A stretch of 64,000 bases of DNA from Macrostomum lignano (lineage: Eukaryota): contig NIVC01000111.1 in assembly GCA_002269645.1 (NCBI GenBank), positions 1 through 64,000 of the forward strand, written 5' to 3'. Below are positions 1-64,000 of the stretch, in pieces (position 1 is the stretch's first letter; every line of letters begins with the position of its first letter). The notes under the pieces are model-generated. The model was given only the letters and a program-made list of their open reading frames with translations. It did no database searches and was not told the origin of the DNA. The position numbers and the translations under genes were made by a program.

Positions 1-3000
1 GACTGTACAGAAGAATCAAAAGCAATTTGCAAACTGATTCTGAACTATCGCTCTGCAGGGCCAGGCGCAGAAGTGGATCAAGAACATGGAGGGCAAGGAG
101 CTGATCATCATTGATCTGCAGCAGGCGGACTACATCCGCAAGCTGGAAGTGGCCCTGCAGTATGGCAAACCGGTGCTGCTCCAGAACGTAGCGAGAAGCT
201 GGACCCAGCCTCGACCCGGTGCTGAACAAGTCCATTGTGAAGCTGGGCGGGGCCTGGATCATCAAGCTCGGCGACAAAGAGATCGAGTACAACTTCGACT
301 TCCGGTTCTACATCACGACCAAGATTCCTAATCCGCACTACGCACCGGAAATCTCCACTAAGACGGCCATCACCAACTTTGCCATCAAGGAGGACGGTTT
401 AGAGGCTCAACTGCTGGGCATTGTGGTCGAGAAGGAGCGCGAAGAGCTCGAGAAGGAGAAGGATAGTCTAGTGATGAAGATCGCGGCCGGAAAGAAGAAG
501 ATCAAAGAGCTCGAGGACGAAATCCTTCGACTGCTGAACGAAGCGCAGGGCTCCCTGCTGGACGACGAGCAGTTGGTGAACACGCTGCAGACGTCCAAGT
601 CGACCTCGGCGGAGGTCACGGAGCAGCTGGCGGTGTCTGAGAAAACCGAAGCCAGATTGACGCGGCTCGCGAGGGCTACCGTGCGCTACGCGTGCCTCCA
701 TTTTGTTCTTCGTCATGAACGACATGGGCAAGATCGACCCGATGTACCAGTTCTCGCTGGACGCCTACATCAATCTCTTCAAGCTCAGCATCGACCGCAG
801 TCAGCGAAATCCGCGCCTCGAGGAGCGAATCAGCAACTTGAACGATCACCACACTTACGCCGTGTACAGGTACACCTGCCGCGGCCTTTTCGAGAAGCAC
901 AAGCTGCTGTTCTCCTTCCAGATGACCGCTAAGATTTTGGAAGCCTCCGGCAAGCTGAACATGGACGAATATGACTTCTTTCTTCGCGGTGGCGTCGTGT
1001 TGGACAGGGATAACCAGATGGACAACCCGGTGCCGAACTGGCTGTCCGAAACCGGCTGGGACAATATCTCCGAGCTGGACAAGCTGGCCAATTTTCACGG
1101 GATCATCACAAGTTTCGAGCAGTACCTCGCGACTGGCACATCTGGTACACCTCATCTGAGCGGAGAACGCCGCTCTGCCTGGTGAATGGGACAACGCCAC
1201 CAACGAGTTCCAGCGGATGCTGATCGTCCGATCTCTGCGCGAAGACCGCGTCTCATTCTGTCGACCAGCTTCATCGTCAACAATCTCGGCTCGAAATTTG
1301 TCGAGCCGCCGGTGTTGGATACCAAGCAGGTTGTGGAGGAGAGCAACTGCAAGACGCCGCTGATCTTCGTGCTGAGCCCGGCGTGACCCGACCAACGGCC
1401 TGATGCAGCTGGCCGAGACCTTCAAGATGGCGCGCAAGTTCCAGGCCTTGTCCCTGGGTCAGGGACAGTCCCGACGGCTACCAAGCTGATCAAGGAGGGC
1501 GTCAGTCAAGTCACTGGGTCTTCCTGGCCAACTGCCACCTGTCCATGTCGTGGATGCCGCAGCTGGACAAGCTGATCGAGCAACTGAACTATCACGAGGT
1601 TCACCCGGATTTCCGACTCTGGCTGAGCAGCTCACCGCACCCGAACTTCCAATCGCAATCCTGCAGGCCGGCATCAAGATGACCACCGAGCCGCCGAAAG
1701 GACTCAAGGCCAACATGAAGCGCTTGTACCACATCATCAAAGAGGAAGACTTCTCTTCGTGCAGCAAACCAGATCGCTTCAAAAAGCTGGTGTTCTCCTC
1801 TGCTTCTTCCACTCCATCCTCATCGAGAGGCGCAAGTTCCGCATGCTCGGTTGGAACATTCTGTACGAGTTCAACGACTCCGACTTTGAGGTTTCGCTGA
1901 AGATCCTCTCCAACTACCTGGACCAGTACGACGAGACGCCTTGGACGCGCTGAAGTTCCTCATCGCCGAGATCAACTACGGCGGTCACGTGACAGACGAC
2001 TGGGACCGGCGCCTGCTGATCACCTACATCACCAACTACTTCAACGAGGACGTCATCACGACGCCATTTTATAAGTTCTCCTCTCTGCCACTACTACGTG
2101 CCGCGGACGGCTCGCTAGCCTCCTACCGCGAGTACGTCAGCATGCTGCCCATCGACCACCCGGAGGCTTTCGGCCAGCACCCCAACGCGGACATCAGCTC
2201 GCAGATTCAGGAGACTCGCCTGTTCTTCGGCACTCTGCTCTCGTTGGTGCCGCAGGTCACCTCTGGCGGCGCGGGCGAGTCGCGCGAAGACAAAGTGCTG
2301 GAACTGGCCAGGAACATCTACAAGCAGCTGCCGGAGAACATCGACTACGAGGCAACGGCGAAGCTGATGCAGCAGGACCCCAACCCGCTGAACGTGGTGC
2401 TGCTGCAAGAGATCGAGCGTTACAACGCCCTGCTGAACTTGATCAGGAGCAACCTCACCGACCTGGACAAGGGCATCCAGGGTCTGGTTGTGATGAGCTC
2501 CGATCTGGAGCAGATCTTCCTGGTAAGAGTTGCAGGCAGGCACTCAGACAGACACAAACCAGACACTAAAATAGACACTAAGACAGGTGTACAGTAGCAC
2601 AGATGGACTCTAAGAAAGATACGTAGACAAATAGACAGTCAGACATTCAGAGGCAGAAATTTAGACATGCGGACATTTAGACAGGCAAATATTCAGACAG
2701 GCAGACATTCAGACAGGCGGACATTTAGACAGGCAGACATTTAGACAGGCAGACATTTAGACAGGCGGACATTTAGACAGGCAGACATTTAGACAGGCAG
2801 ACAGGCAGACAGGCAGACATTTAGACAGGCAGGCATTTAGACAGGCAGACATTTAGACAGGCAAATATTCAGACAGGCAAATATTCAGACAGGCAGACAT
2901 TCAGAGAGGCAGACCCTCAGACAGGCAGACATTTAGACAGGCAGACATTCAGACAGGCAGACATTCAGACAGGCAGACATTTAGACAGACGGGCAGTAGG

Positions 3001-5022
3001 ACAGGCAGACAATAACAGAGGAAACAGAGGAAACAGACAATAACAGAGACTTTACAGAGGAAAAAGTCGCCCATAAAAGCCGCATGTGGCTACCGATGTC
3101 CTTGCCGCCAACCCACAGGCAATCTACGACACCCGAGTGCCATCGCTCTGGGAGCGCACCTATCCATCAATGAAGCCGCTCGCCTCGTGGACTCGGGACC
3201 TGTTGAAGCGGGTGGAGCAATTCCAGGAATGGGCCACGACAACGCACCCGCCGAAGATCTACTGGATCTCCGGGTTCAGCCTGCCGACAGGCTTCCTGAC
3301 GGCTGTCCAGCAGAAGTCCGCCCGGCAGAACAACGTGAGCGTCGATTCGCTCAGCTGGGAGTTCACTGTGCAGACCATCGACGATTCCAGCATCCCCGAG
3401 GCGGCTAGAGACGGCGTCTACGTCAAGGGGCTCTACTTGGAGGGCGCCGGCTGGGACAAGAAGCAGTGCTGCCTGATCGAGGCGAACCCCATGCAGCTGG
3501 AGTGCGAGATGCCCACCATCCTGTTCAGGCCGGTGGAGAACAAGAAGAAGACGGCTAAGAGTGAGCTTCGTGCTTGAAGCAGCATTTTGATTTTGTTGGG
3601 CGATTCGATCGCCTCGGTAGTGGCGCCATTCGAGTACCAGAATTGGCGCCAAATTTAGGTCTCCTAAGAAATGGCGCCAAGCTGGGGTCTTTTTAGAAAC
3701 GGCGCAAAGTTGGGGTCTCAGAAATGGTGCCAAATAGTTTTTAGTCTCCTCAGAAATGGCGCCAAGTTGGGGTCTCAGAAATGGCGCCAAGTTGTTTGGG
3801 GTCTCCTCAGAAATGGCGCCAAGTTGTTGGGGTCTCCTCAGAAATGGCGCCAAGCTGGGGTCTCAGAAATGGCGCCAAGCTGGGGTCTCAGAAATGGCGC
3901 CAAGCTGGGGTCTCAGAAATGGCGCCAAATAGTTTGTAGTCTCCTCAGAAATGGCGCCAAGCTGGGGTCTCAGAAATGGCGCCAAGTTGTTTGTAGTCTC
4001 CTCAGAAATGGCGCCAAGTTGGGGTCTCAGAAATGGCGCCAAGTTGTTTGGGGTCTCCTCAGAAATGGCGCCAAGTTGTTTGGGTTTCCTCAGAAATGGC
4101 GCCAAGCTGGGGTCTCAGAAATGGCGCCAAGCTGGGGTCTCAGAAATGGCGCCAAATAGTTTGTACTCTCCTCAGAAATGGCGCCAAGTTGGGGTCTCAG
4201 AAATGGCGCCAAGTTGTTTGGGGTCTCCTCAGAAATGGCGCCAAGTTGTTGGGGTCTCCTCAGAAATGGCGCCAAGCTGGGGTCTCAGAAATGGCGCCAA
4301 GCTGGGGTCTCAGAAATGGCGCCAAATAGTTTGTACTCTCCTCAGAAATGGCGCCAAGTTGGGTCTCAGAAATGGCGCCAAGTTGTTTGGGGTCTCCTCA
4401 GAAATGGCGCCAAGTTGTTGGGGTCTCCTCAGAAATGGCGCCAAGCTGGGGTCTCAGAAATGGCACCAAATAGTTTGTAGTCTCCTCAGAAATAGCGCCA
4501 ATTCTGGGTCTCAGAAATGGGGCCAAGTTTTTTGGGGTCTCCTCAGAAATGGCGCCAAGTTGTTTGGAGTCCCCTCAGAAATGGCGCCAAGTTGGGGTCT
4601 CAGAAATGGCGCCAAGTTGTTTGGGGTCTCCTCAGAAATAGCGCCAATTCTGGGTCTCAGAAATGGGGCCAAGTTTCCTCTAAGGTTGCCCTACCAATCA
4701 GAGTCAAGCGTTACTCATTACAAGCATCAAATTTAAAATAATTATTAGATTAATTACTGACAATATTACAAACCGACTCGGCAGATACAGACGCAAATGT
4801 GCACATTTCTACTCTGAGTAGGTCAATAAGCAAGTAGCTTATATACTCGCAAACGCCTCCACCCGCAGACGTGTACATCGCGCCGTGCTACTACTTCCCT
4901 AACCGAGCCGGAGTCAGCGGCCGGGCCTCCTACGTGGTGGCGGTGGATTTGAAGAGCGGCGAGAAGCAGCCGGATCACTGGGTGAAGCGAGGCACGCGCT
5001 GCTGATGAGCCTCAGCTTCTGA
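1..5022 (+). CDS. DNAH2: Axonemal dynein heavy chain 2 (inner-arm dynein f beta type), 3' portion; 5' end outside the window
   Basis: Exons <1-2522, 3119-3560 and 4869-5022 with GT-AG introns (CTG|gtaag...cacag|GCA; AAGA|gtgag...cgcag|AC). Peptides FRFYITTKIPNPHY, DPMYQFSLDAY, NYGGHVTDDWDRRLL, GLYLEGAGWD and DHWVKRGT closely match DNAH2 as I recall it. At least 13 single-base deletions break the frame. Confidence 0.9.
2640..3050. repeat. Intronic minisatellite, about 16-bp unit AGACAGGCAGACATTT
   Basis: Tandem copies inside DNAH2 intron 2523-3118. Confidence 0.9.
3660..4680. repeat. Intronic minisatellite, about 25-bp core CTCAGAAATGGCGCCAAGCTGGGGT with longer variants
   Basis: Tandem array inside DNAH2 intron 3561-4868; it explains the spurious MAPSWGLRNGAKL ORFs. 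Confidence 0.95.
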
Positions 5023-5744
5023 TAATTATGCTTAATAATTGTTCATTAATTTTAACTAAAATATCAACTATTTCAATGAAATTAAATAATATGACAAGCA
5101 TTAGTCAAGGCTGTTTACGAAAATATAATTTTCAAGGAAATGAAAACTAAAACAATAAATCCTATAAACAAATATTAGCAAATATTAACAAAAATAAAAA
5201 ACCTCGGAAATTACAATGAACGACAATGAAACTAGTTTAAACTCTTGTACAAACAACCGTAAAAGGCTATAGTGCAAAAATTGACAAGAAATATTTTAAA
5301 AAAACTGATTTGACATATACAGCCTTGCTTTCTGCGGCAGTTATAAGTTTAAGTGCCTTCATTTGTTTAAATGATTATTTAAACAATGATAGAAAGACAT
5401 TCCAAAGACTTTTTTAGTTGCGAAATAAAATTTAACGAAATATTTTACTTTTTACCTGCCTGTTATTTGTAAACGTGTAAATTGTATTTTGTCACAAAAA
5501 ATAAACGATTTACGGTATTAATTTCGAGAGCATCAGTTTGCTCAAAAACGTTCTGAAGATTTTTTCTATAGCTAAGTATTGCATATACAATCACGCTCCA
5601 CTTTAAAATGGAGTAATTTCAATTTTTTACGCGGGCAGATGCGTGTTTCTCGGTGTGACTCTGTTTATTACAAAAAAACTTAAGACACTTACACGGACAA
5701 TAGATTGATCAATACACGTGCCGTACATTTATTTGAAAAAAATG

Positions 5745-8700
5745 TCACTGGTTCTCCTTCACTCCGTACCAGAAGAACAGGTTGGACAGCTCGCGCCTGT
5801 TGAAATCGCACTTGTGGTGCCGCTGGCTCATGTCCTGCTGCACCAGCCTGCGGCGCTTCTCAGCTTCGCGGAAGGCCTGCAATTTGGATGGAGTTTGTTC
5901 GGGTAGATATGGGATTTGAGAATGGAAACTGAGATTCGCGTCATCCAATGTGTCAGCCCCGCGTCAGCGCCTAGCAGGCACACACTAACACAAGAGTGTA
6001 CAGCGGCACTAACATTATTTATCGTTAGGATGTACACTTCACTGTGCCTTGGGGTTGACTTAATTGCACGAACAGACCCAAGCCACGAGACATCATTAAT
6101 TTGACTACACTTGGAATCGAGCTTGGGCCGCTGGCACATCAGAGCGCCGCTCCAGTTCACTAATAGGCAACGGCCTCCCCCATACCTACCTACCTACCTA
6201 CCTACCTACCTACCTACCTACCTACCTACCTACCTACCTACCTATCTACCTACCTACCTACCTACCTACCTATACCTACCTACCTACCTACCTACCTACC
6301 TACCTATACCTACCTACCTACCTACCTACCTATACCTACCTACCTACCTACCTACCTACCTACCTATACCTACCTACCTACCTACCTACCTATACCTACC
6401 TACCTACCTACCTACCTACCTACCTATACCTACCTACCTACCTACCTACCTACCTACCTATACCTACCTACCTACCTACCTACCTACCTATACCTACCTA
6501 CCTACCTATACCTACCTACCTACCTACCTACCTATCTACCTACCTACCTACCTACCTACCTACCTACCTACCTACCTACCTACCTACCTACCTACCTACC
6601 TACCTACCTACCTACCTACCTACCTACCTACCTACCTACCTACCTACGAAACTATGCTGATCTGCCTATCTGTTTACAGGTACCTACCTATTTATCTAAC
6701 TCATTTATTTTTCTAGCCGCCTACCCTAAGACTGACAAACAATAAATGCGCTTGACCCAAGCAATTATCGAAAATTCCTGGAACCCTTGGGTTTGATTCA
6801 TGCGACACGCCTGCATGACTGGGTTCTTGTGGCATTCCCGCATTCAAATGAAAGCCGTATCTCAGAAACTGCAGACCTCAAAGTCCCACAGTGAAGAGGC
6901 GAACACGGCCTGGGTTCGCATCGCGGAGCACAGCAGCGCCGACGATGGTAGACATGAAACTGGAGGAACGGCAGGAACCTCGCCGACTGCACCTGGATGA
7001 ACACGTAGCCAACGTAAATTGGCATGCTCAGATAGGCGATTAGCGTGAATGACGTCACCACCAGGCTGATCATCTCGCACTGGATTGGCTTCTGCATCTC
7101 TAGCAGGCAAGTGATGCTGGCCACCACCGATATGCGATTGGGGCAGCGCAGCTGCTCAACCCGAACCTGCGATCGCGAAGGTTGAAATGGTAAAGTGGCC
7201 CAGCAACTGAGGATCTGGGAGACTGGCATGGCAACTGAGAATGTGGGAGTCTGGCACGGCAACTGAGGATTGGGATGGAAGGCTGGCCCAGCAACTGAGA
7301 TCTGGGAGGCTGGCCCAACAACTGGGATTGGGAGGCTGGCACAGCAACTGAGGATCTGGGAGGCTAGCCATACAACTGATGAGGATTTGGGAGGCTGGCC
7401 CAACAACTGAGGATCTAGGAGGCTGGCTCAGGAATTGATGAGGATCTGGGAGGCTGGCTCAGCAATTGAGGATCTGAGAGGCTGGCCCAGCAACTAAGCA
7501 TTGGAAGGCTGGCCCAGCAACTGGGGATCTGGGAGGCTGGCCCAGCAACTGAGTATCTGAAAGGCTGGCCCAGCAACTGGGGATCTGGGATGCTGGCCCA
7601 GCAACTGAGGATCTGGGAGGCTGGCCCATCAACTGAGGATCTGGGAGACTGGCTCAGCAACTGAGGATCTGGGAGGTTGGTGGCCCAGCAACTGGGGATC
7701 TGGGAGGCTGGCTCAGCAACTGAGGATCTGGGAGGCTGGCCCAGCAACTGAGGATTAGGAGTCTGGCCCAGCAACTCCGTATAGTTACACAAGCGTCAAT
7801 AAACACCTTTCCGGTAGACGTTCTCAATACTAGCGGCTTCTTAGCGTTCACTGATCTGCGTGACCGTCGCAGAAGCACCGGTCTCAACCGGTTTGGTTTA
7901 TCGGGAGCTGCTGGACTATCGGAGGCATTACTTATATGCGGATAGTAACAGATGGGGCAGGAGGCTGCGTTCCAAGTAGACTGCCAGCAATCCCCTACGT
8001 CTTTCTCAGTGCCAACGTCGGTATGATCAAAGCGACTGTCGGCATGATCAAAGCGACTGTCGGAATGATCAAAGCGACTGTCGGAAGAATCAAAGCGACT
8101 GTCGGAAGGATCAAAGCGACTGTCGGAATGATCAAAGCGACTGTCGGAATGATCAAAGCGACTGTCGGTATGATCAAAGCGACTGTCGGAATGATCAAAG
8201 CGACTGTCGGCATGATCAAAGCGACTGTCGGAATGATCAAAGCGACTGTCGGTATGATCAAAGCGACTGTCGGAAGAATCAAAGCGACTGTCGGAAGGAT
8301 CAAAGCGACTGTCGGAAGGATCAAAGCGACTGTCGGAATGATCAAAGCGACTGTCGGAAGGATCAAAGCGACTGTCGGAATGATCAAAGCGACTGTCGGC
8401 ATGATCAAAGCGACTGTCGGTATGATCAAAGCGACTGTCGGAAGGATCAAAGCGACTGTCGGAATGATCAAAGCGACTGTCGGCATGATCAAAGCGACTG
8501 TCGGTATGATCAAAGCGACTGTCGGAATGATCAAAGCGACTGTCGGTATGATCAAAGCGACTGTTGGAATGATCAAAGCGACTGTCGGAATGATCAAAGT
8601 GACTGTCGGAATGATCAAAGCGACTGTCGGCATCATCAAAGCGAAATCGGAGGTGACGGTGACGGTTGCGACGTTGCAAGAGGCGACGGCGGCAGCGCCT

Positions 8701-10583
8701 GCAAAGTCCGAGCCGATCCCGAGCTGTACCTGGAGGGCACCGGTCATCATAAATCAGCTGCAAGGAGTGCAGATTCATCAACTGATTAGCAGCATTTATC
8801 GCAGCTTTTGAGCTGTGTCGCACAACCAGACAGGTCAGCGAAAGATCTTGATAGATATTTCCGCAGTGGTTGAGCAGCCGCGGTCGCAGATGCACCAGTA
8901 GGCGGTCTCCAATTCTGCGAATTGTTGATGAAAATACAAGACCCCCTCTGTAGCTGGCACCCCCCTCTGTAGCTGGCACCCCCTCTGTAGCTGGCACCCC
9001 CCTCTGTAGCTGGCACCCCCTCTGTAGCTGGCACCCCCTTCTGTAGCTGGCACCCCCTCTGTAGCTGGCACCCCCCTCTGTAGCTGGCACCCCCCTCTGT
9101 AGCTGGCACCCCCTCTGTAGCTGGCACCCCCCTCTGTAGCTGGCACCCCCTCTGTAGCTGGCACCCCCCTCTGTAGCTGGCACCCCCTTCTGTAGCTGGC
9201 ACCCCCTCTGTAGCTGGCACCCCCCTCTGTAGCTGGCACCCCCTCTGTAGCTGGCACCCCCCTCTGTAGCTGGCACCCCCTCTGTAGCTGGCACCCCCTC
9301 TGTAGCTGGCACCCCCTCTGTAGCTGGCACCCCCCTCTGTAGCTGGCACCCCCTCTGTAGCTGGCACCCCCCCTCTGTAGCTGGCACCCCCTCTGTAGCT
9401 GGCGCCCCCCTCTGTAGCTGGCACCCCCTCTGTAGCTGGCACCCCCTCTGTAGCTGGCACCCCCTCTGTAGCTGGCACCCCCTCTGTAGCTGGCACCCCC
9501 TCTGTAGCTGGCACCCCCTTCTGTAGCTGGCACCCCCTCTGTAGCTGGCACCCCCTCTGTAGCTGGCACCCCCTTCTGTAGCTGGCACCCCCTCTGTAGC
9601 TGGCACCCCCTCTGTAGCTGGCACCCCCTCTGTAGCTGGCACCCCCTCTGTAGCTGGCACCCCCTCTGTAGCTGGCGCCCCCCTCTGTAGCTGGCGCCCC
9701 CCTCTGTAGCTGGCGCCCCCTCTGTAGCTGGAACGCCCCTCTGTAGCTGGCGCCCCCCTCTGTAGCTGGCACCCCCTCTGTAGCTGGCACCCCCTCTGTA
9801 GCTGGCACCCCCTCTGTAGCTGGCACCCCCTCTGTAGCTGGCACCCCCTCTGTAGCTGGAACGCCCCTCTGTAGCTGGCGCCCCCCTCTGTAGCTGGCAC
9901 CCCCCTCTGTAGCTGGCACCCCCCTTCTGTAGCTGGCACCCCTTCTGTAGCTGGCACCCCCCTCTGTAGCTGGCGCCCCCTTTGTAGCTGGCACCCCCTC
10001 TGTAGCTGGCGCCCTCCTCTGTAGCTGGCACCCCCCTCTGAAGCTGGCACCCCCTCTGTAGCTGGCGCCCCCTCGGTAGCTGTAGAATAACCTGTAATAA
10101 CTAATTGCCTCACTTGCAATAACTAATCGCCTCACCTGTAATAACTAATTGCCTCACTTGTAATAACTAATCGCCTCACCTGTAATAACTAATCGCCTCA
10201 CCTGTAATAACTAATTGCCTCACCTGTAGTAACTAATTGCCTCATCTGTAATAAATAATTGCCTCACCTGTAATAACTAATTGCCTCACCTGTAACAACT
10301 AATCGCCTCACCTGTAGTAAGCGGCACAGCCGTTAAACAATCGGCCAGCCCAGTATTTCAGCCTCTTTCTTCGCCTGCGACCGCCATCAAACCAGATCAC
10401 ATTGTCTGTCGAGTTTCCGCAAGCCGGCAGAGCCAGCCACGAGTCTGTCTGAAGGCCCGGCCAGTGCCAATGGCGCACCGTGGTGACACTTCGGCTTGGC
10501 AATGACCGGCAATCGTGAATGATTGTAAATAGAAACAGAAATGAGTAGATTAGCAATCCTGAATTATAACAATAAATACGCAT
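5745..10583 (-). CDS. Uncharacterised type-I membrane protein: signal peptide, Cys-containing ectodomain, (RFDHSDS)n repeat, furin-like site, one TM helix
   Basis: Phase-consistent exons 10583-10312, 8914-7789, 7166-6993 and 5877-5745; exon 3 can alternatively read through to a stop at 6798. N-terminus MRIYCYNSGLLIYSFLFLFTIIHDCRS is signal-peptide-like. Contains CPPGT..LGLCRRC, RRSRR|S and TM ISLVVTSFTLIAYLSMPIYVGYVFI. Minus-strand AATAAA follows both possible stops (about 5664-5669 and 6703-6708). Confidence 0.65.
5975..6147. mobile_element. Dispersed repeat (unclassified SINE/MITE-like), copy A
   Basis: Aligns with 47104-47302; shared blocks include TTATTTATCG, ATGTACACTTCACTGTGCCTTGGGG and GGGCCGCTGGCACATCAGAGCGC. 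Confidence 0.7.
6178..6646. repeat. (CCTA)n microsatellite
   Basis: About 470 bp of TACC/CCTA repeats; source of the PTYL ORF. Confidence 0.97.
7200..7778. repeat. Intronic minisatellite, 28-bp unit GGCTGGCCCAGCAACTGAGGATCTGGGA
   Basis: Fills intron 2 (7788-7167) of the membrane-protein gene. Confidence 0.92.
8019..8643 (-). repeat. 21-bp tandem repeat, about 29 copies, probably coding (RFDHSDS)n
   Basis: Unit ATGATCAAAGCGACTGTCGGA on +. Unit length is constant at 21 nt, and the array lies within predicted exon 2 in frame. Confidence 0.85.
8942..10082. repeat. Intronic minisatellite, 18/19-bp unit CCCCCTCTGTAGCTGGCA
   Basis: C-run length varies; lies in intron 1 of the membrane-protein gene. 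Confidence 0.95.
10085..10320 (-). repeat. 22-bp tandem repeat that reiterates the 5' splice site (minus unit GTGAGGCAATTAGTTATTACAG)
   Basis: About 10 copies beginning at the exon-1 donor TACAG|GTGAGG (10312/10311). Confidence 0.85.
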
Positions 10584-10797
10584 TAATGAAATTTTCAACT
10601 TCTTTGGGCCGTCAGAGTATAACTACAAAAGACATCAACGACTTGTTTATCAGTATTTAATTTTACCGGCCGATTTGAAATCAGCAATGTAAGTGCTTGA
10701 TTTCGGGCCATAGACAGTGCGGATTTCATGAAAGCAAAGTTTTTTATCTAAAAATATGGTTCTATTTATCTTTTGTTCGAGCGAGCCTATGAGGTTA

Positions 10798-11456
10798 ACT
10801 AGTGTGAATGGATAAGCTATAGTGTGAAAGGATAAGCTAATGTGAATGGATAAGCTATAGTGTGAAAGGATAAGCTAATGTGAATGGATAAGCTATAGTG
10901 TGAAAGGATAAGCTAATGTGAATGGATAAGCTATAGTGTGAAAGGATAAGCTAATGTGAATGGATAAGCTATAGTGTGAAAGGATAAGCTAATGTGAATG
11001 GATAAGCTATAGTGTGAAAGGATAAGCTAATGTGAATGGATAAGCTATAGTGTGAAAGGATAAGCTAATGTGAATGGATAAGCTATAGTGTGAAAGGATA
11101 AGCTAATGTGAATGGATAAGCTATAGTGTGAAAGGATAAGCTAATGTGAATGGATAAACTAGTGTGAATGGATAAGCTGCTGTGAATGGGTAAGCTATTG
11201 TGAATTAAAAAGCTAGTGTGAATGGATAAGCTATAGTGTGAATGGATAAGCTACTGCGAATGAACAAGCTACTGTGAATGAACAAGCTACTGCGAATGAA
11301 CAAGCTACTGTGAATGAACAAGCTACTGTGAATGAACAAGCTACTGTGAATGAACAAGCTACTGTGAATGAATAAGCTATTGTGAATGGATAAGCTACTG
11401 TGAATGGATAAGCTACTGTGAATGGATAAGCTACTGTGAATGAACAAGCTGCTGTT
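10798..11456. repeat. Minisatellite of 18-20-bp units (GTGTGAATGGATAAGCTA) with a 38-bp dimeric higher-order unit
   Basis: TAGTGTGAAAGGATAAGCTA and ATGTGAATGGATAAGCTA alternate, then the array drifts into variants. Confidence 0.92.
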
Positions 11457-13271
11457 GAATCCAAATACACTGTACGCAGGTATACATATCACACAGGGTG
11501 CACATGAGTTGCGGTCCTGCCTTTTTCATTGCTCGAACACGACCGGTGCATTCCTGTGAATCAGTACACATGACCCAGGCAATTTTGTTCACGTATGCAA
11601 TCTGGGGTCGCACATTCGCAATGCCATTTTTCGCTACTATAAAGCGAATATTTCAAACAAAAACAAACATTTTTCTGTAGTTATGCTGCCGAATTCAAAT
11701 CAGCTAAACGCACCCAGAGGCAATGGACTGAAATGTATCCATAATTCGTATCCAATATTTAAAAGGCTGGAGTGATGCCACATTATTTTGGCGCAATTGT
11801 GAACCAATAAAACGATTTTTGAATGGTTGGCTCGGAGCCAAAAACATGACATTCGTACATGAATAGCTTAAAACTTTTCATTATTTTCAGGGTTTGATTT
11901 ATGTAAAAGTGCACGAATCCTGTTTTTCCCCCAAGTTAGTTCCGTATATTTCAATAGTTCATTTAAAGTGTCAATCAATAATCTTATAGTTATTGGGATT
12001 CTTGGGATCTCCAAGATTTTCTATCAATTGTCAAATTATAAAGTACATGTAATTTGTAAACATGGAGTCTGTAGGTCAGGTCCGTCAGGAAAGTCTCAGC
12101 CACATAAGAGTGGGGTACTAGTTGCTATTTTATTGACTTTGAATTTTGAACAACCATCCTGCCTGGGTCCAAATTCACACCCCGTTGAAAGCGATACCGT
12201 GACAAGAACAGCTCACTATGTAGTGACTCTAGCAACTTCACAGAGTCACAGACTGTTGAGTCACTGGTTAGAGTCACTGGTCGTCTAGAGTCAGTTCTTA
12301 TTCTACCTGCGTTAGCTGCAACGACTCTACACAATCTGCAATGCGTGTAAACAGTGACAGTGTAACCCAGAGTTAACCTGTGCGACTAAGACAGATACAT
12401 AAGGCCGCTTTCCTCGGTTCCAATAAAACCAGTCCGTCCACGACTGAGCCGAGGCAGGCACCAGCAAGCGTTGCCAAGGTAACAAACAAGCCCCCCACCC
12501 CTAGCGATAAAAACGGCTTGAACAGAACCGAATTCGCGAGATCGAATGCTTGTATACATTTTGCAATTGACGTGGCAGCCCAGAACTGGCCCAGATTAGC
12601 GGGCCAAATATGGCCAAACGCCAGGGCAATTTTATCTCTTGTTCGTAAATTCGAATAGAGAGATAAAAACTCTGCAATGTGCATTTACAGACAGACAACC
12701 TTTGGCGCCGTGCAAAGTTTAACGAGCGACTCCAAAGTATAAAAATTCAGATTAAATATAAACAACATTTTAGTATTTGAGCTACAAGAATGTAAAAATT
12801 GTTTGTAAATTTTGTCTATTTCAATTTCTACAAGCCAAACTGACACATTTGGGCATCGGCAGCATAATTTATCTCAATGGGAAAAATGAACCTAACAGTG
12901 CACTAACGGTCATTAGGAAAACATTGATGGCAGCAACGCATTCGCCTTTTCAGTATGGGCAGCCTTGCAATTTCTGGTTTGTGAATTGTCTAGTTTGTGA
13001 ATTGTCTAGCTTGTGAATTGTTTAGTTTGTGAATTGTCTAAGTTTGTGAATGGCCCGGTTTGTGAATGGCCTGGTTTGTGATTTATCCGGTTTGTGAATT
13101 GCCTGGTTTGTGATTTCTCTGCTTTGTGAAGATGCTGGTTTATGAGGCTTCTTGTTTATGAAGTTTCCAGTCTTTGCAGGCTTGCCTGAAATACGCTTTA
13201 ATCAAAGATAGAATTTTGCAAAGCAGAAATTCACAGAGCCACAATGTCCTCCTCTTGCACCGGACCAACTC

Positions 13272-16200
13272 TCATTTGCCCGCCGACCCCAGCAAAGTCA
13301 TGTCCGAAGGCGGCGGAGGCGGCGGCTTGTCCGGCTTCTCGAGCACGATGACCCGCTTGGGGTACTGCTGCAGCTCCACGACTAGCAGCTTCAGCTGCCA
13401 GGACTTGTCCTCAGCCTGCGGCGGGGTGGCGAATGGGACCTATTTCGAAACCTGAATCTCACTCTTAATCTATCCTGAACCCCGAATCTCACTCTCAATC
13501 TATCCTAAACCCTGAATCTCTTTTTGAATCTATCCTGAACCCCGAATCTCACTCTGAATCTATCCTAAACCCCGAATCTAACTCTGAATCTATCCTGAAC
13601 CCCGAATCTCACTCTGAATCTATCCTGAACCCCGAATCTCACTCTGAATCTATCCTGAACCCTGAATCTAACTCTGAATCTATCCTGAACCCTGAATCTA
13701 ACTCTGAATCTATCCTAAACCCTGAATCTCACTCTGAATCTATCCTAAACCCCGAATCTAACTCTGAATCTATCCTAAACCCCGAATCTAACTCTGAATC
13801 TATCCTGAACCCCGAATCTCACTCTGAATCTATCCTGAACCCCGAATCTCACTCTGAATCTATCCTGAACCCTGAATCTAACTCTGAATCTATCCTGAAC
13901 CCCGAATCTAACTCTGAATCTATCCTAAACCCCGAATCTAACTCTGAATCTATCCTAAACCCCGAATCTAACTCTGAATCTATCCTAAACCCCGAATCTA
14001 ACTCTGAATCTATCCTAAACCCCGAATCTAACTCTGAATCTATCCTAAACCCCGAATCTAACTCTGAATCTATCCTGAACCCCGAATCTCACTCTGAATC
14101 TATCCTGAACCCCGAATCTCACTCTGAATCTATCCTGAACCCTGAATCTAACTCTGAATCTATCCTGAACCCCGAATCTAACTCTGAATCTATCCTAAAC
14201 CCCGAATCTAACTCTGAATCTATCCTAAACCCCGAATCTAACTCTGAATCTATCCTAAACCCCGAATCTAACTCTGAATCTATCCTAAACCCCGAATCTA
14301 ACTCTGAATCTATCCTAAACCCCGAATCTAACTCTGAATCTATCCTAAACCCCGAATCTAACTCTGAATCTATCTTAAACCCTGAATCTACGATTGTTTC
14401 TACGATCAATCGTAGATTCTACGATTCTGAATATCTCACCCTGAATATATTCTCCTGAACCTAAAAACCTCAACCTGAATCACATACTTAATATACCAAA
14501 AAATCAAATAAAGAACCTAGTCTGAACAATTAAGAATTAACCCTGAACCTAGCCTGAAGCATTAACCTGAACCTAGCCTGACCCATTAACCCTGAACCTA
14601 GCCTGACCCATTAACCCTGAACCTAGCCTGAACAATTAACCCTGAACCTAGCCTGAAGTATTCTAGTCCCCTAAAATAAAAAACGCACCTTAACTCCCTG
14701 AGCATAGACGTCGGCCCTATTGAACTGTCCAACCAGGTGGAACCTGAGCGACATCACTCGCTGCCCAGTCTCCGAGTCCAGCGACTCCTCAGAGTGGACT
14801 CGACTGCGCGACCGGCGCGAGCTGCCGTCGCCGTGCGAGCGAATGGGTTCGCCCAGAGCCGCCTGGACCTGCGGATCTTGAAGGCACCTCTCGGTGGCCA
14901 GAGACTGCAGCGCTGTCGGGGACTCGCTGGAGTAGAGCTCGCGCCATAGGGCGTAGAACAGACCGCCTGTGACCAGCACGCCAGCCAGCACCACCAGAGT
15001 GTAGCCGAAGTCTTTGGATCCTTCCACAACTGGCAGTGGATGGGGGGCATGGTGTTAAATTAATGCGTAGCTACCTTGTGTAACATTTACAAGCGTCTAT
15101 GGGTAATCACCAAGTGTGTCTATGGGTGATGCACCAGGTGTGTCTATGGGTGATGCACCAGGTGTGTCTATGGGTGATGCACCAGGTGTGTCTATGGGTG
15201 ATGCACCAGGTGTGTCTATGGGTGATGCACCAGGTGTGTCTATGGGTGATGCACCAGGTGTGTCTATGGGTGATGCACCAGGTGTGTCTATGGGTGATGC
15301 ACCAAGTGTGTCTATGGGTGATGCACCAGGTGTGTCTATGGGTGATGCACAAGTGTGTCTATGGGTGATGCACCAGGTGTGTCTATGGGTGATGCACCAA
15401 GTGTGTCTATGGGTGATGCACCAGGTGTGTCTATGGGTGATGCACCAGGTGTGTCTATGGGTGATGCACCAGGTGTCTATGGGTGATGCACCAGGTGTGT
15501 CTATGGGTGATGCACAAGTGTGTCTATGGGTGATGCACCAAGTGTGTCTATGGGTGATGCATCAAGTGTGTCTATGGGTGATGCACCAAGTGTGTCTATG
15601 GGTGATGCACCAAGTGTGTCTATGGTTAATGCACCAAGTGTGTCTATGGGTGATGCACAAGTGTGTCTCTGCAGTCTCTACTAGTGTCTGCATGGTGTCA
15701 TCGACTAATTTCGCTACACGGATGCTTTCAAGATTGTTTATCAACTGTCAAATTTGAGTAATCTGTGAACGTGGAGTTTGCAGACTTTCGCAACTTCTGT
15801 GGGTTAGAGAGGAGGCTCAGCAGTGTTGTGGTGGGGTAGAGATGCTGGTATTTTATTTGATTCTTGAACTTTTTGGCTGATGACATACTGACATACAAAT
15901 TAATTAAAATTGATTTCAAATCACGCGTTGTTTAAGCCTGCTTTTCTACTGCTAAATTTGCAGACAGTACTGCATACCTTAACTAATCAATATGAACTAC
16001 ACAGTACAAGCCACCCAGTCATAGATAAGAATTATCACAAAACAGAGCTTCTGGCAAGGGTCTCCACAGAAAGAGGGCCTTCAAATCTAACAAAAAATCG
16101 ATAATAAGCACTGGCTGGCGGGGTAGAAACCATATAGAAACAATATTCCAGAATGTGACAATACCTTTCTGAGCTGGAGTCAGGTTAGCATAGCTCTGAC

Positions 16201-16522
16201 TGGGCGGTCGCTCACCAAATATCACACTCTTGCTCAGCTGCTGAGCGTGATCAGTTTGTTTCTGTTGTTGTTGTTGTTGTTGTTGTTGTTTTTGATCAGT
16301 AGACTGATAGCGGCGAAGGCACACAGAGATTATTGCTCTGGCATTTGAAGCCCCAGGGTTGCTATGACAACGTTTGAAAAGCGCCGCCCTCGCAGCCACC
16401 ACCAAATCGTGCCCAGAGACGGGGCCTCGAAGCAAGACAAGAGACTGGAAAAAATTGAATCGGAAAAGCAACTCAGAGAAAGATCAGTACAGAGATAGCC
16501 AAGTGCATGCGATTGATACCAT
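13272..16522 (-). CDS. TIMM21: Mitochondrial import inner membrane translocase subunit Tim21 (about 255 aa)
   Basis: Exons 16522-16520 (ATG|gtatc; least certain), 16444-16165, 15029-14689 and 13415-13272, phases consistent. Arg-rich presequence, TM DFGYTLVVLAGVLVTGGLFYALWRELYSS, then GEPIRSHGDGSSRRSR, VYAQ and C-terminal LVVELQQYPKRVIVLE, all typical of TIM21. Confidence 0.88.
13453..14390. repeat. Intronic minisatellite, 30-bp unit GAATCTAACTCTGAATCTATCCTAAACCCC
   Basis: About 31 copies in the last TIM21 intron; a second 25-bp array lies at about 14540-14655. Confidence 0.95.
15098..15668. repeat. Intronic minisatellite, 24-bp unit GTGTGTCTATGGGTGATGCACCAG
   Basis: Tandem array in TIM21 intron 16164-15030. 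Confidence 0.95.
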
Positions 16523-16782
16523 GCTAGATAGCGAGTGCCCCCCGCAAAAAACAGCATAGCACAAATCATGTAGCAAGAAACAGACAGTGAGTGCAGTGCA
16601 CAGTGAGGCGCCTGATTCTAAGCTCTTTATCAGCCAAGCCAGTGGGCGGGGCTCGGCATTGGCTGGCAGATTTTCTGAGCCTATAAATTAGCCTCAGCAA
16701 TAGGTGAGCCGAGGCCTCTCTTTGCCAACTAAGGTCCCGCTTTTAGCAACACAAAACAGACGCTAAACACAACTCAGCCAGC
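16523..16782. promoter_or_regulatory. Compact bidirectional promoter between TIM21 and DM9 gene 1
   Basis: 260 bp between divergent ATGs; GC box GGGCGGGG 16644-16651, inverted CCAAT 16658-16662 and TATAAA 16682-16687. Confidence 0.6.
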
Positions 16783-17352
16783 ATGAGCACCTTCAAGAGC
16801 AGCGGTGGCAAGGGCGTGGATCTCTGCCTGTCCTGGGTCAACGCCGCTAACGGCGAAATCCCGGCTGGTGCCGTGAGCATCGGTGGCGACGTGTTCGTTG
16901 CCAGGTGCTTCAGCGATGGCGAGCTGCTGCCAGGCAAGGTGGCCGCCGGTCACAACAGCTGCTACGCTCCCTATGATGGCGAGGAGAAATGCTGCGACAC
17001 CTACCAGGTGAGTTGCCATGGATCCTCAGTGATCCAGCAGTGCGCATATTCACCTCAGGCTAAATTATTGACGCTCTGACAGGTGCTCTGCGAGACCTGC
17101 AATCACGGCCTGACTGGCGGCCCAGGCTTCGAGTGGGTGGCCTGGAGCGGCAACACGGCCCCCAAGCACGCCCTGATCAGCGGCAGCGACCAGGGCCGGC
17201 CGCTGTACGTGGCCAAGGCCAACATTGACGGGGAGTGGTGCGCTGGCAAGTACATCCCGGACTATGGCAAGGCCTATTTCTCCTGCGGCGGCGCTGAGCA
17301 CGAGAAGGAGGACGACTTTGAGGTGCTGGTGATGTGCACCCGCTCCGGCTGA
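16783..17352 (+). CDS. DM9-repeat (DUF3421) protein, 164 aa, two DM9 repeats, lectin/pattern-recognition type
   Basis: Exons 16783-17007 and 17083-17352 (75-bp GT-AG intron). Motifs SWV..ANGEIPAGAV, FVAR, PGKV..GH..CYAPYDGEE..YQVLC, and second repeat FEWV..P.HAL..G..LYVAK..AGK..AYF..E..FEVLV. AATAAA at 17400. Confidence 0.9.
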
Positions 17353-17948
17353 GCACAATTGACTCAACAACAAACAGTCAAACTTCTCAAACTAGTTTAA
17401 ATAAAATCACTAGGATCCAGGCTGTACACGTAGCAAGACTCAGCAATGAGAATAAGAACAGAAGAGGCGATGTGATTATTCAACATATTGCATATTTATT
17501 AGGATACTATATTACACAATAAATATATACAATAGCATAACCAAGCTACAAATACTTAGTGCCTTTATTCAAACACGATGCTTTTTATCATTTGTCTTTG
17601 CTACAAATTATAAGCAATGATAAAACTATAACAAAACTCAATACAAGCCAAGTATCTGCCTAATAAAACAATTGTAAACCATTTGGACATAAAACAAAAG
17701 ATAAAAACAAAAACATTATAAATACACTCATAGGTTAAAAATATATAAATATATACATATATATATATATATCAACAATCACTACTTCTGTGATAAAAAA
17801 TACTACTTTCAATAGTAATTAGAGTGCCTTTTGCAATTCCAACACTTGAAGTTGGTATTTTTGTTCAATATGGCTAGTAAGACAAATTAAAATCAAAAGT
17901 TTTTTTATTACACAAAATCTAAAAAAAACTACTAACAAAAGCATACAT

Positions 17949-18102
17949 GCGCAACCTATTGATTCACCTAGCCGTTTCTATTGGCAACATACATGTAAGT
18001 CGCTATTGGCTGAGAGCAGTCACGTGACTACTATTCTGTCCAATAGCGACTTACATATGTGTGTTGCCAATAGAAATGGCTGGGTGAATCCCTAGGTTGC
18101 GC
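17949..18102. mobile_element. MITE-like hairpin with about 60-bp imperfect inverted arms
   Basis: 17949-18009 is the reverse complement of 18040-18102; the spacer holds the perfect palindrome AGTCACGTGACT (18018-18029). Confidence 0.7.
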
Positions 18103-19507
18103 CCAAGCATGAACAAAAGTATGTTACTGTTTTTACATTCTATACTGCTGGCTTCATGGAACTGCTTTTTGACAATACTTGATTCAATATACAAGCTTAT
18201 AAGAGCTTTTGAGTTACCATAAGCATCAATATTTAGTAGCAAAAGGCTAAGATCTTTAGAATAAAACAAATAAAATATTTTTATATTTTGAATTATCTAT
18301 AAAACAAGAGGGATACAAGTTGACTAATAGGACACTTTTACAATAGTAATGGAAATATGCTTGTAGCAAAATGAATTGAATTATGAATAATGAATGAATG
18401 AATAATATCAACAAGGAGCTTTGTGATTTTATATCTTAATTTTTTCTTAATTGATTACAAATACAGAAATCTTAAAGAAGCTTATGAGATTTAGGCCCAA
18501 GAATAAAGGCTAGACAAGTAGGAGTTTTTGTCAAGTTGAGTAGTGAGTTGAGTTTTGTTGCCTTAAGTTAAGTATTTTTTAGTTGTTTTAGTGAATACTT
18601 TAACAAATATTTCTTACCAAAAACCAAGATTTTCTGCTTTTAACAATGAAAAAATATAGTTTTTTGTCTCTTTATTGCTACCACCCTGTGTTACAACAGT
18701 GCAATGTTATTACTTCAGAAATTGATAATACTACTTGTTACTACTTGCTATGTAGTAGTAGTATAGCTTGTGGCTGACTCTTATTTTAACATGATCAAAT
18801 CTTGTTACAACCATTATGATACCTTTTGTCCTAAAAACTTAACTAAAACTTAACTTGACTCTACTTTTTTCCTAAACTCAGCAAAGTTGTTTTCATAAAA
18901 AGCTTGGGTAGCCTGACTTGAAAGCTGAATATTTGTTTAGCTATTCCAGAAAATACAAGAAAAATCATTTTAGCTAGTATTATGCATCTAAGTAATTGAA
19001 ATCTTTTTAATACATATAATAAAAATAATAACTACACTAATAAAAATATAAAGTCTAGTTCAATTTAATAATAACTATTGATTTAATAGTCATTTTTTAT
19101 TTAAAATATTCAATAGTTTGGCATACTTATAAGCATTAGTAATCAAAAACTTATGTTAAGAATTATTCTACCTAAACCTAAAAAGGGTTCTATGTCTCTA
19201 TTTAAGTTTAGGTTAATAAAATCAATGCCCATAAAGAATCTTCCCATTTTAAACTCTTCTAAAATGGATAAAATGGATGCATACATTAGCCCTTCATAGT
19301 TCATTGGCATACATATTTGGCATGCTTGAATCATAAAAAATTATATTTGGCATACAAAAACTGGCATGCAAAACAATATGAAAACTGTTACAAGAATGTT
19401 CCAGATTTTGTAACAAAAGGTTGTATAGTTTCTAAGGAATATATTGTTTAAAAAGTGAAAAAAGAACCAACATAGAATATGTGGAAGTGTAGCTTGTCTA
19501 ACAAATA

Positions 19508-20274
19508 GTAGGAAAATAAACGTCAACACAAACATAAAATAAAACATTTCTTTTTAGCCAACGTGTTTTGTCAAACACAAGATGTCGTCAGGGCAAATTC
19601 AATTAACTTTAATTCACAACACCAATATATTTAAGCAAAACAAACTGTACAGTCCAAAGGTGGGTCAAAACAGTCCGGTAGAATTTCAAAAGTGCCAAGT
19701 ACATAACAAAGGGAGAGAGAGAGAAAATAGGCATGGCTCTGCTCACAGCACTCTCAGCTCACGCTCCATCCCATTGTTTCCTACATTGGAAAAACGAAGC
19801 GACACCTGCACACTAGAGCTAGGGAACATTGGCTAAAAAGCTCTACGATTAATGACCATCTGCTGGTTTGTAAAAAATGTTGTGACAATGAACTGATTCA
19901 GCTTTTTAAAGTGCTGGATGGGTGCAAATTTGACCATAAGCTTAAGATTATTGAAGCTTCTTATATCAGAATGCACAAACCCAACTTGAATGTGCAGCTT
20001 GCTGGCAATGGGGTGGAGCGTGAGCTAAGAGTACTGTGAGCAAAGCCATGCCTATTTTCTCTCTCTCTCCCTTTGTTATGTACTTGGCACTTTTGAAATT
20101 CTACTGGACTGTTTTGACCCGCCTTTGGACTGTACAGTTTGTTTTGCTTAAATATATTGGTGTTGTGAATTAAGGTTAATTGAATTTGCCCTGACAACGT
20201 CTTGTGTTTGACGAAACGCATTGGCTAAAAAGAAAAATTTTATTTTATGTTTGTGTTGACGTTTCTTTTCTTAC
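19508..20274 (+). mobile_element. 5'-truncated Penelope-like element: GIY-YIG endonuclease C-terminus flanked by inverted pseudo-LTR copies
   Basis: 19782-20039 reads YIGKTKRHLHTRAREH..S.INDHLLVC..FKVL..LKIIEASYIRMHKPNLNVQ*. Arms 19508-19776 and 20006-20274 are inverted copies. Confidence 0.85.
20185..20229 (+). ncRNA. Degenerate minimal type-I hammerhead ribozyme in the PLE pLTR; second copy 19552-19597 on minus
   Basis: Consensus of the two arms is GCC-CTGACGA-CGTC[ttgtgttt]GAC-GAAA-CGC-GTT-GGC: core CUGANGA/GAAA, palindromic ACGCGT stem III and GCC/GGC stem I. Each individual copy carries core mutations. Confidence 0.7.
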
Positions 20275-22499
20275 AACATAGAATATCTATATATTTATTA
20301 CATGTGCTAATATTTTATATTTTAAATACTTATTAGCTATCTGAAATTCTTTTGATTACAAACTATCCAAAGGTGAAATAGATATGATAAGATTCTTTGT
20401 TATAATTTACACATAAAAATTTTAAATGTGGCAATGCAAAAAAGGTTCTTTATTGCTATAGAATAAGGTCATAGAGTTTTGAAATTTTAGTGTATATTAC
20501 AAAATCATATTTCCAAATTTTTGCATATTTGGCATATACCTAAAAGTTAGCTTCAAAACAACAATAGAATATATCTTCTTTGTCACAGCAGTGTGCCTTA
20601 GGGCCAAGTCACAAATGAATGCCACACTATGAGCTGAATCCAGGGCATCTGTGTCAGCCAATAGGCAGTCAATGAAACACATCAAATGTGCGCCTGTCCT
20701 CATTAGTATAGTGCTTATAGCATTAGTAGTAGCATTTCCTACACTGGCTACAAGTAGTACAACTTGGTACAGATGATGTAGCCTGTTATCTAGAGTTGCC
20801 AATAGTGCAAATAGCCTAAAAACTCTGGTGTACACTAGACACCTTCCTGACACTTTTGACAATAGCATAGGCCTATTCCACACTCCAGATCATGTAGTAT
20901 AGGCCTAAGTCATAAAATTAAGTTGGATTTATATAGCATTAAGTAGCAGGCCTAGTATGATTTCAGAGATAGCACATATTATATCATATATTGAAGGTCT
21001 TTCTTTAAGGAAAAGTAAGTTCTCATTGGGCCTACACTAATTTTGAGGTAAATAAAATGTCATGAACTTGATGAAGCCTTAACACTTTCTGTTTGAATAT
21101 TTAATTTAGGCTAATAAATTATTTTTGTTGGTGACAACAACGACCAAAAACTAAATCAATGGGGTTCATTTAATTAATAAAATATATATAAAAATGGCTT
21201 GCATAGCAATAATACCATAAGTTTGCATTTAAAAATTCTAACACAACTCGAAACTTTTTTCTACATCTTGTTACTTTTCATTAAAAAACAACAGTGCTTC
21301 ACCTAGCAATAGCCTAGCCTAGCAATAGCCATTGGTAGTATAGAAATGTCATAAATTATTTTATCAATAGGCCTATTCTATACCCCTAATATATAGAAAG
21401 TCAAAAATGATTACATACATGTGCATAATTCATTATGAAAAGAAAATCGAAAGCAACAGCCTTTTAATTTTTTGCAATGATAATAATGCTAATTAGTTAT
21501 TACTGTAGCAGTGTAGCTCAGATAGCATATGTTGTCACTGAAATTTGAAGCCATTTTCTTGGAAATTATTTTATCGAATATAATCGAAAATTAACAGTTA
21601 AAAAAATTAACAAATTAGACCTACAAATATCGTTTCGGTGTGAAAAAAGATAAATATTATGCTTCAAGTTTTGAGCCTTCAAGTCCTAAAACATTTTTGC
21701 GGTTAAAGGTCTGCATACGTTCGACAATTTTGGGGGCGCTATAGCGCCAGCATCAGATAAGGCAGTCGCACAATGCAGCACCAAAGGTCCAACTACAGTG
21801 GTCCTTAGCAAGTAACTGATGTGATTGTAAGACAGTGAGTGCACTAGGGCCGGTCCGGTTGAGGCTCTATCCGTACCTGCAGCCACAGTTCTTTTGTCTG
21901 GCACTGATCGATGCACCCATTGTTTTTGGACCCCAGCGTTGACTAAAGCGGTTTCCCGTCCTGCACCCAGCTCTCTGAGTGGCATTACGATTTTCGATTT
22001 ACTCTCTATCTTAACCGATCCAACCCTTGGGACCCAGCCAATAGAGGGTCTAATTAGGAAACTGTCTGCTATATATAGTAACATCGAGTATGAAGGGCTA
22101 ATACTACATGGTATACATCTGGCCGTTATCTGCACGCTTTTTGTTTAATACATAAAGGTTTGAAGGACTGGAAATGAACAGGAGAACAGAGAACAGAGAA
22201 ATCACACGATCTATAGCTAGACCAATGGAGCCCGGTTAAACGTTACTATCGGTTGGAAAAAACTGCCTGCAACAAGCCACATCTGGATTGTCATCCTCAC
22301 AGATGGATATGTGATCTCATTCAATGGCAAACCGATCGGAGCACCTTGTGGAAAAGAAATTCAAGCAATTACTGTCAAATGGAGATTGACGATTTCGTGC
22401 TGCCCGACGATATATTGACCTTGATGGCATGTTCACGCGATTGACTGAGTGCACGTGAGCGTTGATCGAAGACCTCGAAAGATTTGACAGACGATCGCT

Positions 22500-22720
22500 A
22501 GAATAAAGCGTCACGAGTGTCAAATAAGACGTCAGACGGATCAGTGCGTCAAAAAGTTGTTCAACTTCATGGCATCGACACCGTCTTTAAAAATTGACTT
22601 GATGACGGCTGAGCCGGAGGACGTCAAACGTGGGCTGCGATTGTTCTACTGCAATGTACGTTTCGTAAGCCAGACGGCAGATATCATTCGGAGGCTTTGC
22701 TAATTTACGCACCTTTAATT
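22500..22720 (+). mobile_element. Possible decayed Crypton/DUF3504-type tyrosine-recombinase element fragment
   Basis: Across a frameshift it reads QCVKKLFNFM..IDLMTAEPEDVKRGLRLFYCNVR-KPDGRYHSEAL, resembling the L..FY..VR..DG..Y...SL motif of ZMYM/KCTD1/Crypton proteins. Confidence 0.35.
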
Positions 22721-23349
22721 TACCCAAATGAATCTATAGTTTAATATGGACATTATTGCCAAAGTGACGTTTCTCAGACACCTCAATTGTTTGTTAAATT
22801 TTCCCGTTGAATTGTTATATAAAAACTTGTAAAAACCCTAACCATAACCCTAATCCTAACCTTAACCCCTATCTATACTACTTCTATAGAAATATCCTTC
22901 TATATAAATATTATGGTTGAGTGGTAACCAGCAGTCTGCCGATCCTCTCCTTCCCTTCTCTCCCCTCTCTTTCTGTTCTCTCCCTCTCTCCTTCCATTCG
23001 CTCCCTTTCTCCTTTCCTTCTCGCTCCCTCTCTATGCTTCCCTTCTTTCTTTTTAGATCCCTTGTCAAAAGCTTTCCCTGTTTTATTATATAGAATGCTT
23101 GTCGGCTTTTTCTTTTCAACTCCCATAATACGAGTAGCTCGTCTGTACACTCCGTAACGACCCTAACCTTAGCTCGTAAATAATCAACAAATATCTCTCA
23201 GTGCGAACACATGTACACGTAATCGCAACTATCACTCACTCCTGTTTGTACAAGTACCTTTGTATCCAGGCACAGCGCTTCACCAGCAACTTTCTGCTTT
23301 GGATCGGTTTTCCTCTCAACAAGCTCTCTCTCAAGTTCACTCTCTAACC

Positions 23350-23715
23350 CAAGGGTCGGAGAACCCAGAGAATCCAGAGCATGACTGCAGGCAGAGGAGG
23401 GGAGAGAGGAGATAGAAGAGAGAAGAGAGGAGAGGAAAGAGGAGAGAGGAGAGGGGAGAAAGCGAGGAGAGAAGATGAGAGGAGAGGAGAGAAAAAGAGA
23501 GGGGAGAGAGAGGAGAGAAGGGAAGAGGAGAGAGGAGAGGAGAGAAAAGAGAAGAGAGGACAGAGGAGATTAGAGAAAAGGGAGCTGAGAAGACAGAGGC
23601 ACAAACCTTGAGTGGGACGGATTGCTATTGTGAAGTTTAAATCAAAGGATCCGAGGGCCGGATAGAGTCTTTGCGGGCCGCATGTGGCCCCCGAGCCGGA
23701 GTTTGCCGACCCCTG
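23350..23715. mobile_element. hAT (Charlie-like) MITE with internal GA-rich tract
   Basis: Imperfect TIRs CAAGGGTCGGAGAAC and (reverse complement) CAGGGGTCGGCAAAC; perfect 8-bp TSD CTCTAACC at 23342-23349 and 23716-23723. Confidence 0.85.
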
Positions 23716-24417
23716 CTCTAACCGCTCTCTCTCAAACACGATCAGCTCTATCCTGAGAGGGTAGAAAAGTATTGCTTTACAGATTACAGCGAAGAAAAGG
23801 GCTTGAAAGCTCTAAATATGGCATTTATAACGTCCAACAGTTTGAACGTGGCTCTACACCATTGGAACTCGCGTTCCATTTGTACGCGAGTGCATTTATG
23901 TACCTAGCTGCAGTTGGTTATAACTATAACTTGCATTAGAAACTGGATTTAAAACACTATAGATAACGTCGCTCTTTAAAGAAACCGTTGGCCTCTCTGG
24001 AGAGATCAGGATCGTCTCTTTCTGGAAAATGTACTTTCTACTGGGGTAATTATTAACTGCAAGTCAAATGGACAGCAAATTCAAGTAAGTCCACGGTGGG
24101 CATTCCGACATTCCGACATCTGGAGGTTGCTAGCAAATGTCAATCGGGTGACGCGGCGTCATACAAACGTCGGTGAAATATGAAAGAACCCGTTTGTTAG
24201 ACGTCGCTGACATCGAGTTGCTGCACGGGAATAGGTCATAGGTGTATCGATTCATACCGCTTTTAATTGCACTTTTCACGATCAACTGGTCGCATTAAAC
24301 TTTAATGGGATGTAGCCACGACGACAAAAACTAGGCAGGCCTAGACCCATGGCCGTTAAGCATCTGAGCTAACGTGTAGCTAGTGAAAGATAGATGATTT
24401 TAAGTCAATGGATAAAT

Positions 24418-24513
24418 AATCAGCGGTCCCAGTGCGTGACAACGATTGTCCGGCGAGCGCCGGTAGGCGCGATCCCATAGACAAATCGTTGTCACGTGCT
24501 GCGACCGCTGATT
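24418..24513. repeat. Short foldback/MITE-like inverted repeat with about 33-bp arms
   Basis: AATCAGCGGTCCCAGTGCGTGACAACGATTGTC ... GACAAATCGTTGTCACGTGCTGCGACCGCTGATT. Confidence 0.6.
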
Positions 24514-25076
24514 CTTTGCATTGTTTTTCTGTTTGACGATCCTACAGACAATGCATTGTTTGTAGTAATCGATTGTTCTGCACTAAAATGTAAATAATGA
24601 TCGTCAAATTGCTAAACAATGGTTCCCTGCTCCTAACAGTGTCGGTTTCTAATACCCCTTTTGCTTCCTATTTGGCTTTTACAGCGTTCAAACGGGTGCG
24701 TTGAAAAACCCATCAAAATTCATTTTTACCATAGACTAAGAACTGAAATCACTACGGAGGCTATTTGGTCTATTCACTATCAGTTTAGTTGGTTTCACGA
24801 ACATAAAATTCCAAACATCTACATTCACGATCCTCTCTGTCCATCCGACTGGTTTTAGCGTAAGGTCCTCTACACCATTCTTTACTTTGACGTGGCCCAA
24901 ATTTCCAGTTAAAACCAACTTGATTTCTGTTGCCTAGGGCTTTCTATGGTTCGTCTAGGTACGTGCTCGTAAATATTTAAAACAGACGGTTACATTAATC
25001 TGCTACGTTAAAGTACTCATCTTTTCAATGCTTTTAAGACTTAAACGCGTTTTATAAGTTACTGCTTTTGTTTTAG

Positions 25077-27042
25077 AGCCCTTCCCAGTGACCAAGAGTT
25101 GAGCCAGCAGCTGCACTCGGCGCTCACTCAGTCAGGATTCGTGGAATCCAGAGCTGCTCTGCAAAGCGCTATTGCTGACGTGTTGCAGGATATCCTAAGG
25201 AAAAGAGATCACAATGAGCTCTTTGTAGTAGGCAGCTTCTCCGATGGCTGGGGCAATAACTTTAGGACCCTGGACGGCAGAACTGATGTTGACGCCGACA
25301 TTGACATGATGAGGCTGATCCCCGACAAAACGTATCACCCAAGAGGCATTTGCCAGTGTGATGGAGCGTACATCCAGCATGAGTATCGCAACGGCCACAT
25401 TCAGTGCTTCGGATTTGGTGAGACTTCACTTTTAATGCCTGCGCTTCTTTGCGGGATAAAAAATATTCCAATTCCAAATGACATATATTGATCTATTAAT
25501 ATAAACCCATTTTAACCCAGACTCTTTGATTCCTCGAAATGGTCATTTACACGAAAGTGGGTCAAATTCCCAAACATTACAAACATTATGCAAATGTTTG
25601 TACTATGCATTTTCACTGTACCAAACAATTAAATAACATGGGGACGAAAAATCTGACCAACTCTCACCAGAATGGTTTGTCTTTACCTTGGGTCATAAAT
25701 GCGCTCCGTTTGTGTTGCGTATTTTTCTTACTTTATGAATATTCATACAGTGGTTAATAGTTATTTATTATTTATTTAAACACTTACCACAGCCGCTAAA
25801 GGGTCGAGTACAGCTCTCGCGTCGCCTGGGTCCGCCCTAAGACCCGCCGTGGACCTGGTTTTCGCTTGTCGTCTCTGCCGCTATCCTCAGATCGTCTCAT
25901 TATCCAAATTTTTCGAGCCCGTGAGACGGTCGCTGGAGCAGGATTTAGAATCTGCCTCTCTGCCTTGTCACGTGGTGCTGGCAGCCTCACCTGGTCAAAA
26001 AGGAAAGGAGCTACGTGCGAGCACTAGCTTCCTTGAGAAGCGAACGTTGCGAAGCTTAAAAACTATTCAAGGTCAGCTGTTCGTCACACTTAAATATCTA
26101 GTCAAAAAGGTCATCTGTGACAAGTATGGCTTTAATGTAGAAGGTCTGAAGTCTTTCCACGTGAAAATCATTGCATTGCAAATGGTTCAGGAGACACCAA
26201 TGGAACAATGGAAGCCCGAGAATCTCGTGACGCTCACGAGACAGGCGCTGCAGATGCTGCTCAATTGCATAGAAGATAGCAACACGCCTGAAAACACTGA
26301 TGGTCGGATTTTGAGTCATATCTTTCTAAGAGATGCGGCAGTGTACCTCAAGGGTGCAGTCTATGGGGACAGAAACTGGACGGATCAGACTTTGAGAAGC
26401 ATCGCAAGCACATTAAGAACAGTGATAACTCTGCTCCCTCAGTATCTGATGCAGTTCATTGGTAGTCTCAAACGAGTGGTCGAGTTAGACAGGTTTTACT
26501 TCCATCCGTTTCAAATCCTGCCGGATCTGAGTCTTAGGTCCCTAGCGAATTCTAACGGCCCGATAGAGTACCATGAGATCTACGACGTGGTGAGGAAGTG
26601 CGTTGCGCAACTCTCTTTCGAAGATTGTCCAGCAACATCCCGGGAGTCTCTCATGAATCTGATTGCCAGGCTCCCAGACTGTGCTCGCTCAGCACGGGAG
26701 GCACTCAGAGCTCTGTTGCACTTTAAGTTCGGTGATCTGAATTCCGCATTGGAAGTTCTAGGAGAGTGCAGCCGCCACGCAGTAAGCAAAGGTATTGCGT
26801 GGTCTGCTTCAAAACCAGCTACCGAATTCACTGCAGAATATGTGTGGTGCCACCTGAAGAGTGTCGATTCTGCGTGGAGGTTCTGCTTTGAGTTCGATCA
26901 ATTGCCGAAGTTTAATTTTTTGACAAAATCTTTGGCAGACAGTTATCCTACTCAACTCAAAGATATTTGTGAAAACTACTTTTACGTGGACTTTGACAGA
27001 CTTTTGTTAGCGTTGCGACTCGAGCTCGAGCTAAAATGTTAA
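25077..27042 (+). CDS. Mab-21/cGAS-like receptor (cGLR-type) nucleotidyltransferase, paralog 1; start codon unresolved
   Basis: Exons about 25077-25417 and 25793-27042 (phase-1 intron). NTase motif GSFSDGW..DVDADID, third acid in DLVFA, and Mab-21 C-lobe LRASTSFLEK..LK..LKSFHVK..W..L..L.NC..HIFL, followed by a helical C-terminal extension. Confidence 0.85.
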
Positions 27043-27466
27043 CAAAGGTAAGCATGCGAACTTTTATGCCAACAGTACGAACTTTTTGATGAACAGATGA
27101 GCATATTTCAGTCTTTTTTGATTTTTCTCAATATCCTCACTATTCGTTAGTTTAACTACTTACAGTGTACTATGGACAACTGAAGTACATATAGAAAGAT
27201 GATACACTCCCTAGCTTAGCTTCAATAATATTTTTTTCAAACTTTAGATAGAAAAAATGTTGCGGATCAATGTAAACTAGCCACGAGTTTAAATTCTAAT
27301 ATTGACAATTGGCTGAAGAAGCTACAGAAAGCTGAGTCAAACACCGATATTAATAATAAATCTATATGACATTCCATTTGGATTTTTTACGCTGAAATGA
27401 TTTACAAACAAAACCTTATGTAATTGTACGGTGTTTTTTGACAGAATCCATCCTTTTATTTAAAAG

Positions 27467-29647
27467 CTAAACTCGGCGCTCACACTATCCGAATTTGTGG
27501 AATCCAGAGCCGCTCTTCAGAGTGCAGCCGCTGACGTTTTGCAAGAAATACTGAGAGAGAGACAGGAAGCGATGAAAACGTACACAGGTACGGATTACGG
27601 AGCTGCTTTCTTGGTCGGGAGCTTCTCGGACGGTTGGGGCAACAACTTGACAGCAATAAACGGAAGAACTGACTTAGACTCCGATATGGATGTTGTTAGT
27701 CTGATTCCAAAAAAATGTTTCATTTGAAATCGGTGTGCCAGTGCGATGGCGATCCAGACCCGTACGAGCTGATGAACGGCCACATCCAGTACTTTGGATT
27801 CGGTGAGTTCCGCTGCATATGCAATTTGTTCCTTACCTACGTTTCTTTCTCTCTTGTGACGGAGAAAACTGATCAGTTCAGAAAAATTCAGTCGCAGGTT
27901 TTATAATAAATTTTTGTGTAATAGTTAAGGACCAGCGCCCCCAAATTCCCCTTCCCTTCCTGGTCCCTTTCAATCTGCGGAGTCAGCGGAATACAAAACA
28001 TTTTTTCTTCAATCGAGCTCTTTACTGAGAGACTCAATTCACATCTACTGACCTGACATTTGTAAGCTACAGAAATTCTGAAATCAACACCGATTATCTC
28101 GTCCTCAAACCATCTCTATCTCTACCAAGCTGAACAAAATATTTGTCATTCTTTCTTCTGCTTTAAACCATTTATAGCTATTTTATCACTTTGTAGCATC
28201 GAGTCCTGCGATACCATTAACCGGGACAGCCCAGCGTCCAGCCGTGGACGAAGTCTTCGTCCCCCGTCTTTGCCGGTACCCTCCGATTGCGCCCCTGGAG
28301 CTGAGCCGACCGTCAAACATTCCCCAGTCCGTGTTGCAGAGTCTTAAAGACCTTGTAGAATCCAGCTCATCGCCATGTTTCGTGATACACGCAGCCTTTC
28401 CTGGGCAATGTGGCCAACAACTTCGTGTGAGCACCACCCTTCTTGAGCGGTGCATGTTACGAAGCATGACGACTTTGCAGGGTCAGTTGTTCGTCATACT
28501 TAAGTACTTTTTAAAGAAAGTATTAAGTCAACGGACAAGGGGCTTGAAGCCATACCACATGAAGACCATTCTTTTCCGATTGATGGACGAATTGCCCCCC
28601 GAAAATTGGAAAGCTGAGAATCTTGTGGATCTAACCAGGCACGCGATGCAGATGCTGCTTGAATGTGTAGAGAACAGCCGCTCACCTGATAATATTAACG
28701 GTGCTCTGATGAAGCACTTCTTTCTGGAGGACGTTGATGTTTTTCTAAAGGGTGCAGTAGACAGAGACAGAAGTATTGATCGGACTTTTAGTGGCATCTC
28801 GAACGCACTAATAGCAGTGATTGATGAGCTACCTCAGCTACTGTTGCAGTTTATCAGCAGCTTAAGACCTGCTAGTAATTCAGCTGCAAAACCTCGAAGG
28901 TTCAGCTTCCATCCATTCCTAATCCTGCCAGACCTGAGACCTGCAGTGCCCCTCACTATCTTAAACAGCCAAGAGTACCCAGTGCAGTACCACGAGATCT
29001 ACGACGTAGTGAGGGAGTGTCTGATGCATTTTTCCAACAGTGACAACAGCACGAATTGTCAAGCCTCACTCACAAGTCTGATCGCACGACTGCCAGACTG
29101 CGCCCTCTCAGCACGGGAGGCTCTTCGAGTTTTGACCTGTCTGAAGTTCGATGACCGAGAAGGTGCTCAGAGCATCCTGAGCCAGTGCAGAGGCCACTTG
29201 GTGTGCAGAGGCATTGATTGGTCGGCGGACAGGTCAGCAGCTGAGGCTACGGTGCAAAATGTTTGGGAGCACCTGACCAGCCAGAAATCCGCGTGGAAGT
29301 TTTGCTTTGAGTTCGACAAGCAACCTGAATTTCGGTTTTTGCCAGGGGCGCTGAAATACTGCTTTCCTATTCAGCTGCTGGCAAGTAGCGCTAAACACTC
29401 TTACATGAACTTTGACGCTCTTTTATGGGCCCTGCGATTTGAGCTGCAGACTGCAGAAAATCTACCGGGCGCTCAGGACTGGATTCGATTTATAGTAGCC
29501 GAAAGTGAGAATGACGATGAGCAGGAGCTGCTTGTTGCTATTCTGTACTCTCCCGAATCGAGACAAGTCTTGCTAGAAAGATTAATTAATATGAAAGGTG
29601 AAATTCCCGACTGGCTGATGGATGTCTGCTGTCGGGGAGTGGTTTAA
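27467..29647 (+). CDS. Mab-21/cGAS-like receptor nucleotidyltransferase, paralog 2; one -1 frameshift at A7 (27709-27715); 5' end unresolved
   Basis: Exons about 27467-27802 and 28197-29647, with the same intron position as paralog 1. Motifs GSFSDGW..DLDSDMD, DEVFVP, LRVSTTLLER, LKPYHMKTILF and HFFL. Confidence 0.82.
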
Positions 29648-30623
29648 AACTGATCAAATTTATGCCAACATTTCAATTCTTCTCCTAAATCAGTAAGCAT
29701 GAAAACTATAAACAATAGTTTACTTTGGCTGATAGTGTTTGTAAAGAGTTATTTTGGCAATTTAACTGAAATTCGCATGAATCCCGGACGCTACTGCTTG
29801 TAGTTAAATTATTTTTTCTATTGTAATTTTATTAGAAGTACTTTTAGTATTTATCTTGAGGCTATTGCGAATTCATTGTGCTTGCACTCTTTTGCTAACT
29901 TTTCATGACATTTGTTACGGTTCCGTATTTTCACGATTTTTTAAATATGTTGTCCAGTATACTAAAACTGAAGCTGTACCTATCTATCTAGCCATAGCAA
30001 TGCTCTCTTGAGCTTAGTAATAGACAGGACCAATTTTTGAATTTCATTTTTTACTATATTGACCACCTAAAATGTATGTATAGCTAAATGTTAGATTTTT
30101 ATACTGTATTCTACCACAATATTTAATTTTATTATGTATGGTTATGGTTTCTTATTCTTCTAAGAAACCTCGCGAGCATTGATAGGCTGTGTAAGTTGTA
30201 CACGTTCGTCTCCTATATGTAATCAATATGGTTTTGAAGTGATACATTTTGGCCCTGAAAAATTCCATCCTGTCTGAATGTACTTCCAACCAATCAATGA
30301 GATCTAAAAAACACAAGCTGATCCGACACGATCCCAAGTCTCAGCAAATTAAAAGTAGTCATGTACCATCTAAATTATTCCCCAATGCAAAAGACTGAAA
30401 ATGCTAGCTCATATATAAACCGATGTTGAAATTATTAAATCAAGCAAGAAGCTCGATTGCAATTCAGATAAAATATTCTGCTGCATACACTTTGTCATTT
30501 TAGTAGCCCCTTGGAAAACATCCCGATGATAAATACACCACTAATTGCTGATTCATATAATTTGAGATCAATCAGTGTTTCAAGACTGACGCCCTTCAAG
30601 GTTTCCAAGGTTGTGAATAAACT

Positions 30624-31984
30624 GAACGAAACGAAACGCGGCCCAGGCCAGTCCTCGTCGTCTTATCAGGTCGTCGGCAATGTCCAGCACGAGGCTGCCG
30701 AGGTACAGGAACCGCTGACAGCGGGTAAGCATGATTGCCTCCCCGGCAGTGTCTCGGTAGTTGATCTCGGCAGGCAGGTCCGAGGGCTCCGTGAAGACTA
30801 CCGTCTTCCGCGCGTTCAGCATGAGGCCGACTCGCGATGCTGCTGCCTTCAAGCCGCCCAGCAGCAGCTGAGCGCCTTCAGCCGTCGATGACAGCAGCGC
30901 GAGGTCATCCGCGTAGCCGAGAACGGAGAGCCGCTTCTCCGGGTGCCGCCGACTCGTGCGTCTTCTCAGCAGGAAGCCGTCATCCGTGTTGGGCAGGCCG
31001 GTCTTCAACACCCAATCCAATGCCAGCACAAACAGGAAAGGCACCAGAGTGTCACCCTGCAGCACGCCTGACGACGTGTTGAATTGGTCCGACAGTCCAT
31101 CTGGCGTCATCACCGAAGCGGTCGCATCCCGATACATCACCATGATGGCGGAAATCAGTTGTACATTGTACGCTCGAAGCACGAGAGGCAGCGCGACGCG
31201 AACCAGCGAGTTGAAAGCCTTGAGGAAGTCAATGAAGATCACCACGAGACTTTACTGATGGATGCGCGCCTCTTTGATGATCCGGCGGAGGGCTAGGATC
31301 TGCGTCACTGTACCGCGATGTGGGCGGAATCCGTTCAGCTCAGGGCGCAGAAACTGGTCCGACACAGGCTGCAACCGAGCTAGCAGCACGCGGTTGAACA
31401 GCTTCGCGGCGCAGGACATGAGCGAGATCCCCTTGTGCTCCTCCTTCCGTGTCGTGCCTTGCTTCTTTGGGATCGCGACTATGTGCGCGGTTGTCCACTC
31501 GCGGGGCGCGGCACCTCCAGATATATTGCGTTTCGTTCTGTGCGCTCCGTGCTCCATTCTGAGGTCCTGGATGACGAGACTGTCTTGTTGTACAACGCCG
31601 AGACCTGGACCCTGACGGACGCCCTGGAGAGGCAGCTGGATGCAGCGCATGCGGCCATGCTGCGTGCGGCGTTCAGAGTGTGCAGCGGCCCAGGCAGCGA
31701 GACCAACGGCGCGCTCTACACAAGGGTAAGCCTGATGCGGCCTTCTGACCTGCTGCGCGGGCGGCGAGTTCGATAAGCTGGCCACGTCATCCGGTCGGAG
31801 GCCCACTGCCCTGAGCCGCTATACGAAGTGCTACACGAAGGCGCGAGATATCCTGATGGGCTTTTGACCGATGCTGGCGCCCCGGGCTAAGCTGGGTGTG
31901 ACTTTTTGAGGGCTATGGCCCAGAGACGCGCTCTCTGACTTCTCCCCCCTTTCTGGCCACTGCGTGGCTGGCGGGTGAAGTATT

Positions 31985-32020
<36 letters not shown>

Positions 32021-32027
32021 TTGTTGT
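30624..32027. mobile_element. 5'-truncated, 5'-inverted non-LTR retrotransposon (RTE-like reverse transcriptase), decayed
   Basis: Minus strand 31520-30624 encodes KGISL..CAAKLFNR, NGFRP.RGT, IDFLKAFNS, GVLQGDTL.PFLF and YADDLAL. Plus strand about 31527-31900 encodes the downstream VLLYNAETWTLT..LDA.H..MLR. (TTG)n tail 31985-32027; TSD TGAA(T/C)AAACT at 30614-30623 and 32028-32037. Confidence 0.88.
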
Positions 32028-32341
32028 TGAACAAACTACAATATACACTCTTACAAATATATAAGGAAGGGTCGCTATCACATAGCTCAGATAATATAAG
32101 GCGTAGATATTCAACGAGTGTAACTTCTATTCTGATTTCCAAAAATACAAGTACTTTTAAATCGATCTTACAAGAAATTTAAATTTTTGAAAATTCCAGT
32201 TACAACACGCTGTGTACGTCAATGCCGCAAAAAGCGTATCATCGAATAATTAATGACAAATAGTTTTATTGCTCACCGTTGCTACCGAATTGTACTGCAA
32301 TTACATGTACTATTGTAATTTTGAGGTTTCATAAACCATGC

Positions 32342-34722
32342 CTATCTCGGGAAAAGCGGCAAAGTTGCTGTATCGGAGCCCCCGTAGGAGAAATAGGCCT
32401 TGCCAAACTCTGGAATGTACTTCCCGGAGCACCATTCCCCGTTGACGGTCGCCCTGGCAACGTACACGGGCTTGGCCTGGTCCGAGCCGCCGATCAGAGC
32501 GTATTTTGGGGCCTCGTCGCTGCCGCCACTCCACGGCACCCACTGGTATCCCGGGCTGCCAGACAGGCCGACATTGACGGTCTCGCACAGTACCTGCGCG
32601 CGTGTATGCAGTATGATGTTAGTTACTAGAGCTGCTATCAATTACGGGGGGGGGGGTCGTAGCCAAGTGGTTAGAGCGTCGAACTCGATCACGAATCGAA
32701 GGTCGGGGTTTGATTCCCGATCCCACTGGAACAATTTGTGTCTTTGAGCAAGACACTTAACTCTGCATTGCTTCAGTCCACCCTGCTGTAAAATGGGTGC
32801 CAGCATTAGCTGGGGTAATTGAGGGTGTGTGCAGCGACCCTCCCAGTCTTTGGACTGAACAGCCGTACGCAGCCTTCAGATGCGCCTCACAATAGCTGCG
32901 GCTGAGCTGTCGGTTGCACATCTGGCCCATTCGGGTCAGTCGGGTCAATCAATTATATTATTAATATTATAATCAATTCAATTATTCAAGAAAATCGGCG
33001 CGGCCAACAACAAAGCTTGGACACCCGTGACGCACGGCATTGCACAACTATCACAGGCCTTTCTACTAATCGTGCTGGTTGTGGGCGCGATTGATCTTTC
33101 AGAGGGGCCATGACTACGAGATCTAATCATCTCTGAGATTAGAAAGCTGCGATTGACAGATGCGTCTCTGTGGACCCGTCGATCTGTTGTTTAAGTTGAT
33201 CCAATGTTTATGAAAATTGTAGAAAGTGCAAAAGCAGCTTCAACTTGCTGGTTTGGGAGTCACCGATGACGCAACTGGACGCTTGGATGGACCATGTTAA
33301 TATTGCGCGCGATAGTGACAAAGATTCTGATACTGATACCAACAACTATTGATTCTTGTTAGTAATGAACACTTAATCATAGTCTATTTAGGGCCCATAT
33401 AGCAAAACAACGTTTTAGTTCGATTTTAAACTGTATTTCTTCCGCCGTCACTACACATTCTTAGTTTCGTTGCACCCAAAAAACTTTAGATCGTACGTAT
33501 TACGAGCTACCAACTGTGACGAAGTTATTAATATCTTTATTTTATATGAACTATTAGAAGATAATGTCGCGGAGTTATTAAGATGTTTTATTTAATACGG
33601 ACTATTGGTGCCGTGTTGAGCGTTAATTCAATCTAATGACAATACAAATATTGATATCGCTTTTGACGCTCTAGATAAGACTTTAGACATTCAAAATAAG
33701 ACTGCATAGGATCGCAAGCAAGGCCAGGCTAGCCACGGCCAGAGCAAGCCCAGTCTTGGCTGCAGGGATGGATATGCTATTCTGCTTCTTGTTTATTGCC
33801 TAATTTCTCCTTAGCTGTTTGTATGGTGACTGCCAAAAAGCAAATAAATTACGTTCACTCCCGGTCTCATATTGAGCGTCTTATTCTCATTTTGATATTC
33901 CATTTTTTAGTCTATGGCCAAGCCATCCCTGCAGCCAAGACTGGGCTTGCTCTGGCCGTGGCTAGCCTGGCGTTGCTTGCGATCCTATGCAGTCTTATTT
34001 TGAATGTCTAAAGTCTTATCTAGAGCGTCAAAAGCTATACTAATCCTAGCAATATAGCAAGACAGCTTTAGTGTAGCAATGCCTACTAGTTGCGCATATG
34101 CAAGATCCTATTGAGTCTATTAGCTCGAACTAACGTTGATGCCTGGCCTACAGAAGAACTAACACTCAGCGCGCGCGGGACACTCACACGGCAAAACTAA
34201 CAAGAAACCAAATTTGAATCAGACCAAATTTGAACAAAGATAAATTAATGAGGGAAATTAATTGAAAAACAGAAAGAAACATGAGACCAAAATAAATATA
34301 GTATTAACTATTAATTCCAACAGTAATCCTAAAACACAATAGAAAACTGCAATAACAGGGTTCGCTCGCATTTTTTTCTATGCAACTTACTGGCTCATCA
34401 TCCCTGATCACCCTGTTATTGCAGTTTTCTATTGTGTTTTAGGATTGCGTTGGTGGCGACATCTTTGTAGCCGACGACGTCACACAACCATTCTCACCTG
34501 GTAATCAGTGTAGGTCTTCTCCTCGGTGCCGTACGGTGCAAAGCAGAACTGGTGACCATTAGCCACCTTGCCCGGCAACTGTTCGCGCTCGTGTAGGCAC
34601 CTGGCTACAAAGACGTCGCCACCAACGCACACAGCGCCATCTGGGATCTCTCCATTGGCTGCTCTGATCCAGGACAGGCAGAGATCCACGCCTTTGCCGC
34701 TGCTGCTCTTGTAGATGCTCAT
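32342..34722 (-). CDS. DM9-repeat protein, paralog 2 (158 aa), last strand of repeat 2 replaced
   Basis: Exons 34722-34498 and 32593-32342; same intron position as paralog 1. MSIYKSSSGKGVDLCLSW..PGKVANGH..YQ|VLCET..GKYIPEFGKAYFSYGG, then unrelated SDTATLPLFPR*. Confidence 0.85.
32646..32955 (+). mobile_element. tRNA-derived SINE with a CORE-like central block
   Basis: A box TAGCCAAGTGG, B box GGTTTGATTCCC, then GTGTCTTTGAGCAAGACACTTAACTC..CAGTCCACCC.GCTGTAAAATGGGT. AT-rich tail; possible TSD ATCAATTA (32637-32644 and 32948-32955). Lies in the DM9-2 intron. Confidence 0.85.
33659..34035. mobile_element. Foldback/MITE with 113-bp near-perfect terminal inverted repeats
   Basis: 33659-33771 is the reverse complement of 33923-34035 (one mismatch seen); 151-bp spacer; no clear TSD. 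Confidence 0.8.
34325..34446. repeat. Perfect 36-bp inverted repeat with 50-bp spacer
   Basis: 34325-34360 is the reverse complement of 34411-34446. Confidence 0.85.
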
Positions 34723-35139
34723 GCTTTGCTTGCGTTTTTTCAAATGAAGATTATTGCCGAGTGCGGGTGTATCCGTTCTAGCCCGGTTGTAGAGCGGCCT
34801 AGCAATAGCTATTACATGCATGCAGCACCGCAACCTCATTCAGTCATGCAGCTGGACGTGGAAAGGAAAGTTCTACGCGTCACTCCTATTGCTTTGGCAA
34901 TGATTTTCTTGCGGTGACTAATAAGCTAGCATAACCGCAAATGTATTTGTTACTGCAGTGTCAGCCAGTAAGTGTTTACGTGACTCTGCAGTTGCCAATT
35001 GAGAGTCGTAGCCAAGTGTCCAGAGTGCCATAAATGGAAAGTAAAAAGTTACCTACGCAGGATCGCTTAGTAGCAGGCAGGGAGAGCAGAACTAAATCTT
35101 GATAGTCTGACCCACGACGGCGCCCTCTTCCCAGTAGCT

Positions 35140-35790
35140 CTGTCGCCCCCTTCCCAGTATATAGCCTTGGCGCCCCTTCCCAGTACAGCCTTGGCGCCCC
35201 CTTCCCAGCACAGCCTTGGCGCCCCCTTCCCAGTAGCTCTGTCGCCCCCTTCTCAGTATAGCCTTGGCGCCCCCTTCCCAGTACAGCCTTGGCGCCACCT
35301 TCTCAGTACAGCCTTGGCGCCCCCTTTGCAGTACAGCCTTGGCGCCCCCTTCCCAGTACAGCCTTGGCGCTCCCTTCCCAGTACAGCCTTGGCGCCCCCT
35401 TCCCAGTACAGCCTTGGCGCCCCCTTCCCAGTACAGCCTTGGCGCCCCCTTCCCAGTACAGCCTTGGCGCCCCCAATTTCCAGTATAGCCTTGGCGCCCC
35501 CAATTTCCAGTATAGCCTTGGCGCCCCCTTCCCAGTATACCCTTGGCGCGCCCAATGTCCAGTATAGCCTTGAATTGGCGCCCCCTTGCCATAGCCTTGG
35601 CGCACACTTTCCAGCAGTATAGCCTTGGCGCCCCCTTCCCAGAATAGCCTTGGCGCCCTCTTCCCAGTATAGCCTTGGCGTCCCCCTTCCCAGTATAGCC
35701 TTGGCGCCCCGAATTTCCAGTAGCCTTGGCCCTTCACAGTAGCTTTAATTTGTCGCCACCTTCCCCAGTAGCTTTGCGCGCCCTCCGCCA
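35140..35790. repeat. Minisatellite, about 25-bp unit CCCAGTACAGCCTTGGCGCCCCCTT
   Basis: Intergenic tandem array between DM9-2 and clathrin. Confidence 0.92.
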
Positions 35791-36469
35791 TTACAGGTAG
35801 CCAATTAGTAGTACACCTATACATGTACATGTATGTAGACTGGAGACGTGCGCGCGCGTTAGAAGTGGCTGCAATAACAATCTCACCGGCCTGCGCATTG
35901 ACTACACTATGGATGCAAGCCAAATAAATATATATTCGGTCTTGGATTGGGGCACCACTGTACGTGTCTATGAAACCATGAGACTGTCATGCAGTGAAGC
36001 TGTTAAAATTTGCCTCGATGAGCACTGAGTGTGTCAGTCAATCATACATGTCCTTAGAGTCATATAGCTCTATTGTGTATATCATTGCTGTGGTTCTCAT
36101 TACAAGTACATGTAATGTATAATGTATATGCACATGTTACGAATGATGAGGATTCGACAGCAAGAAGTGAAGCGTAAATCCAAAAGTCATTTGATTCAGG
36201 TCCACGGCACCACGTAGCGCAATAACTCCCAAACTATAATAGTTTTTGCTCCTGCAAAAGGAATATTTCACGCATATACTGCAACGTTGGAAGTTTGTTT
36301 TCAGCTTAGCTTTTAGCCACTGGTGTCGACGATCATTTTGTCTATTTAAAGTAATAGTGCTCAATTTGAGTTCGCGTGCACTTCTATTATTTTCTATTAT
36401 TTCTCTTTCTTTCTCACTGCGTCAACCCCCACCCCTGTGTATAGTCTTTCGCGAAATTTCTTTTCGTTT

Positions 36470-36612
36470 CCGATTGGCTGTAAATGCGTGAATAACGAAC
36501 CCTACCAATAGAGTGCTTAGTGCCTACCCTGTCGGAGAAATCCGATTGGTTAGGATTTACTAAGCGCTGCGTTTTTCACCCTGCCCTCCCCCGTCGCGGT
36601 CAGTCTATAAAT
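36470..36612 (+). promoter_or_regulatory. Probable clathrin heavy chain core promoter
   Basis: Three CCAAT boxes (36473 inverted, 36505, 36545 inverted) and TATAAA at 36606; a putative 5'UTR-exon donor GTGAGT lies near 36768. Confidence 0.5.
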
Positions 36613-37061
36613 TCAAGCAAGCTGGAGAGCTAGTAAATCAGGTTTCTTCGACTAATAAAGTCTGCAATAGTTGGCGAGAATTCGAACTCCGGAATACGCG
36701 GACCTACAATAATTTAATTTGGACTATTTTGGTTCTAACATAAATCCATCTTCAAATTATCTACTGAGTGAGTATTTAACCTAGTAATATTTTATTAAAA
36801 ACTTTTTGGTGAATGAAAGTTGAACATAGTTTATTATTTTTCGTTTCTGCACGATGCGGTGCTTTTTCATTTGTTATAACAGTGCAATGAGTTGTGCCTA
36901 TTTCCTGAATTTTTTAAGCATAAAGAATTTAACGGACAAAAAACTTCAATCGATCAACAGAAGAGAACGAACGTAGGCTACTGATTCTGAGTATTAGGCA
37001 GTAGTCTTTTTAGACATTTGCTAGAGAGTCCCAGGATTACCTGATACTATTCTATTGTATC

Positions 37062-40000
37062 ATGTCTCAGACAATTCCTATTAAGTTCCAAGAACATTTC
37101 CAGGTAAGTCTAAAAAAAATCGGTTTTTACAGATAAACGAGTATGTATACATGTGTACTAGGCCTACAACTAGTACTCGCCACTAAATAGTGTTAGTTAA
37201 TCTTTATTGCTCAGGCTTCACCTTGCATGTCAGTATTTATAGTTCTATCATCTCCTTTTCTTTTTTCTCTTTCTGTTTTATACTTTATTCTTATTAAATC
37301 CTTTATTTAGCCTTCAGGCCAGACTTTTTTGCTCTATGCTATTGTGTGTTGCTATAGGCCTAAATATTTAACCTATAAACAGAATTTTTTACTTTTTAAT
37401 ATTCTTAAAATTTCTTAAAATATTTTTTAAGAATGTTTTAAATTAAAAAGCTTGGTAAAGCTTTTTCAATGTCCAAGTTATAATTTATGGCTGCTAGCTA
37501 CCCATAGGCCTAGCTACATCTACATGTTCTTATTATGATCCGTATAATATAGCATTATTAGGGTTAAGATTAGCATAGTTTATTTTAAATAAAAATATAT
37601 AACTATATATGTAGTATAGGCCTTAAGGCATTTAACTAATTATCACGTTTAAGAAAGTTATATGTTATCTTAAACTAGGCATATGCCTATTTAATTTATT
37701 TTCTGATTCAACTCAATGAATTTATGCTTATTTATTGTAAAGGGACCTAGTTTAAACTCAACTTTCTTGATTTATTTTTTTTATTAGCTCTATTATTTCC
37801 TCATTTTTTCTGTCTTTTTGTTTTATACTTTATTCTTATCAAATCTTTATTTAGCCCTTTGCTTAAGCCAAAGATTTTTTGCTATATGCTATTGTATATT
37901 GCTAAATAAATATTTTAAGGGTTAGAAAATATTGAAGTTTAAAGATTTTGAGATGGGGGAGAAGAAAAGGAAAAAAAATAATTTAATTTATTTGAATATT
38001 TTCATGTTTGACATTAGTCAGTTTCTGACACCAATTTAGGTGGGATGGTTTAACTTTGAATTGCCACCTGCATTGTCTTGGCACTTGTAAAGCCGGAAAA
38101 TCTAACAAACTAATACATTTAGCTTTTCTGTTGATACTTCGTCTGCTAGGTCCTCAATTCCAGGGGTAGGATAGTTATAATTTGCAGTTAGGCAGTCTTT
38201 TAATGGCACAGTCATTCAATTGAGTCTTTAGATACAATAAATTTTGTAATCTGTCCATATGCTCAGTTTGTTACTATCAGTAGTAAAGTAGTACTACCAC
38301 CATTGTAATTTCGTATTACAGAATATTTAGGGCCTCAAGCTTTCTTTGAGATAAGACTAATTGGTTGTTTCATGCCCCGTGGGCAAATGACTCAATAGAA
38401 ACTAAAGGCTTCAATTAGGAATGAGTGTATAAATATTGTTGTCACTTATTAATATTTAACACTGGATAGGCATTAGTTAAACAAATTACTAAGAATTACT
38501 AATGTATTATTATTATTAATTGTTAATTCACTATGACAAGAGTAGATTTGGCACAGCCAAGAGCAATTAATGAAATAAATTGGGGTTATGCACTGAGCAA
38601 ATGAGAGATTAGCTATGGTCCAAAACAGAACCAGAACAAAAGTAAGAGAAAAGGGTGTTGAAAACTGAAACTGAACATGCAAGAATTTATACATAGAACT
38701 CGGCTAATTCCTGGGAATGGGACACAAGGGGGAATACTGGGTGGAACACATGAGGGAAAAAGGAATAAAACCGGCAGTGGATATATGGTAAAACATATTA
38801 AAACAAGGATGGGACCAGGGAAAGGACCAGCAAATAAGTCATAATGCCAATAAAAGTTAAATATTTTTTTTAATCTGTAAATTTTTCTAGTAGTCTTAAA
38901 TCTAAAATTTGTAGCATTTTTATATTTATTTTATTATTTTAATATAACAATAACATGGATAATGAAGTTCTTTGCTATCTTTTCTCACTATTTGAAATTT
39001 TCCTCACTAATGCAAACCTTTTCATCACTTTTCGGAACTTTTCCTGAGTACTTTAAAGTCATTAAAACTTATCAGTATAGGAAATGTTTAGTTTTGTGGT
39101 TTGTCAGGATTAGGAAGGGGATAGCAGCAATTAGTAAAGGTATAAATAAAGATTTTCTATGTTCAATCTGTGCATACAATGTATGAGTATGTAACACTCA
39201 GTTAATTTTTTGTTACAAATTATTAATGCATTAATTTGTGCATAGGCATGAAAGGTGAGCGAGATGCACAGAAAAGGCACTTTAGGGGTCTATTGAATGT
39301 TTTGGAAATGCACCTGTATACATATTTACACCGCACATGTACACCTTATGCACCTCTAATTCACCTTTTGTGCACTTTCTGCGCCCCTTCAGCACCTTTC
39401 CTACACCTGCTGTGCCTCACTTGTGAGCCTACTATTTATTCACTTTTTGTGTACCTCCAGTGCCCCTTACGCACCTTTAGTGCCCCTACCGCTGCAACCA
39501 ATCAAAATTGAGAATTCACCTACTGCCTGACCACTTCACCAATTTTACACCTTTCATGCCTCTTTTCAAAAATATTGGTGACATTTAGGCATAAAAGGTG
39601 CAGTCAGGTGCATTTCTAAAACACACACAAAATAGGCCACTAAGGTGTCTCTTTTGTGCACCTCGCTCACCTTTTATGCCTCTGCAGGTGCATAATTTTT
39701 CCAATGGGTATACTAACTATAAACTTAGGAAAGTTTATTATCTTTATTGATTCTTGATATAATTCTTATTCTTTAATATATTATATATAAATACTAAGCT
39801 ATAGCCTAGTGGTCTATTGTGATGCTTTGATGTGCTAGTGGCCTAGACTTCTTTCCAAGTGCAGCCATATTACTTTGGGGATAAATTGTAATCTTGGCTT
39901 AGGGCTGCTTGTGCAATGAATTCCCCCCAAAGCACAGTGAAAGGTCTTGTTAAGATTTGTTATGTTCAAAGACACTACGTGGTTGGACTCAAACTCTACT

Positions 40001-43000
40001 GAGGTTAAGCAACCACCAGTTTGCTTATGTACTTCAATTCTATTGAAACTCTACTGAGGTTAAGCAACCACCAGTTTGCTTATGTACTACAATTCTATTG
40101 AAACTCTACTGAGGTTAAGCAACCACCAGTTTGCTTATGTACTTCAATTCTATTGAAACTCTACTGAGGTTAAGCAACCACCAGTTTGCTTATGTACTAC
40201 AATTCTATTGAAACTCTACTGAGGTTAAGCAACCACCAGTTTGCTTATGTACTTCAATTCTATTGAAACTCTACTGAGGTTAAGCAACCACCAGTTTGCT
40301 TATGTACTTCAATTCTATTGAAACTCTACTGAGGTTAAGCAACCACCAGTTTGCTTATGTACTTCAATTCTATTGAAACTCTACTGAGGTTAAGCAACCA
40401 CCAGTTTGCTTATGTACTTCAATTCTATTGAAACTCTACTGAGGTTAAGCAACCACCAGTTTGCTTATGTACTACAATTCTATTGAAACTCTACTGAGGT
40501 TAAGCAACCACCAGTTTGCTTATGTACTTCAATTCTATTGAAACTCTACTGAGGTTAAGCAACCACCAGTTTGCTTATGTACTTCAATTCTATTGAAACT
40601 CTACTGAGGTTAAGCAACCACCAGTTTGCTTATGTACTTCAATTCTATTGAAACTCTACTGAGGTTAAGCAACCACCAGTTTGCTTATGTACTTCAATTC
40701 TATTGAAACTCTACTGAGGTTAAGCAACCACCAGTTTGCTTATGTACTTCAATTCTATTGAAACTCTACTGAGGTTAAGCAACCACCAGTTTGCTTATGT
40801 ACTTCAATTCTATTGAAACTCTACTGAGGTTAAGCAACCACCAGTTTGCTTATGTACTACAATTCTATTGAATAAAAACCCCTGTGCTCAACCCAACCCA
40901 GCTGCAAAACATCGGCATCAACAATGCCAGCATCGGCTTCTCCACGCTCACCATGGAGTCAGACCGGTTCATCTGCGTCCGCGAGAAAGTCGGTGAAACC
41001 GCCCAGGTAGTGATTGTGGACATTAACGATCACAGCAACCCCACTAGGCGGCCAATATCAGCCGACAGCGCCATCATGAATCCTGTCAGCAAGGTGATCG
41101 CTCTGAAGGCTGGCAAAAGCTTGCAGATTTTCAATATCGAATTGAAATCTAAGATGAAGTCGCACACGATGACTGAGGATGTCACTTTCTGGCGCTGGAT
41201 CACCGTAAATACTATTGGCATAGTGACGGAGACTGGAGTGTACCACTGGAGTCTGGAGGGCGACTCTGGCCCGGTTAAGATGTTTGACAGGTGAGACTGT
41301 TTGGCTTGGGTACACGAGTATATGAGATTCTTCCCGAAATTCGCCTACTATCACGGAAGATTTTTGTTCATAAAATTCTCCGTTCTCTCACACAATGCCA
41401 CCAAAAATTCTTAGAAAATTCCCCTTTAGGTACTCTCCCTTCTTTTTCTAATGAGAAACTCCTCAAAAGATTCTACATTCTTTGAAAGATTCCCCTTTAG
41501 CGGTTCCCCGTTCTTAGAAAGATTCCCCTCTAGTGATTCTCCATTTTCTCGAAAGATTCCCCTCTAGTGATTCTCCATTTTTAGAAAGATTCCCCTCTAG
41601 TGATTCTCCATTCTTAGAAAGATTCCCCTCTAGTGATTCTCCATTTTTAGAAAGATTCCCCTCTAGTGATTCTCCATTCTTAGAAAGATTCCCCTCTAGT
41701 GATCATTCTCGATTCTTTGAAAGATTCCCCCTCTAATGATTATCCATTCTTAAAAAGATTTCCCTCTAGAGTTTCTATTCTTTAAAATATTCCTCTCTAG
41801 AGGTCTGTTCTCCCAGCTATAATAAATTCCCCTCGAGAGATTCTCTTCATCGGAATCACAACAAATCACCGCCGTTCTTTAGTTATATCCCTTTAGAAGT
41901 CTTTCTTAATTCCCCCAGAAATTCTCTTGAGCTCACTATCACCCCCCCCCCTTCGCGATGAAACCCGGCAGGCACGCCTCCCTGTCCGGCTGTCAGATCA
42001 TCAACTACCGCTCGGACACCAGCCAGAAGTGGCTGCTCATCATTGGCATTTCGGCGCAGCAGAATCGCGTAGCCGGAGCCATGCAGCTGTACAGCGTCGA
42101 GCGCCGCGTCTCCCAGCCAATCGAAGGCCACGCCGGCGTGTTTATCGAGTTCAAATTGGAGGGCAACGCCTCCCCGTCTAACCTGTTCTGCTTTGCTAAC
42201 CGGGGAGTACAGGTAATATTATGATTGTATAAATCAAGTCTTTACTAGGCAATAGTGTTGAACCCATCCTATTCATATTCCTACCTATATCTTGCTTACA
42301 GATTTTTTGATTCCCTCTCTGAGATTCCCCATCTGATTCCCCTCTGAGATTCCCCATCTGATTCCCCTCTGAGATTCCCCATCTGATTCCCCTCTGAGAT
42401 TCCCCATCTGATTCCCCTCTGAGATTCCCCATCTGATTCCCCTCTGAGATTCCCCATCTGATACCTTCTCGGAGATTTCCCGACTCTACTACCCCTCTAA
42501 GTAAAAGTACGAGTAAATTATTCGATCCTGCAAACTAATTATCCTTTAAAATTCCTCTCCCTAAACCCGAACCGGCAGGCCGCCAAGCTGCACGTGATCG
42601 AGGTGGGCCAGCCCGCTGCCGGCAACCAGCCCTATCCCAAGAAGCAGATCGATTTGTTCTTCCCGCCGGAGGCTACCTCCGATTTCCCGGTTGCTATGCA
42701 GGCCTCGCCTAAGCACGGCATCGCCTACCTGGTGACTAAATACGGCTACATTCACATGTACGACATGGACACGGCTACGTGCCTGTACATGAACCGGATC
42801 AGCAGTGAGACCATTTTTGTCACGGCTCCGCACGAACCCAGCGGTGGAATCATTGGCGTCAATAGGAAGGGTCAGGTGCTGAGCGTCAGCCTTGATGAGG
42901 ACAATGTTATCAGTGAGACTCTTGGCTTATTGCTCATTTTGGCTTCATAAAATCATTTTGCTTCATTTGGCTTCATTTTGGATCATCCCCTGACAATTTT

Positions 43001-46000
43001 GTTTATCCTCCCCTGACAATTTTGTTTATCCTCCCCTGACAATCTTGTTTATCCTCCCCTGACACTCTTGTTTATCCTCCCCTGACAATTTTGTTTATCC
43101 TCCCCTGACAATCTTGTTTATCCTCCCCTGACACTCTTGTTTATCCTCCCCTGACAATTTTGTTTATCCTCCCCTGACAATCTTGTTTATCCTCCCCTTG
43201 ACACTCTTGTTTATCCTCCCCTGACAATCTTGTTTATCCTCCCCTTGACACTCTTGTTTATCCTCCCCTGACACTCTTGTTTATCCTCCCCTTGACAATC
43301 TTGTTTATCCTCCCCTGACACTCTTGTTTATCCTCCCCTTGACACTCTTGTTTATCCTCCCCTGACACTCTTGTTTATCCTCCCCTGACACTCTTGTTTA
43401 TCCTCCCCTTGACACTCTTGTTTATCCTCCCCTGACACTCTTGTTTATCCTCCCCTGACACTCTTGTTTATCCTCCCCTGACAATCTTGTTTATCCTCCC
43501 CTGACACTCTTGTTTATCCTCCCCTGACACTCTTGTTTATCCTCCCCTGACACTCTTGTTTATCCTCCCCTGACAATTTTGTTTATCCTCCCCTTGACAC
43601 TCTTGTTTATCCTCCCCTGACAATTTTGTTTATCCTCCCCTTGACACTCTTGTTTATCCTCCCCTGACAATTTTGTTTATCCTCCCCTTGACACTCTTGT
43701 TTATCCTCCCCTTGACACTCTTGTTTATCCTCCCCTGACACTCTTGTTTATCCTCCCCTGACACTCTTGTTTATCCTCCCCTGACAATCTTGTTTATCCT
43801 CCCCTGACACTCTTGTTTATCCTCCCCTGACACTCTTGTTTATCCTCCCCTGACACTCTTGTTTATCCTCCCCTGACAATTTTGTTTATCCTCCCCTTGA
43901 CACTCTTGTTTATCCTCCCCTGACAATTTTGTTTATCCTCCCCTTGACACTCTTGTTTATCCTCCCCTGACAATTTTGTTTATCCTCCCCTTGACACTCT
44001 TGTTTATCCTCCCCTGACAATTTTGTTTATCCTCCCCTTGACACTCTTGTTTATCCTCCCCTGACAATCTTGTTTATCCTGCCCTTGACCCTTGAAATCT
44101 TGTGTATCCTCCCCGTAGGATTTTTGGGTGTCTTAAGAACTCAGCCCTTAGATATTATGTAACTAGCCCTGAGATCTCATAACCAACCTTGAGGTTTGAC
44201 CTAACCAGGCTCTGAGGTCTCACAAAACCAGGCCCCGAGGTTGAGATCTCACATAAACAGCCCTGAGATCTCACCCTGAGATTCGCGCCCCTATTCCGCC
44301 ACCCGCAGGCTATGTGACCAACAACCTGCAGAACCCGGACCTGGCACTGAAGCTGGCCTCGCGCAACAATCTTCAAGGCGCTGACGACCTGTTCCTGCGC
44401 AAGTTCAACAGCCTGTTCCAGCAGGGCAATTACTCTGAGGCTGCCAAAGTGGCCGCCAGCGCTCCTAAGGGCATCCTGAGGACTCCGCAAACTATTCAAC
44501 GATTCCAACAGGTGCCAGTGCAGCCAGGGACCACCTCGCCAATGCTGCAGTACTTCACCATCCTGCTTGACCAGGGCCAGCTCAACAAATACGAGAGCCT
44601 GGAGCTGTGCCGCCCCGTGCTGCAGCAGGGCCGCAAACAGGTGGTAGAGAAATGGCTCAAAGAGGACAAGCTGGAATGCTCTGAAGAGCTGGGAGATCTG
44701 GTTAAGCAGACCGATCCAACTTTGGCTTTGAGTGTCTACCTGAGAGCCAATGTGCCGCATAAGGTTATCCAGTGCTTCGCAGAGACTGGGCAGTTCCAGA
44801 AGATCGTGCTCTACGCTAAGAAGGTAAGCCAGAATCATCCTCAAAGCACCCCTGGAATCGCCCTGAAAGCACCCCTAGAATCACCCTCAAAGCAACCCAT
44901 AGAATCGCCCTCAAAGCACCTCTAGAATCGCCCTCAAGGCACCCCTAGAAACGCCCTCAAAGCACCCCTAGAATCGCCTTTAAGGCACCCCTAGAATCGC
45001 CTTTAAGGCACCCCTAGAATCGCCTTTAAGGCACCCCTAGAATCGCCCTCAAACCACCCCTAGAATCGCCCTCAAGGCACCCCTAGAATCGCCCTCAAAC
45101 CACCCCTAGAATCGCCCTCAAAGCACCCCTAGAATCGCCTTCAAATCACCCCTAGAATCGCCCTCAAACCACCCCTAGAATCGCCCTCATGGCACCCCTA
45201 GAATCGCCCTCAAATCACCCCTAGAATCGCCCTCAAAGCACCTCTAGAATCGCCCTCAAAGCACCTCTAGAATCGCCCTCAAAGCAACCCTAGAATCGCC
45301 CTCAAAGCACCGCTAGAATCGCCCTCAAAGCACCCCTAGAATCGCCCTCAAAGCACCCCTAGAATTGCCTTTAAGGCACCCCTAGAATCGCCCTCAGAAC
45401 TTATCAAGACAATTAGACAAATCACGCAATAATCCTACATCCGTTGCTATGCCATTGCCACCCGCCCCAATCCGCAGGTTGGCTACTCGCCAGACTACAT
45501 CTTCCTGCTGCGCAACCTGATGCGCATCAATCACGAGCAGGGACTCCAGTTCGCCCAGATGCTCGTGCAAGATGACGAGCCCCTAGCCGACATCAGCCAG
45601 ATTGTCGACGTGTTCATGGAGCAGAATCTCGTCCAGCAGTGCACCAGCTTCCTGCTAGACGCTTTGAAGAACAATCGGCCTAGCGAGGGTCACCTGCAGA
45701 CTCGCCTGCTGGAGATGAACCTCATGTCTGCGCCGCAGGTGGCCGACGCCATCCTTGGCAACCAGATGTTCTCGCACTACGACAAGGCGCACATTGCCAG
45801 CCTGTGCGAGAAGGCCGGCCTGCTGCAGCGGGCTCTGGAGCACTACACCGACCTCTACGACATCAAGCGGGCCGTGGTGCACACGCACATGCTCAACCCG
45901 GAGTGGCTGGTCAACTATTTTGGCAATCTAAGCGTTGACGACTCGCTGGAATGCTTGAAGGCCATGCTGCAGGCCAATATTAGACAGAACCTGCAGGTCT

Positions 46001-49000
46001 GTGCATGCTTGGCTCCAATACCGTCTCTTATCCCATTCTATCCCATCTCTCATCCCATTCTATCCCATCTCTCATCCCATTCGACCCCAACTCTCATCCC
46101 ATTCGACCCCAACTCTCACCCCATACTACCCCATCTCTCATCCCATTCGACCCCAACTCTGAACCCATACTACCCCATCTCTCATCCGATTCTACCCCAA
46201 CTCTCACTCCAAACTACCCCATCTCTCATCCCATTCTATCCTATCTACTCTCTACATTCTACCCCATCTCTTTCCTCTCTTTACCGTATCTCTCCCCATT
46301 CTACACCATCTCCCGATCCTACCCTATCTCTCCCCATTCTACACCATCTCCCGATCCTACCCTATCTCTCCCCATTCTAGCCCATCTCTCATCTCACTTT
46401 ACCTCATCTATCATCCTCCCCACCCTGTCTCTGTTTCCTTCCTTATCTGCGTTTAAGCTGTCCTATTTCTACTTAAAGTAGTCAAATGCGGCTTATGTAG
46501 ATGAACAGTAAACTGCGTTTCTTAGAAACACTTAAAAACTAACGTCTAAGAAACTTGTCTGTAAGTAGTATCTATGGCTCCTTTTGCACATGTTTGTTAG
46601 GAAATTGAAGCCACTTTCTGCTTCTACCGAACCCCGCAGGTGTGCGTTCAAATCGCCTCGAAATATCACGAGCAGCTCGGAGCGGCCGCCCTTATTGAAA
46701 TATTCGAACAGTTCAAAAGCTACGAAGGCCTGTTCTACTTCTTAGGCAGCATTGTGAACTTCAGCCAGGACCCGGAGGTGCACTTCAAGTACATCCAGGC
46801 CGCCTGCAAGACCTCCCAGTTCAAGGAGGTGGAGCGCATCGTTCGCGAGTCCAGCGTCTACGAGGCCGAGCGGGTGAAGAACTTCCTGAAGGAGGCCAAG
46901 CTGACCGACCAGCTGCCGCTCATCATCGTGTGCGACCGGTTCGACTTTGTGCACGACCTGGTGCTCTACCTGTACCGCAACAGTCTGCAGAAGTACATTG
47001 AGATCTACGTGCAGAAGGTGCGCTTAAAAACTTTTTCAGTTTAAAGCAGGGGGCAGTATGCACCTTTAAGCGACATTGTCACACAGCCAGGGAGAGGCAC
47101 GCACAGGCACACAGTCACACAGGAGTGCACAGCGGCCCTAACTTTATTTATCGATAGGCATGTACACTTCACTGTGCCTTGGGGGTTGCCTCTCAAGGGC
47201 GTTAATTAGCACGAGCAGAGCCAAGCCGAGATTCTATTTTAGCCGTAAAAATAATGTGACTGCACTTTAAATCGAGCCTGGGCCGCTGGCACATCAGAGC
47301 GCTGCGCTGGCGTACTAAGATACCCCCCCCCCAAATTGAGACTTATGGGTGAGATTCTGAGGATATGGATTGAGACTTCTGGATGAGATTTTGAGGATAT
47401 GGATTGAGACTTCTGGATGAGATTCTGAGGATATGGATTGAGACTTCTGGATGAGATTTTGAGGATATGGATTGAGACTTCTGGATGAGATTTTGAGGAT
47501 ATGGATTGAGACTTCTGGATGAGATTTTGAGGATATGGATTGAGACTTCTGGATGAGATTTTGAGGATATGGATTGAGACTTCTGGGTGAAATTTTGAGG
47601 ATATGGATTGAGACTTCTGGGTGAGATTCTGAGGATATGGATTGGGACTTCTGGGTGAGATTTTGAGGATATATGGATTGAGACTTCTGGGTGAGATTCT
47701 GAGGATATGGATTGAGACTTCTGGGTGAGATTTTGAGGATATATGGATTGAGACTTCTGGGTGAGATTCTGAGGATATGGATTGAGACTTCTGGGTGAGA
47801 TTTTGAGGATATATGGATTGAGACTTCTGGGTGAGATTTTGAGGATATATGGATTGAGACTTCTGGGTGAGATTCTGAGGATATGGATTGAGACTTCTGG
47901 GTGAGATTTTCAGGATATAGATAGAAAAGAGAAGCGAGCTGAGCAAAGACACAAACTTGAGCAGGCCACATTGCCATTGTGGAGTTTCAAAGGACCCGAG
48001 GACCGGATAGAGAGGCTTCGCGGGCCGGTTTTTGCGGACCCCTGCTCTAAGGAGTGAAAAACTTCAAGCTTGCGTCACCAAATCTCTGCGCAAATCTTGC
48101 AGGTGAACCCTAGCCGTCTTCCAGTGGTTGTTGGCGGCCTATTGGACGTCGACTGCTCCGAAGACGTGATCAAGCAGCTCATCCAGGTGGTCCATGGCCA
48201 GTTCTCAACTGACGAACTCGTTGCGGAAGTTGAGAAGCGGAACCGGCTCAAACTGCTGCTACCCTGGCTTGAGAATCGGGTGCACGAGGGCTCTGAGGAG
48301 CCGGCCACGCACAATGCCCTGGCCAAGATCTACATCGATGCTAATAACAACCCGGAGCGGTTCCTCAGGGAGAACCGGTTCTACGATTCCCGGGTGATCG
48401 GCAAGTACACGGAGAAGCGCGACCCTCACCTGTCCTGCCTTGCCTATGAGCGGGGCCAGTGCGACGAAGACCTCATCCGGGTGTGCAACGAGAACTCCCT
48501 GTTCAAGTCCGAGGCCAGGTACCTAGTTAAACGGAAGGACGAGACTCTGTGGGCTCAGGTGCTGCAGGAGGACAATCCTTATAGGCGACAACTGATTGAT
48601 CAGGTGAGCGGTTTCGAAATCACATTTTCAAGGATTTTGTAGATAATCTGTAATCCGTTGAGTGAGATTTTAAAGAGATTTGTAATCTGTGTGGGTGAGA
48701 TTCTGAGATTTGTAACCTGTCTGGGTGAGATTTTGAAGAGATGTGTAATCTGTTAGGTGAGATTATCAAGAGATTTTTAATCTGTTGGTAAGATTTTAAA
48801 GAGATCTCTAATCTGTTTGAGACTGAAGAGATATATAATCTGTTAGGTGAGATTTTAAAGAGATATGTAATCTATTAGATGAGATTTTGAAGAGATGTGT
48901 AATCAGTTGGGTGAGATTTTAAAGAGATGTGTAATCAGTTGGGTGAGATTTTGAAGAGATATGTAATCTGTTAGGTGAGATTTTGAAGAGATATGTAATC

Positions 49001-52000
49001 TGTTTGAGATTGTAAAGATATCTGTAATCTGTTTGAGATTTTGAAGAAACCTAGAAGGTGAGGTTAACCATGCTGCTCAAATCCCAATCATTGCTCACAA
49101 ACCGCAGGTGGTGCAGACCGCCCTGTCGGAGACCAACGACCCCGAGGAGATTTCCGTCGCCGTCAAATCCTTCATGGCCGCCGACCTTCCCAACGAGCTC
49201 ATTGAACTGCTGGAGAAGATCGTGCTGGACAACACCGTATTCTCGGACCATCGCAATCTGCAGAATCTGCTCATACTCACCGCCATCAAGGCCGACACGA
49301 CCCGGGTCATGGAGTACATCACCAAGCTGGAGAATTTTGACGCTCCAGAGATTGCTCAGATTGCCATCAGCAACCAGCTGTTCGAGGAGGCGTTCGCCGT
49401 GTTTAAGAAGTTCAGCGTCAACGAGAGCGCCATTAAGGTGAGCGCTACGGATATGAGACTTTAATCCCTGGATTGGGTTCTTAAATCTCCCAAATCCCTG
49501 GACTGGGATCTTAAATCTCCCAAATCTCTAGATTGGAATTTTAATCTATCAAATCCCTAGATTGGGTTCTAAAGCCTCCCAAATCCCTAGATTGGGATCT
49601 TAAATCTCCCAAATCCCAAGATTGGGATCTTAAATCTCCTAAATCTCTAGATTGGGATCTAAAGCCTCCCAAATCCCTAGATTGGGGTCTTGAATCTCCC
49701 AAATCCCTAGATTAGGATCTTGAATCTCCTAAATCCCTAGATTGGGATATTAAATCTCCCAAATCCCAAGATTAGAATCTTAAAAATCTCCCAAATCCCT
49801 AGATTGAAAATCTTAAATCTCTCAAATCCCAAGATTAGAATCTTAAATATCCCAAATCTCTAGATTGGAATCTTAAAAATCTCCCAAATCCCAAGATTAG
49901 AATCTTGAATCTCCCAAATCTCTAGATTGGAATCTTAAATCTCCCAAATCCCTAGATCGGGATCTAAAGTCTCCCAAATCCCTAGATCAGGATCTAAAGT
50001 CTCCCAAATCCCTAGATCGGGATCTTAAATCTCCCAAATCCCTAGAATGGAATCTAAAATCTCCGAAATCCCTAGAATGGAATCTTAAATCTCCCAAATC
50101 TCTAGATTTGAATCTTAAATCTCCTAAATCCCTAGATCGGGATCTTAAATCTCCCAAATCCCTAGAATGGAATCTTAAATCTCCCAAATCTCTAGATTGG
50201 AATCTTAAATCTCCCAAATCCCTAGATCGGGATCTTAAATCTCCCAAATCCCTAGATTGGAATCTTAAATCTCCCAAATCCCTAGATTTGAATCTTAAAT
50301 CTCCCAAATCCCTAGATCGCGATCTTAAATCTCCCAAATCTCTAGATTGGAATCCTAAATTTCCCAAATCCCTAGAATGGAATCTTAAATCTCCCAAATC
50401 CCTAGATATTAATCCTTAATCTTCTTTAAATCCTTATTGAAGGCTTACTCTCAAATCCTTTCATATGGATTCTAAATCTCTCGGCAGCCTCCATTGAGAT
50501 GAATATTCCAATGCGTTCCGTCACTAATCCCTAATTATCCCCAAACCCAGGTGCTCATCGAAAACATCCGCAATCTTGATCGCGCCTACGAATTTGCCGA
50601 GAAGTGCAACGAGCCGGCAGTGTGGTCCCAGCTGGCCAGCGCCCAGCTTGAAGAAGGCTTCGTCAAAGAAGCAATCGACAGCTTCATCAAGGCCAACGAT
50701 CCCAGCTGCTACGTGGATGTTGTTCGCGTCGCTAGCGACTCGGGGCATTGGGAGGATTTGGTGAAATTCCTGCTCATGGCTAGGAAAAAAGCCAAGGAGT
50801 CATTCATTGAGACCGAGCTGGTGTTCGCCTACGCCAAGACCGGCCGGCTCGCGGATATGGAGGAGTTCATCAACTCGCCCAATCACGCCAAAATTGCCGA
50901 AGTGGCCGACCGCTGCTTCGACCAAGAGATGTACGAGGCCGCCAAGATTCTCTATAGCAACGTGTCTAACTATGCCCGGCTGGCCATCACCCAGGTTAAA
51001 CTGGGCGAGTTCCAGAACGCTGTTGAGTCTGCTAGGAAGGCCAATTCTACTAAGACTTGGAAGGAGGTGAGTGTTCCGCCCCTTAGTAGCTGAGGATTCC
51101 GCCCCCTGAGCAGCTGAGTATTCCGCCCCTTAGTAGCTGAGTAATCCGCCCCCTTAGTAGCTGAGTGTTCCGCCTCTTAGTAGCTGAGTAATCCGCCCCT
51201 TAGTAGCTGAGTATTCAGCCCCTTAGTAGCTGAGTGTTCCGCCCCCTTAGTAGCTGAGTATTCCGCCCCTTAGTAGCTGAGTATTCCGCCCCCTTAGTAG
51301 CTGAGTATTCCGCCCCTTAGCAGCTGAGTATTCTGCCCCTTAGTAGCTGAGTATTCTGCCCCCTTAGTAGCTGAGTATTCCGCCCCCTTAGTAGCTGAGG
51401 ATTCCGCCCCTTAGCAGCTGAGGATTCCGCCCCCTTAGTAGCTGAGTATTCCGCCCCCTTAGTAGCTGAGGATTCCGCCCCTTAGTAACTGAGTATTCCG
51501 CCCCCTTAGTAGCTGAGTATTCCGTCCCCTTAGTAGCTGAGTATTCCGCCCCTTAGTAGCTGAGTATTCCGCCCCTTAGTAGCTGAGGATTTCGCCCCCT
51601 AGTTAGTACTCTGCCCCGTAGTTTTTTAGTATTCCGCCCCCTGAGTTAGTTTCTGAGTATTCCGCCGGCATATTTGTTGAGTATTCCGTCCTGGCGACTG
51701 CGTTTCCTATTAATTGTTTATCCGCCCCCTTATCCTCTGAGTATGAAGAATCTCATTGCAAAGAAACTGTCAACCAATGCCAACCCTACACAGGTGTGCT
51801 TCTCCTGCCTGGAGAGCGAAGAGTACCGCCTGGCCCAGATCTGCGGCCTGAACATCATCATCCACGCGGATGAGCTGGAGGAGCTGATCAACTTCTACCA
51901 AACTCGGGGCCTGTTCAACGAGCTCATCTCACTGTTCGAGGCCGGGCTGGGGCTCGACCGCGCCCACATGGGACTGTTCACGGAGCTGGCCATTCTGTAC

Positions 52001-53875
52001 AGCAAGTACCGCACAGCCAAGCTCAAGGAGCACCTGGAGCTGTTCTGGTCCCGCATCAATATTCCCAAGGTGCTGCGAGCGGCCGAGCAGGCCCACCTGT
52101 GGGCTGAACTGGTCTTTTTGTACGACAAATACGAGGAGTTCGACAATGCCATACTCACTATGATGAAGCACCCGACTGAGGCTTGGCGCGAGTCCTTCTT
52201 TAAAGAGATGATCTCCAAGTGCGCCAATATTGAGATCTATTATAAGGCTATTAAATTCTATTTGGATTTCAAGCCTCTGCTGCTCAATGATTTGCTGCAG
52301 GTGAGATAATGCTTCATGTAGCCTTTTGTATCTGCTGTATGTTCATATTAGTCATGTATGTACACATTAGTCATGTATGTACACATTAGTCATGTATGTA
52401 CACATTAGTAATTTATGTACACATTAGTCATGTATATACACATTGGTCATGTATGTACACATTGGTCATGTATGTACACATTAGTCATGTATGTACACAT
52501 TAGTCATGTATGTACACATTAGTAATGTCATGTACGTACACATTAGTCATGTATGTACACATTAGTCATGTCATGTACGTATTAGTCATATGTACACATT
52601 AGTCATGTATGTACACATTAGTCATGTCATGTACGTATTAGTCATATGTACACATTAGTCATGTATGTACACATTATTCATGTCATGTATGTACACATTA
52701 GTCATGTCATGTACGTATTAATCATATGTACACATTAGTCATGTATGTACACACTAGTCATGTCATGTATGTACACATTAGTCATGTCATGTATGTACAC
52801 ATTAGTCATGTCATGTATGTACACATTAGTCATGTCATGTATGTACACATTAGTCATGTCATGTATGTACACATTAGTCATGTATGTACACATTAGTCAT
52901 GTCATGTATGTACAAATTAGTCATGTATGTACACATTAGTCATGTATGTACACATTAGTCATGTACGTACACATTAGTCATGTCATGTATGTACACATTA
53001 GTCATGTCATGTATGTACACATTAGTCATGTATGTACACATTAGTCATGTATGTACACATTAGTCATGTATGTACACATTAGTCATGTATATACACATTG
53101 GTCATGTACGTACACATTAGTCATGCAGCTTCAAATCAATTTTGTTCACCCCCAGGTGCTGATCCCCCGCCTGGACCACACCCGAGCTGTGAGCTTCTTC
53201 GCCAAGGAGGGCAAGGTGGCCATGGTGAAGCCCTACCTCAAAGCGGTGCAGCAGAACAACAACAAGCACATCAACGAAGCCCTGAACAGTCTGTACATCG
53301 AAGAGGAAGACTACCAGAGCCTACGCGCCAGCATCGAGGCATTCAACAATTTCGACAACATCGGGCTGGCGCAGAAGTGCGAGAAGCACGAACTGCTGGA
53401 GTTCCGTCGGATTGCGGCGCTGCTGTACAAGGGCAACAACCGGTTCAGTCAGAGCATCGAGCTGTGCAAGCGCGACCGGCTGTACAAGGACGCCATGCAG
53501 TTCGCTGGCGAGTCGCGGGACTCCGAACTGGCCGCCGCCCTGCTGCAGTGGTTCCTGGATGAGAAGCTCACCGAGTGCTTCAGCGCCTGTCTGTACCAGT
53601 GCTACGACCTGCTCAAACCGGACAGGGTGATGGAACTGGCCTGGCGGTACAACCTCATGGACTACACGATGCCCTACATGGTGCAGGTCATGGCCGAGTA
53701 CCAGGCTCGGCTGGAGCGGCTCGAGCAGGCCGAGGCTGTGCGGGCTGAGAGCGACGAGAAAGCTAATAGCGATGGCAACCCCATTGTGATGCAGAGTGAG
53801 TGCTGGCTGGTTTGGGGACAGACAGACAGGCAGGCAGACAGATAGACAGACAGGCAGGCGTGCAGACAGACAGGC

Positions 53876-53906
<31 letters not shown>

Positions 53907-54172
53907 GACAGACAGGCAGACACAGACAGACAGACAGACAGACAGACAGGCAGACAGACAGACAGACAGAGACAGACAAACAGACAGAGACAACAATAAA
54001 TCCGCAGCAACTCGCCCGCCCACCCTCAGCCAACCCCATGCTGATGCTGACCAGCGCTCCCCATCACTCGATGATGCCGCAGCAGCCGGGCTACCCGCCG
54101 CCGCCGCCGCCTCCCGCCGGCCCTTTCTACGGAGCCGGCAGCGGCCTGCCGCCGCAGGGGCATCACTTCTGA
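37062..54172 (+). CDS. CLTC: Clathrin heavy chain, complete, about 1684 aa
   Basis: 13 phase-consistent exons: 37062-37103, 40902-41290, 41972-42212, 42579-42912, 44309-44823, 45478-45996, 46640-47017, 48103-48603, 49108-49437, 50551-51066, 51794-52300, 53156-53795 and 54030-54172 (5055 nt, no frameshift). Starts [14 protein letters not shown]; contains [15 protein letters not shown] and [15 protein letters not shown] at 55003. Confidence 0.97.
39240..39710. mobile_element. MITE-like element with about 75-bp imperfect inverted ends in clathrin intron 1
   Basis: AGGCATGAAAGGTGAGCGAGATGCAC..GAAATGCACCTG (39244-39318) mirrors 39607-39681. Confidence 0.65.
39991..40870. repeat. 55-bp minisatellite, 16 near-identical copies (clathrin intron 1)
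   Basis: Unit AAACTCTACTGAGGTTAAGCAACCACCAGTTTGCTTATGTACT(T/A)CAATTCTATTG. Confidence 0.97.
41420..41860. repeat. 33-bp minisatellite (clathrin intron 2)
   Basis: Unit AGAAAGATTCCCCTCTAGTGATTCTCCATTCTT. Confidence 0.88.
42305..42470. repeat. 25-bp minisatellite (clathrin intron 3)
   Basis: Unit GAGATTCCCCATCTGATTCCCCTCT. Confidence 0.9.
42985..44095. repeat. 23/24-bp minisatellite (clathrin intron 4)
   Basis: Unit TTGTTTATCCTCCCCTGACACTC. Confidence 0.95.
44840..45395. repeat. 23-bp minisatellite (clathrin intron 5)
   Basis: Unit CACCCCTAGAATCGCCCTCAAAG. Confidence 0.93.
46015..46410. repeat. Degenerate about 22-bp minisatellite (clathrin intron 6)
   Basis: Unit approximately CCCATTCTACCCCATCTCTCAT. 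Confidence 0.8.
47104..47302. mobile_element. Dispersed repeat, copy B (same family as 5975-6147)
   Basis: Shared blocks as listed for copy A; lies in clathrin intron 7. Confidence 0.7.
47335..47920. repeat. 34/36-bp minisatellite (clathrin intron 7)
   Basis: Unit GAGACTTCTGGGTGAGATTTTGAGGATATGGATT. Confidence 0.93.
47925..48044. mobile_element. Right end of a hAT MITE related to 23350-23715
   Basis: Shares GCTGAG..CACAAAC.TTGAG..CAAAGGA.CCGAGG.CCGGATAGAG..GCGGGCCG..GACCCCTG followed by CTCTAA. Possible left end CAGGGGG at 47047, but no clean TSD. Confidence 0.6.
48640..49050. repeat. Degenerate about 32-bp minisatellite (clathrin intron 8)
   Basis: Unit approximately GTAATCTGTTGGGTGAGATTTTGAAGAGATAT. 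Confidence 0.8.
49455..50415. repeat. 30-bp minisatellite (clathrin intron 9)
   Basis: Unit TCTTAAATCTCCCAAATCCCTAGATTGGGA. Confidence 0.93.
51067..51670. repeat. 23/24-bp minisatellite starting at the splice donor (clathrin intron 10)
   Basis: Unit TGAGTATTCCGCCCCTTAGTAGC; the first copy overlaps the donor GTGAGT. Confidence 0.92.
52340..53125. repeat. 19/24-bp minisatellite (clathrin intron 11)
   Basis: Unit TACACATTAGTCATG(TCATG)TATG. Confidence 0.93.
53815..53992. repeat. (CAGA)n microsatellite (clathrin intron 12)
   Basis: GACA/CAGG repeats. Confidence 0.93.
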
Positions 54173-55234
54173 GCCGCCATCGATTATGAAAGTTCACGTT
54201 GAACTCTTCGACTTACCAATCTATTATTGACCTAGATATATAAACTTGAATGCAGGCGGTAAACAAACTTTAGTAAAAGGTAAGAAAAGTTTTGTTCAAA
54301 CCCTGCGTTGCAAAATAAAACAAAAACAACTGCAGCAAAACTGTGATTTCACAATTACACTTTACACCTTGTTGTTTTGGTTACCTCCGAGTATGTTTGT
54401 TGGCTATTATTGCCAATTATAAGTTAGCTTGTTGGTTCAAAAATATATGATATTGTCTTTTATTGTTGTGTTTTTTTCCTTCAAAAATTTCTTTAAAGCA
54501 GTGTTTCTGATTTCCGCTAAACACAACTTGCTCTGAGATGTTTCTAGGTTACTTAGTTAATTATTTATTCAGCTCCTTGTTGTACTTTTATTTTTAGCTA
54601 TTCCGCTCATTTTGTCGGTTGTTTGAATTTATAGTACTGTCAAGCAAGTAGGCAAGTGAGCGTGTTGGCTTATTATATATATTTCTATTTACGAAGAGAT
54701 GTCGCAGCTGCCCCTAATGAATTGCATTGTTTTTCTAGCTTACACTTTTAAGTGATTTTTGTTATCTAACAATTAGTGTGTCTTTGTGTGTCAGCACTAG
54801 CATATAAAATCAAAGTCTGTCGTACCGTTGCGATTTTGGTTGTTTTTCATCAGCTGGTTATTGTAAACTGGAATCTGTAGTTATAAAGTTCTACCTTTGC
54901 TATTGTGTGTTTTATTATTGTAATTCAATTATTACTATGATTATTATTCATCTGCTAGTGTCAATTTTGTCATCGAACTGTTTCGTCTTGTGTCTAATTA
55001 AAAATAAAATTGTCAACCGCATATGCATGTCCGTAACTGCCACTCTTAATTGGTTCATCAGCAGTAGTACAATTTGAACTTTGTCACTCATATTTAATTG
55101 CTAAGCATAAAATTCTAAAAGTACTTATTGATTTATTCAGTTTGCTTTAAACACTCAGCTAGTAAACTGGATGCAATTCAAATGCTCTCGCACGGTGTGC
55201 ACTCTGATGTGTTCTTAATGTAGCCTCTGGTGTA

Positions 55235-55625
55235 CATTAACACCAACCCCCCATCTATCTCTATCCCTATTGTACATTATTGACACCAACCCAATCTATC
55301 TCTACCCCTAGTGTACATTAACACCAACCCCATCTATCTCTACCCCTAGTGTACATTGACACCAACCCCATCTATCTCTACCCCTAGTGTACATTGACAC
55401 CAACCCCATTTATCTCTACCCCTAGTGTACATTAACACCAACCCAATCTATCTCTACCCCTAGTGTACATTAACACCAACCCCATCTATCTCTACCCCTA
55501 GTGTACATTGACACCAACCCCAATCTATCTTTACTCCTAGTGTACATTAACACCAACCCCATCTATCTCTACCCCTAGTGTACATTGACGCCAACCCCAT
55601 CTATTCCTATCCCTAATGTACATCG
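55235..55625. repeat. 38-bp minisatellite downstream of clathrin
   Basis: Unit GTGTACATTAACACCAACCCCATCTATCTCTACCCCTA. Confidence 0.9.
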
Positions 55626-56179
55626 AACCTAAAGAATTTAACGGGTTTTGCGCTAAGCGACATTTTCAACTATTGTCAAATTACCTTTGTTACCTAGTGA
55701 AAACAATTTTGTTTTAGAAGGAAAGCGAACAACATTTTTTTCTCTCAAAGACACTGTAAACGATTTCTCAGCATAGTTGATTGCTAGCGGTGCACTAATC
55801 ACCATTTAAGCTGTGCACCCGTTTGGGTCTTCTGGTATTGTTCTTGTAGTACTTGTCAACTGCAACATTTATTTCGATTAATTCCTTTTTTAAACAGCAG
55901 TGTGTTTCTCTCAAATATTTATTTGTTTTGCACTTTTAATTGCTTCGATTTATGTAATAATTCAGCTTCACTGCTTCTCCAAAAAATTCGATATTGTCAG
56001 TCACTTTAATCAGATGTTTCTCGTTGTTGGATGCACAGTTTTAAAAATGACAGCAAACACAAATACACTTTGAAGTTGGTTTTTATTGTTCTGAAGTCTC
56101 AAAATTTGCAACAGTTAACCTGCTGTGTGCGAAATGACTTAACATCAAATACTCTCTTCCATCCAATCCGCACGATACT

Positions 56180-59100
56180 GCTTTTGACTGGCACTGTTTG
56201 TCACTGTTTGACTGTCACTGTTTGACTTGCACTGTTTGACTGACACTAATTGACTGGCACTGACTGACTGACACTGACTGACTGACACTAATTGACTGGC
56301 ACTTTTTGACTGACACAAATTGACTGGCACTGACTGACTGACACTGACTGACTGACACTAATTGACTGGCACTTTTTGACTGACACTGACTGACTGACAC
56401 TGTTTGACTGACACTAATTGACTGACACTGTTTGACTGACACTAATTGACTGACACTATTTGACTGACACTATTTGACTGACACTGTTTGACTGACACTG
56501 ACTGGTACTGTTTGACTGACACTAATTGACTGACACTATTTAACTGACACTATTTAACTGACACTATTTAACTGACACTAATTGACTGACACTATTTAAC
56601 TGACACTAATTGACTGACACTGTTTGACTGACACGGTTTGACTGACACTAATTGACTGACACTGTTTGACTGACACTGTTTGACTGGTACTGTTTGACTG
56701 ACACTAATTGACTGACACTATTTAACTGACACTATTTAACTGACACTATTTAACTGACACTATTTAACTGACACTAATTGACTGACACTATTTAACTGAC
56801 ACTAATTGACTGTCACTGTTTGACAGACACTGACTGGCACTATTTGACTGACACTATTTAACTGACACTATTTAACTGACACTATTTAACTGACACTAAT
56901 TGACTGACACTAATTGACTGACACTAATTGACTGACACTAATTGACTGACACTATTTGACTGTCACTGTTTGACTGACACTAATTGACTGACACTGTTTG
57001 ACTGACACTGTTTGACTGACACTATTTAACTGACACTAATTGACTGACACTATTTAACTGACACTAATTGACTGACACTATTTAACTGACACTAATTGAC
57101 TGACACTATTTAACTGACACTAATTGACTGACACTGTTTGACTGACACTATTTAACTGACACTATTTAACTGACACTAATTGACTGACACTATTTAACTG
57201 ACACTAATTGACTGGCACTATTTAACTGACACTAATTGACTGACACTGTTTGACTGACACTATTTAACTGACACTAATTGACTGACACTAATTGACTGAC
57301 ACTATTTAACTGACACTAATTGACTGACACTAATTGACTGACACTAATTGACTGACACTAATTGACTGACACTGTTTGACTGACACTGTTTGACTGACAC
57401 TATTTAACTGACACTATTTAACTGACACTAATTGACTGACACTATTTAACTGACACTAATTGACTGACACTATTTAACTGACACTGTTTGACTGACACTA
57501 TTTAACTGACACTAATTGACTGACACTGTTTGACTGACACTAATTGACTGACACTAATTGACTGACACTATTTAATTGACACTAATTGACTGACACTAAT
57601 TGACTGACACTATTTAACTGACACTAATTGACTGACACTAATTGACTGACACTAATTGACTGACACTAATTGACTGACACTGTTTGACTGACACTGTTTG
57701 ACTGACACTATTTAACTGACACTATTTAACTGACACTAATTGACTGACACTATTTAACTGACACTAATTGACTGACACTATTTAACTGACACTGTTTGAC
57801 TGACACTATTTAACTGACACTAATTGACTGACACTGTTTGACTGACACTAATTGACTGACACTAATTGACTGACACTGTTTGACTGTCACTGTTTGACTG
57901 ACACTGTTTGACTGACACTATTTAACTGACACTATTTAACTGACACTAATTGACTGACACTATTTAACTGACACTAATTGACTGACACTATTTAACTGAC
58001 ACTAATTGAGTGACACTATTTAACTGACACTAATTGACTGACACTGTTTGACTGACACTATTTAACTGACACTATTTAACTGACACTAATTGACTGACAC
58101 TATTTAACTGACACTAATTGACTGGCACTATTTAACTGACACTAATTGACTGACACTGTTTGACTGACACTATTTAACTGACACTATTTAACTGACACTA
58201 TTTAACTGACACTAATTTACTGACACTATTTAACTGACACTAATTGACTGACACTATTTAACTGACACTAATTGACTGACACTATTTAACTGACACTAAT
58301 TGACTGACACTATTTAACTGACACTAATTAACTGACACTATTTAACTGACACTAATTGACTGACACTGTTTGACTGACACTATTTAACTGACACTGTTTG
58401 ACTGACACTATTTAACTGACACTAATTGACTGACACGGTTTGACTGACACTAATTGACTGACACTGTTTGACTGACACTGTTTGACTGGTACTGTTTGAC
58501 TGACACTAATTGACTGACACTATTTAACTGACACTATTTAACTGACACTATTTAACTGACACTATTTAACTGACACTAATTGACTGACACTATTTAACTG
58601 ACACTAATTGACTGACACTAATTGACTGACACTATTTAACTGACACTATTTAACTGACACTATTTAACTGACACTATTTAACTGACACTATTTAACTGAC
58701 ACTAATTGACTGACACTAATTGACTGACACTAATTGACTGACACTAATTGACTGACACTATTTGACTGTCACTGTTTGACTGACACTAATTGACTGACAC
58801 TGTTTGACTGACACTGTTTGACTGACACTATTTAACTGACACTAATTGACTGACACTATTTAACTGACACTAATTGACTGACACTATTTAACTGAAACTA
58901 ATTGACTGACACTATTTAACTGACACTAATTGACTGACACTGTTTGACTGACACTATTTAACTGACACTATTTAACTGACACTAATTGACTGACACTATT
59001 TAACTGACACTAATTGACTGGCACTATTTAACTGACACTAATTGACTGACACTATTTAACTGACACTAATTGACTGGCACTATTTAACTGACACTAATTG

Positions 59101-62100
59101 ACTGACACTGTTTGACTGACACTATTTAACTGACACTAATTGACTGACACTAATTGACTGACACTATTTAACTGACACTAATTGACTGACACTAATTGAC
59201 TGACACTAATTGACTGACACTGTTTGACTGACACTGTTTGACTGACACTATTTAACTGACACTATTTAACTGACACTAATTGACTGACACTAATTGACTG
59301 TCACTGTTTGACTGACACTATTTGACTGACACTATTTGACTGACACTAATTGACTGACACTGTTTGACTGACACTGTTTGACTGACACTATTTGACTGAC
59401 ACTATTTGACTGACACTGTTTGACTGACACTATTTGACTGACACTAATTGACTGACACTGTTTGACTGACACTGTTTGACTGACACTGTTTGACTGACAC
59501 TATTTGACTGTCACTGTTTGACTGACACTAATTGACTGTCACTGTTTGACTGACACTGTTTGACTGACACTGTTTGACTGACACTAATTGACTGTCACTG
59601 TTTGACTGACACTGTTTGACTGTCACTGTTTGACTGACACTAATTGACTGACACTGTTTGACTGACACTAATTGACTGTCACTGTTTGACTGACACTGTT
59701 TGACTGACACTATTTGACTGACACTAATTGACTGACACTAATTGACTGTCACTGTTTGACTGACACTATTTGACTGACACTATTTGACTGACACTAATTG
59801 ACTGACACTATTTAACTGACACTATTTAACTGACACTAATTGACTGACACTAATTGACTGTCACTGTTTGACTGACACTGTTTGACTGACACTGTTTGAC
59901 TGACACTAATTGACTGACACTGTTTGACTGACACTGTTTGACTGACACTGTTTGACTGACACTAATTGACTGACACTGTTTGACTGACACTGTTTGACTG
60001 ACACTGTTTGACTGACACTGTTTGACTGACACTAATTGACTGACACTGTTTGACTGTCACTGTTTGACTGACACTATTTAACTGACACTAATTGACTGAC
60101 ACTATTTAACTGACACTAATTGACTGGCACTATTTAACTGACACTAATTGACTGACACTGTTTGACTGACACTATTTAACTGACACTATTTAACTGACAC
60201 TAATTGACTGACACTATTTAACTGACACTAATTGACTGACACTATTTAACTGACACTAATTGACTGACACTATTTAACTGACACTGTTTGACTGACACTA
60301 ATTGACTGACACTAATTGACTGACACTATTTAACTGACACTAATTGACTGACACTGTTTGACTGTCACTGTTTGACTGTCACTGTTTGACAGACACTGAC
60401 TGGCACTATTTGACTGACACTATTTAACTGACACTAATTGACTGACACTATTTAACTGACACTAATTGACTGACACTATTTAACTGACACTAATTGACTG
60501 ACACTATTTAACTGACACTAATTGACTGACACTGTTTGACTGACACTGTTTGACTGACACTGTTTGACTGACACTATTTGACTGACACTAATTGACTGAC
60601 ACTGTTTGACTGACACTGTTTGACTGACACTATTTGACTGACACTAATTGACTGACACTAATTGACTGTCACTGTTTGACTGACACTATTTGACTGACAC
60701 TATTTGACTGACACTAATTGACTGACACTATTTAACTGACACTATTTAACTGACACTAATTGACTGACACTAATTGACTGTCACTGTTTGACTGACACTG
60801 TTTGACTGACACTGTTTGACTGACACTGTTTGACTGACACTATTTGACTGACACTAATTGACTGACACTGTTTGACTGACACTATTTGACTGACACTAAT
60901 TGACTGACACTGTTTGACTGACACTGTTTGACTGACACTGTTTGACTGACACTATTTGACTGTCACTGTTTGACTGACACTAATTGACTGTCACTGTTTG
61001 ACTGACACTGTTTGACTGACACTATTTGACTGACACTAATTGACTGACACTGTTTGACTGACACTGTTTGACTGACACTGTTTGACTGACACTAATTGAC
61101 TGACACTATTTAACTGACACTAATTGACTGACACTAATTGACTGACACTAATTGACTGACACTAATTGACTGACACTATTTGACTGTCACTGTTTGACTG
61201 ACACTAATTGACTGACACTGTTTGACTGACACTGTTTGACTGACACTGTTTGACTGACACTAATTGACTGACACTGTTTGACTGACACTGTTTGACTGAC
61301 ACTGTTTGACTGACACTAATTGACTGACACTGTTTGACTGACACTAATTGACTGTCACTGTTTGACTGACACTGTTTGACTGACACTGTTTGACTGACAC
61401 TATTTGACTGTCACTGTTTGACTGACACTAATTGACTGTCACTGTTTGACTGACACTGTTTGACTGACACTGTTTGACTGACACTAATTGACTGACACTG
61501 TTTGACTGACACTGTTTGACTGACACTGTTTGACTGACACTAATTGACTGACACTGTTTGACTGACACTGTTTGACTGACACTAATTGACTGACACTGTT
61601 TGACTGTCACTGTTTGACTGACACTGTTTGACTGACACTAATTGACTGTCACTGTTTGACTGTCACTGTTTGACTGACACTGTTTGACTGACACTAATTG
61701 ACTGACACTATTTAACTGACAGTAATTGACTGACACTATTTAACTGACACTAATTGACTGACACTGTTTGACTGACACTATTTAACTGACACTATTTAAC
61801 TGACACTAATTGACTGACACTGTTTGACTGACACTGTTTGACTGACACTGTTTGACTGACACTAATTGACTGACACTAATTGACTGACACTGTTTGACTG
61901 ACACTAATTGACTGACACTGTTTGACTGACACTGTTTGACTGACACTAATTGACTGACACTAATTGACTGACACTGTTTGACTGACACTAATTGACTGAC
62001 ACTATTTAACTGACACTATTTAACTGACACTAATTGACTGACACTATTTAACTGACACTAATTGACTGACACTATTTGACTGACACTAATTGACTGACAC

Positions 62101-62725
62101 TAATTGACTGACACTGTTTGACTGACACTAATTGACTGACACTGTTTGACTGACACTAATTGACTGACACTATTTAACTGACACTAATTGACTGACACTA
62201 ATTGACTGACATTAATTGACTGACACTAATTGACTGACACTAATTGACTGACACTAATTGACTGACACTAATTGACTGACACTAATTGACTGACACTATT
62301 TAACTGACACTAATTGACTGACACTAATTGACTGACACTATTTGACTGACACTAATTGACTGACACTAATTGACTGACACTGTTTGACTGACACTGTTTG
62401 ACTGACACTAATTGACTGACACTATTTAACTGACACTAATTGACTGACACTGTTTGACTGACACTGTTTGACTGACACTGTTTGACTGTCACTGTTTGAC
62501 TGTCACTGTTTGACAGACACTGACTGGCACTGTTTGACTGACACTGTTTGACTGACACTATTTGACTGTCACTGTTTGACTGTCACTGTTTGACTGACAC
62601 TGTTTGACTGTCACTGTTTGACTGTCACTGTTTGACTGACACTAATTGACTGACACTGTTTGACTGGCACTGTTTGACTGACATTGTTTGACTGACACTG
62701 TTTGACTGACACTGTGACTGACAGC
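56180..62725. repeat. 6.5-kb satellite of 14-bp units ACTGACACT-[GTTTG/AATTG/ATTTA/ATTTG]
   Basis: About 465 units; intergenic between convergent genes. Confidence 0.97.
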
Positions 62726-63076
62726 TGTTCGACTGGGAGCTAGTTGACTGACAGCTATTTAGGTTAACAGTTGAGGTTGGCAGTGAAAAGTCGCAGGCCC
62801 GCCTCAGTACATGTGCATGCGCAGTACATTTACAGGTTGAGTGTACATTAACGTCAAGCCACACCATCTAAAAGAATATTACTAGATACAAGCTAAGCTG
62901 TCGCAAACTGAAATAGATGGTTTTATGGCTGAACAGCTACAGGTACTACTATTATAGAGTAGACAGTTAAGATTGCAGTCAGTAAGCTGATACTTCATGT
63001 ATCTATCTGTATATACAATTTGTAGTTTACTTGCATCCCGCGTGAGCTGCACGCAGATCTGATTGATGACTGTGCA

Positions 63077-64000
63077 TCAGATGTGCTCGCTGAAGCAGCA
63101 GCCCTCGGCGTTGGCCAGCCTGCCGCAGCAGTCCCACACGAACAGGACATCAGCCAGACGGCCCTGGCTGCTGTGCTGCTCCACCCGCTGCCGGCCCTTC
63201 GAATGGTACTTGCAGGCGAACTTGTTGTTGTCAACCAGACGGTAGAGCTTCTGGCAGCGAAGGCACCGGGTGACTGACGTCTTTGCTGGCATCACCTGTT
63301 GCTGCTGCTGTTGTTGCTGCTGCTGCTGCTGAGCTCCGCGACTTCGCTTCTGCGTGTTTCTTGCCAAATTCAGAATCGGCAAGCTGTTGTTGATTGCAGC
63401 GGCAGAGCTTGCTGCTGCCACTGCTGCTGCTGTTGCTCCATCTGCTGCTGCTGTAGTCTTCGATGTTGTAGTTTTCATCGCTTCCAGCTGCGTTGTTGTT
63501 GGCGGATGTGGAGGCGGGAGCGGCTGACGGTACGTGAAGGCGTGCTTCATTGAGGCCACCTGAAATTTTATGTGCCATTATGGATGGCTGCCTGCCGGGG
63601 TTCTGTGAGGAATGGCCTTCATTAGCAGAATGAGACCAGTTCCACACATCTCGCATCAAGCATTCTTCTCACTTCACTCTCTCCTCTCTACTCTCTCATC
63701 TCTCCTCCCCTCTTCTCTCGGCCCTCATGAATTTTCCCTCCCACCTGTTTTTCATAAGCGGCCAGCTGCTTGGCCTTCTCCTTGGCGTCCTCCTCGGCGG
63801 TGCGAAGCGCCTTGGCCAGCGCGTGCAGATCCCGACGCAGACGAGCATTCTCGGTCAGCGAGTCGGCGAGAGGATCGGACTGAGGCTGCTCTGTCTGAGT
63901 GGCATCGTCAGTGGGGTCAGGCTGCTGAGTTGGCTGTTGAGTTGGCTGCTGGTGCCGGGGCCTCAGCGGCACAACGGCAATATCCGAGGGTTTAGCGCCG
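63077..64000 (-). CDS. Uncharacterised coiled-coil/poly-Q protein with C-terminal C-x2-C..C-x-YH..W-x-CC..GC..H Zn-binding motif; 5' part outside the window
   Basis: Exons >64000-63745 (CAG|gtggg) and 63559-63077 (tttcag|GTG), phase 0. C-terminus CLRCQKLYRLVDNNKFACKYH..WDCCGRLANAEGCCFSEHI*. Confidence 0.75.

Follow-up and report, generated by a model that had tools for sequence, protein, structure and literature searches.

Two same-strand genes arranged head to tail in a 64-kb stretch of Macrostomum lignano DNA (hereafter the window) are, on balance, probably tandem, ankyrin-less paralogues within a large expansion of cGAS-like receptor (cGLR)/Mab-21 nucleotidyltransferases in this species. 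The window belongs to contig NIVC01000111.1 of assembly Mlig_3_7, with identical coordinates, which establishes the flatworm host that the initial annotation had only considered. The upstream gene, G1 (25077–27042, + strand), and the downstream gene, G2 (27464–29647, + strand), each consist of two exons, are separated by 421 bp and share 51% protein identity (BLASTP E 7e-179), bearing out the tandem paralogue pair proposed there. Exon 1 of G1 (25077–25417) encodes the spine helices and the N-lobe of the nucleotidyltransferase core, with the GS motif at 25231–25236 and D74/D76 at 25297–25305. A 375-bp GT-AG intron of phase 1 (25418–25792) then splits the alanine codon that follows Gly-Phe, and exon 2 (25793–27042) contributes the third catalytic aspartate (25852–25854), an R-x-S-x-S motif (ELRASTS), the Mab-21 C-lobe, a C-terminal domain at approximately 26470–27039 and a TAA stop. 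Exon 1 of G2 (27464–27802; GS at 27617–27622, D74/D76 at 27683–27691) is homologous to its G1 counterpart from LNSAL onwards and includes an A7 homopolymer (27709–27715) at or near the site of a 1-nt deletion. It is followed by a 394-bp GT-AG intron (27803–28196), likewise of phase 1 and placed as it is in G1, and by exon 2 (28197–29647), harboring the third aspartate (28247–28249), the sequence QLRVSTT, the Mab-21_C domain, a C-terminal domain with an acidic tail (approximately 28835–29644) and a stop codon. The shared phase-1 intron noted in the initial annotation is real; not only in this pair but also in two paralogues from other parts of the genome, it cuts the same Gly-[Phe/Tyr]-Ala codon. 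The transcript-based GenBank annotation holds no gene call for G1. Because of the 1-nt deletion, it represents G2 only by a truncated protein, PAA90375.1, whose coding sequence starts from an ATG at 27715 in the downstream frame and therefore lacks the GS and DxD motifs.

Structural and profile comparisons support the prediction that both proteins are nucleotidyltransferases of the cGAS/Mab-21 fold with a catalytic triad. An AF2 model of G1 (pLDDT 86.4, pTM 0.88) was compared with the PDB by Foldseek, as had been proposed, and the best 50 matches were all cGAS structures (probability 1.0, TM 0.53–0.61, E down to 3.4e-8, 360–400 aligned columns). At the sequence level, matches of the family profile in the PDB were limited to cGAS, cGLR1 and MAB21L1; a first such search had used an alignment with ankyrin columns, and ankyrin proteins swamped its output. 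Alignment of the family to a cGAS/cGLR alignment by hhalign (97.8% probability, E 9e-13) covered G1 residues 112–328, i.e., the third-acid strand and the C-lobe, placing D134 on D319 and RxSxS on WRLSFS. A profile of the N-lobe only brought GS and DxD into register with cGAS, yet this alignment was not significant alone (E 0.033). In the proposed HMMER search, no protein matched Mab-21 PF03281. For the Mab-21 C-lobe claimed for both proteins, the comparison was with PF20266 (Mab-21_C), to which G2 scored 30.5 bits (E 4e-7) and G1 18.7 bits, the latter below the gathering threshold of 24.1; all 14 family members matched PF20266 at E up to 0.1, the best at 8.6e-13. The Foldseek, hhalign and G2 Mab-21_C matches are far stronger than chance would give.

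The survey of Li et al. 2023 (PMC9980059) delimits cGLRs by the active-site motif h[QT]GS-[X8-20]-[DE]h[DE]h-[X50-90]-h[DE]h, by homology across the nucleotidyltransferase core and the bundle of C-terminal helices, and by predicted structural homology to cGAS/CD-NTases. The G1 sequence reads VVGS53-X20-D74-I-D76-M-X55-V-D134-L, where GS corresponds to G52-S53, and that of G2 reads LVGS53-X20-D-M-D-V-X52-V-D-E once the deletion is repaired; as assembled, the G2 motif is split between two frames. Both conform to the published pattern except for a valine in place of Q/T before GS. Homology across the core and helix bundle was found by hhalign and the PDB profile matches, and structural homology is predicted by AF2 and Foldseek. 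The GS, [D]h[D]h and h[D]h elements occupy the positions of human cGAS G212/S213, E225/D227 and D319. The initial annotation had described C-R-Y-P and LR.ST..LE as atypical; RYP aligns with SWP, and the R-x-S-x-S strand, which lines the nucleotide pocket, is kept in both proteins and aligns with WRLSFS. The GS(x)3G(W)G...SDIDh pattern and the long 20-residue spacer are unusual among cGLRs. Relative to vertebrate cGAS, the strands bearing DxD and the third acid are separated by an insertion with conserved His/Cys (H87, C92, C94, H107). The characteristics of a vertebrate-type dsDNA sensor were not found, the H(X5)CC(X6)C zinc thumb being a gap in the profile alignments. The isoelectric points (7.3 for G1 and 5.6 for G2) are near-neutral or acidic, which argues against a simple nucleic-acid sensor. 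The extra, family-specific C-terminal domain of about 200 amino acids described earlier was recovered in both proteins, with invariant FHPF, IY and P.C motifs; a tail of about 70 amino acids present in most paralogues is absent from G1, as it is from paralogue P0016. This domain corresponds to no Pfam family, has no PDB sequence match below E 0.05 and no Foldseek match better than E 1.0. Many paralogues additionally carry ankyrin repeats, of which G1 and G2 are devoid.

The initial annotation had credited both genes with intact catalytic residues. The GS, DxD and third-acid residues are indeed located in both, in register with cGAS, but "intact" fails for G2 as assembled because of the 1-nt frameshift, and a start codon is missing from exon 1 of either gene. 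The G1 open reading frame starts at a splice acceptor (25075–76; ttttag followed by A, phase 2), and an in-frame ATG is absent upstream of its GS motif. This acceptor is homologous to those of paralogue P0001 and the environmental relative L004, and the gene models of paralogues sharing it extend further upstream. In G2, an in-frame TAA (27461–63) lies directly upstream of exon 1, with possible acceptors at 27443–44 and 27465–66. The deletion, apparent in comparison with G1, a paralogue and an environmental relative, sits in or near the A7 tract, downstream of the DxD motif and upstream of the third acid; the frame encoding GS and DxD ends at a TGA (27725–27727), and the remainder of the gene follows in another frame.

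These defects raise the alternative that G1, G2 or both have recently become pseudogenes and, decaying within a tandem family of fast turnover, no longer yield a full-length enzyme, an explanation that we consider rather unlikely. It draws on the split active site and the upstream TAA of G2 and on the lack of an ATG and of a called gene for G1. Neither an HMM of the paralogue ankyrin region, run at maximum sensitivity against all six-frame open reading frames, nor a tblastn search with at least 190 family proteins retrieved an ankyrin or other family exon in the 64-kb window outside 25077–29647, and the protein collection searched held no near-identical intact second copy of G2. Against decay, the two-exon reading frames run for 529 and 596 codons without a stop, the single G2 indel aside. 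Synonymous change dominates the divergence between the two genes (pN 0.285, pS 0.70; differences of 0.34/0.26/0.54 at the three codon positions), with dN/dS of about 0.18 at a dS near saturation, and changes at family-conserved positions are mostly conservative. The indel, moreover, falls in or near a homopolymer, a typical site of consensus error in an assembly that we take to be PacBio-based, and the G1 acceptor is the one conserved in paralogues with upstream-extending models. The divergence of the pair has evidently proceeded under purifying selection. Although unannotated, G1 is probably functional and in need of a further upstream exon, and G2 has either been inactivated very recently by the frameshift or been mis-assembled at the homopolymer. 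The M. lignano spliced leader ends in ATG (PMC8629364), and a start codon supplied by it was considered as an idea rather than a result. Such an AUG would be in frame with G2 only at the weak acceptor 27465–66; with G1 it would be in frame only at the AG at 25097–98, the acceptor 25075–76, which is strong and conserved, giving the wrong frame.

Comparison with characterized relatives places the pair, read as members of the M. lignano cGLR expansion, closest to published proteins of the same species. Li et al. count M. lignano members of the family among the cGLRs, mention ankyrin-fused cGLRs and cloned five family members, which appear in their Table S3 as samples 89–93 (PAA86972.1, PAA45980.1, PAA57558.1, PAA93208.1 and PAA68676.1). 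These are 29–38% identical to G1 over the construct and share with G1 and G2 the motifs GS[FY][AS][ED][GA]WG...SD[IV]D, RVS[TF]S, LQGQ, GLK.YH.K, HFF and FHPF. Their full-length proteins correspond to several similarly numbered gene copies (Mlig012742g1/g2, Mlig022265g1–g5) on different contigs, and samples 89 and 90 bear N-terminal ankyrin repeats in their full-length forms (952 and 936 aa), in contrast to G1 and G2, which have no ankyrin exon within the window. Vertebrate cGAS (human or mouse, e.g., PDB 4K97, 6CT9) has in common with the pair the bilobal Mab-21 nucleotidyltransferase fold, the GS, acid-h-acid and third-Asp elements in register, and the C-lobe's R-x-S-x-S strand and SYHxK helix. 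Identity to it is only 12–16%, however, and G1 and G2 differ in lacking the zinc thumb and the basic N-terminal tail, in their neutral to acidic isoelectric points, and in carrying the His/Cys insertion and the additional C-terminal domain. Invertebrate cGLRs (PDB 8GJY, "cGAS-like receptor 1", which the family profile matches at E 2.4e-6; Drosophila cGLR1; the oyster and coral proteins) are likewise thumb-less and form lineage-specific expansions. While 87% of cGLRs are stand-alone enzymes (PMC9980059), the present family adds the C-terminal domain and often ankyrin repeats.

The same published survey bears on the chemistry of the family. For samples 89–93, the "Note" field is empty, and the five proteins therefore fall outside the set of 15 enzymes that the dsDNA/dsRNA screen designates as active (PMC9980059). 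Other observations that run counter to the favored reading of the pair are the VGS sequence in place of [QT]GS, the N-lobe that is not significant alone, the lack of a PF03281 match, the G1 score below the PF20266 threshold, the missing start codon and transcript-based annotation of G1, and the G2 frameshift. It could be argued that these proteins, rather than synthesizing cyclic dinucleotides upstream of STING, produce OAS-like linear 2′-5′ oligonucleotides, or that they transfer nucleotides to a protein or RNA substrate which the C-terminal domain or ankyrin repeats present. Such a triad occurs generally in Pol-beta-type nucleotidyltransferases, the motif pattern and long spacer are unusual for cGLRs, the screened paralogues were not among the designated active enzymes, and other flatworms are reported to lack STING. 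Nevertheless, such a divergent chemistry appears improbable, as the top matches by fold and by profile are without exception cGAS or cGLR and not OAS, PAP or TUTase, and the family has kept both the Mab-21 C-lobe and the RxSxS strand. Still more improbable are non-catalytic scaffolds like MAB21L1/2 or MiD49/51, binding a nucleotide or partner without turnover: Mab-21_C is the sole Pfam domain detected, protein-interaction modules (ankyrin repeats and the C-terminal domain) dominate the architecture and no activity has been reported for family members, but GS, D74 and D76 are invariant and D134 nearly so in 14 members, including five published cGLRs, that are only 27–60% identical, which would be unexpected if catalysis were dispensable, and, of the PDB profile matches, that to MAB21L1 is the weakest (E 0.49). 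MAB21L1 and MAB21L2, the only cGLR-like proteins reported from most flatworms (PMC9980059), do share the C-lobe domain PF20266 with this family; Mab21L proteins, in contrast to the family, have no predicted functional active site (Li et al., Figure 1 legend, PMC9980059).

By analogy with other cGLRs, an intact member of the M. lignano expansion would stay switched off as long as no ligand occupies a site remote from the catalytic center. Once bound, it would use two Mg2+ ions to join two NTPs into a cyclic (di)nucleotide to be read by a downstream receptor, with the ankyrin repeats of many paralogues and the C-terminal domain as likely ligand- or partner-binding modules. The family itself is lineage-restricted, in agreement with the earlier suggestion of a lineage-specific group: every relative with an identified source is from M. 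lignano. The 27 and 24 homologue clusters recovered are all from this species except one metagenome contig and one MetaClust entry, and all ten representative clusters sampled were from M. lignano. A search of a 1.84-billion-protein library, carried out with a profile containing ankyrin columns, was dominated by ankyrin proteins and served only to choose family representatives.

The family is not new, and its novelty had been overstated in the initial annotation, given that Li et al. had already catalogued and cloned M. lignano members and UniProt names the family "Mab-21-like HhH/H2TH-like domain-containing". The G2 accession PAA90375.1 and five paralogue accessions do not appear in the accessible parts of the supplementary tables of Li et al. 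Since G1 is unannotated and G2 is truncated as deposited, neither presents the "complete active site" used as a criterion in that survey. With one copy unannotated, the other frameshifted and the family already catalogued and sampled, the two genes are an unremarkable extension of a large, species-restricted family described in 2023. The statement in the initial annotation that flatworms had been described as lacking cGAS-STING agrees with the literature: the pathway is described as missing in Schistosoma (PMC4117786) and Schmidtea (PMC13563047), flatworms other than M. lignano are reported to lack STING, and "most platyhelminthes" are without cGLRs according to Li et al. (PMC9980059). M. lignano is not listed in the cGLR/STING count table. 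A tentative and rather unlikely scenario is that the early-branching flatworm Macrostomum retained its cGLRs and expanded them greatly, the entire pathway having been lost in other flatworms, and that these enzymes act without STING, the C-terminal domain and ankyrin repeats sensing non-nucleic-acid ligands or coupling to a new receptor or effector. The wider questions of what the approximately 30 or more paralogue clusters sense and make, and whether there is any STING reader, were already raised by the 2023 survey and not by this window. The catalogue gains two members from this locus, of which one lacked annotation and the other was mis-annotated as a truncated protein; the practical value lies in correcting the gene model and in drawing attention to a conserved C-terminal domain without known fold. 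The existence of the family means that cGAS-like enzymes have been retained in at least one flatworm lineage.

Two neighbouring forward-strand genes, G1 (exons 25077-25417 and 25793-27042, with an open frame of 529 codons) and G2 (exons 27464-27802 and 28197-29647), encode products that are 51% identical (BLASTP E 7e-179). Each is interrupted by a GT-AG, phase 1 intron splitting the same alanine codon after Gly-Phe, an arrangement shared with the paralogues P0003 and P0001, which lie on other contigs (loci L002 and L003, respectively), and with an environmental relative, L004. Differences between the two copies amount to 0.34, 0.26, and 0.54 at codon positions 1, 2, and 3, respectively, with pN of 0.285, pS of 0.70, and a dN/dS of ~0.18 at a dS near saturation. 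At positions conserved in the family, most departures are conservative, and they are not commoner than in other divergent members. Taken together, these substitution patterns argue that both genes have been protein-coding through most of their history.

Homology searches recovered 27 clusters with G1 and 24 with G2, all from Macrostomum lignano except for a single metagenome contig and a single MetaClust entry; all ten further representatives (50% clustering) likewise belong to M. lignano. Since the environmental contig L004 (JGI metagenome 3300040801, contig Ga0450804_4230032, positions 149-2528) encodes an ankyrin-less relative of ~40% identity, with its own ATG (MSDSHISQQLHSAL...) and GS/DxD motifs, the family exists beyond the M. 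lignano assembly. N-terminal ankyrin repeats are common in many members; ankyrin-coding sequence was found nowhere in the 64-kb window. Two alignments, one of 20 and one of 14 members, show the putative catalytic residues G52, S53, D74, D76, and D134 (G1 numbering) to be invariant or nearly so, along with R188, S190, H87, C92, C94, H107, and C142.

The only Pfam domain detected is Mab-21_C, which scores above threshold in G2 (30.5 bits), below threshold in G1 (18.7), and matches 14/14 members at E up to 0.1. In the PDB, a family profile from which the ankyrin part had been left out has no matches other than cGAS, a cGAS-like receptor 1, and MAB21L1 (best E 2.6e-8). When the family profile is compared with one built from human and mouse cGAS plus three cnidarian cGAS-like receptors (cGLRs; sequences from Table S3, PMC9980059), the match has a probability of 97.8% and an E of 9e-13. 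In this comparison, D134 aligns with D319 of human cGAS, R188-x-S190-x-S192 with WRLSFS, and RYP with SWP, while a gap takes the place of the zinc thumb. The N-lobe on its own is not significantly similar to cGAS by sequence (E 0.033), and its non-significant alignment places GS on G212/S213 and D74/D76 on E225/D227 of the human enzyme. An AlphaFold2 model of G1 based on the family alignment has high confidence (pLDDT 86.4, pTM 0.88) and positions GS after strand 1, DxD at the start of strand 2, and D134 on a later strand. Its best 50 Foldseek matches are all cGAS (E down to 3.4e-8, probability 1.0, TM 0.53-0.61 on target). Judged by sequence and model, the catalytic core is of the cGAS type, with the triad and the nucleotide-pocket strand conserved and the zinc thumb absent.

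Beyond this core, residues ~340-529 of G1 carry invariant FHPF, IY, and P.C motifs and comprise mixed helices and small strands (pLDDT 75 when modelled alone). This C-terminal part returned no Pfam family and no sequence relative in the PDB, and none of its Foldseek matches fell below E 1.0. The ~70 final residues of G2 and most paralogues are missing in G1 and in the family protein P0016.

The tandem cGLR pair proposed in the initial annotation is real, except that G2 as assembled is not intact and that start codons are missing from the first recognizable exons of both genes. Compared with G1, P0001, and L004, G2 carries a 1-nt deletion in or near an A7 run (27709-27715). The frame containing GS and D-M-D stops at a TGA (27725-27727), and the remainder, from MFHLKSVCQCDG... 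on, sits in a different frame, so that the catalytic residues, described as intact in both copies, are split between two frames in G2. The GenBank model (P0015, PAA90375.1, BOX15_Mlig001763g2; 512 aa; 27715-29647 of NIVC01000111.1, GCA_002269645.1) matches G2 at 100% identity from the ATG at 27715 onwards, so that the window corresponds to the initial 64 kb of this M. lignano contig. The model starts past the frameshift and therefore lacks GS and DxD. A consensus error is plausible, since the assembly is PacBio-based and the deletion falls within or close to a homopolymer. No intact near-identical copy of G2 occurs among the protein clusters matched by the G2 search.

In both genes, the first recognizable exon is devoid of a start codon. 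G1, across which GenBank annotates no gene, starts from a strong phase 2 acceptor (ttttag|A) and has no in-frame ATG ahead of the GS motif, and an in-frame TAA (27461-63) directly precedes the homologous sequence of G2. The G1 acceptor is homologous to those of P0001 and L004. In L004, the ATG lies inside the exon soon after the acceptor; since the matching codon is CCC in G1 and P0001, with no in-frame stop between it and the acceptor in either, a further upstream coding exon is implied by sequence, and a search for it found none. The M. lignano spliced leader terminates in ATG; as this would be in frame with G1 and G2 at weak alternative acceptors only, initiation from the leader is a speculative idea. 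In P0001 (L003 7988-8003, NIVC01001460.1), the counterpart of G1 exon 1 begins with an ATG right after the acceptor, shifted by 1 nt relative to the conserved ORF, and the GenBank CDS is flagged partial. Another database model, P0014, begins at a wrong-frame ATG of this kind and later rejoins, which together with P0001 suggests that indel errors or mis-modelling affect several members.

Downstream of G2 follow a reverse-transcriptase remnant, a DM9-domain gene, and a clathrin heavy-chain gene. The remnant (30580-31806, minus strand) consists of two adjacent ORFs of 221 and 184 aa, both matching RVT_1 and broken at 31245/31252, and is a degraded retroelement just 3′ of G2. The annotated DM9 gene (PF11901; 32342-34839, minus strand; 197 aa) adjoins the pair; DM9 proteins are pattern-recognition lectins in some invertebrates. 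Between it and the clathrin gene, ~23 copies of a 25-bp tandem repeat, GGCGCCCCCTTCCCAGTACAGCCTT (35119-35710, 84% matches), produce long spurious ORFs on both strands. The clathrin gene (from 37062, plus strand) contains a minisatellite string at 40000-45400, namely 55 bp x16 (99% identity, 40000-40872), 33 bp x10, 25 bp x7, and 23 bp x47 (42982-44085) and x25 (44831-45396), which explains why both GC and AT skew are strongly negative there. Elsewhere, a dynein heavy-chain fragment (219-932, plus strand; AAA_9 E 1e-47) lies at the contig start, long ORFs overlap in several frames of both strands in a GC-rich (0.59) segment at 7654-10135 (longest 821 aa; Pfam match weak and sub-threshold only, Exonuc_VII_L, 25.8 bits), and a purine-rich low-complexity (AGAGG/GGAGAGA)n tract (23393-23584) is found ~1.5 kb upstream of G1.

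The initial reading was right in kind, but the family is not new. Five M. lignano proteins appear as screen samples 89-93 in Table S3 of Li et al. 2023 (PMC9980059), where the 'Note' column flagging the 15 active enzymes is blank for them. The paper also mentions ankyrin-fused cGLRs, and its domain table includes M. lignano accessions. The five samples are 29-38% identical to G1 and have every family motif in common with it; sample 89 (PAA86972.1) falls in the cluster of family protein P0032 and sample 90 (PAA45980.1) in a representative cluster recovered by the present searches. The family is therefore already catalogued as cGLR and sampled biochemically, with no activity, ligand, product, or receptor reported for it. 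By analogy, its members would make a nucleotide second messenger once a ligand binds, with the C-terminal domain, plus the ankyrin repeats in paralogues, possibly acting as sensing or coupling modules. The ligand may be other than a nucleic acid; nucleic-acid-sensing cGLRs are given a pI >8.5 in the same survey (PMC9980059), and the computed values are near-neutral for G1 (7.3) and acidic for G2 (5.6). As to other flatworms, Schistosoma has been described as lacking cGAS-STING (PMC4117786), Li et al. 2023 state that cGLRs are absent from 'most platyhelminthes', and neither cGAS nor STING was found in Schmidtea (2026 study, PMC13563047).
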